Shown here: positions 1 through 64,000 of the stretch, piece by piece
Layout of the letters: each line of letters starts with the position of its first letter
Numbering within the stretch: the first letter of the stretch is position 1
Source: Torpedo marmorata
Lineage: Eukaryota
Assembly: GCA_977017645.1 (NCBI GenBank)
Contig: OZ360224.1
Location: forward strand, 207,514,001 to 207,578,000
DNA: 64,000 nt
Direction: 5' to 3'
The notes under the pieces: model-generated
The model's database searches: none
What the model saw: the letters and a program-made list of their open reading frames with translations, nothing else
Told to the model about the DNA's origin: nothing
Translations under genes and position numbers: made by a program

Positions 1-2
1 TT

Positions 3-1751
3 CCGATCCCCGTTACCCCCAAAGCACTCAAACGATGCCTCGGGTTTTTCTCCTATTATGCGCAGTGGGTCCCCAACTACTCGGACAAAGCCCGACCCTT
101 CGTCAAATCCACCAAGTTTCCCCTTGCAGCGGAGGCACGTGAGGCTTTCGACCTCATAAAAGGGGACATCGCCCGAGCAGCGATGCACGCGGTGGACGAG
201 TCGGAACCTTTTCAGGTGGAGAGTGACGCCTCGGACTTCGCACTGGCTGCTACCCTCAACCAGGCGGGAAGACCGGTAGCGTTCTTCTCCCGCACCCTTC
301 AAGGCCCCGAAATTCGGCACTCTGCGGTAGAGAAAGAGGCCCAGGCCATTGTCGAGGCTGTTCGGCATTGGAGGCACTATCTCGCCGGAAAACATTTTAC
401 CCTGCTGACGGACCAGCGCTCCGTCGCATTCATGTTTAACTGCCAGCAGCGGGGTAAAATTAAAAATGACAAGATCATGAGGTGGAGAATAGAGCTCTCC
501 ACCTACAATTACGACATCATTTACCGGCCCGGGAAGCTCAACGAGCCCCCTGACGCTCTATCCCGGGGATCGTGCGCCAGCGCGCAGATCGACCGGTTAT
601 ACTCCCTCCATAATGACCTCTGCCACCCAGGAGTTACCAGGCTGTTCCACTTCATCAAAGCACGGAACCTGCCTTTCTCCCTAGATGAGGTCAAGACCAT
701 GACCAGCAGCTGCCGAGTCTGTGCGGAATGCAAACCGCAGTACTACCGCCCCGACAGAGCACAGCTGGTCAAAGCCACCCGCCCATTCGAACGTCTCAGT
801 ATAGACTTCAAGGGCCCCCTTCCAACCACGAACCGCAATGTGTACTTCCTCAACATCATCGATGAGTACTCGCGGTTCCCCTTTGCCATCCCCTGCCCAG
901 ATACCTCGGCGGCGTCGGCTATCAAGGCTCTCCACCAGGTTTTCACCGTGTTCGGGTTCCCCAGCTATGTCCATAGCGACCGGGGATCCGCGTTCATGAG
1001 CGGGGAGCTGCGACAGCACCTGCAGACCCGAGGCATCGCTACCAGCAGGACCACGGGGTACAACCCACGGGGGAATGGACAGGTGGAGAGGGAGAACGCC
1101 ACAGTATGGACAGCGACACTACTGGCCCTCAAAGCAAAAGGGTGGCCAGTGGCTCGCTGGCAGGAGGTTCTCCCGGACGCCCTCCACTCTATACGATCCC
1201 TCTTATGTACCGCCACTAACACTACCCCTCACGAACGTATCTTTTCCTTCCCCAGAAAATCGACCACCGGAACTACACTCCCTGCCTGGCTGACGTCCCC
1301 GGGGCCGGTGCTACTCCGCAAACATCTTCGGAGTAGCAAGTACGAGCCCTTAGTCGAGAGGGTGCAGCTGATCCATGCAAACCCGCAATACGCATTCGTG
1401 GTTCTCCCCGACGGGCGGGAGGACACGGTGTCAATACGGGACCTGGCGCCTGCAGGAGCGTCTGAAGAGGTCCCCGACAGCGGGAACGCCGGGTCGCAGC
1501 TGCCCCCTCCGGCCCATCCGCCTCCCAGCACGACGTTGTCTCCGTCACAGCTGGTCTGGCCACTAACCAGGCAGGAGGCGAACCAGCCCCAGATCCACCC
1601 TACTGTACCTACTCCCATTCCACAGCCACAACCATCTCCGCAGGTATCACGTTTTCCCACTCGTACCCTCATTCCACAACCACTACCATCACCGCTGACG
1701 CTACGCAGGTCACGGCGGCACATCCGGCCGCCGGCGAAACTCGATCTGTAA
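3..1751 (+). CDS. pol: 3' part of Gypsy Pol (RT connection, RNase H, integrase) of the upstream tandem copy; ORF enters from outside the window
   Basis: RNase H motifs ESDASD, EKEAQA, LTDQRS. Integrase HHCC (LHNDLCHPG..CRVC), SIDFKGP, HSDRG, NGQVER. Matches the next copy except PTT vs PST. Confidence 0.95.
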   Translation, partial: PIPVTPKALKRCLGFFSYYAQWVPNYSDKARPFVKSTKFPLAAEAREAFDLIKGDIARAAMHAVDESEPFQVESDASDFALAATLNQAGRPVAFFSRTLQGPEIRHSAVEKEAQAIVEAVRHWRHYLAGKHFTLLTDQRSVAFMFNCQQRGKIKNDKIMRWRIELSTYNYDIIYRPGKLNEPPDALSRGSCASAQIDRLYSLHNDLCHPGVTRLFHFIKARNLPFSLDEVKTMTSSCRVCAECKPQYYRPDRAQLVKATRPFERLSIDFKGPLPTTNRNVYFLNIIDEYSRFPFAIPCPDTSAASAIKALHQVFTVFGFPSYVHSDRGSAFMSGELRQHLQTRGIATSRTTGYNPRGNGQVERENATVWTATLLALKAKGWPVARWQEVLPDALHSIRSLLCTATNTTPHERIFSFPRKSTTGTTLPAWLTSPGPVLLRKHLRSSKYEPLVERVQLIHANPQYAFVVLPDGREDTVSIRDLAPAGASEEVPDSGNAGSQLPPPAHPPPSTTLSPSQLVWPLTRQEANQPQIHPTVPTPIPQPQPSPQVSRFPTRTLIPQPLPSPLTLRRSRRHIRPPAKLDL

Positions 1752-1833
1752 ATAAAGAAAACTGTATATTATCTATGTATATGTGTATTTTTTTTCTACG
1801 GTATCCACTTCACCCCCCCGTCGGACTTGTTCT

Positions 1834-1848
1834 AAAAGAAGGGGTGAA
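1834..1848 (+). promoter_or_regulatory. Polypurine tract (second copy at 6310-6324)
   Basis: AAAAGAAGGGGTGAA directly before the LTR-initial TG. Confidence 0.85.
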
Positions 1849-2096
1849 TGTGGTAAACCACTTTGTATGTATTGTGGCCTGAGGCAGGTATGACCATGAC
1901 CTGTCTGTCTGTCCCGGTGACCCCTCCCCTTTTACCTGGAATAAAGGCCTTGAGCCAGCAACTCCTCCCCCAGTTCCGGGACAATCCAGCAGGGATCATC
2001 AGGTCAAGGCATAGCTAGCCCTGGCTTGATTCTGTTAATAAAAGCCTGTTAATTCCTGCACTTCTAGACTCGTGTCAGTTATTGATAGGTATATCA
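1849..2096 (+). repeat. Shared middle LTR, 248 bp
   Basis: TGTGGTAAACC...GGTATATCA, repeated at 6325-6572 with one substitution seen. AATAAA at 2037-2042. Confidence 0.95.
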
Positions 2097-2109
2097 ATTT
2101 TATTAACAG
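2032..2109 (+). promoter_or_regulatory. Putative self-priming stem-loop replacing a tRNA PBS
   Basis: CTGTTAATAAAA (2032-2043) is the exact reverse complement of TTTTATTAACAG (2098-2109). No TGG-type PBS follows the LTR. Confidence 0.75.
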
Positions 2110-2128
2110 TTTCAACGAAATACGATCA

Positions 2129-5100
2129 ATGGAGAATTTGTTAAAGCCAGACAAGCTAGACATCGACCCCCTGGCCCAAGACGCTGCTAGCGATTTTGAA
2201 CTTTGGCAACGCTGCTTCACAGCCTACATGAGGTCGTCCGGAGCAGCTACTGACGAGCAGAAACTCGATATCCTCATGTCTAGGGTAAGCAAGCGAGTGT
2301 ATGGCGCCGTCAGAGACTGTAGGACTTTTGATGATGCCTTGGTCGCCCTCCAAACGCTGTACCTGACGCCTGCGAACGAGATTTTTGCAAGGCACCGGAT
2401 ATCGCAGCGGTACCAGCGACCCGGAGAGTCGGTCTCCGAGTATATCCAAGATGTGATGCTAATGGTGCGAGCATGTGCCTGTCGAGCCCTGGCGGCTGAG
2501 CAACACTCCGAGATGCTGGCAAGGGACACTATCATAAAAGGGATCAGGTCAGGCTACATCCGCCAGCGATTGCTGGAACACGCTGACCTGACCCTGAAAT
2601 CGACTGTCCAGAACATCCTGAACCTGGACTCAGCCCTAAAGAACGCCGACGCTATGCAGGCGCAGCCTGCTTCTTGGATCGCCCCAGCCGTCAGCCCTAC
2701 AAGCAACGCGACCGCCGCTGCTGTCTACCGGGACCCGCTTGCCGCCGCCGCCGCTATCCGTGAGTTGGCCGCTGCCGCCGCTGCCCGAGAGCCCGCCGCT
2801 ACCTGTGAGTTAACCGCCGCCGCTATCACCCGGGAGCCCGAGAAGTGTTACTTCTGCGGGCTCGACAAGCACCCGCGCAAGCGCTGCCCGGCCCGAGACG
2901 CGACTTGTTCTAGCTGTGGCAAGAAAGGCCACTATGCTAAGGTCTGCCGCTCCAAGTCGCGCACGGGTCCGAGCAGCGCCGCGTGCGAGGTACGGGAGCG
3001 GCCATCTTCCTCGACTCCACTTCCGGCGGAGACCTCGTGCGAGGTCTGGAGGCGGCCATCACAGCGCACTGCACTTCCGGTTTCCAGCAGCGCCACGTGC
3101 GACGGGAGGGGGCGGCCATCTTACATGACGTCACTTCCTGCGGAGACCTCGTGCGAGGACTGGAGGCGGCCATTTCCGATCTCTACATTTCCGGCGCGGC
3201 CATTTTATAATCTCACCGCAGCACTTCCAGCACTTCCGGCTCCACCCTCTCGTAGCGACACGTACGAGCTACGGGAGCTGCCACCGGATCAAGACGACTC
3301 GTCGGATCAAGACCTCGTCTCGACCCTGGCATCTGTGACGCTGGACCAGAGCGCGCCCCATCAACTGTCCAGATCCATGATGGACATCCTCGTTGAGGGG
3401 CATAAGACCACCTGCCTGTTCGACACAGGCAGTACAGAAAGTTTTATACACCCAGACACTGCCCAGCGCTGTGGCCTCACCATTGTACCGGTAAGCCAGA
3501 GGGTGGCCATGGCGTCTGGAACGCACACAACAGACATCCGGGGGGGTTGTGTGGCGAATATAGTGGTACAGGGCACGGAATATCGAGAGTTTTCATTGTT
3601 GGTCATGCCCCGTTTATGTGCTCCTGTATTGCTGGGATTGGACTTCCAAAGCCACCTGCGTAGCGTCACCATGCACTATGATGGGCCCCACCCCCCGATC
3701 GTAGTGACTAACCCCCAATATTTAACTAACACGCCCCAGACTACCTGTGGTCTCTCCATGCTAAAGACCCAACCCCCGCCACTCTTCGCCAACCTGACCC
3801 CTGACTGTAAGCCCATCGCAACTAAAAGTAGGCGATACAGTACAGGGGACAGGGCATTTATTAAGGCGGAGGTGCAGCGTTTACTGGGGGAAGGGATCAT
3901 TGCACCCAGTAATAGCCCCTGGAGAGCTCAGGTAGTGGTGGTGAAGAACGGGGCTAAGAGCCGGATGGTGGTGGACTATAGTCAGACCATCAACCGGTTC
4001 ACGCAACTGGACGCCTACCCGCTGCCAAAGATCGCGGATATGGTCAACCAGATTGCCCAATATAAAGTGTTCTCCACCATCGACCTTAAGTCGGCTTACC
4101 ATCAGCTCCCAATCCGCCGGGAGGACCGAGTATACACCGCTTTCGAGGCGGACGGCAGATTATTCCATTTTCTGCGCGTCCCCTTCGGGGTAACAAATGG
4201 GGTATCCGTGTTCCAAAGGGAGATGGACAGGATCATTGACCAGTTCAAGCTCACTGCCACCTTCCCGTACCTGGACGACATCACCATTTGTGGTCATGAC
4301 CGCCAGGATCACGATAGGAACCTTCGGAAGTTCTTACAGGCGGCCGAGACGCTGAACCTCACCTATAATAAGGAGAAATGCGTGTTCGGGACTACCCGAC
4401 TCGCTATCCTGGGGTGCGTCGTGGAAAACGGGGTGATTGGACCCGACCCCGACCGCATGCGCCCCCTGTTGGAACTTCCGATCCCCGTTACCCCCAAAGC
4501 ACTCAAACGATGCCTCGGGTTTTTCTCCTATTATGCGCAGTGGGTCCCCAACTACTCGGACAAAGCCCGACCCTTCGTCAAATCCACCAAGTTTCCCCTT
4601 GCAGCGGAGGCACGTGAGGCTTTCGACCTCATAAAAGGGGACATCGCCCGAGCAGCGATGCACGCGGTGGACGAGTCGGAACCTTTTCAGGTGGAGAGTG
4701 ACGCCTCGGACTTCGCACTGGCTGCTACCCTCAACCAGGCGGGAAGACCGGTAGCGTTCTTCTCCCGCACCCTTCAAGGCCCCGAAATTCGGCACTCTGC
4801 GGTAGAGAAAGAGGCCCAGGCCATTGTCGAGGCTGTTCGGCATTGGAGGCACTATCTCGCCGGAAAACATTTTACCCTGCTGACGGACCAGCGCTCCGTC
4901 GCATTCATGTTTAACTGCCAGCAGCGGGGTAAAATTAAAAATGACAAGATCATGAGGTGGAGAATAGAGCTCTCCACCTACAATTACGACATCATTTACC
5001 GGCCCGGGAAGCTCAACGAGCCCCCTGACGCTCTATCCCGGGGATCGTGCGCCAGCGCGCAGATCGACCGGTTATACTCCCTCCATAATGACCTCTGCCA

Positions 5101-6226
5101 CCCAGGAGTTACCAGGCTGTTCCACTTCATCAAAGCACGGAACCTGCCTTTCTCCCTAGATGAGGTCAAGACCATGACCAGCAGCTGCCGAGTCTGTGCG
5201 GAATGCAAACCGCAGTACTACCGCCCCGACAGAGCACAGCTGGTCAAAGCCACCCGCCCATTCGAACGTCTCAGTATAGACTTCAAGGGCCCCCTTCCAT
5301 CCACGAACCGCAATGTGTACTTCCTCAACATCATCGATGAGTACTCGCGGTTCCCCTTTGCCATCCCCTGCCCAGATACCTCGGCGGCGTCGGCTATCAA
5401 GGCTCTCCACCAGGTTTTCACCGTGTTCGGGTTCCCCAGCTATGTCCATAGCGACCGGGGATCCGCGTTCATGAGCGGGGAGCTGCGACAGCACCTGCAG
5501 ACCCGAGGCATCGCTACCAGCAGGACCACGGGGTACAACCCACGGGGGAATGGACAGGTGGAGAGGGAGAACGCCACAGTATGGACAGCGACACTACTGG
5601 CCCTCAAAGCAAAAGGGTGGCCAGTGGCTCGCTGGCAGGAGGTTCTCCCGGACGCCCTCCACTCTATACGATCCCTCTTATGTACCGCCACTAACACTAC
5701 CCCTCACGAACGTATCTTTTCCTTCCCCAGAAAATCGACCACCGGAACTACACTCCCTGCCTGGCTGACGTCCCCGGGGCCGGTGCTACTCCGCAAACAT
5801 CTTCGGAGTAGCAAGTACGAGCCCTTAGTCGAGAGGGTGCAGCTGATCCATGCAAACCCGCAATACGCATTCGTGGTTCTCCCCGACGGGCGGGAGGACA
5901 CGGTGTCAATACGGGACCTGGCGCCTGCAGGAGCGTCTGAAGAGGTCCCCGACAGCGGGAACGCCGGGTCGCAGCTGCCCCCTCCGGCCCATCCGCCTCC
6001 CAGCACGACGTTGTCTCCGTCACAGCTGGTCTGGCCACTAACCAGGCAGGAGGCGAACCAGCCCCAGATCCACCCTACTGTACCTACTCCCATTCCACAG
6101 CCACAACCATCTCCGCAGGTATCACGTTTTCCCACTCGTACCCTCATTCCACAACCACTACCATCACCGCTGACGCTACGCAGGTCACGGCGGCACATCC
6201 GGCCGCCGGCGAAACTCGATCTGTAA
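2129..6226 (+). CDS. gag-pol: Intact single-ORF Gag-Pol polyprotein (~1365 aa from ATG 2129; the ORF track starts at an upstream GTG inside the LTR)
   Basis: Two zinc knuckles (CYFCGLDKHPRKRC, CSSCGKKGHYAKVC), protease LFDTGS, RT YLDD, RNase H, HHCC/DDE integrase and a Pro-rich tail ending RRSRRHIRPPAKLDL. No stops or frameshifts. Confidence 0.95.
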   Translation: MENLLKPDKLDIDPLAQDAASDFELWQRCFTAYMRSSGAATDEQKLDILMSRVSKRVYGAVRDCRTFDDALVALQTLYLTPANEIFARHRISQRYQRPGESVSEYIQDVMLMVRACACRALAAEQHSEMLARDTIIKGIRSGYIRQRLLEHADLTLKSTVQNILNLDSALKNADAMQAQPASWIAPAVSPTSNATAAAVYRDPLAAAAAIRELAAAAAAREPAATCELTAAAITREPEKCYFCGLDKHPRKRCPARDATCSSCGKKGHYAKVCRSKSRTGPSSAACEVRERPSSSTPLPAETSCEVWRRPSQRTALPVSSSATCDGRGRPSYMTSLPAETSCEDWRRPFPISTFPARPFYNLTAALPALPAPPSRSDTYELRELPPDQDDSSDQDLVSTLASVTLDQSAPHQLSRSMMDILVEGHKTTCLFDTGSTESFIHPDTAQRCGLTIVPVSQRVAMASGTHTTDIRGGCVANIVVQGTEYREFSLLVMPRLCAPVLLGLDFQSHLRSVTMHYDGPHPPIVVTNPQYLTNTPQTTCGLSMLKTQPPPLFANLTPDCKPIATKSRRYSTGDRAFIKAEVQRLLGEGIIAPSNSPWRAQVVVVKNGAKSRMVVDYSQTINRFTQLDAYPLPKIADMVNQIAQYKVFSTIDLKSAYHQLPIRREDRVYTAFEADGRLFHFLRVPFGVTNGVSVFQREMDRIIDQFKLTATFPYLDDITICGHDRQDHDRNLRKFLQAAETLNLTYNKEKCVFGTTRLAILGCVVENGVIGPDPDRMRPLLELPIPVTPKALKRCLGFFSYYAQWVPNYSDKARPFVKSTKFPLAAEAREAFDLIKGDIARAAMHAVDESEPFQVESDASDFALAATLNQAGRPVAFFSRTLQGPEIRHSAVEKEAQAIVEAVRHWRHYLAGKHFTLLTDQRSVAFMFNCQQRGKIKNDKIMRWRIELSTYNYDIIYRPGKLNEPPDALSRGSCASAQIDRLYSLHNDLCHPGVTRLFHFIKARNLPFSLDEVKTMTSSCRVCAECKPQYYRPDRAQLVKATRPFERLSIDFKGPLPSTNRNVYFLNIIDEYSRFPFAIPCPDTSAASAIKALHQVFTVFGFPSYVHSDRGSAFMSGELRQHLQTRGIATSRTTGYNPRGNGQVERENATVWTATLLALKAKGWPVARWQEVLPDALHSIRSLLCTATNTTPHERIFSFPRKSTTGTTLPAWLTSPGPVLLRKHLRSSKYEPLVERVQLIHANPQYAFVVLPDGREDTVSIRDLAPAGASEEVPDSGNAGSQLPPPAHPPPSTTLSPSQLVWPLTRQEANQPQIHPTVPTPIPQPQPSPQVSRFPTRTLIPQPLPSPLTLRRSRRHIRPPAKLDL

Positions 6227-6324
6227 ATAAAGAAAACTGTATATTATCTATGTATATGTGTATTTTTTTTCTACGGTATCCACTTCACTCCCCCCGTCGG
6301 ACTTGTTCTAAAAGAAGGGGTGAA

Positions 6325-6572
6325 TGTGGTAAACCACTTTGTATGTATTGTGGCCTGAGGCAGGTATGACCATGACCTGTCTGTCTGTCCCGGTGACCCC
6401 TCCCCTTTTACCTGGAATAAAGGCCTTGAGCCAGCAACTCCTCCCCCAGTTCCGGGACAATCCAGCAGGGATCATCAGGTCAAGGCATAGCTAGCCCTGG
6501 CTTGATTCTGCTAATAAAAGCCTGTTAATTCCTGCACTTCTAGACTCGTGTCAGTTATTGATAGGTATATCA
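6325..6572 (+). repeat. 3' LTR of the tandem, 248 bp
   Basis: Copy of 1849-2096. Ends GGTATATCA and is followed directly by the satellite. Confidence 0.95.
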
Positions 6573-9500
6573 CAGAGGTGAACTCCATCCCGGGGAGAGG
6601 TGAACTCCATCCCGGGGAGAGATGAACTCCATCCCGGGGAGAGATGAACTCCATCCCGGGGAGAGATGAACTCCAACCCGGGGAGAGATGAACTCCATCC
6701 CGGGGAGAGATGAACTCCAACCCGGGGAGAGGTGAACTCCATCCCGGGGAGAGATGAACTCCATCCCGGGGAGAGATGAACTCCATCCCGGGGAGAGATG
6801 AACTCTAACCCGGGGATTGGTGAACTCCATCCCGGGGAGAGGTGAACTCCATCCCGGGGAGTGGTGAACTCCATCCCGGGGAGAGGTGAACTCCATCCCG
6901 GGGAGTGGTGAACTCCATCCCGGGGAGAGGTGAACTCCATCCCGGGGAGAGGTGAACTCCATCCCGGGGAGAGGTGAACTCCATCCCGGGGAGTGGTGAA
7001 CTCCATCCCGGGGAGAGATGAACTCCATCCCGGGGAGAGATGAACTCCATCCCGGGGAGAGATGAACTCCATCCCGGGGAGAGATGAACTCTAACCCGGG
7101 GATTGGTGAACTCCATCCCGGGGAGAGGTGAACTCCATCCCGGGGATTGGTGAACTCCATCCCGGGGAGAGGTGAACTCCATCCCGGGGAGAGATGAACT
7201 CTAACCCGGGGATTGGTGAACTCCATCCCGGGGAGAGGTGAACTCCATCCCGGGGAGTGGTGAACTCCATCCCGGGGAGAGATGAACTCCATCCCGGGGA
7301 GAGGTGAACTCCATCCCGGGGAGAGATGAACTCCATCCCGGGGAGAGATGAACTCCATCCCGGGGAGAGGTGAACTCCATCCCGGGGAGAGGTGAACTCC
7401 ATCCCGGGGATTGGTGAACTCCATCCCGGGGAGAGGTGAACTCCATCCCGGGGAGAGGTGAACTCCATCCCGGGGAGAGGTGAACTCCATCCCGGGGAGA
7501 GATGAACTCCATCCCGGGGAGAGATGAACTCCATCCCGGGGAGAGATGAACTCCATCCCGGGGAGAGATGAACTCCATCCCGGGGAGAGATGAACTCCAT
7601 CCCGGGGAGAGATGAACTCCATCCCGGGGAGAGATGAACTCCATCCCGGGGAGAGGTGAACTCCATCCCGGGGAGAGGTGAACTCCATCCCGGGGAGAGG
7701 TGAACTCCATCCCGGGGAGAGGTGAACTCCATCCCAGGGATTGGTGAACTCCATCCCGGGGAGAGATGAACTCCATCCCGGGGAGAGATGAACTCCATCC
7801 CGGGGAGAGGTGAACTCCATCCCGGGGAGTGGTGAACTCCATCCCGGGGAGAGATGAACTCCATCCCGGGGAGAGATGAACTCCATCCCGGGGAGAGGTG
7901 AACTCCATCCCGGGGATTGGTGAACTCCATCCCGGGGAGAGATGAACTCCATCCCGGGGAGAGATGAACTCCATCCCGGGGAGAGGTGAACTCCATCCCG
8001 GGGAGAGATGAACTCCATCCCGGGGAGAGGTGAACTCCATCCCGGGGAGAGATGAACTCCATCCCGGGGAGAGATTAACTCCATCCCGGGGAGAGATGAA
8101 CTCCATCCCGGGGAGAGGTGAACTCCATCCCGGGGAGAGATGAACTCCATCCCGGGGAGAGATGAACTCAATCCCGGGGAGAGGTGAACTCCATCCCGGG
8201 GAGAGATGAACTCCATCCCGGGGAGAGGTGAACTCCATCCCGGGGAGAGGTGAACTCCATCCCGGGGAGAGATGAACTCCATCCCGGGGAGAGATGAACT
8301 CAATCCCGGGGAGAGGTGAACTCCATCCCGGGGAGAGATGAACTCAATCCCGGGGAGAGGTGAACTCCATCCCGGGGAGAGATGAACTCCATCCCGGGGA
8401 GAGATGAACTCCATCCCGGGGAGAGATGAACTCCATCCCGGGGAGAGATGAACTCCATCCCGGGGAGAGGTGAACTCCATCCCGGGGAGAGGTGAACCCG
8501 ATCCCGGGGAGAGGTGAACTCCATCCCGGGGAGAGATGAACTCCATCCCGGGGAGAGATGAACTCCATCCCGGGGAGAGATGAACTCCATCCCGGGGAGA
8601 GATGAACTCCATCCCGGGGAGAGATGAACTCCATCCCGGGGAGTGGTGAACTCCATCCCGGGGAGAGGTGAACTCCATCCCGGGGAGAGATGAACTCCAT
8701 CCCGGGGAGAGATGAACTCCATCCCGGGGATTGGTGAACTCCAACCCGGGGAGAGATGAACTCCATCCCGGGGAGAGGTGAACTCCATCCCGGGGAGAGA
8801 TTAACTCCATCCCGGGGAGAGATGAACTCCATCCCGGGGAGAGGTGAACTCCATCCCGGGGAGAGGTGAACTCCATCCCGGGGAGAGATGAACTCCAACC
8901 CGGGGAGAGATGAACTCCATCCCGGGGAGAGGTGAACTCCATCCCAGGGGAGAGGAGAACTCCATCCCGGGGAGAGGTGAACTCCATCCCGGGGAGAGAT
9001 GAACTCCATCCCGGGGAGAGGTGAACTCCATCCCGGGGAGAGGTGAACTCCATCCCGGGGAGAGATGAACTCCATCCCGGGGAGAGATGAACTCCATCCC
9101 GGGGAGAGGTGAACTCCATCCCGGGGAGAGATGAACTCCATCCCGGGGAGAGATGAACTCCATCCCGGGGAGAGATGAACTCCATCCCGGGGAGAGATGA
9201 ACTCCATCCCGGGGAGAGATGAACTCCATCCCGGGGAGAGATGAACTCCATCCCGGGGAGAGATGAACTCCATCCCGGGGAGAGATGAACTCCATCCCGG
9301 GGAGAGATGAACTCCATCCCGGGGAGAGGTGAACTCCATCCCGGGGAGAGGTGAACTCCATCCCGGGGAGAGATGAACTCCAACCCGGGGAGTGGTGAAC
9401 TCCATCCCGGGGAGAGGTGAACTCCATCCCGGGGAGAGATGAACTCCATCCCGGGGAGAGATGAACTCCATCCCGGGGAGAGGTGAACTCCATCCCGGGG

Positions 9501-11602
9501 AGAGATGAACTCCATCCCGGGGAGAGATGAACTCCATCCCGGGGAGAGATGAACTCCATCCCGGGGAGAGATGAACTCCATCCCGGGGAGAGATGAACTC
9601 CATCCCGGGGAGAGGTGAACTCCATCCCGGGGAGAGATGAACTCCATCCCGGGGAGAGGTGAACTCCATCCCGGGGAGAGATGAACTCCAACCCGGGGAG
9701 AGGTGAACTCCATCCCGGGGAGAGGTGAACTCCATCCCGGGGAGAGATGAACTCCATCCCGGGGAGAGATGAACTCCATCCCGGGGAGAGGTGAACTCCA
9801 TCCCGGGGAGAGGTGAACTCCATCCCGGGGAGAGGTGAACTCCATCCCGGGGAGAGGTGAACTCCATCCCGGGGAGAGATGAACTCCATCCCGGGGAGAG
9901 ATGAACTCCATCCCGGGGAGTGGTGAACTCCATCCCGGGGAGAGATGAACTCCATCCCGGGGAGAGGTGAACTCCATCCCGGGGAGAGGTGAACTCCATC
10001 CCGGGGAGAGGTGAACTCCATCCCGGGGAGAGATGAACTCCATCCCGGGGATTGGTGAACTCCATCCCGGGGAGAGATGAACTCCATCCCGGGGAGAGAT
10101 GAACTCCATCCCGGGGAGAGGTGAACTCCATCCCGGGGAGAGGTGAACTCCATCCCGGGGAGAGATGAACTCCATCCCGGGGAGAGATGAACTCCATCCC
10201 GGGGAGAGGTGAACTCCATCCCGGGGAGAGATGAACTCCATCCCGGGGAGAGGTGAACTCCATCCCGGGGAGAGATGAACTCCATCCCGGGGAGAGATGA
10301 ACTCCAACCCGGGGAGAGATGAACTCCATCCCGGGGAGAGGTGAACTCCATCCCGGGGAGAGATGAACTCCATCCCGGGGAGAGATGAACTCCATCCCGG
10401 GGAGAGATGAACTCCATCCCGGGGAGAGATGAACTCCATCCCGGGGAGAGGTGAACTCCATCCCGGGGAGAGATGAACTCCATCCCGGGGAGAGATGAAC
10501 TCCATCCCGGGGAGAGATGAACTCCATCCCGGGGAGAGGTGAACTCCATCCCGGGGAGAGATGAACTCCATCCCGGGGAGAGATGAACTCCATCCCGGGG
10601 AGAGATGAACTCCAACCCGGGGAGAGATGAACTCCATCCCGGGGAGAGGTGAACTCCATCCCGGGGAGAGGTGAACTCCATCCCGGGGAGAGATGAACTC
10701 CATCCCGGGGAGAGATGAACTCCATCCCGGGGAGAGGTGAACTCCAACCCGGGGAGAGGTGAACTCCATCCCGGGGAGAGATGAACTCCATCCCGGGGAG
10801 AGATGAACTCCATCCCGGGGAGAGATGAACTCCAACCCGGGGAGAGGTGAACTCCATCCCGGGGAGAGGTGAACTCCATCCCGGGGAGAGGTGAACTCCA
10901 TCCCGGGGAGAGGTGAACTCCATCCCGGGGAGAGATGAACTCCATCCCGGGGAGAGGTGAACTCCATCCCGGGGAGAGATGAACTCCATCCCGGGGAGAG
11001 ATGAACTCCATCCCGGGGAGAGGTGAACTCCATCCCGGGGAGAGGTGAACTCCATCCCGGGGAGAGGTGAACTCCATCCCGGGGAGAGATGAACTCCATC
11101 CCGGGGAGAGATGAACTCCATCCCGGGGAGAGGTGAACTCCATCCCGGGGATTGGTGAACTCCATCCCGGGGAGAGATGAACTCCAACCCGGGGAGAGAT
11201 GAACTCCATCCCGGGGATTGGTGAACTCCATCCCGGGGAGAGATGAACTCCATCCCGGGGAGAGATGAACTCCATCCCGGGGAGAGGTGAACTCCATCCT
11301 GGGGAGAGATGAACTCCATCCCGGGGAGAGGTGAACTCCATCCCGGGGAGAGATGAACTCCATCCCGGGGAGAGGTGAACTCCATCCCGGGGAGAGGTGA
11401 ACTCCATCCCGGGGAGAGATGAACTCCATCCCGGGGAGAGATGAACTCTAACCCGGGGAGAGATGAACTCCATCCCGGGGAGAGATGAACTCCATCCCGG
11501 GGAGAGATGAACTCCATCCCGGGGAGAGATGAACTCCATCCCGGGGAGAGGTGAACTCCATCCCGGGGAGAGGTGAACTCCATCCCGGGGAGAGGTGAAC
11601 TT
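6573..11602. repeat. 22-bp tandem satellite/minisatellite, consensus GGGGAGAG(A/G)TGAACTCCATCCC, about 228 units
   Basis: Direct reading of uninterrupted 22-bp periodicity with a few recurrent variants. Confidence 0.98.
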
Positions 11603-12103
11603 CAACCTGTGGAGAGGTCAACCCCTCCCTGGGGAGCTGCTCCATCCAAAGCAGGAGAAGACACCCTCAGCAACCAGCAAATCCACCCTTATTCACCCTG
11701 CCAATCTCCGAAATACTTGGCGAAATGTTCACCCTAACCCGGGGAAATGCCCCGTTTCCAAGGCACAATTGCAATATCGGCACCCACACCCAGCGTCGAA
11801 TCCAACTCCTGTCTGGCCTTCCGCAGCGATGCCACAGTGGCTAGTGTCAATAATTTCTCACCAATGTACTGCCTGCAAACCAAGAGCAGCCGGAAATTCA
11901 CCCCCATATTTATGAATAACACCTGCATTCTTTTCTGTAATTACCATATAAATAGAAAGGAAATTCGAATGGACAAATCATGAAACATCATGGCCCAGGC
12001 AAATCATGATCCAACCCATGCGGACTCATTTATTAATGAACTTAGTGTAACTTATTAACTAACTTTGTCCATGCAACTCATGATCCAACTCTGTTCAGGA
12101 AAG

Positions 12104-12495
12104 GAAGTAAAACACAAAAGTCTGCAGACACCGTGGTTGAAGTAAAAACACAAAATGCTGGAGAAGCTCAGCTGGTCAACCTGTGTACTTTATATAGCAA
12201 AGGTATAGATACATAACCAACGTTTCGGGCTTGAACCCTTCATCAAGGTATGGAAAAATGTCGGCAGGTGCCCAAACAGAATGGTAGAGGGGAGGGGTAG
12301 GGGGAGGAGTACGGTCCCAAAGGCAGGAGGGGTTATGTGGATAAGGGAGGGAGGACACAACAGCAGGCAGGGCAAGGAGGGATGGCTCTGTGAATAGAGA
12401 GGGAAGGGGGGTGGAGAGCTGGAGGAACGAAGACAAAGAGAAAGGGAAGGGAGGGAGATGGAGAGTAGGCTCGCAGAAACCGGAGAAACTCACCA
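12104..12495 (-). mobile_element. Penelope-like element 3' terminus (pLTR)
   Basis: Homologous to the end of the GIY-YIG element at 34495-34850. Confidence 0.8.
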
Positions 12496-13379
12496 TCGTG
12501 ATCACACAACTTTAGTAAAGGCATGTGGGAGTCCTTGTGTTTGAGAAGTGCTCACTGATAAATGTTGCTGTGATTTCTGTCTGTCCTGCCCATTAGGTTT
12601 TACTGCATCTTTAATTTCAACAAAGCCTCAGATTTGAGTGCACAATCTAGGCAGACACTTCAAAGCAACCCAAAGGGAGTATTGCAACTCTAAAGGCATC
12701 ATTTTTCAGATGAGATGTAAAGCCAAGGCAAATGAAAAAAAAAAATGTTTCAATGACAATCAGGAAGTTCTTGAGATATCTTCAGTAGAAGTATCAAGCA
12801 AGTGTAGAACATTGAACAGCACCGAAAACAGAGCTTGGGTTCACTGTGAAGATCTTACACTGGGCCTCTTGTGGGTGATGTAGGGAGCACACCTTCCTTG
12901 TGCTTTCTACACGTTATCTTTCTCCCTGGCTGCACACTTTGGTTGGGGACAAATGTATTTGCTGCCACGAGTGACTCCTGGCCCACAATGCTTAAAGTTT
13001 GTTGTCAGCTTGTCAAGTGAAGGTGTATTGTCATTTCTGTATGAGAAGATAAATGTTTTCAGGAGGAAGAAAAAGGGAAAAGATGCAGAGGGATTTCAAG
13101 AGAGACCTCGGGCCCAGGCAACTAAAAGGTATAGCTGCTAAGGACAGATTAATTCATGTCACGAGAGGCCAGAGTGTTATGGAGCTGGAGTAGATCACAT
13201 TGACAGGGACTAGTGAGGTAATGAGAGGTTTTGCAAGGTCAAATAGTCAGAGTCATACTGAGTCAGGCACAAAAACAAGTCCACCATATCTACAGCACTT
13301 ATCTGCACTCGTCCTATTACATTAAATCTGTAGCCTTCTCCGTCATGGTTATTTTAAACCTTGTCTGGATGTATTTTCA

Positions 13380-14140
13380 GCCTACTGTAAAAAGTGCAGG
13401 AAAAATTCACCGGGACGTTGTCAGGATTAGAGCATTCATTTTTAGGAAGAGAATGAGTGAAGGAGGCTTAGGGATAACTTGATAGAGATAAATAAGATTA
13501 AGTGAGGCATGGAGACAGTCAAAATATTTCTCCCACTTTAAGACAAGGTAAGCACTGGTTTAAAGTGGGAGGTGGGGGTGGAGGGTTAGAGGGGATCTGA
13601 AGAGATTTTTTTTTTTACCCAAAGGATGGCTGGATTCTGGAAATCCACTGCTTGGAGAAGTACTGGAGGCAGGCATTCCTGCAACATTTAAAAAAAATAA
13701 CAGTGAGAAGGTACATATTTGAGGTTAATTATCAGGAAATGCAGGAACTGAGTTACAGAGAAATGTTAAACAGGTTAGGACTTTATTCCCTGGAGCGTAG
13801 AATAATGAGTGGAGATTTGACAGAGGTGTACACAATTATGATGGGTATAGATTAGGTGAGATTAAAAAAAAATATAGAGGACATGGGTTAAGGGAGAAAA
13901 GGAACATCAGGGGGAATTTATTCCTCCTGCAGAGCGTGGTGGGAGTGTGAAACTACCAGCTGAATTGATGGTTGCAGGCTCAATTTTGACATTTATGAAA
14001 AATTTGGAAGGTACATGGATGAGAGTTATATGGAGGGATATGGTCTGTGTGTAGGTCAGTAGGACTAGGCCGTATAATAGTTCAGCACAGATTAGAAGAG
14101 CCTTAGGGTCTGTTTATGTGCTGTTGTGTTCTATGATTCA
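13380..14140 (+). mobile_element. Degenerate CR1 LINE 3' fragments
   Basis: LSYREMLNRLGLYSLERRIMSGDLTEVY motif and a CR1-type 3' end; boundaries approximate. Confidence 0.7.
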
Positions 14141-14729
14141 GACTTAGGGTTAGGGTTAGATGCTGACATTGATAGCGAGAGGGGTGGTAGCACAGAGACA
14201 TGTTTTGAACATAATCGGATGCCGGGAGGAAGTGAATAATTGCAGCCACAGGGCCCAGAGTACAGTGGTAGAAGGCTGTAGGGAAAGCTGCGGAATGCAC
14301 CGAAGAGGCAGGGAAGTGCAGATGTTTCCAAGCCTGGTCTCTGCAGGTTAGCATCTAGTTAGACGAAATGTGAAGGTCCACTTCCCTGCCTCCAGAAGTA
14401 GACATATGAGCATACGTTTAAGGCATTTGAACAAGTACATGGAAAGGAAAGGTTTAGAGACATATGGGCTGAACGTGGGCAATGGGAGTAACATGGGTAG
14501 ACATTTGGTCAGCATGGACAAGCTGGGCTGAAGGGCCTGTTTCCATACTGTAAAACTCCCAGCCACTTGACGCGAGTCCTGACCTCCTAAGTGGGTCTCG
14601 TACATCCAGAATTCAGAACATTACAGCACAGTACAGGCCCTTCAGCCCATACAAACCTACTCCACAACAATCTAATCCTTCTTACCTCACCCATAACCCT
14701 CTATTTTTCTTAGATTCATACAGGCTTCT

Positions 14730-16070
14730 TAAGGATAGGATCTATGAACATTTAGAGAAGTACAGTCTACTCAAGGATAGTCAGCATGGCTTTGTGAAGG
14801 GTAGGTCGTACCTCACGAGTCTAATTGAGTTTTTTGAGGAGATAACAAGAAATCTATGAGGGTAGGGCGATAAGTGTGGTCTATATAGATTTTAATAAGG
14901 CATTTAACAAGATTCCCCGTGCGAGACTTGTTCAGAAAGTCATGAGGCATGTGATCTATGAAACCTTGGCTGTGTGGATAAAAAATTGGCTTGCATGTAG
15001 AAAGAAGAGAGTAGTAGTGGAAGGAAAGTATTCTGCCTGGAGGTCAGTGACGAGTGGAATTCTGCAAGGATCTGTTCAGAGACCCTTGCGCTTTGTGATC
15101 TTTATAAATGATAAAGATAAAGAAGCAGAAGGATGGGTCAGTAAGTATGCGGATGTTACGAAGGTTGGAGGAGTTGTGGATGGAGCTGAAGGTTGTCGTA
15201 GGTTACAAAAGGATATAGACAGGATGCAGAGTTGGGTGGAAAGGTGGCAGATGGAGTTCAATCCGGATAAATGTGAGGTGATGCATTTTGGAAGGACAAA
15301 CCAGAAGGCTGAGTACAGGGTTAATGGTCGGTCACTTAAGAGAGTGGATGAAGAGAGGGATATTGTGGTCCATATCCATACATCCCTCAAGGTCACGGCA
15401 CACGTTGATAGAATAGTTAAGAAGACCTATGGGATGCTGGGCTTCATTAATAAGGGGATTGAGTTCAGGAGTCGAGAGGTCATGTTGCAACTCTACAAAT
15501 CTCTGGTGAGACCACACTTAGAGTATTGTGTTCAGTTCTGGTCACCTCATTATATGAAGGATGTGGAAGCTATGGAGAGGGTGCAGAGGAGATTTACCAG
15601 GATGTTGCCTGGATTAGAAAATAAGTCTTATAAGGCAAGGTTAACAGAGCTGGGCCGTTTCTCTTCAGAGCGAAGAAGGATGAGAGGAGACTTAATAGAG
15701 GTCTACAAGATTATGAAAGGCATAGATAGGGTGGACAGCCAGCACCTGTTTCCCATGGCAGAAATAGCAAACACCAGAGGACATATGTACAAAGTGAAGG
15801 GAGGGAAGTTTAGGGGAGACATCAGGGGTAAGTTTTTTTACACAGAGAGTTGTGGGTGCCTGGAATGCCTTGCCAGGGATGGTGGTGGAGGCTGAAACAT
15901 TAGAATCATTTAAGCGACTTAGACAGGCACATGGATGGAAGAAAAATAGAGTGTTACAGGGTAGGGAGGATTTAGTATTTTCTTAAGGAATATATGGGTC
16001 AGCACAACATTGAGGGCTGAAGGGCCTGTACTGTGCTGCAGTGTTCTGCGTTCTATGTCTATGTTCTATG
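14730..16070 (+). mobile_element. 5'-truncated CR1 LINE (RT ORF remnant 14876-15895)
   Basis: YIDFNKAF, SKYADVTK, VRPHLEYCVQFWSP, ERRRMRGDLIEVYK, and an (TTCTATG)-type tail. Confidence 0.92.
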
Positions 16071-16820
16071 TGCCTATCTCAGACTCTTTTGAATGTCTCT
16101 ATTATACCAGCCTCCACCACCACCCCTGGCAATGGATTTCAGACACCCACTACTCTTGGTGTTAAAGAAAAACTTGACTCTGACATCTCCCCAAGACTTT
16201 CCTCCACTCACCTTTAGCAGATGTCTTCTGGTATTTGCTATTGTCACCTCAGGAAAAAGATGCTGCCTGTCCACCTTATCTAAACCCCTTATAATCTTAT
16301 TTACCGCACATCCTTCGTCGCTGCAAAGAGAAAAGCCCTAGCTCGTCAACCTTGCTTCATAAGACATTTTCTCCAATCCAGGTAACATTCCGGTAAATCT
16401 TCTCGGCACCCTCTCCAAAGCATTTACATCCTTCATGTAATGAGGTGATGAGGAATGAACGCAATACACCAACTATGTCTAACCAGAGTGTTATAGAGCT
16501 GCAACATTACCTCGAGTCTCCTGAATTCAATCCTTCGACTATTGAAGACCAACACACCATGTACCATCTTAACCTCCCGATCAACTTACGTACAACCTTA
16601 AGGGATCTATGGACCTTAACCCCAAGAACTCATCTGTTCCTCCACGCAGTTAAGGATCCTGCCATTAACAACGTATTCTGCCTTCAAGTTCGACCTTCCA
16701 GAGTGCATCACTTCACACTTATCTGGATTGAACTCCATCTGCCTCTTCTCTGCCCAACTCTGCATCCTGTCCATATCCTGTTGTAACTTATGGCAACCTT
16801 CCACACAATCTACAATATCT
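16071..16820 (-). mobile_element. Degenerate CR1 LINE fragment
   Basis: LQQDMDRMQSWAEKRQMEFNPDKCEVMH on the minus strand. Confidence 0.85.
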
Positions 16821-17354
16821 CCATTCCTTCTCTCTATCTCCATATATTTCTCTTGTTCCCTCTTTATCAACCTCATTAATACTTCTCTATTTTATTGCTG
16901 TTACTGAACCTCTTTGGCTCTAATTTGTCCTCCTCCGCAGTGCTCCCTCCAGTTACCCAACTGAGCACACTGAAGCTGCAAGCTCCAACCCATTGTCACT
17001 GCAATTGCAGATGGCATGTTGCATTAAACAGCTCCTGTCTTGTCAGGCAAAGAATTGCTGGAGGAACTCAACAACTCAGATGGATGGATCCATGGATTCT
17101 ATCCATGGATAGAAAGGGTCAGTCAATGTTTCACGGTGAAACTCTTCGTCAGGACTAAGATAAACAGTTACAATAACACATATAGAGGGGGAAGAAGCTG
17201 GGGGAGGATTACTGAGATTGGAGACAGACATTGTGATGAGGGAAATTTTTAGTGGGCCAAAAGGCAATAGCCACATTAGACAAAACTCATTTCAGTAAAA
17301 AGAGAGAAATCGATAAGCAGCTGAAAGAATAGGTTTGCTGCATTTGTTTCATCT

Positions 17355-17590
17355 AGATACAGCATGGTAACAGACCCTTCCAGCACACACCACCCAAATA
17401 GACCTGTTTGACCAATTAACCTACCAACCCCGTACGATTTTGGAAGGTGGGAGGATACTGGAGCACACGGTCGAAACCCATGCAGGTCACAGAGAGAACA
17501 TACAAACTCCTTGCAGACAGCGCTGGATTAGATCCCGGGTCGCTGGCGCTGTAATAGCATTGAATTAACTGATACACTCACCGTGCCACC
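17355..17590 (-). mobile_element. tRNA-derived V-SINE (HE1-like)
   Basis: Reverse complement of the SINE at 51409-51685. Confidence 0.75.
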
Positions 17591-17804
17591 CCTAAAATTA
17601 GATAATTTTAGTTTTTCATTTTCATACTTTTGTCATCGAAGAAGTTCATTCAGTTCATTGAGTCTCTGTCGGTTGCCAAACCAACCCATTCCTCAAATTG
17701 CTTCCCTGGAGCCTATTCTTTCTCACATGCTTGCTTACACATCACTAATTCCCCCACCAGCCACAACCGTGAAGGAAAACTTACAGTCAGCAATTAACCC
17801 AAGA

Positions 17805-17933
17805 TTAGTAGGGGTGGGAGGGTTAGGGAGGGTGGGGGGGGAGAAAATGTATCGCATGTATTTTGATAATTTTGCATTTTATACAGTGTATTGTGTGATT
17901 TAAAATTTTTAAATAAAATATTTTTTTAAAAAA
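17805..17933 (+). mobile_element. Short 5'-truncated L1-type 3' end with A-rich tail
   Basis: G-rich tract, AATAAA and an A tail, flanked by 16-bp TSD AGCAATTAACCCAAGA (17789-17804 and 17934-17949). Confidence 0.75.
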
Positions 17934-18639
17934 AGCAATTAACCCAAGAAGCCGGCCATCTCTGGGTCACGGGAACACTCTGACGAAGTCACAGGGAGAA
18001 CGTGTAAACTCGACACAGACAGCAGCCAAGGTCTGAAGCATAGCCAGGTGGCCGGAACAATAAATAAGAAACCATCCCACAACACTCGATCAGTTGCTGT
18101 AACAACTGAGAAGGTTCGCATTCTCGACCGCTGTGCAGAGGAAGGGAGGAACAAGGGCTGCATTTTCAGCGCAAAGGTCAAGCTGCACCCCAGAGCGTGG
18201 AAAAATACAGGGCTTTTTCTTTCTTTCCAAGTGGTGGTGGGATTAACAACACTCAGCATTATTTTATATGTAATAGGACAATGAGCTTTGAGGAAATTGC
18301 TGAATGAGAAGGGCACAGAGTGGCTGCCTAAAGCGTGCTCCAGACATTCAGCATTGCCATGAAGGCACTGTGCTCTCTGTCTGGACATTGACATACATCC
18401 ACCATTGTGAAATTGTGTTTACCATATACCCTGGAATTAAAAGTTCTGCCCTTTCAATCACATGATAAGGATTAATGTTTGGCAACCAATCTCTGCACCA
18501 TTGGCATTTCACACTTGGGTCTGATTTCTCAGCTTTTGAATGATACAAGGGAATATTAATGAAAAGAAAAAAAACCATTACATTTATTTAATGTCTGTTC
18601 TGTCACTTTTAGAAAACCACAATATATTTTAGACAGTGA

Positions 18640-18990
18640 ATCATTCAAGGTTCCTTCATTGTCATGTACTGAAATACATAAGATGTGTTCACATTTGTCT
18701 GCCCGTAAAGTCACACAAAGAAGATCCATTAGTCCGGCATTCCCACCAAGAAAGGAAAGAGAAGCAAGAGAGAGAAAGGAAATCCCCTCAGAGACGTCAT
18801 GTGTCCATGGATCCCGCCACCTCCTCCTATACCGCCTGCCTCCTGCACCCCCGTAACTCCATAACCGCACGGCCTCCTGACCGGTCCAGTGAACCTGAGC
18901 TCCAGTTGTCTGAGTCACCCTCTTCAGCCCTTGGTTTCCATCCCCCGATACAATCATCAAGCTGTCAGCGCCCGAGTCCCTTTGAAAATC
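18640..18990 (-). repeat. Unclassified retroposon-like repeat related to 60766-61600
   Basis: Shared terminus TTCAAG...ATTGTCATG; boundaries approximate. Confidence 0.4.
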
Positions 18991-19868
18991 ATTGAAACAT
19001 AGGACCGTAGAATTGTACAGCATAGACACAGGGTGTTCGGACCAAGCCATCCAGGACCTGCAGGAATCCTTCCATACTAATACCCTCTCCCAGCATTAGT
19101 CCACCGCCATCTATGTGCAAGCAATTCAAGCGTTCATTTCTTAACCAAGCCTGCCAGTGACCCAGCTGCAGCAAGTAAGAATTTTGGTCCATATTGTTAT
19201 GGACCATGACTGACCATTTGGACTGTGGACGGTCAGCAGGAAGAATGAAGTCTTTTGGAGTACAAACTTGGACCTGGTACTGAAAGAGTTTACTTGCCCA
19301 GGACTTCTTGTATTTACCAGAGAGAGACACCAATGGGGAGACAGACTGTGAAAAGATACACTTGGTTGTTGGACTTTTGAAAAAGGCAGGTGAAGACCTC
19401 TGCAGGAAGGCCAAAGTTCAGTCGTGGAAAATTGAATCAGTGGCAGTTTTGGAGTTGCAAAGGCAGGAGAACTCAGCAGGATCCAGGCTTGTGCATCCCA
19501 GAGAAAAGGTTGGGAGAAGAACACAGAGCCTTCTGAATCAGAAAAAAATCCAGGCATGTGCATCCCAGGGGAAAAGGTTGGGACCAAAAACAAGGACTTG
19601 GTGATTTGGCAAAATCCTGAGTTGAAAGCAGCTTTTGTGAAGAACAGGCGTGAGATCAGCGAGACAGGCTGTGAGATCCAAGTACACGCTTTTTGCATTG
19701 CGTCTTCTGTTGTTGCTGGTTTGAATTTGTAACAAAATTGGGGGCTCGTCCTTGGATTTGAATCAAAATTTATCTTGGTAATTGAAGGAATCCCAGTCTG
19801 GTTTAAGACATTCCTTTTGTAAAGCTAATTAAAAAGCTAGTGTGTGTGTAACGAAAAACAAGCAACAA

Positions 19869-22800
19869 TGGATGTAGGAAAATTTTTGGAATCACCTGAA
19901 ACTGATACTTTAAAAAAGACGAAAAAGGAACAGTTAGTGGCTATAGCAACAGAGTTGGGCATTGCTTCAGTAAAACCATCTATGAAAAAGGAAGATATTG
20001 GGAGAAAAATTGTCAAATACTATATAAAAGAAAAAAAGTTTGAGGAGAGCGTGTTAGAGCAGTTTCCCAAGGGTTAACCTTCTGAAAACATACAGTTGGA
20101 ACTAAAGAAATTGGAATTGGAACAAAAGAGGTTAGACTTGGAGGTAGCCAAGGAACAAAAGAAAATAGACACGGAATTGGAAGAAAAGAGATTAGACTTA
20201 GAGAACGAGGAGAAAAATAGGATATATGAGCTGGAAAAGATGAGGTTGGGAAATGAGAGGAGACAAGAAGAGCACCAAGATCAAATTTGTCATCCTGCTG
20301 AGGGGTTTTTGGCTAGTAGAGAAGTTATGTTGGTTCCTCCATTTGAGGAGGCAGAAATAGATAAGTACTTTCAGCATTTTGAGAAGGTGGCTGTGAAATT
20401 AAAATGGCCACAAGACCAATGGTCTCTTATGTTACAAAGTGTAATAAAAGGAAAAGCTCAGCAAGCTTATTCTATTCTTACCATGGAGCAAGCTGCTGAT
20501 TATGAAACAGTGAAAAAGGCTATACTCCAGGCTTATGAGTTCGTTCAAGAGGCTGATAGACAGAAGTTTAGAAATTTAAAAAGATCAGCAACCCAATCTT
20601 ACACAGAGTTTGCCTATGAAAAGGTTGTGTGTTTTGACCGGTGGTGCACATCTCAGGCGGTAAACAATGATTACAATCAATTGAGAGAATTGATAATAAT
20701 TGAGGAGATAAAACGGTGTGTTCCTGAGGATATTAAGGCATACTTAGATGAAAAGGAGGTTAAAACTTGGCAAAATTCAGCTAAGTTAGCAGATGAATAT
20801 GCTTTAACCCACAAGCCTAAGTGGACGTCAGGCAGAATTTTCCAAAAGGTCAATGTGGATAATCCCGAGCAAGTGGAAAGTAAATTTGGAAGTGGTGTTA
20901 AGGAGAAAGATGAAAGAAAGTGGAAAAGGGAAAATCCTTCGGGTCCCATTTGCCACTACTGTAGGAAGGCTGGTCATATGCTAGCAAGCTGTCCAGTGTT
21001 GAAAAAGAAGAGAGAAAAGGATGCAACACCTAATGCTTGTATTCAGAGTGAGAAAAGGCATAACACCCAGGAAGGAAATAAATTTACTGACAATGTTAGG
21101 GATGTATTTAAACCTTTTGTGACTGATGGTTTTGTTTCAGTTAAGGCAGGATCAAAACAAGTTCCAGTGAAAATCTTGCGAGATACTGGAGCTGCTCAGT
21201 CACTTGTGTTAGATAGTGTCTTGGAATTTTGTGAAGCTACTGACACCGGTGACATGAATTTAATTAAAGGAATTGGGGGTGATGTTGAGTCCATTAATTT
21301 GCACAAAATAGTGTTGGACTCAGACTTGGTGGAAGGACCTGTTATAATAGGAGTGAGATCAGAGTTGCCAGTAGAAGGAGTCTCACTGTTGCTAGGCAAT
21401 GACTTGGCCAACGGTAAAGTAGTTCTTGCAGTGCGAATGACCACTAAGCCAGTCAGTGATAAGTCAGAGAAAGACTCTGATATTTATCCGGCACGTGCCA
21501 TAACCAGGGCCATGTCTAAGAAAAATGTCACTGTAGAGAAGGCAGTGGAAAATAAATTGGTGAAAGAAAAAGTCAGTGACAATCAAGAACACCTGGAAAA
21601 GGTTGAGCAATCTCCTGTGTTACACCCATCCACTGATAAGACAACTAAAGGCACAGATTTGTCACTATCCCGACAGGAGTTAATAGCAAGGCAAAATAAC
21701 GATCCTGATCTTGCTGAGGTGAGGGATAAGGTTCTCTCTGAAGAGGAGATTAAAAAGGTGCCAGTGGGTTATTATGAAAAAGATGGGGTGTTGATGAGAA
21801 AGTGGAGACCATGTGATGTTCCTGCCAATGAAGAATGGGCAGTAGTGCAGCAGATTGTGATCCCTAAAGTATATAGGGATGCAATAATAACTTTGGCTCA
21901 TAGCACACCATTAGGTGGTCACCTTGTGGTGAAGAAAACTATAAGGAAGATAATGAAACAAATTTATTGGCCCAGTTTGAGAAGGGAGGTTGTAAGCTTT
22001 TGCCGGGCCTGTCACACTTGTCAGGTGGTGGGTAAACCTAATCAGGGTCCCCCGGTGGCACCCTTGCAACCTATCCCTGCTTTCAGTGAGCCTTTCTCGA
22101 GAGTGATTGTGGACTGTCTTGGCCCATTGCCCAAAACCAAAGCGGGGAATGAGTATTTGTTAACAATTATTTGTGCAGCCACCAGATTTCCAGAAACATT
22201 AAAGCAAAGTCAATTGTAAAGGCTATGGTAAAGTTTTTCACCTTGGTAGGTTTGCCAAGGGAAATTCAGTCAGATTAGGGCAGTAATTTCATGACAGGCG
22301 TTTTCCAACAAGTGGTTGATGGACTGGGAGTTAAACAGATTGTATCCTCTGCGTACCATCCAGAAAGTCAAGGGGACTTGGAGAGGTTCCATTCGACTTT
22401 GAAAAACATGATTAGAACCTATTGTCATGAGAAAGAAAAGGATTGGGATGAGGGGGTTCATTTGTTGTTATTTGCAGCGAGGGAGTCTGTCCAAGAATCA
22501 CTTGGTTTTAGTCCATTCGAGTTAGTTTTCGGACATGAGGTGAGAGGTCCTTTAAGATTATTAAAAGAACAGTGGATTAATAGTGATGTGCATTTAAATC
22601 TGTTAGATTATGTTTCCAAATTTAAGGATCGGTTGCATAGGGCTTGTGAGATGGCAAAGGAGACTTTAAAGGCCACTCAACAGAGAATGAAGGTTTGGTA
22701 TGATCGAAAGGCCAAGATGAGAACTTTTAAACCTGGTGAGAATGTATTAGTTCTGTTTCCCATCCATTCAAATCTTCTTAGGGCTAGATTTTGAGGACCC

Positions 22801-23685
22801 TATAGAGTTAAGTCAAAAATTAATGAGGTCACCTATGTCATAGAAACACCTAATCACAGACGAGACACACAGGTCTGTCATGTGAATATGATTAAGCCAT
22901 ATTTTGAACAGGTGTAGCACAAAGATACTGAACATTTACCAGAGGTATTGTTTATCAACCGGGGTAAGGAGTAGATAGATAAAACCAGTTTCAGAGAGGG
23001 TCATGGGACTGTTAATTCTCGGGGTTATGTAGTAGGACAGGGGCAGTTGGCGCCAGTAGAGGAAAAGGTTGTGACTATTTCCGAGTTCCCTGTTCCAACT
23101 GGTAAGAAAACTCTGAGGACGTTCCTGGGAATGATTGGCTACTACCGCAAGTTCTATAAAAACTTTGCTGATCTTGTGCTCCCTCTCACAAATTTGCTTA
23201 GAAAGAGAGAAAAATTTGTATGGTCGACAGGTTGTCAGGAAGCAGTTGTCAAATTGAAAGCCATGTTATGCCACCAACCTGTGCTTAAGTCACCTAATTT
23301 AGAACAGCCGTTTTTTTTAGCCATGGATGCCAGCGATGAAGTTGTGGGCGCGGTGCTGTTACAGAAGAAGAATGAGGATGACATTGACCATCCGGTATCC
23401 TACTTCTCGAAGAAGTTCAATGATCATCAAAGGAATTATTCAACCATAGAAAAAGCGTTGTTAGTTCTTGTGTTGTCTCTACAACATTTTGATGTTTATA
23501 TCTGTACAGCTCAAAAAACACTCATAGTGTATACTGACCATAATCCATTGGTTTTTCTATGTAAAATGAAAAATAAGAATCGACGGTTGTTGAATTGGAG
23601 TCTAATTTTGCAAGAATATGATTTAGTAATAACACATATAAAAGGGAAAGATAATGTAATTGCTGATTGTCTTTCCAGATGCTAA
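19869..23685 (+). pseudogene. gag-pol: Disrupted gag-pol of the Gmr1-type element
   Basis: CHYCRKAGHMLASC knuckle, LRDTGA protease, GGHL..CHTC and YHPESQGDLERFH integrase, MDASD/YTDHNPL RNase H. Stops and frameshifts present. Confidence 0.9.
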
Positions 23686-24406
23686 ACTTTATAAATGAAA
23701 ATAATTCATATTTTGTGTTTTTGGATGAACATTGTGGGTTTTGTTTATATTGTAACACCTCAATTTCCAAACTTTTGTTCTTGCAGACCAAAATTGTCTT
23801 CGTGGGAGGTGTTATAGACCATGACTGACCATTTGGACTGTGGACGGTCAGCAGGAAGAATGAAGTCTTATGGAGTACACACTGGTACCTGGTACTGAAA
23901 GAGTTAACTTGCCCAGGACTTCTTGTATTTACCAGAGAGAGACACCAGGGGGAGACAGACTGTGAAAAGATACACTTGGTTGTTGGACTTTTGAATAAGG
24001 CAGGTGAAGACCTCTGCAGGAATGTTTAAAAGTTCAGTCGTGGAAAATTGAATCAGTGGCAGTTTTGGAGTTGCAAAGGCGGGAGAACTCAGCTGGATCC
24101 AGGCGTGTGCATCCCAGAGATAAAGTTGGGAGAAGAACACAGAGCCTTCTGAATCAGAAAAAAATCCAGGCTTGTGCATCCCAGGGGAAAAGGTTGGTAC
24201 CAAAAACAAGGCCTTGGTGATTCGGCAAAATCCTGAGTTGAGAGCAGCTTTTGTGAAGAACAGGCATGAGATCAGCGAGACAAGCTGTGAGATCCAAGTA
24301 CACACCTCAATCCAAAATGGATCTGGATTCGCAATCCTTGTGAAAACACCAGAAGGGAAAGTCATCAGAGAAGAAAAGCAAGCCAAGCATTTGTAAGCAT
24401 AAACAG

Positions 24407-25259
24407 TGTTACAAAATCAAACCAGCAACAACAGAAGACGCAATGCAAAAGGGGTAAAATTGAAATTTATATTTATTAAAGACAATTAAACATATAATTT
24501 CATAACAATTAACCCCACTATAAACGTCTATAATCACTATTCTTATCTAAAAGTTGTGTGTGTGTGTAAAGCCCAGACCATTACAGTCTGTGCCCAACCC
24601 TTATGTAAAAATGGAAAAACATTCCCCAAAAAACCCCAGTTCAGTTATAAAAACAAGTAAGTCAAAAAAAAGAATAAAACAGTCCACAAAATTCCACTAT
24701 CTAAGTTCAGGTTTCAAATTCAGCTCTGTGTCTGGTAGAAGTACTTCTGAATGAACGTTGGAGAGAGACAATGACTGTTTATGCTTACAAATACTTGTTT
24801 TTCTACTCTGATGACGTTCCCTTCTTGTGTTTTCATAAGGATTGCGAGTTCAGATCAGTATACCACTGATTGAGGCGTGTGCTTGGATCTCACAGCTGGT
24901 CTCGCTGATCTCACGCCTGTTCTCCACAGAAGAACTCAGGATTTCTCTGAGACAGGAGGCCATGTGCTATTCTTCCAGCCTTTTCTCTGGGATGCACAAG
25001 CCTGGATTTGGCTGTGTTCTCTAGCCTTTGCAACTCCCAACTGTCTGCTTTTTGCAGAGGTCTGCACCTGCTTTTGCAAAAGTGCAACAAAGTATCTTTT
25101 CCACAGCCTGTCTCTCTCTGCTCTCTCTCTCTCTCTCTGGGTACACCAAGTCCTGGGCAAGTTAACTCTTTCAGTACCTGGTCCCAGTGTGTACTCCAAA
25201 AGACTTCATCCTTCCTGCTGACCGTCCACAGTCCAAATGGTCAGTCATGGTCCATAACA
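24407..25259 (-). mobile_element. Inverted solo LTR of the same Gmr1-type family inserted in the 3' LTR
   Basis: Reverse complement of the LTR, with 4-bp TSD ACAG (24403-24406 and 25260-25263). Confidence 0.92.
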
Positions 25260-26639
25260 ACAGTCATTGTCTCTCTCTCTCCAACGTTCATTAAGAAGTC
25301 CTGCTTGCCAGCACACAGAGCTGAATTTGGACCCTGAACATAGAGAGTGAATTTTGTGGACTGTATTTTTGGGACTGACCTGTTTTTATGACTGACCTGG
25401 GGTTTTTGGGGAAGGTTTTTCCATTTTTACATGAGGGTTGGGCACAGACTGTAATGGTCTGGGCTTTACACACACACACACTTTTTAGATAAGAATAGAG
25501 TTTATAGACGTTTATAGTGGGGTTAATTGTTGTGAAATTATATGTTTAATTATCTTTAATAAATATAAATTTCAATTTTCCCCTTTTGCATTGCGTCTTC
25601 TGTCGTTGCTGGTTTGAATTTGTAACAATATGCACATTGTAAAATGTTTATGGCAATAACCTCATTATCATTATCTCCATTATCATTATCACTGTTTCTT
25701 TCTGTCTGGACCAGGACTGCCCAATGTTGCTTGTCATTCATCTGTATTGTTGGCTCAGTTTTTCTCACTCCAGAAGCGCAGCCTGACCTGTGGGACATGT
25801 CCCTCAGCTCCATTCAATGTCTTTCATGTCTCCTTCAGAATGTCGCAAAGCATTTTACATGCAATTAAGTTCTTTTACAGTGTAGGCACCACTGTGATAT
25901 AGGAAATGGTCTGGCAAATATGTGCGCTGACTAATAAGCAGATCTGCCTCTAACTGCCACAATCATTGATTTGGTCATGTCCTATCAGAGAAATTCCCAT
26001 CATTCCACTCATCACCATAAATGCAACCGTCCCATTAGCTTCTCTGCTGCTGCTGAAAACGAACGTATTCTCGCTTTCTCAGTTCTGTTGCAGGGTTTCA
26101 GACCTGAAACATTAACCGTTTCTCTGCCGCCGATGCTCCCAGTTCTGTTGAAGGATCTCAGTCCTGAAACATTAGCTGTTTCTCTCCCACAGATGCTGCC
26201 TGACTTGATGAGCCTTTCCATTATTTTCTGCATTTATTTTCTTTAGTTACCCTGCTCCCTCCTCTATCTCTATATCTTAAAACATGTAAAACGTGTCTGA
26301 TTTCTAACTTTCTGAGTTCTAGCAAAGGTCGTTGTCCTGAATTATTAACTGTTCTTCTCCACAGATGCTGCCTGACAGGTTGCATATTTCCAGTTGTTTT
26401 TATTTGAGATTTGCATCATCTGCATACTTTTATTTTGTTTTTAATTAGTGTTAGACCAAGGTCCCATTATGTCTTTGAAGTGGATGTAAAGCATCGCATG
26501 ACACAGTTTTGAAGAACAGGTGAGCTATCCCCAGTGACTTACCTCTTAATAAACATCATGAAAACAGATCGTCTGGCGATGACCCTGCTGGTGTTTGTGC
26601 CACACATTTGTTGCTAATTTCCATCATCACCGACAATCA

Positions 26640-27180
26640 GACAAGTGTGAGGTGATGCTTTTTTAAAGCTCATATGAGGCCAGGACGCGCACCATGAAGG
26701 GTAGGATCCTTGGGAGTATCGAGGAGCTGGACGACCTCAGAGTATAGGTTCATGGGTCCTTGAAGGTGGCAACATTATGGGGAAGGTGTGTGGAGTACTG
26801 GCCTTCATTGATTGGAGCAATGAATATAGAAGTAGGGAGGCTATGCATCAACTTTATGAAACAGCAGTCAGACCTTGGTGGAGCACTGCATGCAGTTCTG
26901 CTCACCAAGGTATAGGCAGGATGTGATAGTCTGGAGATCTGACTGGGATGGAGTTGTCCCAAGAGAAAGCACAGGAGAAGCTGGATCTGTTCTTCCTGGA
27001 GCAAATAAGGTGAACAGGGGGCATGACTAAGATGCACAGAATTGCTAACGTAGACTGCAGGAAACGTTCCCCCACATCACAGGTTTAGGGTAAGGGAGGA
27101 GAGATTGTGGAGATACAAGGTGGGGGGGGGTGGGGGGGAGGTTTCCTCAGCCACAGAGTGGTGATACAAGTGCCTGATGT
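26640..27180 (+). mobile_element. Highly degenerate CR1 fragment
   Basis: GACAAGTGTGAGGTGATGC and downstream similarity to 15265-15860. Confidence 0.55.
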
Positions 27181-27284
27181 AACGGTTGAAGTTTTTTGTA
27201 AAATAAAACTACAATCATACACCTTAAATTAAATTAAAGATCTATAATAAATATAAAAGGTAGATAATAAATATTTACAGTTAC

Positions 27285-27515
27285 GATGGTGCAAGGTTAG
27301 CGCAACACTATTACAACATCAGTGACCCAGGTTAGAATCTGGCACGGCCTGTAAGGAGTTTGTAGGTTCTCCCTGTGTCTGTGTGGGTTTCCTCTGGATA
27401 CTCTGGTTTCCTCCCACCCTCCATAAAAGTTCGGGTTTTATGGATTAATTTGGGCGGCATGCACTCGTGGCCAGAAGGGCCTGTTGCTGTGCTGTATCTC
27501 TCAACTAAAATTAAA
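27285..27515 (+). mobile_element. V-SINE (HE1-like)
   Basis: V-domain-like GTTCTCCCTGTGTCTGTGTGGGTTTCCTC and a CR1-like tail. Confidence 0.75.
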
Positions 27516-27539
27516 TTTAAAAAATACATATATATTTTT

Positions 27540-28215
27540 AAATGGCATTACAATAGTGCAGACAAGCCTTTTGTGGTTTCAGAGTAGTTTATAATCAGTG
27601 CAATAAAGGGAGGTTCAGGAGCCTGACAGCAGTTGGAAAGAAACTGTTCTTGAACCTGGAGGTGCTGGTTTTCAGTCTTCTGCCTGAAGGGAGCAGTGAG
27701 AAGAGGTTGTGAGCAGGGTGATGGGGTCCTTTATGATGTCCAGAGGATGGGAGATCAGAGTCTTTGCTGGGCCTGGCTATGTTTGCTACCTTCTGCAGCC
27801 TTCTGCATTCCCGGGCATTCTAATTCCCAAACCGAGCCGTGTTGCATCCAGTCAGTATACTTTCCGCAGTGCACCTGTAGAAGTTCAATGCAGTATTCGA
27901 CAACGTGCTTCCTAGAAAGTCGAAGCATTGGTGTTCCTTCTTAATGACTACCTCGTTGTGCTGACTCCAGGAGAGGTCTTTTGCTATATGGACTCTGTTG
28001 AACTTGAAGGCACTAACCCTCTCCACCTCCCTCCCATCAATGCAGACAGGTGTGTGGTTTCTCGGCGTCCCCTTTCTAAAATCCACAATAAGCTCCTTGG
28101 TCTTCGTGACGTTGTGGGCAAGATTGCTGTACTGGTACCACCCAACCAGGTTCTCGATCTCCATCCTGTATTCTGACTCATCGTTTCCTGTTATTCAGCC
28201 AATGACAGTGGTGGA
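27540..28215 (-). mobile_element. Rex1/Babar-type LINE RT fragment
   Basis: NVTKTKELIVDFRK...VERVSAFKF on the minus strand. Confidence 0.75.
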
Positions 28216-28269
28216 ATCATTGCAGACTCAAGGTACTCTGCAAAGCAATGGCTCAATCTGCATTTGCTT

Positions 28270-28680
28270 TCTTCTCTAAGGTGGAGGAGGCCTTATTCTG
28301 AATACAGTCACAATAGATTGGAGGAGTGCAAGTGAACTGCTACTTTACGTGGAAGGACAATTTGGTTCCCTGGATGGTAGATAGCGTGGTGAAAGGACAG
28401 CTGTTGCGCCTCCTGCACTGGCATGGGGGAGACAGGGAATGGTTGGTGAGGACAGAAGAGCAGAGACCAGGGCGTCCGAAGGGAAAAGTCATTCGAAAAG
28501 CTGAAAGGGAAGGGGAGGGGACCGTGCACCTGCGGGTGGAATCCTGTTGGGTCTGGTGGAAACTGTAAAGGAAGATCCGGTGTCTGACTGGTGGGGTGGC
28601 AAGGTGGGGAAAATACTGGGGGTGGATGAGGCAGAAAATGGATGAGATTAAATGGACAAGGATAATAGCAGAGGGGAATC
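28270..28680 (-). mobile_element. Degenerate Penelope-like fragment
   Basis: Similar to the GIY-YIG region at 35100-35480. Confidence 0.6.
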
Positions 28681-29729
28681 CACATTTCCAGCTGTACCAT
28701 CGTCAACCAAGCTACAACTGGCATCAAACTGTCTAGATATAAAGGGATGTTCACTACCTTTCCTCCTCTAAAAGGGACACTCTGTTGACATGGGGGACGA
28801 TTGCAGGCTGATCGATCAGTTTTCACAGTCCATACAATGTGCATAAACAGAGGGTATTTTCTCCGGCATTTAGCTGCCAAGAGGCTTTGCATGGACGTCT
28901 CAGTGACAGTCTAGGCAGTGCTCCATGACAGGAGGCATCGATATGGGAAGGAAGTTGGCTTGGAGAGAACCGACTACCAAAGAGTCAACAGCCTCCCACA
29001 CACAAAATGCTAGAGCAATTCAATGGGTGAGGCAGCATCCGGGGAAGGCAAAAGATAGTCAATGTTTCAGGCTGACACTCGTCATCATGACTGGGAAGAG
29101 GGCAGAAGCCAGAATAGAAGGAAAACTTTGAGGGGCACCCTGTGGAAAATCTCATCAACAGAGCAAATGCAATGGAGATGGGCCGAGAGTATGGAATGGA
29201 GTCCTTATAACCATTGAGTCGGAAGAAGCACAGTTTCAACGATGATATTGGGCTGACTGAACAGATTCCACAGAGGGCAGTTTGCTCAGTAGTCATTATG
29301 GCAGAATTTAACATTAAAAACTCACTTTGTCTTCCTATGCCAGAATCCATCATTTTCAGGGCACGCTACCGTTCAACAAGTTTGCAACAAACTTTAATTC
29401 ATGACAGTTCCTCAGATTTACTCTGATTACACTGGACAATGAAGATTTTACTTCCTGAACACTTTTGGGTATATTATATGGATTTTCGATTGCTGATCAC
29501 GAAAATCACCTTACAATTTTCCTATTACGCACAATTTTCGAGGTATAACCTATTTTTGTGATTTCCTATCATATTTTAAGTCTACTAGTATATTGCCCAC
29601 AAAACAAGCGGTTTTGGTCAGTCCAAGCATGCCTGGGCATGCACTCAGTGCAGGTGTTATGCAAATATTGTCTTAGGCCTGGGCATGCTTAGTCAGGATA
29701 GATGCAGACAGGCTTTTAATGCAAGAAGT

Positions 29730-32700
29730 TGATGTACCTATCAATGACAGACGCGAGTCTGGAAGTGCAGGAAATCAATAGGCTTTTAATACCAGAAATC
29801 AGGCCAGGGCTAAGCTACACTTTGACCTGGTTATCCCTGCTGGATTGTCCCGGAACTGAGGGAGGAGTCAATGGCTCAAGGCCTTTATTCCAGGGGAAAG
29901 GGGGGAGGAGTCACCGGGACAGACAGACAGGTCATGGTCATACTTGCCTCAGGCCACAATACATATATACATACTAAAGTGGTTTACCACATTCACCCCT
30001 TCTTTTAGAACAAGTCCGACGGGGGGGGTGAAGTGGATACCGTAATTAAAGAAAACACAATTAAACATAGATTATTTACATAGTCATTATTACGTCTACA
30101 GGTTGAGTCTAACCGGCGGCCGGATTCGCCGCTGTGAACTGCGTAATACCAGCGGTGATGGTAGTGGTTGTGGAATGAGGGTACGTGATGCCTGCGGAGA
30201 TGGTTGTGGTTGTGGAACGGGAGTAGGTGTAGTAGGGTGGGTCTGGGTCTGGTTTGCCTCCTGCCTGGCTTGTGGCCTTTCCAGCTCCGGCTGGGGCGTT
30301 GTACCCGTCGTGCTGGGAGGCGGATGGGCCGGAGGGGGCAGCTGTGACCCGGCGTTCCCGCTGTCGGGGACCTCTTCTGACGCTCCTGCAGGCGCCAGGT
30401 CCCGTATTGACACCGTGTCTTTCGCCCGTCGGGGAAAACCACGAATGCGTACTGCGGGTTCGCATGGATCAGCTGCACCCTCTCGACCAAGGGCTCGTAC
30501 TTGCTACTCCGAAGATGTTTGCGGAGTAGCACCGGTCCCGGGGACGTCAGCCAGGCAGGGAGGGTAGTCCCGGTAGTCGATTTTCTGGGGAAGGAAAAGA
30601 GACGTTCGTGAGGGGTAGCGTTAGTGGCAATACATAAGAGGGATCGTATAGAGTGGAGGGCGTCCGGGAGAACCTCCTGCCAGCGGGCCACTGGCCACCC
30701 TTTTGATTTCAGGGCCAGTAGTGTAGCTGTCCATACAGTGGCGTTCTCCCTCTCCACCTGTCCGTTCCCCCGTGGGTTGTACCCCGTGGTCCTACTGGTG
30801 GCGATGCCTCGGGTCTGCAAATGCTGTCGCAGCTCCTCGCTCATGAACGCGGATCCCCGGTCGCTATGGATATAGCTGGGGAACCCGAACAAGGTGAATA
30901 CCTGGCGGAGGGCCTTGATAGCCGAAGCCGCCGAGGTATCTGGGCAGGGGATGGCAAAGGGGAACCGCGAGTACTCATCGATGATGTTAAGGAAGTACAC
31001 ATTGCGGTTCGTGGAGGGAAGGGGGCCCTTGAAGTCTACACTGAGACGTTCGAACGGGCGTGTGGCCTTGACCAGCTGTGCTCTGTCGGGGCGGTAGTAC
31101 TGCGGTTTGCATTCTGCACAGACTCGGCAGCTGCTGGTCATGGTTCTGACCTCATCCAGGGAGAAAGGCAGGTTCCGTGCTTTGATGAAGTGGAACAGCC
31201 TGGTGACTCCTGAGTGGCAGAGGTCGTTGTGTAGGGAGTATAACCGGTCGATCTGCGCGCTGGCGCACGATCCCCGGGATAGAGCGTCAGGGGGCTCGTT
31301 GAGCTTCCCGGGCCGGTACATGATGTCGTAATTGTAGGTGGAGAGTTCTATTCTCCACCTCATGATTTTGTCATTCTTGATTTTACCCCGCTGCTGGCTG
31401 TTAAACATGAATGCGACGGAGCGCTGGTCCGTCAGCAGGGTAAAATATTTTCCGGCGAGATAGTGCCTCCAGTGCCGAACAGCCTCAACAATGGCCTGGG
31501 CCTCTTTCTCTACCGCGGAGTGCCGAATTTCGGGGCCTTGAAGGGTGCGGGAGAAAAACGCTACCGGTCTTCCCGCCTGGTTGAGGGTAGCAGCCAGTGC
31601 GAAGTCCGAGGCGTCACTCTCCACCTGAAAAGTTTCCGACTCGTCCACCGCGTGCATCGCTGCTCGGGCGATGTCCCCTTTTATGAGGTCGAAAGCCTCA
31701 CGTGCCTCCGCTGCAAGGGGAAACTTGGTGGACTTGACGAGGGGTCGGGCTTTGTCCGCGTAGTTTGGGACCCACTGCGCATAATACGAGAAGAACCCGA
31801 GGCATCGTTTAAGGGCTTTGGGGGTAAGGGGAATCGGAAGTTCCAACAGGGGGCGCATGCGGTCGGGGTCGGGTCCAATCACCCCGTTCTCCACGACGCA
31901 CACCAGGATAGCGAGTCGGGTAGTCCCGAACACGCATTTCTCCTCGTTATAGGTGAGGTTCAGCGTCTTAGCCGTCTGCAGGAACTTCCGAAGGTTCCTA
32001 TCGTGATCCTGGCGATCATGACCACAAATGGTGATGTCGTCCAGGTACGGGAAGGTGGCAGTGAGCTTGAACTGGTCAATGATCCTGTCCATCTCCCGTT
32101 GAAAAACGGATAACCCATTTGTTTCCCCGAAGGGGACGCGCAGAAAATGGAATAATCTGCCGTCCGCCTCGAAAGCGGTGTACGCTCGGTCCTCCCGGCG
32201 AATCGGAAGCTGGTGGTAAGCTGACTTTAGGTCGATAGTGGAGAATACTTTATACTGCGCGATCTGGTTGACCATATCCACGATTCTTGGCAGCGGATAG
32301 GCATCCAGTTGCGTGAACCGGTTGATGGTCTGGCTATAGTCCACCACCATCTGGCTCTTAGCCCCGTTCTTCACCACGACTACCTGTGCTCTCCAGGGGC
32401 TGTTACTGGGTGCTATGATCCCTTCCCCCAGTAAACGATGCACCTCCGCCTTAATGAATGCCCTGTCCCCTGCACTGTATCGCCTACTTTTAGTTGCAAT
32501 GGGCTTACAGTCAGGGGTCAGGTTGGCGAAAAGTGGCGGGGGTTGGGTCTTCAGCGTGGAGAGACCACAGGTAGTCTGGGGCGTATTATTCAAATACTGG
32601 GGGTTAGTCACTACGATCGGGGGGTGGGGCCCATCATAGTGCATGGTGACGCTTCGCAGGTGGCTTTGGAAGTCCAGTCCCAGCAATACAGGAGCACACA

Positions 32701-34494
32701 AACGGGGCATGACCATCAATGAAAACCCGCGATATTCCGTGCCCTGCACTACTATATTCGCCACACAACCCCCCCGGATGTCTGTTGTGTGCGTTCCAGA
32801 CGCCATGGCCACCCTCTGGCTTACCGGTACAATGGTGAGGCCACAGCGCTGGGCAGTGTCTGGGTGAATAAAACTTTCAGTGCTGCCTGTGTCGAACAGG
32901 CAGGTAGTCTTATGCCCCTCAACTAGTATGTCCATCATCGATCTGGACAGCTGATGGGGCGCGCTCTGATCCAGCGTCACGGATGCCAGGGTCGAGACGT
33001 AGTCTTGATCCGACGAGTCGTCTTGATCCGACGCTGATGGCAGCTCCCGTAGCGCACACGTGTCGCTACAAGATGGCGGCGCCGGAAGTGCTGGCAAAGC
33101 CGCGGCGAGGTTGTAAAATGGCCGCGCCGGAAATGTAGAAACCGGAAGTGCAGAAGGCCAAGATGGCCGCCTCCATTCCTCGCACGAGGTCTCCGCCGTA
33201 AGTGACGACAGGTAAGATGGCCGCTCCCCTACTTCGCACGCGGCGCTGCTCGAAACCCGAAGTGCTGAAAACCGAGATGGCCGCCTCCATTCCTCGCACG
33301 AGGTCTCCGCCGGAAGTGACGACAGGTAAGATGGCCGCTCCCTTACTTCGCACGCGGCGCTGCTCGGACCCGTACGCGACTTGGAGCGGCAGGCTTTAGC
33401 ATAGTGGCCTTTCTTGCCACAGCTAGAACAAGTCGCGTCTCGGGCCGGGCAGCGCTTGCGTGGGTGTTTGTCGAGCCCGCAGAAGTAGCACTTCTTGGGC
33501 TCCCGGGTGACAGCGGCAGCGGTTAACTCACGGGTGGCGGCGGTCTACCGGGCAGCGGCGGCAGCGGCCAACTCACGGATAGCGTCGGCGGCGGCGAGCG
33601 GGTCCCGGTAGACGGCAGCGGCCGTCGGGTTGCTTGCAGGGCTGGCGGTTGGGGCGATCCAAGAGGCAGGCTGCGCCTGCATGGCGTCAGCATTCTTGAG
33701 CGCCGATTCCAGCGTGAGGGCATTCTGAACGGTAGATCTCAGGGTCAGGTCGGCGTGTTCCAGCAATCGCTGGCGAATGTAAACCGACCTGAGCCCAATA
33801 ATGATCGTGTCCCTTGCCAATATTTCGGCGTGTTGCTCAGCCGTCAGGGCTCGGCAATCGCACGCCCGCACCAGGAGCATCACGTCCTGGATGTATTCAG
33901 AGATCGACTCTCCGGGTCGCTGGTAGCGTTGCGATAACCGGTGCCTCGCGAAAACCTCGTTCACCGGCGTCAGGTACAGCCTTCGGAGGGCTTCCAAGGC
34001 ATCCTCATAGGTATCACAGTCTCTAACAGTGCCATACACTCGTTTGCTTACCCTGGACATGAGGATGTCGAGTTTATGCTCGTTGGTAACCGCTCTGGTC
34101 GACTTCAGGAAGGCTACGAAGCAGCGCAGCCAGAGTTCAAAGTCACTTGCAGCGTCTTGGGCCAGGGGGTCGATGTCCAGCTTGTCCGGCCTCAGAAAAT
34201 TCTCCATCGGATTTTTAGAACTGGTATTAAAATTGATGTACCTATCAATGACAGACGCGAGTCTGGAAGTGCAGGAAATCAATAGGCTTTTAATACCAGA
34301 AATCAGGCCAGGGCTAAGCTACACTTTGACCTGGTGATCCCTGCTGGATTGTCCCGGAACTGAGGGAGGAGTCAATGGCTCAAGGCCTTTATTCCAGGGG
34401 AAAGGGGGAGGAGTCACCGGGACAGACAGACAGGTCATGGTCATACTTGCCTCAGGCCACAATACATATATACATACTAAAGTGGTTTACCACA
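29730..34494 (-). mobile_element. Full-length Gypsy element, sister subfamily (B) of the tandem element
   Basis: LTRs at 29730-29991 and 34234-34494 are nearly identical. 5-bp TSD GAAGT (29725-29729 and 34495-34499). Same PPT; protein closely similar to 2129-6226. Confidence 0.96.
30096..34207 (-). pseudogene. gag-pol: gag-pol of element B with one nonsense codon and one frameshift
   Basis: ATG at 34207. In-frame TAG at 33545-33547 where copy A has GAG. 1-bp deletion near 30425 (DGRK vs DGRED). Confidence 0.9.
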
Positions 34495-35482
34495 GAAGTA
34501 AAACACGAAAATCTGTAGACACCGTGGTTGAAGTAAAAAACACAAATGCTGGAGAAACTCAGCAGGTCAAACAGTGTCTTTTATGTAGCAAAGGTAGAAA
34601 TACATAACTGACGTTTCGGGCTTGAGCCCTTCATCAAAGTATGAGAAAATGCCGGCAGGCGTCCGAACAAAAGAGTGAGGGGGGGAAGGCGGGGTGGCAA
34701 AGGCAGGAGATGATAGGTGGAGAAAGGAGGGAGGGGACAGCAGAAAAGAGGGGGAGGAGGGATGGCTGGGTGGGTGGAAAAACACAGGAAGGACAGGTTA
34801 GGGGGGAGTGGAAGGAAAAGACAAGCAGGTTTAGTGGAAAGCAGAAAAGTCAATGTTAATGCCATCTGGCTGGAGAGTGCCCAGACGAAAATGAGATGTT
34901 GTACCTCCAATTTGCGGGTAGTCTGGGTGGGATAGTACATAAGGCCATGGACAGACATGTGACTGTGGGAGTGTGACTCGGAATTGAAATGGCTGGCTAC
35001 TGGGAGGTCGCTGTTGTTGCGGACGGAGAGCAGGTGCTCAGCAAAGCGATCTCCCAATCTACGACCGGTCTCTCCGATGTAGAGAAAGCCACAAAGGGAG
35101 CACTGGATGCAGTAAATAAGTTCTCTGGATGTACAAGTGAAGTATAGTTTGACTTGGAAGGCCTGTTTGGGGCCCCGGACTGTGGTGAGGGGGGAGGTGT
35201 GGGCGCAGGTGTTGCACCTCCTGCGGGCACAGGGGAAGGTGTCGGGGGTGCGATGGGTGGGGAGGGATGAGTGCACGAGGGAATCACGGAGGGAGCGGTC
35301 CCTGTGGAAGGCCGAGAGGGGAGGAGAAGGAAAAATGTGTCTGGTGGTGGTATCCTGTAGTAAGTGCCGGAAATTCCAGCGGATAATGTGTTGGATGCGG
35401 AGGCTGGTGGGGTGGTAAGTGAGGATGAGGGGGATTCTATGTTTGTTGCATCTGGGGGCAGAGGGGGCCAGGGCAGATGTCC
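34495..35482 (-). mobile_element. 5'-truncated Penelope-like retroelement with GIY-YIG endonuclease remnant
   Basis: FTCTSRELIYCIQCSLCGFLYIGETGRRLGDRFAEH followed by the pLTR. Confidence 0.92.
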
Positions 35483-37009
35483 TATAAATGCAGTTCACAT
35501 ATCCAGATGCTGTGATATAAATTGAACGCATGTTGATGCACACGTTCTTCAGGCAATAGCATAGTGAGTGTACTTAACAATAGCATTTATCGTCTTCAGG
35601 AAGATTCAATACAGCAGAAATGTCTCAGCAATGTCGCAACAGCTGTGAATGTGGTACATTCTGTTACATTTGTGAAGAGTATACGCTTAAGGCTCAAATA
35701 CACAACATGACTGCACTTACTAAGAACGCCTATGAGCTCTTCTTTGATTGTAAAATTGGTGACCAAGACAAACCCTGGGCCCCTCAGATTTGTTGTGCAA
35801 CATGTGCAGTCAACCTGGGAGCTAGGTTCAGAGGTACATTATGCAATTAAATATGCTAAATTCAATAAAAGTTCATTTAATGTTTCTCCAACTTCCTATG
35901 TTATACAGAAAATCTGAAATTATCTTTGTGTTCAACTTTGTGTTCAGCTATCATTATCCCCAATCTTTTTTTCAGGAAGCAAGCCATTTGAAAAAAAAAT
36001 GTTGTCCAGTGTTACAGAAGAATGTACCCAGACTGAATTAGTGTACTAAATCAGCAGCAGCAGGTTCAGGGTTAAAATGTTAAACCACACATCCCATGAA
36101 TGCGGGCATGTCCATGGAGTTAAGGTGGAAACAACAAAGTGGATGGGTCTCTGCCCTTGAGGCAGTCCAAAAGTTACTTCATGAAAATGGAAAAAAAAAA
36201 AGTGCAGACTCCTGAGATCTGTGGAGTGAGAAACAGTTAACAGAAGGGTGCTAGATCTGAAATGATATCAGTCTCTCTTTCCACATTTTTTTCCACATAC
36301 CGGTATTTGTTATCTCAACCCAAAGTCCTGTGCTTATCGGCTGGAAAACCTGCAGGGCACCTCTTTCAAAAAACTTTAAAATTAACCACCTGCTGTTATT
36401 TTTCTTCTCAAAAATTCAGGAATCATAAGTACAGTCGTAAACTTTAGGTTCATTTTATTAATTAAGCTACATTGTGTTTGCAAAAAGGAAAACAATAAAT
36501 AAAAATGCCATGTGCTCGCAGTGTACAAAATTAGTGCAATTTCTGAATCAAACTGCATTAACTCCCTGACTTATGTGTGAAATCAATTCCGTGCAACCTT
36601 GTGATTCCTGAGGATAAAGCTTTGATCAATGGATTTGAAATCTGTTTATACCAAGGACTCCTCAAAGTAAATTTAATCAGTTAAATTAGTGATGCAGAAT
36701 AAATAGTTCAGGAGCTGAAGAACTAAATTGACTTGTCACTGGACAATTGTAGCCTGGATTACTTGCCAAAAAAACCATCGTCCAGAAATATTAAAAAAAA
36801 TAATTTAGTCAACATGAACATCATCATCTTTTATATCACCACCTGCAAATTAACTCCTTATCTTACATATTGGATTGTGAAATGCTCATTTTTTTTCTCA
36901 AAACAAACGTGATCTGGTTTGGATTTTCGTTGGGTACATTATTTTAGCGTTCATTTCCAGGTGAAATTGCACCAATCACAAACTTTTGCATTTAAATTTA
37001 AATTTTATT

Positions 37010-37236
37010 TTATTTACAGCACGGTAAAAGCCGATTCCGGTCATTTAAACCTGTGCCGCCAAATTAACCTACAATCCCATACTTTTTGGATGGCGGGAGG
37101 AAACCGGACCACCTGGAGGAAACCCACGCAGACAAAGGGAGAATGTACAAACTCCTTACAGACAGCAATGGATTTGAATCTGGGTCGCTGGCACTGTAAT
37201 AGCGTCGTGCTAACCACTATGCTAACCGTGCCATCC
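37010..37236 (-). mobile_element. V-SINE (HE1-like)
   Basis: Reverse complement of the 51409 SINE. Confidence 0.8.
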
Positions 37237-37411
37237 AAATTTAAATGTGGCTAACTTTTTCTCAGAAGTAGGAGTGCACCAAGCTGAGTCATTTCCAGCT
37301 GTACCATCATCAACTAAGCTACAAATGCCGTCAAACTGTTGGATAGAAAGGGGATAGTTCACTACTTTTCCTGTTCTGAAAGGGACACTCTGTTGACATG
37401 GGGGACAATTG

Positions 37412-38184
37412 CACACTAACCCTGCCGCTCCCTACGCTAACCATGCCATTTTTTTACACTAACTGTGCCAACTCTAGGCTAACGTTCCACCCTCTATGCT
37501 ACCCATGTCATTCCCTACACCGACCGTGCCACCCCTACACTGACCGTGCTGCCCCCATGCTAACCGTGCTGCACTCTACACTAACCGCTAATCGTGCCAT
37601 TCTCTACACTAACTTTGCTGCCTCCTTCACTAACCGTGCAGCCCCCTACGCTGACCGTGCCATTCTCTTTGATAACCCTGCCACCCCAACACGAACCGTG
37701 CCACCCCAATTCGTTAGCTCTGCTGCCCTCACACTAATCATGCCGCATCCTACGCCAACTGTGCCATTCACTTTGCTAACCATGCTGCCCTCTACCCTAA
37801 TCATGCCTCCCTCTATGCTAATCGTGCCACCTTCTATGCTAACCGTGCCATCCTCTACACTAACCGTGCCACCCTCTACACTAACTGTGCCATCCTCCAC
37901 GCTAACCGTGCCATTCTCCACGCTAACTGTGCCATCCTCCACGCTAACTGTGCCATCCTCCACGCTAACCGTGCCATCCTCCACGCTAACCGTGCCATCC
38001 TCCACGCTAACCGTGCCATTCTATACACTAACCGTGCCACTCTCTACGCTAACCATGCCATTATATACACTAACTGTGCCACCCTCTACGCTAACCGTCC
38101 CATCTTCTATGCTAACCATGCCATTCTCCACGCTAACTGTGCCATCCTCTACACTAACCGTGCCATTCTCCACACTAATCGTGC
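37412..38184. repeat. 21-bp minisatellite (CTAACCGTGCCATCCTCCACG-like), left part
   Basis: 21-bp periodicity; continues at 50501 after the LTR element. Confidence 0.9.
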
Positions 38185-39458
38185 TGTTACGAACTAACAA
38201 ACCTTGCTAGTACTAACAAAGGAACAGCAATGGAAAATTCACCAGACAATGGTAAATTAAAAATAATAGTTTTTATTAAACTATTAATAACATAACATTT
38301 CTTACTTATCTCTAAACTTAACTCTAACTTAAACCCCACTATGCGCAAATGTAAATATGTATATGTGTGTGTTAAGAATCCAAACCATTACAGTTTGAGC
38401 TTGATTCTGAAAAGTCCATTTTAAACTTCAACATTGTGTTGCTTGAAGATTCTTTAAATCGCAGTTCAGAATTAATTATGAGGTGCTTTTACATCATGTC
38501 TTCAGATCTTTTAAACTCACGTCTTTTGATGAGTTGTCTTTCAGAGAGATATTCCTTCATATGAGTGATTTTACAAACTCCCTCTTATCTTGCCTAAGAG
38601 TTCCGGGGTCTGTTTTCCTCGATGATTTTTTTCTTCATCAAAAGTAACATACGAGGCTGCCCTCTTTTCTTAGAGGCAGTTGGAGTGGATATTTCTTTTA
38701 AAATACCACTTTTGGTGTTCCTCCTTTTATTAAGGAGGCAGCTTTCCTTCTATAAAGGAAATATTGCTGCTTTATCAATCCTGTGTCTCAACAGGATGGC
38801 TAGTTCTCTTCAACTGAGCCCTTTGTCTCTGATTTCGATAATAAATTTCTTGAAAATCTCTCATGTCACATGGTATGTGACATCATTTCTGTCTTTGAGT
38901 TCATAATGTCTTCTTCACACTTACGTGCTAAAAGCATCTCTGTCCACTTATGCCTTCTTGCGTTTGACCAATTATTTTCCTGAGTGTTTGAAGTTCCAAA
39001 TTCTCCAAAAGTTAATGAGAATATGCCTCCGTGATATCTGCCCACATGGGAGCAAAATGGCTGTGCATTTACACAGGTGCTTCTGAGCCAGCACCTATTG
39101 TTTTCAGTATCTCAAGAATCATCATAAAGCCTTTTGTCTCTTGGCTTCAACTGCAATCAGCAGACATTCTGTCTCTGCAAATGGCTCGCCATCTGCGATC
39201 TCAAAGAACCATGTGTGTTTAAAATGCAAATGTGTTGTCTTTGTGCCACTGAAACCAAAAATAATTACTAAGCCATATCTAGATGAAATATAGTTTTAAC
39301 ATTAAACTAAAGATTAATCATAGCACATTCGTCACACCTCCTTCCACAGAGAAAAATTTTGAACTTCTAAAAGGTCAAAAAAAATTTAAAACTTCTATCT
39401 ACAATTTTTCTTGTAAATATTACACTCTAAAATGATACAATGCAATACAGGCAAATAT

Positions 39459-42378
39459 CGAATTAAATTTCTTTAATTTCTTAGGTGTTAAATATAATTG
39501 ATGCAAAAAGTTATATTGCACTAACCTATATCTAACTTTAATAATCTTCGTCATACTTTGTTTACATATTTCTTTCCAATGTTCCTCATCTATTGTTACA
39601 TTCAGATCTGATTCCCATTTTAATCTTGATTTATGAATTCCTAATTTAGGCATTTTTCTCTGTAACAATCTATATATTTGAGAAATAAATTTATTTACAC
39701 CCCCATTAGTAACTAATAGTTCCAATTCACTTTGTCTTAGTAAAATAAACTATAACCCAACCTTTTGACTAAAAATGCTCTAATTCGATAATAAGCAAAA
39801 AGTGTATTATTTAATACATTAAACTTCTCTTTCATTCTTTCAAAACAATCATTTATTTTTTAAATTCCTTTTTGAAACCAAATTTTAAATAATTGATTGT
39901 CAATAGTAAATGGAATAAGTTTATTTTGATATAAAAGCATTTTTCGAGAAATTAACCCTTTCCCTCCTATCTCCCTATCCATTTTATTCCATATTTCTAA
40001 CAAATGTTTTAAAATAGGAGAATTATTACCTTTCCTTAATAATAATTTAGAATTCCATTTATAAATAACTTCTTCTTTCAAATCCTCTCCTATATTATTT
40101 AATTCTATTCTAATCCAAGCAGAAGATTTTTCTAAATCAAACATTTCATTAATAAATTTTAATTGAGCTGCTTTATAATAATTTTGAAAATTGGGAAGTT
40201 GTAAACTTCCTATTTCATAATCCCAAATTAATTTCTCCATGCCTACTCTGGCTAACTTTACCTTCTATAAAAATTTCCTAATAATTAAATTTAAATCTTT
40301 GAATAATTTTTGAGGAATTTCATAAGGAATTGATTGAAAAAGATATTGAATTCTTGGAAAAACATTCATTTTAATACAATTTACCCTTTCTATTAAAGTT
40401 ATAGGTAAATCATTCCAACTTTCTAAATGTTTTTTAATATTCATAAATAATGGTAAATAATTCAATTTATATAAATTAGCTAATTTTGTATGTTTTTATT
40501 CCCAAATATTTAATTCCATTATTTGACCATTTAAATTGTGTAATTTCTTTACATTTATTATAATCTCCTTGTGTCAATGCCATAATTTCACTTTTATCAG
40601 AATTAATCTTATAACCAGATATTTCCCCATATTTTGTCAGTAAAACAGTCAATTGTGTTAAATAAGTAATAGGTTTTGTCATGTAAATCAATACATCATC
40701 TGCAAATAAACTAATTTTATGCTCTTCTTTTCCAACTTTAATACCTACAATCTTAATATCTTGTCAATTTATTCAAGATGCGTTTATGCACTTGTCAGAA
40801 GCAAACGATAATATTTTAATTGGTGGGGATTTTAAAACATCAAAATCAATTATTAGAACCAAAACTGCTAAAAGAATTCTTACTTTGATGAAAGATTTGA
40901 ATTTAATAGATATTTGGAGGAAGTTAAATCCAAAAGAAAAAGATTATTCCTTTTATTCTTTTAAACATGATTCTTATTCTAGAATAGACATGTTTTTATT
41001 GTCATCACAATTAGAAGAGAGGGTGACTCAAGCGCAATATAAAGCAAGAATAATTTCTGATCATTCGCCTCTATTAATGTCATGCATAATTCCAGAAAAA
41101 AGAAAAAATTATATATAGATGAAGATTTAATTCCTCTTTATTGAAAAGAACAGATTTTGTAATTATATAAGAAGAGAAATTCAAGAATTCTTACAGATTA
41201 ATTCTAATTCGATTGATAATAAATTTATTATTTGGCAAGCTTTGAAGGCTTATTTAAGAGGTCAAATAATAAGTTATTCAGTAAAAGTTAAGAAGGAATA
41301 TATTCAGGAATTGGATAATTTGGAGAGGCAGATTGAGTTTTTGGAGAAGGATTTGCAAAAAAAGGGTTCAGAAGAAAAGAGAAAACATTTAATTGAAAAA
41401 AAATTATATTATAATACATTACAAACATATAAAATGGAAAAAATAATTGAAATAACTAAGCAAAGATATTATGAATTGGGAGAAATAGCTCATAAAGTGT
41501 TAGCATGGCAATTAAAGAAAGAACAAACTTCCAGAACTATAAGTGCTATAAAAAAGAATTCAAAGAAAATAACATATAAACCTCGAGAAATAAATGATTA
41601 AATTAAGGAATTTTATCTAAATTTATATAAATCTCAAACTGATAAAGATGATTCTAAAATTAATGAATTTTTATCTAAAATTAAGTTACCTAGATTAAAT
41701 ATTCAAAGTAAAAAACGTTTAGATACATCGTTTACGATGAGAGAAGTTAACGATGTTCTTAGTTCTTTAACAAGTGGAAAATCTCCAGGGGAGGATGGTT
41801 TCCCATCAGAATTTTATAAGGAATTTAAGGATTTATTGATACCTCCATATATGGAGGTGTTAAAACAAATAACGGAAACTCATTCTCTACCGGAAACATT
41901 TTCAAATGCAATAATAACAGTTATACCTAAAAAGGATAGAGATTTGTTGAAAACAGGATCATATAGACCAATTTCATTGTTAAATGTGGATTATAAGATA
42001 ATGGCAAAAATTTTAGCAAATAGAGTGGCTAAATATTTACCAGATTTAATCCATGTAGATCAAGCTGGTTTTATTAAGAATAGATATTCAAAAGATAATA
42101 TTGCCAGATTAATTAGTTTAATAAATGTGGCACAAAAGAAAGAGGAATTAGCACTAGTATTAACATTAGATGCCAAAAAGGCTTTTGATAGATTAGAGTG
42201 GAATTATTTATTTAAAGTGTTGGAAAAATTTGGTTTTGGAAATACATATATAAAGAACCCTCTTCCAGGGTGGTGACAAATGGACAAATTTCTTCAAAAT
42301 TTTTGTTGACTAGGTTAACTAGACAAGGATGCCCTTTGTCGCCAGCATTGTTTATTTTAGCGATAGAACCTTTAGCAG
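39459..42378 (-). mobile_element. L1-clade LINE ORF2 fragment with 5' inversion (40766-42378 reads on +, 39459-40765 on -)
   Basis: EN SRIDMF/SDHSP; RT YRPISLLN, LDAKKAFD, RQGCPLSP, LFADD. 15-bp TSD AATACAGG(C/G)AAATAT. Confidence 0.88.
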
Positions 42379-43600
42379 AATACAGGGAAATATAACACTT
42401 ATCTTTTCAATATCATTGCAAATTTAACATCTTGAAAGGCATTCAGGAATGATATTGTGTTTGCCTTTAATATGATTTATAACCAAGTCATATTCTTGCA
42501 AAATTAAACTCCAGTTCAATAATCGTCTATTTTTATTTTTAATTTTACTCAAAAACACCAACGGATTATGGTCAGTGTAAACAATAATTGGCCCCATAGC
42601 AGTGCAAACATATACTTCAAAATGTTGCAGAGCTAATACAAGGGACAATAATTCTTTCTGAATAGTAGAATAATTCTTTTGATGTTTATTGAATTTCTTA
42701 GATAAGTAAGCCCCTGGATGTTCAATACCATCCCACACTCATATTTTTGTAATAATACAGCACCCGTTGCATCCTCGCTGGCATCAACTGCTAAACCAAA
42801 TGGCTTCTCAAAATCAGGTGATTTAAGCACAAGTTTATGACATAACATGTCTTTCAGTTTGTCTAATGCTTCCTGACAAATGGCTGTCCAAATAAACTTC
42901 TCACTCTTTTTCAAAAGATTAGTCTGGGAAAGAGCAATGTCAACAAAGTTTTTACAGAACTTCCTATAATACCCTATCTTTCCTAAAATTCTCCTCACAG
43001 CTTTCTTACCCATGGGTACAGGAATTTCAGAAATTGTCTGAACTTTAACCTGAACAGCCTCTAATTTTCCTTGGCCAAAAGCATAACCAAGATAAGTCAC
43101 CTGAGCATGACAAAATTCACTTTTATCTAAATTAACAGTAAGATTGACTTTCAAAAGTTTATCAAACAACTTTTCTAATGCAGAGATGTGTTCTTCCCAT
43201 ATGTCATTCCCTGTAACCAAGTCATCAATATAAGCATCTGTATATTTTAAATTTTGAGTTACAGAATTCATCATCCTCTGAAATGTTGCTAGAGCATTCT
43301 TCATTCCAAATTGTAAAACACTGTACTCATATAAACTCGATGGGGTTACAAAAGCTGAAATTTCCCTTCCTCTTTTCATTAAGGGAATACACCAATAACC
43401 TTTTAAAAAATCTACTTTGTAAGAAATTTAGCTTTTCCAATCTTATCCACACAATCATCCACCCTAGGGATAGGATAAGCATCTGTCTTTGTCACTGCAT
43501 TAACTTTTCTATAATCAGTGCAAAATCTAACTTTCCCATCTGATTTAGGTACCAAGACACAAGGTGAACTCCAATCTGAAGTAGAACGTCTAATAATATC

Positions 43601-46600
43601 TGTAAGAGCCATAAGCTTAATTACTTAACTTGGTCGCGGCGCTCCGAAGGTCTTGGCGGGTTATGGAGGAGTTGGGGTGTTTGGTAGGCCATGCTAGGCC
43701 TATATAGTACTCTGCGCATGCGCGGGAGTGCGACAGGCGCATGCGCAGTTGGGAATTGACGGCAGTGTGCGCGGTGGAGTGTGTGCGGTGGAGTATGTAC
43801 TTCGTGATTTAAAATTTTAAATAAAATATTTAAAAAAAAAGAAAAAAAAATACCTTACAAGCTGTGAGATAGATGGAGAAATTTGGCTTGTGATTTACAA
43901 GAAAATTACAGTCGAAGAGCTACCTTAAAGGACTTGATAAATTTCCTTGAACGACAGGTGTACATTGAAACAGATACAATATATGGAAATACCAGAGACA
44001 ATTCAATGGGCAAAGATGTAAGGAGGTCTAACTCACAGCCTAGTCCGAAATTGAAAAGGAGTACTTTTACTACTAATGTGTCAGTTATAAATAAAGAAAA
44101 GGACAAAGTAAATAAGGAAAAGGAAAGTTTGCCTGATGAGAAGAGTTGTTTAGTAAAACATGAAAATCTGTAGACACCGTGGTTGAGTTCTCACCCTGTG
44201 AGAAGAGTTGTTTGTTCTGTAAAGGTGGACATGCTTTGGAAATGTGTTTACGGTTGGAAAAGAAGGAACATAAGGAGATCGCTTTCTTAAAGGAAAATGG
44301 AATATGTTTTAGCTGTCTGTGTAAAGGGCACATCAGTAAAAACTACAAGAAGCGAATTAACTGTAACATATGCAAGTTGAAACATCCTAGAATGTTGCAT
44401 ATCCATCAAAGAAACAAGGAATTGGAAAAGGAGCAAACAGAAACAAAGGAAACAACACAAAACAATGTTATAACCTCGGTTCAGACAAGTGGTCTTACCG
44501 GGGCTGGTGTGGATAACTGCAAACTTTCGATAGTGCCTGTACAAGTCAAGACCAAGAAAGGGGATGCAATAGTACAAACATATGCATTTCTCGACCCAGG
44601 CATCTTTTTGCACGGAAGGACTAATGAACAAACTTAATATTCAAGGAAGAAGGTAAAGAATTATGTTGAAAACCATGGGACAAGAAAAGGTCGTTGAAAC
44701 CAGCATTGTTTCAGGCTTAGAGGTTGCTGGATTGGATGACAAAAAATGTTGTGATCTTCCAAGTTTATACACGCAGAAGACTATGCCTGTGCATGAAGGA
44801 AACATTCCTCATCAAAATGATATCCATCATTTATCTTATCTGAGGAAGGTTTATTTACCTGAAGATAACTCTGAGATAGAAATGCTGATTGGTTCAGATG
44901 TGCCAATGGTTTTGGAACCACTGGAAGTAATACAGAGTAGAAGGAATGGACCTTACGCTGTTAGAACCAAGCTTGGTTGGACAATCAATGGAACAGTTAG
45001 CGATAAATATTAACAGGATTTCGGTTGTGACAGTTGATGCATTAAGGGAAGAGCAAAAGACTGTGAATAAGAAAATCACTTTTGAAGAAAAGAAAGCAGA
45101 TCAATGTGAAAATAAATCAAGGGTATTTAAAACAATATTGAAGGAATTATGTTCATCAGAAATGAATAAAAATGAAGTATTAGAAGATGTTGCAAATAAT
45201 ACTATTGATTATTCATGTGTAATTGAATCAGATACAGGAATAAAACAAGTGACTGAAAACAAATCTGAATGTAGATTTTGTAGTTTGGAGGTTACAGCAG
45301 ACAAAGTCAATGAAGATATATTGCAATGTGATGTAAAACATAAAATTGTGCTGATGGAATAAAGAAGAATGTGAATGATAATTTAATGCAATTGAATTCA
45401 GAGAACAAAATGTTGAAAGGGGAATTGGAAATATTAGATAATCATGAAAACAGTAAACAGAAAGATTTAATTGTAAGTAAAATTTGCAGTCAGAAAGTGG
45501 AAGAAAAGAATAACTGCTGAAGAAATAAATTGAGGAAAGATATTCAGCATTATCAAAATGTAAAAGGTTGGAGGAAGAGATTCATATTTTGAAAGAGAAC
45601 AAGTTATTGGTTAATAACACAAAACAGTTGACTATAAAAAACAATCAAGAATGTAAATTGAAGGTTCAGCTACTAACAATGCAGAAAGAAAGTGATATTG
45701 CATTGCAGAAATGTAACAAGCAAGATGAAGAAATTAAAAAATTTCAAGTTTACCACAGCAGGGTTGACAATAGAAATATCAATGTATCACATGATATTTT
45801 CACTTCAAATCAAGTTATTAATTTCTTGGAAAGAACTGAGACTGAATTGAAAGTTGCAAAATTGGATATGGTATTGCAGGAAAAGGCAATAGAAACCAAA
45901 GTGGTTAAAGAGACTCGTTTATTAAAATCGAGAGAATCAGATAAATATTCAAATTCTAGTTCTAAGGATTTAAATTCTTCACATGAGAAGTGGAATGCTG
46001 AAGAAAGGAATAAAGTGAAACGACATGCTGAAGAGTGCCTCGTGTTAAATTCAAAAGAAAAACTGTATCTATTTTGTCTAAGGAAGATTTGAGGTTTACT
46101 GGTCGACGTTTTAACAAAGATTCTGGAGATAAAAAGAACTTTGAGTAGACATTGTAATTATTATGGATGATTTAACTCCAAGGAACTCCTGGTTACTCGA
46201 AAAAATTATTGAGACTATTCAGGACAAAAGGGGATTTGTGCGTCAAGTTCGAATTAAAACTTAGACTGGCTTTCTAAATAGACCTATTAACAAGGTCTGC
46301 CTTCTGTTGGAGACGGAGGAACTTTGATAAATATAAACTGACTTTATTTGTTGTTGTATACTTCACAGGTTATAGACTTTTGTTGATTCAGAGTTATGGT
46401 AAACTCTGGTCTTATGAAGAAAGAAGAAAGAAGATTTGTATATTGTTTGAATGTTATATGGTTATTGTTATTTATAATTGATTGTGTAATTATTATTTAA
46501 GACATTGCATCTAATTATAATAATTAGGGGCCGGTGTAAGAGCCTTAAGCTTAATTACTTACCTTGGTCGCGGCGCTCCGATGGTCTCGGCAGGTTACGG

Positions 46601-47110
46601 AGGAGTTGCGGTGTTTGGTAGGCCTTGCTAGGCCTATTTAGTACTTTGTGCATGCGTGGGAGAGCCGACGGGCGCATGCGCAGTTGGGAATTGACGGCAG
46701 TGTGCGTGGTGGAGTGTGCGCGGTGGGGTATGCGCAGTGGAATATGCGCATTGAGCATGCGCGAATCGGGATAAAGAATAGGAAAAGATGGCGACGGAGG
46801 AGGGTGAGTGAGATCGCCATATCTTTTATTGACCATTTCATTGATGGTTTAAAGTCTTTAAAGTCATTTTATTGTACGTTTAAATACAGTCAAAGGAATC
46901 GTTTAAAGGAACATATTAAACATCGTTATCAAGAACTGTTTATATTTCGTTTAAAGAAGATATTAAAGTCATTGAAGATTGCTGCAAGTCACGTGTGTAA
47001 ATAAAGTTTTTTGAACATATTGGACTTGGTAGTAAATTAATTGAAACGCTTCAAGAACAAGTGTCTCACCTAGCCTCCAAGTGACTATTTGTTGGATTGA
47101 AGTCACTATA
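43601..47110 (+). mobile_element. Non-autonomous BEL/Pao LTR retrotransposon derivative inserted in the Gmr1 RT
   Basis: 5' LTR 43601-~43800 (truncated), 3' LTR 46535-47110, TSD ATATC. BEL Gag knuckles (CFSCL..GH..CNICKLKHPRMLH), protease AFLDPG and TKLGWTING, and an integrase C-terminal remnant at 46148-46327. Confidence 0.88.
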
Positions 47111-50100
47111 ATATCATTCTTTAACATGTATTCAATCTCTTGATCTACCTGTTTACACTTTTCAATATTCATTCTCTATGGATGCTGTTTGATAGGTTTT
47201 GCATCTCGAACATCAACATCATGACAAGCGATGGAAGTTCGCTGTGGCTCATCTGGAAATAACTTCCTAAATTTTAAAATCAACTGTTTCGTTTGTTCCT
47301 TTTCCTGAGGTTTCAAATGAGCCAACTTCTTATCTAAATTTTCCAAAATACTTGAGTTAGACAAGCGAACTTGCACAATATTCTCTTTAAAATGTCTCTC
47401 ACAAGAATCAGCTTGTATGATTTCATGATCCTCAACCACCTTAGTTTTCTCCACAACCATTACCTCTGGTGAAGGCTGCTTCTGGCTAACATCCAAATTC
47501 TTAAAATAAGGTTTTAACGTGGCAACTCTGTGTTTTACGTCTCCTATCAGGTGTTTTAACCACGTAATTAACTTCATTTACTTTAGATTCTATTTCATAA
47601 GGTTCTGAAAATTTTGCTCTGAGGATTAGAAATTGTTGGAAAAAGAATTTACACTTTATCCCCTGGTTTAAAAATTCTCTCACAAGATTTCCTGTCCTTC
47701 ATATCTCCTTGAGCCGTTTTAAAATTCTCCTCAGCTAATTTACAGACCTTCTGTAAACGATCTTTTAACTTTGAAACATAATCTAACAACTTCAACTGCA
47801 CATTCTCATTAACCCACTGTTCTTTCAACAACATTAAACGTCCCCTAACCTCATGTTCAAACTCTAACTCAAAAGGACTAAAACCTAACGATTCTTGTAC
47901 CGATTCCCTTACTGCAAACAAAAGTAAATGAACACCTTCATCCCAGTCCTTCTCATTCTCACAACAATAAGTCCTCATCATAGTTTTTAAAGTCAAATGG
48001 AATCTCTCCAATGCTCCCTGAGATTCTGAATGATATGTAGATGACGTGATCTGTTTAGCTCCCAATTTATAAACTAACTGCTGAAATAATCCTGACATAA
48101 AGTTACTCCCCTGATCTGACTATATTTCTTTCGGCAAACCAAACAAAGTGAAAAATTTCACCAGAGCCCCAGACACAGTTTTTGCTTTAATATTCCTAAG
48201 TGGTATTGCTTCAGGAAACCTGGAAACTGTACAGGTAATAGTCAACAAATATTAATTTCCAGCTTTTGTTTTGGGCAATGGACCAACACAATCCACAATA
48301 ACTTTAGAAAAAGGTTCCCCAAAAACAGGAATAGGTTTTAAAGGAGCAACTGGTGGACCTTGATTAGGTTTCCCCGCAACCTGACAAGTGTGACAGGTCC
48401 GACAGAATGTCTTAACTTCTTTTCTTAAATTAGGCCAATAAAATTGTTTCATAATTTTATAGGTAGTTTTCTTTACCCCAAAGTGCCCACCTAAAAGTGT
48501 GCTATGGGCCAAGTTTAAAATGTCATCCCTATAATCTTTAGGAACCACAACCTGGTGAACAACTGCCCACTCTTCATTAGCAGGAATCTCAAGTGACCTC
48601 CACTTCCTCATCAAGACACCTTCATTGAAATAATATCCAACTGGCACTTTCTTAATTTCGTCAGCAGAGAGAGCTTTATCTCTCACTTCAACCAGATCAA
48701 AATCTGTTTTCTGCCTTTTTATAAATTTCTTTCGAGATAGTGACAAGTCATTACTCTTAAGTTTAAAATCAGAGTTCTGATCTAACAAAGAAATTTAAAG
48801 TTTTCGATGAGTCATCACAGCCTGTTTGTTGCTGTACACCACAGACTTCCTTTAAATCAATCTGTCTAGTACTTTTTTCACTGGCAAGGTTTTTAGACTT
48901 TAAATCAGTTTGCACAGCACTTTCTTTGCTTGCACTACTTTTTTTCATAGCTTTTAACTTAATTGGGTACTTTATATTACCTTCTTGAAAAGGTTTGTGA
49001 GGCACAAATTTCACATTGTGATACTCATCTGCAAAAATAGCAGAATTTTGCCCCTTTTGAAAAGTTTCACTTGGCCTTAATTTAAGATCGGGGTTTAAAG
49101 CATACTCATTTGCATATTTTTGCAGACTTTGACCAAGTCTCCACTTTCAAATCTACACAGATTGGCGTTGCCAAACATTTATCAAAACCCATTGCTGTTG
49201 TTTTATTCACACACACAATAAGCCTTTTAATTGGCTTTCAAAAGATTTTTAACCAACAAATCGAATATTAATCGATCAAATAAGCTCTCATTAAGCTCAG
49301 AATTTTGGTTAAATCCAGGACGAGCCACCAATATTGTTACGTACTAACAAACCTTGCTAGTGCTAACAAAGGAACAGCAATAGAAAATTCACCAGACAGT
49401 GGTAAATTCAAAATAATAGTTTTTATTAAACTGTTAATAACATAACATATATTACTTATCTCTAAACTTAACTCTAACTTAAACCCCACTATGCGCAAAT
49501 GTAAATGTGTATATGTGTGTGTGTTAAGAATCCAAACCATTACAGTTTGAGCTTGATTCTGAAAAGTCAATTTTAAACTTCAACATTGTGATGCTTGAAG
49601 CTTCTTTAAATCGCAGTTCAGAATTAATTATGAGGCGCTTTTAAACATCATGTCTTCAGATCTTATAAACTCACAAGTTTTTTAATGAGTTGTCTTTCAG
49701 AGAGATATTCCTTCATACGAGTGATTTTACAAACTCCCTCTTATATTGCCTAAGTGTTCCAAAGTCTGTTTTCCATGATGATTTTTTTGTTCATCAAAAG
49801 TAACATACGAGGCTGCCCTCTTTTCTTAGAGGCAGTGGGAGTGGGTATTTTTTTTAAAATACCACTTTTGGTGTTCCTCCTTTTAATAAGGAGAGCACAG
49901 GCAGCTTTCCTTCTATAAAGGAAATATTGCTGCTTTATCAATCCTGTGTCTCAACAGGACGGCAAGTTCTCTTAAACTGACCCCTTTGTCTCTGATTTCA
50001 ATAATATATTTCTTGAAAATCTCTCATGTCACATGGTATGTGACATCATTTCTGTCTTTGAGTTCATAATGTCTTCTTCACACTTATGTGCTAAAAGCAT

Positions 50101-50500
50101 CTCTGTCCACTTATGCCTTCCTGCGTGTTTGACCAAGTATTTTCCTGAGTGTTGGAAGTTCCAACTTCTCCAAAGGTTAATGAGAATATGCCTCCGTGAT
50201 ATCTGCCCACATGGGAGCAAAATGGCTGTGCATTTACACAGGTGCTTCTGAGCCAGCACCTATTGTTTTCAGTATCTCAAGAACCATCATAAAGCCTTTC
50301 ATCTCTTGGCTTCAACTGCAATCAGCAGACATTCCGTCTCTGCAAATGGCTCGCCATCTGCGATCTCAAAGAACCATGTGTGTTTAAAATGCAAACGTGT
50401 TGTGTTTGTGCCCCTGAAACCACCCAAAACTAACTAACATATCTAGATGAAATATAGTTTTAACATTAAACAAAAGATTAATCATAGCACATTCGTCACA

Positions 50501-51357
50501 GTGCCACCATCTACACCAACTGTGCCACCACTACACTAACCATGCCATGCTCTACATTAACCGTGCCACCCTCTACACTAACCGTGCCACCCTCTACGCT
50601 AACCGTGCCACCCTCTACGCTAACCGTGCCATTCTTTACACTAACCATTCCACCATCTACGCTAACCATTCTGCCGTCTACGCTAACCTTGCGTCCCCTA
50701 TGTTAACCATGCCACACTTTACACTAACTGTGTCCCCACCACACTATCAGTGCCAGTCATCCGCTAACCATGCCACCCTCTGCACTTACCGTGCCATTCT
50801 CTACGCTAACACTGCCACCCCCTGCACTAATCGTGCCGCATACACACGCTAACTGTGCCACCCTGTCTGCTAACCATGCCGTCCCTACACTAACCGTTCC
50901 CCCACTACGCTGTGTAACCCCCTATGATAATTGTGCCATTCTCTACACTAACTGTGCCAAACGTTCATTAACCATGCCATCACACTAACCGTGCCATCCC
51001 TCCACTAACTGTGCTGCCTCTACGCTAACTGTGCTGCCCCCCACACTAACCATGCCATTCTCTACACTACCTGCCAACCCTCGGATAACCATGTCACCCT
51101 CTATGAAATCTATGTCATTCTCTACACTAACCGTGCTCCCACGACACTAACCGTGCCGACCCCAGCACTGACTGTGCTGACTCCTACACTGACTATGCTG
51201 CCTCTTACTCTACAGCATAGTCAGTGTAGGAATCAGCACAGTACAGTGCCTCCTACTCTAACTGTGCCATCCTCAAAGCTAATGATGCTGCCCCAATGCT
51301 AACCGTACCGCCTCTTACACTAGCCGTGCTGCCACCTATGCTAACCATGCTGCCCTA
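50501..51357. repeat. 21-bp minisatellite, right part
   Basis: Same unit as 37412-38184, more degenerate distally. Confidence 0.88.
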
Positions 51358-51408
51358 ATTATTTTGCTTCCCTCAAATCAAAAGATGGCTGAGAAGTGCT
51401 GTACTTTT

Positions 51409-51685
51409 GGCGGCGCGGTTGGCGTAGCGACTAGCGCAACGCCTTTACAGCGCCAGTGATCGGGGCCGGGGTTCGAATCCTGCGCTGTCTGTAAGGAGTT
51501 TGTACATTCTCCCCGTGTCTGCGTGGGTTTTCCTCGGGGGCTCCAGTTTCCTCCCACCGTTCGAAATGTACCGGGGGTTGTAGGTTGATTGGGTGGCACG
51601 GGCTCTTGGGCCGAAATGGCCTGTTACCCTGCTGTATGTCTAAATTTAAAATTAAATTTAAAAATTTAAATTTAAATTTAAATTT
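51409..51685 (+). mobile_element. V-SINE (HE1-like) with (TAAATT)n tail
   Basis: A-box-like TGGCGTAGCG, B-box GGTTCGAATCC, V-domain TTCTCCCCGTGTCTGCGTGGGTTT. Confidence 0.85.
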
Positions 51686-52983
51686 CAGTCACAAAATAAT
51701 CAAAAATACCTCAATTGTTAGCTTCTGCAATATTTAAATGACAGAATATAATGTTTACAAGCATTTTGTTCATGTGTTAAATTATTTTCTAGTTAAGCTT
51801 CTGGATGGAATAAGATGCATTATTTACAGTATAAAGCTACATTTCTTGTCTCAGGTTTGTTGCTGTCACAACATCCGATTGTTTAACACTAATGATCTAT
51901 TGAACCATTGTACCTGATTTTGCTTCAGTAGATCGACTGAGGATGCATTAGAGTATCCCAAATAACTTGTCTATTTAGCCACAGTCTGAAGAGATCTGTG
52001 CTGGTCTTTGCTGTTCAACAGATCACAAATAATTTGAATCATATTTATTCCCATGGAAATCACCTCTGGCAGATTTAACCAATCTTCATCAAATCCTTCC
52101 TCTTTCCTAACCAAAACAATCTGAGTTGGTTGTTTTGTCAATAATGGCAATTTAAAAAAAAAGAATGAGGCTAGTTATAAAATGATCCTGGATTTAGCCC
52201 TAGGTAAAGGAAATATGGCAACCATGGCAAGCAGCATATTTGCTTTAACCTCTCCTCTTGACAAATGCACCAGTATTAATGGAATTAATTAGTGCCTGAG
52301 CAAATATTCTGCTTATGTAAATATTCTCATTAGCAATGTCTTCATTAATTAGATCAGCATCATTGCACAATTATAAATGAGAATCGGCATGGAATAAAGA
52401 AAGTTCACCGTATCATTTCTACAGTATTATCATGCAAAAAATATCCAGTGACTTCTGAACATTTACAACCTCCAAAGTTACCAATGTGTTTTTTTTTAAC
52501 CACAATACTCTGGAATATTTTGGACCTGTGGGGACATTCATTACAAAGTGGAGAATTACCAGGAAATTTCCTTAATTGCTAAATGAGAAAACATGCCTCG
52601 ACATATTTATTTAACAAATAAACCCACGAGAAACTCAAAATTCAGACACAGTCTTTCTTGTTCCCCACATGTATAATATCAATGTTTCACTTCAATTATA
52701 GAAGCTTTCATTGCTTAATAAAATCTTCCCCTGTAGTCTTCAACATGTTTAATTGGGTTAATTAAAAGTTGATGCTGCAAATTTAAAGAAACAAGAAACA
52801 CTTTTTTAATTTATTTGAGTATTGACTCTTTCTTGATTATGTTAACTAGGACCATTTGTCACATAAATAAAATCTGCAAATCAGTCATGGAAATTATTAA
52901 TAATGCATTGTATTTGCATATGACTGGGGAAGCTTTCTAGCATAACATTTTGCATTTTCTTTGGATAACTAAAAAGAGTATGA

Positions 52984-53163
52984 AGTAAAACACGAAAGTC
53001 TGCAGACTCCATGGTTGAAGTAAAAGCACAATGCTGGAGAAACCCAGCAGGTCAAAAATTTTACATTGAAGGGCTCAAGCTCGAAACGTCGGTAATGTAT
53101 TTTTATCTTTGCTATATCAAGGACACTGTTTGACCTGCTGAGATTCTCCAGCATTGTGTTTTT
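52984..53163. mobile_element. Short Penelope-like insertion made of two inverted pLTR pieces
   Basis: 16-bp TSD ACTAAAAAGAGTATGA (52968-52983 and 53164-53179). Confidence 0.75.
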
Positions 53164-54555
53164 ACTAAAAAGAGTATGATTTTGTTGCCAATTTCTTTTA
53201 TCCCTTGTGGTCATTCTTTCGGCTTCCATTCAACACCATCTCTGTTTCTGATGTCAGAGATGGAAAATAAAGTGTGCAGTTCACCATTCTGTGCTGTGTA
53301 ATGCACTCTGCTGCCATCCATGTCCTTTACTCAATCAAACTAGCAACGCACCCATTGAGTTCATTCTGACCGCCAACCATCCATTTACACTAATTCTACA
53401 CCTATCTCATTTTTTCACCCACATTGCCATCATCTCCCTCCAGATTCCACTATTCACCAACACACTGGGGGCAACACACTGGGGCCAATTAACCTACCAA
53501 CCGACACATCTTTGGGAGGTTGGTGGAAACCAGAGCATCCAGGATTTCCACATAGTCGCAATGAGAATATGCAAATGCCACGCATACAACAGTGGAGGCT
53601 GGGAGTGAACCACATTCTTTGCCACTGTAAAGTATTGGTTCTACTAGCTGCATCATTCAGGTGTACTCATTGCAGTCAACTATTTTCCAATGTTTTATCC
53701 TATTATTTTCAAAGGGTTAATTCACACTTGTAGTCTTCTCATTGCTTGTGATGCATCAACATCTTGCCATGAGTGTGGGTGTGCACTCTCACTTTGCATT
53801 CATACATCAGAGACCTCTTTGATTTATTTTCTCGACCATTGCAGGAATTTATTTATTTATTTTTTTTGCTGCAGAACAAGTACATCATCTGAATGCATGA
53901 TATTTAGTGCAGTTGAGTTTATTTTCCCCTTGCCGATAACGACAAGAGTTGCTTTCCCTCTGGCATGTGAAACTGACAAGACTATTCTTTCTAGATTAAT
54001 GGATGTAGCCATCCATCTGCTGGTCTCACTGCACACACAACAGCAGCTTACAATACTTTATCTCAACTACAAAACCACTTGCTCTCAGCTAAATTTTACA
54101 TGAGATTGAGCTTTCCTGGAGTCATGTCATCTTCTTTCCTGAGGTAATCTTCTCCAAGATGCTTAGAATCTCAGAAAAGAAGGAATACGCTGAGCAATGA
54201 ACATTCTGGATGAAGGGATCCAACCCAAAAACATCGACTGGCTATTTCTTTCCATGGATGCTGCTGGACCTGCTGAATTCCTCCAGCACTTTTGTGTACT
54301 GTGCAGTGAACATGTTCCTTCCTCATTCCCCGCTAAATCAATGTGAATACACCTTGGTGGAAAATAAAAATCCCATCCACATACTTTCTGAATCTCCTTT
54401 GTGGTTTGTTGTTGCTCTAATTATTCTTTAAAAATTGAATAATTATTTGCTATGCATGGAAGATGTCAAAACCCAATGAGCTCAAACTGTGGAACATCCA
54501 AACTGTGAGATGCAAGCAATCCATCTTGGGGACAGAATGAACAGGCCCAAACTGG

Positions 54556-54885
54556 AGTAAAAACACAAATGCTTTCTCCTTTACCCCAGCTCTGCATTCA
54601 CAGAGCCACCCCCCTCCCCCATTCAATTCTCACCTTTCCTCTCTCCTGGCCTCCTCTCCATATCCTATTAACACCTTTTGACTGTTGGTCTGTACTCCTC
54701 ACCCTGCCCTTTCTTTCAATTCCAGCGCCTGCCTGCTTTTTACTCATACCTTGAAGAAGGGCTCAGGCCCAAAACGTTGGTTACATATCTTTACCTCTCA
54801 TGCATGCTGCGAGACCTGCTGAGTTCCTCCAGCATTTCTGTGTTTTTACTACAATCACAGTGTCTGCAGACTTAAGTGTTTCACC
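54556..54885 (+). mobile_element. Penelope-like pLTR fragment
   Basis: Reverse complement of the 12104-12495 terminus. Confidence 0.7.
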
Positions 54886-56654
54886 CCAGGACCATACTGC
54901 AGAACACCATGGACATTGGAGCATAAATGGAAACACCACAGAACTGGTTTGTTGCCCATAACAGCTAATGCACCCATCGTTCACTGTTTGATTGCTTCCT
55001 CTTTTAATGGTCTTTCACTCCTGGTTCCTGTCCCATTGACTCCAACCCCAAACTCCTGCTTCACACCTGCTTCTTCTGCTAAAGTATCACAAGGTGCAGG
55101 GAGGGAAAAGCTGGAGAACCAAACAGAAGAGCACAAAACCGACATGAGATGGGAGAAGTTAAAAAGAAGGGGAGGAAATGAACAAGGACATTTGGTTTCA
55201 ATCGTGGTCCCAGTTTAACATATTATATTTGATTAAGGGATCCACCCACACTCTAGCTAGAGTAATGAGGCTGCATGTCATATATTTTGGTATGGACAAA
55301 CTAGATTTACAATGTTTTGCATTGATCTTTAATGGACAAAAGTCACTCTGGTCATGAATTGGGCACACAAACATTTAGGAAGACCATAAAATGAGAGGCT
55401 GGAAGGACTTAACAGGTCAGGCAGTGTGGAGGGATTTGAAGGGTCTCAAGCCAAAATGTTGATTCTCATTTCCCTCCCCAGATGCTGTCTGACCAGCCAA
55501 GCACCTCCAGCAACTCACGTTTTGCTTCAGATTCCAGCATCTCCCGTCTTTTATTTCTCCCATCTAACATTCAATAGGAAGTGTGCAGCATAATGACTGC
55601 CATGGCCTTGTTGAACTGAATTGTTTACTTCTATGCCATAAATTCTGTGTAACATTACGTGCCTTTCAAATGCACATCCCTATGTCGTATAACGGTCTTC
55701 TACAAAAGCTAAGGTACATTAATTAGTCCAATTTCTTCAACATTGACAAATTTCAACCTCTCTCTTTAAATCAGCTGTAAAATCTAGTACTCACTATATT
55801 GGACCAGTACTTTATATATAAAACAATTGTTCTATTTTCCTTACTTTTGTATTCTGTGTAGTTGAAGTTGCAAAATTAAGCACATGCCTTTTACACAGTA
55901 CTCAACACATTTGAAACAAAATGAAAAAAAAGTTCCTTGCAAAGCAATTTCATCAATCAACATAAAAATATGTCTGATGTAATTGCTCCAATGCGCTCAT
56001 ACTTCAGACAACTGCAAAGGCACCAGTGAAAGATCACTTCTTACATAAACCAATTTTGGGGATTAGTTATTGTGATTTTTTTTGACATATATCTGATATT
56101 TCCAAAATATGCAGTGGGATCTTGTAAAAAATCTTATACTCTGATCTAATTGTGTCGGAAAATAAATGTGTTGATCTCATACCCTTCAAGATATTGATTC
56201 ATGTTTAAAAAGAAAATAAATTTGTCTTGGTCACCATGTTCAAAATTTGCAAGAGTTTCCGCCAGTAATTGGACTTACCTCTGTCCAGTGGAACTCTTTA
56301 CTGAGAGGCAATTGCCACAGGCAACATGCACTGTCCAAATGCACTGATGACACCATTGAACAATTTACAGAAAATGTTCAGGCAAACATTGCAAACATTT
56401 GTCCATTACCACTCACTTTGATTCAGAGAGACTCAGAATCATACAGCATGAAACAGGGCCTTCGGCCCAACTCATCCACACTGACCAAGTTGTCATTCTG
56501 GGCTAATCCCTTTAGCTGCATTTGGTCCTTCTACGCCCTTCCTAAGCACTTGTATATATTTAAATGATTGCTGTCTTTTTTTAGCAAGAAAATAATAATT
56601 TTTAATAATGTAGAATAATATATTTGTTTTCAATCAATAGAAAGCCAACCAAAA

Positions 56655-56975
56655 TACTACTTCTCCTTTGGTTCATCCCACTTTTTCCAAGTCAAAGGGG
56701 TAGCCATGGGTATCCGCATGGGCCCCAGCTATGCCTGCCTTTTTGTTGAATATATGGAGCAATCCATGCCACAATCTTATATAGGCAAGGCTCCTCAACT
56801 CTTCCCCCGCTTCATTGACGTCTACATTCGTGCTGCCTTATGCACCCATGATGAGCACGTCGACTTTATCTACTTTGCTGCCAACTTCCACCCTGACCTC
56901 AAATTCACTTGGTCCATCTCTAGCAACACTCTTCTCTTTCTTGATCTCTCTGCCTCCATCTTGGGAGACAAACTC
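56655..56975 (+). mobile_element. Penelope-like RT fragment
   Basis: QVKGVAMGIRMGPSYACLFV...RFIDV...LLFLDL. Confidence 0.8.
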
Positions 56976-59019
56976 TCAGTTCTGGATGACTGAATCTGTG
57001 TGTGCCCTAAGAAACAACCTGTAAAACAGTTCTCTGCAATACTGCTGGTGGGGATAAACTGTGACAAGGACTCTTGCATGCTTCTCCACACACTTAGCAA
57101 ATCCACATTCTGCAAAGAGGTGGGCGGCTGTCTCCACTCCATCGCAATCATCTTGGGGACAACATGCATTGTGGATGATGTTCTGGTTGTACAGGAAGGA
57201 TCTGACTGGGAGGGCATCTCTCACCGCCATCCATGCCAAGTCCTGTTGCTTGTTTGTGAGCACTGGCGATGAGGCAGCCCATCAGATGACCTGGATGGTC
57301 TGCTCTGGGAAGCACCCCACCGTGTCCATCGAATCCTCATCTCTCGCTGTCTGCAGGATGTTCAGTGCTGACCACTGCTTGATGGCCTTATGGTCGAAAT
57401 GTTTGTCTGGAAAAACCTTTCCCCAAAGGATAGTTGATGTGGCAAAGTCCAGCTGACTGGGAAATTGAGCGGAAACAGGGCTAGGCCCATCCTTCGCAAC
57501 ACTTGGGACAGGTAGGACCTCAGCACATAGCGGCACTTGGTGCCCTTGTACCTTGGTTCCACGCACAGCCTGATGCAGCCATACATGAAACTGGTCATCA
57601 GGATGAGGGCCACGTTGGGTACGCCCTTGCCCCCATTGTCTGGTTACTTGTACATGGTGACCCTTCGGACCCTATCCAACTTGGATCCCCATATGAACCG
57701 AAAGGCTGCTCTGTTGACAGCTAAGGCAGAGGTGCGAGAGCCCCTCGCTCCTGATGACCAGGTTCTTCCCTGTTATTGAGAAGGAGCGCCGCGCCCACAG
57801 ACACAATTTCTGGTGCAACTTTGCAATCTGCTCCAACCAATTTTTGTTGTACGCCTCGGTTCCTCCAAACCAGATCCCCAACACCTTCAGGTAGTCAGAT
57901 CTGACTGTGAAGGGGGTGGTGGACTAGTCAGACCTGTTACTGAAGAGCATTGCCTTTCTCCTTCTGGTTTACCCTGGCACCCAAAACAGACTCAAAATGG
58001 CCACAGATTCTGATCAGTCTGTGGACCGATCATGTGTCCAAATGGAAGAGAGTGATGTCATCCATATACAGAGAGGTCTTGACCTGAGTGCCTCCACTGC
58101 CTGGCAACATCACTCTTCTTATTCCCTCGTCCTTCTTAATGGAGTCATCAAATGGCTCTATGCAGCACACAAATAAGACTGGGGAGAGCTGGCAACTCTG
58201 CCTGACTCCAGACTTGATGGGGAAGCTATCTGTTTCCCACCCAGTGATTTGGGCTGCGCTACAGATATCCGTGTAGAGCAGTTTAATTCATTTCGGATTC
58301 CCTCCCCAAAGCCCATGTTTGAAGTCCATCATGCATGTGTGTGCTATCTGGTTGAAAGCCTTCTCCTGGTCTCGATTGGCGATGGCTTTGGACAGTAAAT
58401 GTTTAACAATGACATGGGTCTCCAATTCCTGATGTCCTCCTTCTCTCCCTTCTGTTTGAAGAGGAGGGTGATGATGCCCTTCGTGATGGAGTCTGACATG
58501 CTACCTGCCAGGAGCATAGTGTTGTTCCAGCACGACCGGACCCACCCTGTCCCACAGAGCCATGTACAACTCAGCCAATAAACTGTGGCTTCTGGGGGTT
58601 TTATCGCAACAAGAAACCGAGACTGGATCCGCGACAATCGATCGCCCCCGACCAGATGACAAACCATGGGGCCACCATCGTGACCACCTCCGATAGTTCT
58701 TGAGGAGTGGCAGCCCACACTCCAAAATGAAAGTCACAACTGCCTTGACTTTGACAAGGTGTGCGTTTGACCCTGTGTAAAGTTGCTATTTTCATCTCCG
58801 TTGTGGTTTATTGGAGTCTCCAGTTCGCAGTCCTTACAGTTCAGTGTCAATCAACGTGAGCCCGCATGCCCACCACTTTGGTGAACTATAGCACTGGTTT
58901 CGGGCACAGGAACAGCGGTGATCTTCCTCTGGGAGTGGAGTCTCCTCAGACAAAGCTTGGGGTGTCGCGAGGGGAGATCCGTGTGTGCTCCTGCTCCTCT
59001 GTACCCTGGCTGTCTTGTA

Positions 59020-59595
59020 CAGTCATGCGTCGCTTAACATCCACGATACGTTCTGTGAAATAGTACGTTATGTGATTTGGACATTGTGCGAACACCATAT
59101 TATATACTTAGCAAAGCTATATGGGATACTGTAGTGTACCTGTATTGACTAAATAGCCAAGATACTGTACACATATAGTACTGTATTTCAGCTAATGTAT
59201 CTGGCAAGGTAATATATGAGTTAAGTAGTTAATACTGTACAATACGGTAAACTTTTTATTTGTAAGTAGGGGAAGTTCACATTAAACTAACGATAGAACA
59301 TACAGTACATACATAAGCCAGTAACATAGGCGTTTATTATGACTATCAAGACATATGTATTATAGGTTATATATGTACTGTACCATTATATGCCTGGCAG
59401 TGCAATCGCTTTGTATACAGGAGACATGAGATACACGTGTTGCGTGCGGGAAGCTGTTGCGTTTGCTACGTCCGGTTACGTCCGCTACGTCCTATTCTCC
59501 GATCGGGATTTCTGAACTCTATTATAAACTTATGGGACCACGGACGTATATGCAGTCGGACGTTGCCCGAACGGACGTTATGCAGCGCATAATTG
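59020..59595. mobile_element. Tigger/pogo-type MITE (Tigger3/Golem-like termini)
   Basis: TA-flanked imperfect TIRs CAGTCATGCGTCGCTTAAC and GTTATGCAGCGCATAATTG. Confidence 0.78.
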
Positions 59596-60765
59596 TATTC
59601 TCCTTCTCCCTGAGCTGGGAGGGACGGGGGGTGGGGGGAGAAATCCCCTTTGAACTGCTCCCAGTCTCCCGGACCTGGGAGGCGACAGCCTCTGAGCTGC
59701 TCCTGGTCTCCCGGAGCTGGGAGTCGCTGGGTGCTGTACATCCCACTCTTGGGCTTACTCATAACCCATTTTCCTCCATTCTTTCCCCTCCATCTTGGCG
59801 CTTCCTCTGCCTACGTCCGGCATTTGTGCTGGCTTCATCCTCCGACGATGAGAGGTTGCTGGCTTCTGTTTGCACCTTGACCCTTTTCCCACTATTTGCA
59901 GCGTCAGTTGCCAGTTTGTTCCATGGGGCTTTTTGGCTTTTCTTTTTTTGACTGTCTGCCATTTTTCCTCTGCATCACCCTCCTCCATTGACTCTACCTC
60001 CTCAGGAGGGGCCTCTGGCCTCCTGGCTGGTGTTTAAGGGTTGAAGGTGGACGTGCTTGGGGTCTCCTTGCTCCCCCAGTCGGTCTCTACCAGGGTTTCC
60101 GTGGCAGTTGAGGTTGAGTGGTTGTTGACCTCACTGTGGATGCTGATGTTGACCGTTTGCCCTCTTATTGCCTGTGGCTACCATTTTGGGCAGGCTTTGT
60201 AGAGGCGGCCTGCTTCTGCACACAAGTTGCAGCCCTTGCTCTCCACGCATGTCTGGTGGCCTTTCTGCTCGCAGTTCTTGCAGCTGACTGTGCTGCATTG
60301 GGCCATCACATGCCCAGGGTTGTTGCAGTTCCTGCACACCCTGGGCTGTCCACTATAGACCAAGTGCACACGGTTACCTCCAATAGTGAACACCGGGGGG
60401 AGGGGGTGGTTGATCGCCCCTTTGCTGTCGACTCTCAGCAACTTCACTTGGCGTTTGCTGGTCCAGGTTCCAAATGTGTCTTTGATGTCTACGCAGGTCC
60501 CTGTCCCCTCAACAGAACGGCCCAGGAAGGTGAGCACATCTACAACTAGCACATGTGGTTGAACCTGTACACCGTTATCATTTGTTTCTTCTGCGTTGGA
60601 AGGGTGAAGAGTGGCTGTAGCTTTAATAGCGAGAGTGGAGCCACGTTCACCTTCTCCTGGAAGTCCCGAAGCATCCTCTGCCATCCCCCAGGGCTTTGAA
60701 TGTCACATCAAAGTGACTGTTATCCGCAACATCCTGGAGGCACTAGATGTCCTTTGCCTCAAATT

Positions 60766-61600
60766 TCAAGATTCAAGATTCAACCTATTGTCATGCAATA
60801 AAACAGTGTCATATTACACAAAATTCCCTTTGCCTGCTGCAAGGCAGACCGATTCGCCATCGGCAGAAATTGCCTGAAGCGCCTCTTACTGTCAGAGAAA
60901 GAGAAGCAAAAGAGAGTCCCCCCAGAGTCACCCAGTGTCTGTAGATTCACCTCCGCAGCCACATAGAGTCCAGTCCAAACCATTGGCAACCTGAGCTCCA
61001 GATCCGAACCTCCGACACGGTCAGGAACCCTTCAGCGCCTTCGGCACCCCCTCGCATCCCGGCTCCGACACCTGGCACCCCATCAGCCAGCTTGAGCCAG
61101 TCTCCAGCAGTCCACATCCCGGCGCGAGTCTCCCGACAGCAGTCTCCAGCATCCCACAGCCTCCGCGGTTCCTTGCCTCGAGTCGCCAGCAGCCCGCCGC
61201 ATGACTGGTCCTTCAACCGCAGAGCCCCTCACTGGTCCGCCGCCATGGTCACCGTCCTGTGGGTCGTCTCCTGTGCTTCTCCTTCTCAGACGGGGATGGT
61301 CTTCCCGTTTTCTGGTGCCCTGCGCCAGTCCTCCACTCCCCTGGAGTCTGCAACCCCTCGTGGCTGCTGCCGATCAGAGGCGCTGCCATCTTGGGCGCAG
61401 ACCCCGCGGTCGCGGGATTTTAAATAAAACTACCGTCGGCTCCTTTAACGGGCCGTTCAAAGCCCGTGCGGATCTGACGGCAGTCGACTGGGCGGTTATA
61501 CCCCGCGGGAGAGCTGTATCTCCGCTCCTCGCTCCCCGCGGGTCCGCACCAGCGGCAGCGCTGCCGTTACAGTGGCTCCGGCAGTGCCGCCATTTGCAGC
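60766..61600 (-). repeat. Unclassified GC-rich retroposon-like insert interrupting Tx1 ORF1
   Basis: (TCTTGAA)n-type tail on the minus strand; related to 18640-18990. Confidence 0.45.
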
Positions 61601-62423
61601 ATTCCATCAAGATCCTTCACTGCCACCCTGTTGGTGTCCCAGATTCTTTGTCCTCCCGAGGGGTTTGCTGCTGCAGCCATCCTCGTGAGACTGGTGGAGG
61701 TACATAACCAACGTTTTGGGCCTGAGCCCTTCTACCCATATCCACTTATGACCTCTTCCCTGTTACCCTGTGCTCCTCCCTTCACCCCTTCCTCCCTCTG
61801 CCCCTTGCTCCCTCCTCTTCTCTCCTCTCCTCAACCTAAATCTGAAGTTTATGGTTAAAGAAGTCACACATTGTCATGGTTCAAGAAAAACTTGGGCCAT
61901 TTTTAAACAAGGGTGGCATGGATTAATGATTTCCAACTTCTTTTGGAGATTATAAAACACTGTAGATGCTCAAAATCTGAAAAAAAATAAAGAAAAAAAA
62001 AAGCCAGAAAAAACACAACCTGCTGTAGAAAGATTAAAAAGTAAATGTTGGCAATTGGGGGGTTCTGATGAAATGTTCCAGACATGAAATCTTGACAGTT
62101 TCTCAACCACATATGGCTATGTGACCTGCTGAGTATTTCCAGACATTTCTATTTTTACTCCAACTTCTTTAATTATTTGGAAGTCTTTGTTTCTTAATGT
62201 TTTGACACATCTTGTGCACAGGCTATTTCAGGAATACAAGTCCCACTATCTAATTATTGCTTTTTTTTGCATTAGAAAAGAGAATCTCTAAGAGACTGGC
62301 CCCTTTGGGACAAGCTTTGCAGATGGCGATTGGAGAACTGACTTTTGTACCATTCAGAACACAAACGTTGCATTGACTGAGGATGTGGGGATTGGCTGTA
62401 GATCTTTGGCAGTCAATGCAAAG

Positions 62424-63323
62424 TGTTATGGACCATGACTGACCATTTGGACTGCGGACGGTCAGCAGGAAGGATGAAGTCTTTTGGAGTATACACTGGG
62501 GCCAGGTACTGAAAGAGTTAACTTCCCCAGCTACTTGGTGTACCCAGACAAGATACATTGTTGCACTCTTGGTGTACCCAGACAGAGAGAGACCAGAGAG
62601 AGAGACAGAGACAGACTGGACAAGATACATTTGTTTCACTTCTGCAAAAAGCAGGGGCAGATCTCTGCAAAGCAGACACAGTTGTGAGTTGCAAGGCTAC
62701 AAGACACAGCCAAATCCAGGTGTGTGCAAAGTCAGAGAAAGACTGACAGAATAGCACATGGCCTCCTGTCTCAGAGAAATTCTGAGAAAAAGCAACTTCT
62801 GTGGAGAACAGGCGTGAGATCAACGAGACTAGCTGTGAGATTCAAGCATACGCCTAAATCAGTGGTATACTGATCTGGAACTTGCAATCCTTATGAACCT
62901 ACAAGAAGGGGACGTCATCAAAGAAGAAAACAAGTATTTGTAAGCATAAACAGTCATTGTCTCTCTCCAACGTTCATTCAGAAGTACTTCTACCAGACTC
63001 AGAGCTGTGTTGAAGCCTGAACTTAGAGAGTTGATTTTGTGGACTGTATTATTCTTTTTTTCGACTGACTTGTTTTTTATGACTGACCTGGGGTTTTTGG
63101 GGAAAGTTTTTCCATTTTTACATAAGGGTTGGGCACAGACTGTAATGGTCTGGGCTTTACACACACACACATACACCTTTTAGATAAGAATAGAGTTTAT
63201 AGACGTTTATAGTGGGGTTAATTGTTGTGAAATTATATGTTTACTTGTGTTTAATAAATAATAATTTCAATTTTACCCCTTTTGCATTGCGTCTTCTGTC
63301 GTTGCTGGTTTGAATTTGTAACA
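62424..63323 (+). mobile_element. Solo LTR of the Gmr1-type family at 19195
   Basis: TGTTATGGACCATG...TTTGTAACA, flanks AAAG/AATG. Confidence 0.9.
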
Positions 63324-63814
63324 AATGTGTAACGTTCGGGACAGCTGGGCTGAGATGAAGCAGCCAAGAGCTCAATGCAAAGTTATTAACCAGCATACAA
63401 TAAAATGAACAGAAAATTAAACCCACTGGCATTGCTTCCAGAGAAGGATATCCAAGACTTCAAAATGGATATAGAATTAATAAATCAAACATCTCAATGA
63501 CCCTTTCAGTACTCCTGATCTGTGACAGCTCTATTACATATAGCCCATTGCCTGGATTTTTTTTCTTATTTATATCCTGATCCATTTTGAAGGTTATTAT
63601 TGGAGTAATTTTGATCAAAATTTCAAGCAATCACATCAAGTGCAGACATGAAAAGATTTGCATCTTATCTCTGGATCCTTTGTTTTATATCTATCCTTGG
63701 CCTTTACCAACCGTCTTGCCAACAGATTAATTTCTTCTTGCTTCATGCATTCTGAGCTCTGAGCTGGGATGATGGGTTGAGCAAGTACACAGAGGAAAAT
63801 GTTTGAGGGTGCAT

Positions 63815-64000
63815 TACAATTCAGAAACAGGCCCTTCAGCCCTTCTAGTCTGTGCCAAACTATTTCTTTGCCAAGCCCCACTGACATGCACCCAGTCCAG
63901 AGCCCTCCATATTCCTCCCATCCATGTGCCTGTCCAAATTCTTCTTAAATGTTAAAATTGAGCCCGCATTCACCACTTCAGCTAGCAGCTCGTTCCACAC
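63815..64000 (-). mobile_element. CR1-type 3' end running out of the window
   Basis: ACAGGCCCTTCAGCCC terminal motif shared with other CR1 ends here. Confidence 0.65.

Follow-up and report, generated by a model that had tools for sequence, protein, structure and literature searches.

The window analysed here, a 64-kb stretch of DNA, contains two Ty3/Gypsy subfamilies, A and B, and these raise the question of how their reverse transcription is primed. The minus-strand primer of an LTR retrotransposon must bind directly after the LTR, and the sequences of both subfamilies lack a TGG-type primer-binding site (PBS) there, as the original prediction had stated. In subfamily A, the site that starts one base after the terminal CA of the LTR is perfectly complementary to a 12-nt arm within the LTR itself (Table 1). 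This complement lies where the minus-strand primer must bind, and therefore counts for self-priming. We conclude that the element probably primes minus-strand DNA with its own LTR arm and not with a tRNA; such tRNA-free self-priming, as originally claimed, has strong support from the covariation seen in thousands of copies, from distant relatives whose arms are entirely different, and from the run-through junctions described below.

Table 1 Features of the subfamily A and B elements in the 64-kb window.
Feature	Positions	Strand	Basis or remarks
Preceding unit, 3' part (three-unit tandem array with common LTRs)	1..1848	+	99.9% identity to next unit; array start in locus L216
LTR of subfamily A, 248 bp, TG..CA, common to two array units	1849..2096	+	
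Conserved GAATAAAGG, putative TATA-like box (rival reading: poly(A) signal)	1939..1947	+	LTR alignment, motif counts
Conserved CAGT(T/C), putative initiator; likely RNA start 1971-1972	1971..1975	+	Spacing to hexamer; two run-through stops
Predicted hairpin directly upstream of arm, within putative leader	1998..2030	+	Fold
Arm, putative 3' end of self-primer; contains AATAAA 2037-2042	2032..2043	+	Pairing, folding, covariation
Inner stem 2045-2053/2081-2089, stacked on arm-PBS helix	2045..2089	+	Folds
Primer-binding position, complement of arm; A2097 is the single base between LTR and site; no TGG	2098..2109	+	
Single gag-pol ORF, 1365 aa	2129..6226	+	Gag with two CCHC knuckles, protease, RT, RNase H, integrase, Pro-rich tail; no chromodomain
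Polypurine tract (PPT)	6313..6324	+	
Last LTR of array	6325..6572	+	One difference from 1849-2096, within arm
5' LTR of subfamily B, 261 bp; arm 34288-34299	34234..34494	-	
Primer-binding position of B, complement of B arm	34221..34232	-	
gag-pol of B	30005..34207	-	In-frame stop near 33545 splits frame
3' LTR of B	29730..29991	-	Target duplication 5 bp, ACTTC

The order Gag-PR-RT-RH-IN, the TG..CA LTRs, the PPT and the short target duplication identify the elements as Ty3/Gypsy (Metaviridae), and the window protein has the double-knuckle Gag and Pro-rich integrase tail without a chromodomain that had been described for it. The LTR studied here is an inner, common LTR of a three-unit tandem array that sits in a 22-bp satellite (230 copies with 95% matches at window 6574–11636), which flanks the array on both sides (window and L216). 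Further repeats lie within the coding region: 54- and 114-bp repeats occupy the Gag-protease linker of A and B (window 2965–3194), and a GCC-rich Ala repeat is found at 2741–2840. Elsewhere in the window, a Gypsy piece at 20078–23685, which we take to be Gmr1-like, has a SCAN domain and an integrase zinc finger upstream of RNase H, and an inverted relative of it lies at 47696–48790. Other RT fragments were detected at 14846–15895 and 42633–43427, together with degenerate 21-bp tandem arrays at 37513–38184 and 50501–51355.

Subfamily B shows the same perfect 12-mer pairing. Its arm differs from that of A at two positions, with a compensating change in the site at both, and all sequences and coordinates originally quoted for these pairings proved correct. 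Compared with 200 dinucleotide shuffles per hairpin, both hairpins are unusually stable (z −7.0 for A and −5.7 for B), with 0/200 shuffles as stable in either case. The inner stem proposed to extend the hairpin is present in the minimum-energy fold of A; that of B has a partly different inner pairing. The folds predict the arm-site duplex and one flanking duplex, and none with sequence downstream of the PBS. The poly(A)-signal hexamer was correctly placed within the arm, which ends in AATAAA, ATTAAA or GTTAAA in nearly all families. Many relatives have short CC..GG hairpins directly after the arm, and hairpin-like stretches upstream of it were seen, by eye only, in other families. A search of positions 1800–2200 against Rfam gave nothing near a gathering score and no ribozyme.

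The genome holds at least 11,000 arm/PBS junctions, and the polymorphic pair 2035/2106 allows the pairing to be followed across them. Here, 2,672 junctions carry a C arm and 2,660 a G site, 99 of the 100 listed G-site places recurring in the C-arm list; another query found 1,570 junctions, with an A site in 95 of the 100 listed, hence about 1,500 T-A pairs. The covariation foreseen in the original prediction is thus borne out by roughly 2,650 C-G against 1,500 T-A pairs, with only 18 discordant copies (8 C.A and 10 T.G). The other LTR of the element still matches the PBS in 13 of these 18 (6/8 C.A and 7/10 T.G), so that the change postdates insertion. The remaining T.G copies, three in number, are wobbles in both LTRs, and the remaining C.A cases are one copy with C in both LTRs and the window array. 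In this array (window 1849–6572 and L216), the two outer LTRs, including the 3' LTR of A at 6325–6572, have a C arm, the two inner LTRs a T arm, and every site is A.

The arm and PBS flip as a pair without their flanking markers, as judged by two background comparisons: among 24 G-site copies with an A-type U5 end, 20 combine an A-type background with a C arm (one has the other background and three a G.G mismatch), and of the 37 A-site copies that end in the other U5 type, all 30 examined carry a T arm. In a tree of 108 copies from which the two covarying columns were left out, arm and site must have switched jointly at least twice. Within a single genome, however, covariation is a tally of copies and not of events, and only two flips are forced. 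Over 25 arm/PBS contexts, which include copies chosen as mismatched, positions 1–12 are paired in 20–25 and positions 13, 14 and 15 in 17, 9 and 9. B-like copies, with about 2,000 junctions, pair perfectly in 28/29, three of them with A-U and not C-G as the outermost pair; another family group contributes 4,966 junctions. A few copies (L217; L280–L282) have a mismatch that is shared by their two LTRs. The same holds in a different family for 2 of 100 listed copies with an A.C mismatch, for which A-to-I editing of the primer was ruled out as the source, since 98 of the 100 have T. Mapping of R through U5 recombinants was abandoned, the U5 markers being mostly CpG-type changes.

The pairing extends to distant relatives. 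From 80 metagenome loci with 45–65% RT-RH identity, we located 43 gag starts, of which 7 were dropped for short upstream DNA; 28 of the remaining 36 (27/35 distinct) have a self-complement of 11–19 bp, at a cut-off of 11 bp; at random places within the same loci, maxima were ≤10. The positive loci contain about 19 different arms, with a gap of 1 in 26/28, in a constant layout: a variable arm ending TAAA, then (G/A)CC, 23–86 nt to CA, one base, and the complement. All eight loci missed at this cut-off have A-TTT after an LTR-like end, and by eye seven have imperfect or bulged arms and one (L075) no clear arm. In L100 and L101, a few extra PBS bases would bulge from a 13-bp pairing. A pyrimidine tract followed by CAG, resembling a splice acceptor, lies 15–35 nt upstream of the arm in L071, L074, L082, L100 and L101.

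By RT-RH identity, the closest named relatives belong to rays (80–85%) and catsharks (79%), which makes a cartilaginous fish the probable host. Further clade members, known from proteins alone, were found in corals, an anemone, nematodes, an isopod and a damselfly. A Gag search matched only generic retrotransposon Gag clusters, and no relative was found in the viral contigs searched. The Cigr-1 clade of Ciona, which we take to have a ~245-bp LTR and a 1,210-codon ORF, presumably fits the 1,180–1,210 aa of the relatives. Overall, this is an old clade that occurs widely among animals, beyond vertebrates. The lineage had been described as a young, intact vertebrate one; the copies are indeed young, but B carries an in-frame stop and the clade is neither young nor confined to vertebrates.

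Further evidence on the use of the duplex comes from aberrant copies. In one B copy, the PBS leads into LTR sequence from upstream of the arm, in reverse-complement orientation, and a targeted pattern search found 58 such run-through junctions, against 0 for a reversed-pattern control; 56 of the 58 were fetched, local or segmental duplicates among them. Inner-type copies consist of LTR, PBS and inverted U3, followed by an internal part of reduced length and an ordinary 3' LTR, with perfect 5-bp target duplications in 10/15 (8/13 and 2/2). End-type copies read TG-U3-arm-T-reverse U5, followed by the internal part; where both ends are visible, 14/16 have perfect 5-bp target duplications, one has 4/5, and one adjoins the PPT of another element. 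The run-through copies are most simply explained as reverse-transcription products placed by integrase. A plain DNA inversion between the PBS and the 3' arm was ruled out for most junctions, in which a whole normal 3' LTR and the target duplications are kept. For run-through, a 3' end located inside the 12-mer has to pair with the arm, which is what a plus strand terminating on a self-primer copy would provide. The junctions are footprints of arm-PBS priming, in which reverse transcriptase or repair used the arm-PBS duplex; taken alone, they are evidence on this duplex and not on the identity of the minus-strand primer. As far as the accessible text of PMC11042837 goes, the PBS copy stays single-stranded at the 3' end of Tf1 cDNA, in about half of the cDNA. 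A literature word search for fold-back junctions in Gypsy elements found none.

The lengths of these copies bear on the primer. Among 52 scored junctions, 39 reach the LTR start, 10 of them continuing into the PPT, which also fits a fold-back of plus-strand DNA without a long RNA primer. The other 13 are partial stops, at +51, 38, 34, 33, 27, 15, 13, 6, 5, −1, −1, −6 and −29 relative to A1972. The two at −1, at the base equal to 1971, belong to different subfamilies and each has a target duplication (rough P 0.003–0.03); one of them shows 3 nt of microhomology. Two of the 13 (−6 and −29) lie upstream of the putative start. Two loci have unusual structures: L344 (G000:C48:10663300-10669400) is a ~355-bp insertion with a 5-bp target duplication, in which a single LTR and the PBS are followed by an inverted copy reaching to the initiator, then by five additional letters and 14 nt from the U5 end, and L417 (G000:C59:58149600-58159400) shows repeated switches at arm/PBS ahead of a full internal part.

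Promoter geometry provides a second indication of where the RNA starts. Among 162 distinct LTR left parts from the same genome, many of them near-copies, 160 contain the motif GAATAAAG; CAGT(T/C) follows it 31–34 nt on in 158 of the 162, at exactly 32 nt in 142, with an onward distance to the arm end that varies between 51 and 75 nt. Fixed spacing of this kind fits TATA-initiator geometry. The LTR alignment shows no TATA-like motif ~30 nt before the arm, the conserved pair lying 60 nt farther upstream; in the metagenome LTRs, such a pair was not evident by eye. Together with the two run-through stops, this geometry is suggestive of an RNA start near 1971–1972, and it makes the originally predicted start at or very near 2032 doubtful; contigs from one sequencing run of unspecified kind yielded no information on starts or joints. 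We slightly favour a model in which the RNA starts near 1971–1972 and the primer is a capped leader of 50–75 nt, paired only through its last 12 nt, the same helix hiding the AATAAA/ATTAAA of the 5' LTR and leaving the 3' LTR copy free. A start at ~1972 would place the 5' LTR hexamer 65 nt from the cap, so that hiding it would matter; masking of the poly(A) signal, originally a secondary idea, would gain importance if the start is indeed distant.

In the self-priming scheme, the transcript would fold such that the arm pairs with the PBS atop the inner stem, and the RNA would be cut between 2043 and 2044, probably by the predicted RNase H activity of the element, by analogy with Tf1. The 3' end of the arm could then be extended across A2097 and U5, the resulting short strong-stop DNA would jump to the 3' end via the segment from 2044 to the poly(A) site, and the retained primer would be copied during plus-strand synthesis.

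Self-priming could also follow a course closer to Tf1, with an RNA that starts at ~2032 and has its 12-nt 5' end cleaved off as the primer. The sharp end of the pairing at 12 nt speaks for this shorter primer, as do its resemblance to the Tf1 primer at the RNA 5' end in the accessible parts of PMC10085805 and PMC4600332, and some metagenome arms that start at initiator-like letters (L032, by eye). The position of the fixed-spacing pair and the two copies that stop at the upstream initiator site make it unlikely. A distant start, listed in the original prediction as refuting self-priming, would refute only this shorter primer. The conserved upstream AATAAA (1940–1945) might instead be the poly(A) signal of a transcript that is cleaved at CA 1971–1972; the arm would then act as a primer in trans, supplied by a second RNA or by plus-strand DNA ending in the arm. 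A CA 27 nt after AATAAA is within the usual poly(A) range, and the U3-arm-T-reverse U5 order of end-type copies is the product expected of an arm-ended plus strand priming at the PBS. Poly(A) spacing, however, is usually loose and is here fixed at 32; a GU-rich stretch is absent after 1972 but present after the arm hexamer, and extra steps are required, all of which renders the proposal improbable.

The helix might merely hide the poly(A) signal of the 5' LTR while an outside RNA primes. Such a role would agree with the hexamer that ends the arm in nearly all families and with the GU-rich downstream stretch covered by the inner stem. Nevertheless, any such RNA would need to contain the arm sequence and to change along with the arm in every family, the complement begins exactly at the priming position, run-through requires a 3' end within the 12-mer, and L069 retains a pairing of 15 bp although it lacks a poly(A)-like hexamer; we therefore consider hiding as the sole function very improbable. 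A match between the site and a host tRNA end or tRNA fragment has a negligible probability: there is no TGG, and the ~30 different site sequences across families mean that no single common tRNA is possible. In agreement, the tRNA check proposed with the original prediction gave a best complementarity of ≤7 nt among 31 distinct tRNA calls covering few anticodons, after exclusion of a single spurious call that lay on the site of an element itself.

If a large non-chromovirus animal clade does self-prime, tRNA-free priming would be common in animals, and its members would be expected to escape control by tRNA fragments. Annotation based on the PBS overlooks self-priming elements. Run-through copies, 58 of which are added by this analysis, mostly with 5-bp target duplications, make it possible to map priming intermediates with nothing more than genome sequence. 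At its broadest, our proposal is that an animal-wide, non-chromovirus Gypsy clade primes with a capped, folded, tRNA-sized leader (50–75 nt) from its own RNA, whose last 12 nt act as a switch hiding the 5' poly(A) signal, and that dozens of integrated by-products record the primer length; this combination is advanced tentatively.

The position of the clade is relevant to whether hairpin priming is an ancestral trait or one that has arisen repeatedly, a question raised in the accessible part of PMC3601003. A chromodomain is absent from 12/12 clade proteins (the window protein and 11 relatives) and present in 2/2 controls. In a Pol tree with unnamed outgroups and without Tf1 itself, the clade, as labelled to take in five loci with imperfect or unscored arms, has support of 100/99 on a long stem, and a fish chromodomain group is separate (100/98). 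When the clade was constrained to nest among chromodomain elements, p-AU was 0.044 for RT-RH-IN and 0.41 for RT-RH, and a sister position to them was not rejected (0.18 and 0.59). Its own clade and the missing chromodomain set the element apart from Tf1/sushi. Phylogenetic placement of the clade outside chromoviruses is thus supported, though not decisively, and the suggested independence from Tf1/sushi is at most a possibility, a sister relationship being compatible with the tests.

Our comparisons with known systems draw on the accessible parts of PMC10085805, PMC6317226, PMC4600332, PMC11042837, PMC3601003, PMC5006619, PMC5445492, PMC2577118, PMC6238403, PMC8556966, PMC8220671, PMC3670739, PMC11117352 and PMC5341516. 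Within these, self-priming is tied to Tf1/sushi, Tcn1 and TAR Copia, with none for an animal non-chromovirus Gypsy clade and none reported for the Mag or Cigr-1 clades; most subscription journals, Repbase and GyDB lay outside the search. A motif search of the accessible supplement of PMC6238403 for named reference elements gave no match. Two CCHC arrays, as found here, are described as typical of Mag and Micropia/Mdg3, and one of chromoviruses, in the part of PMC2577118 consulted, and the two knuckles would thus point to a Mag-like Gag.

The accessible portions of PMC10085805 and PMC11042837 describe several features shared with our element: in Tf1/Tf2 of Schizosaccharomyces pombe, Tj1 and Tf1/sushi, the PBS pairs with the element's own LTR and no tRNA is used; in Tf1/sushi, U5 forms an additional duplex with the LTR downstream of the primer; and Tf1 keeps a PBS copy at the cDNA end and forms tandem copies with a common LTR. 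Unlike Tf1/sushi, the element described here has neither a chromodomain nor a Tf2-type SH3 match, carries two CCHC knuckles, shares only ~30% RT identity and falls in a separate clade; only two of the three 'pretzel' duplexes are seen in the predicted folds, and its arm contains the poly(A) hexamer. In contrast to Tf1, its RNA likely starts 40–60 nt upstream of the arm, judging from the LTR motifs. Self-priming has also been predicted from LTR complementarity for the Tcn1 clade in mosses and for the TAR/Houba/Osr-1 Copia lineage, so that in TAR it arose earlier outside chromoviruses, as far as the accessible text of PMC6317226 goes; those are plant elements and TAR is Ty1/copia, whereas the clade described here is an animal Gypsy clade. 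Priming from the element's own LTR at the PBS is therefore known already, and proven in yeast Tf1; what is new here is its probable occurrence in an animal Gypsy clade, perhaps with a long leader.
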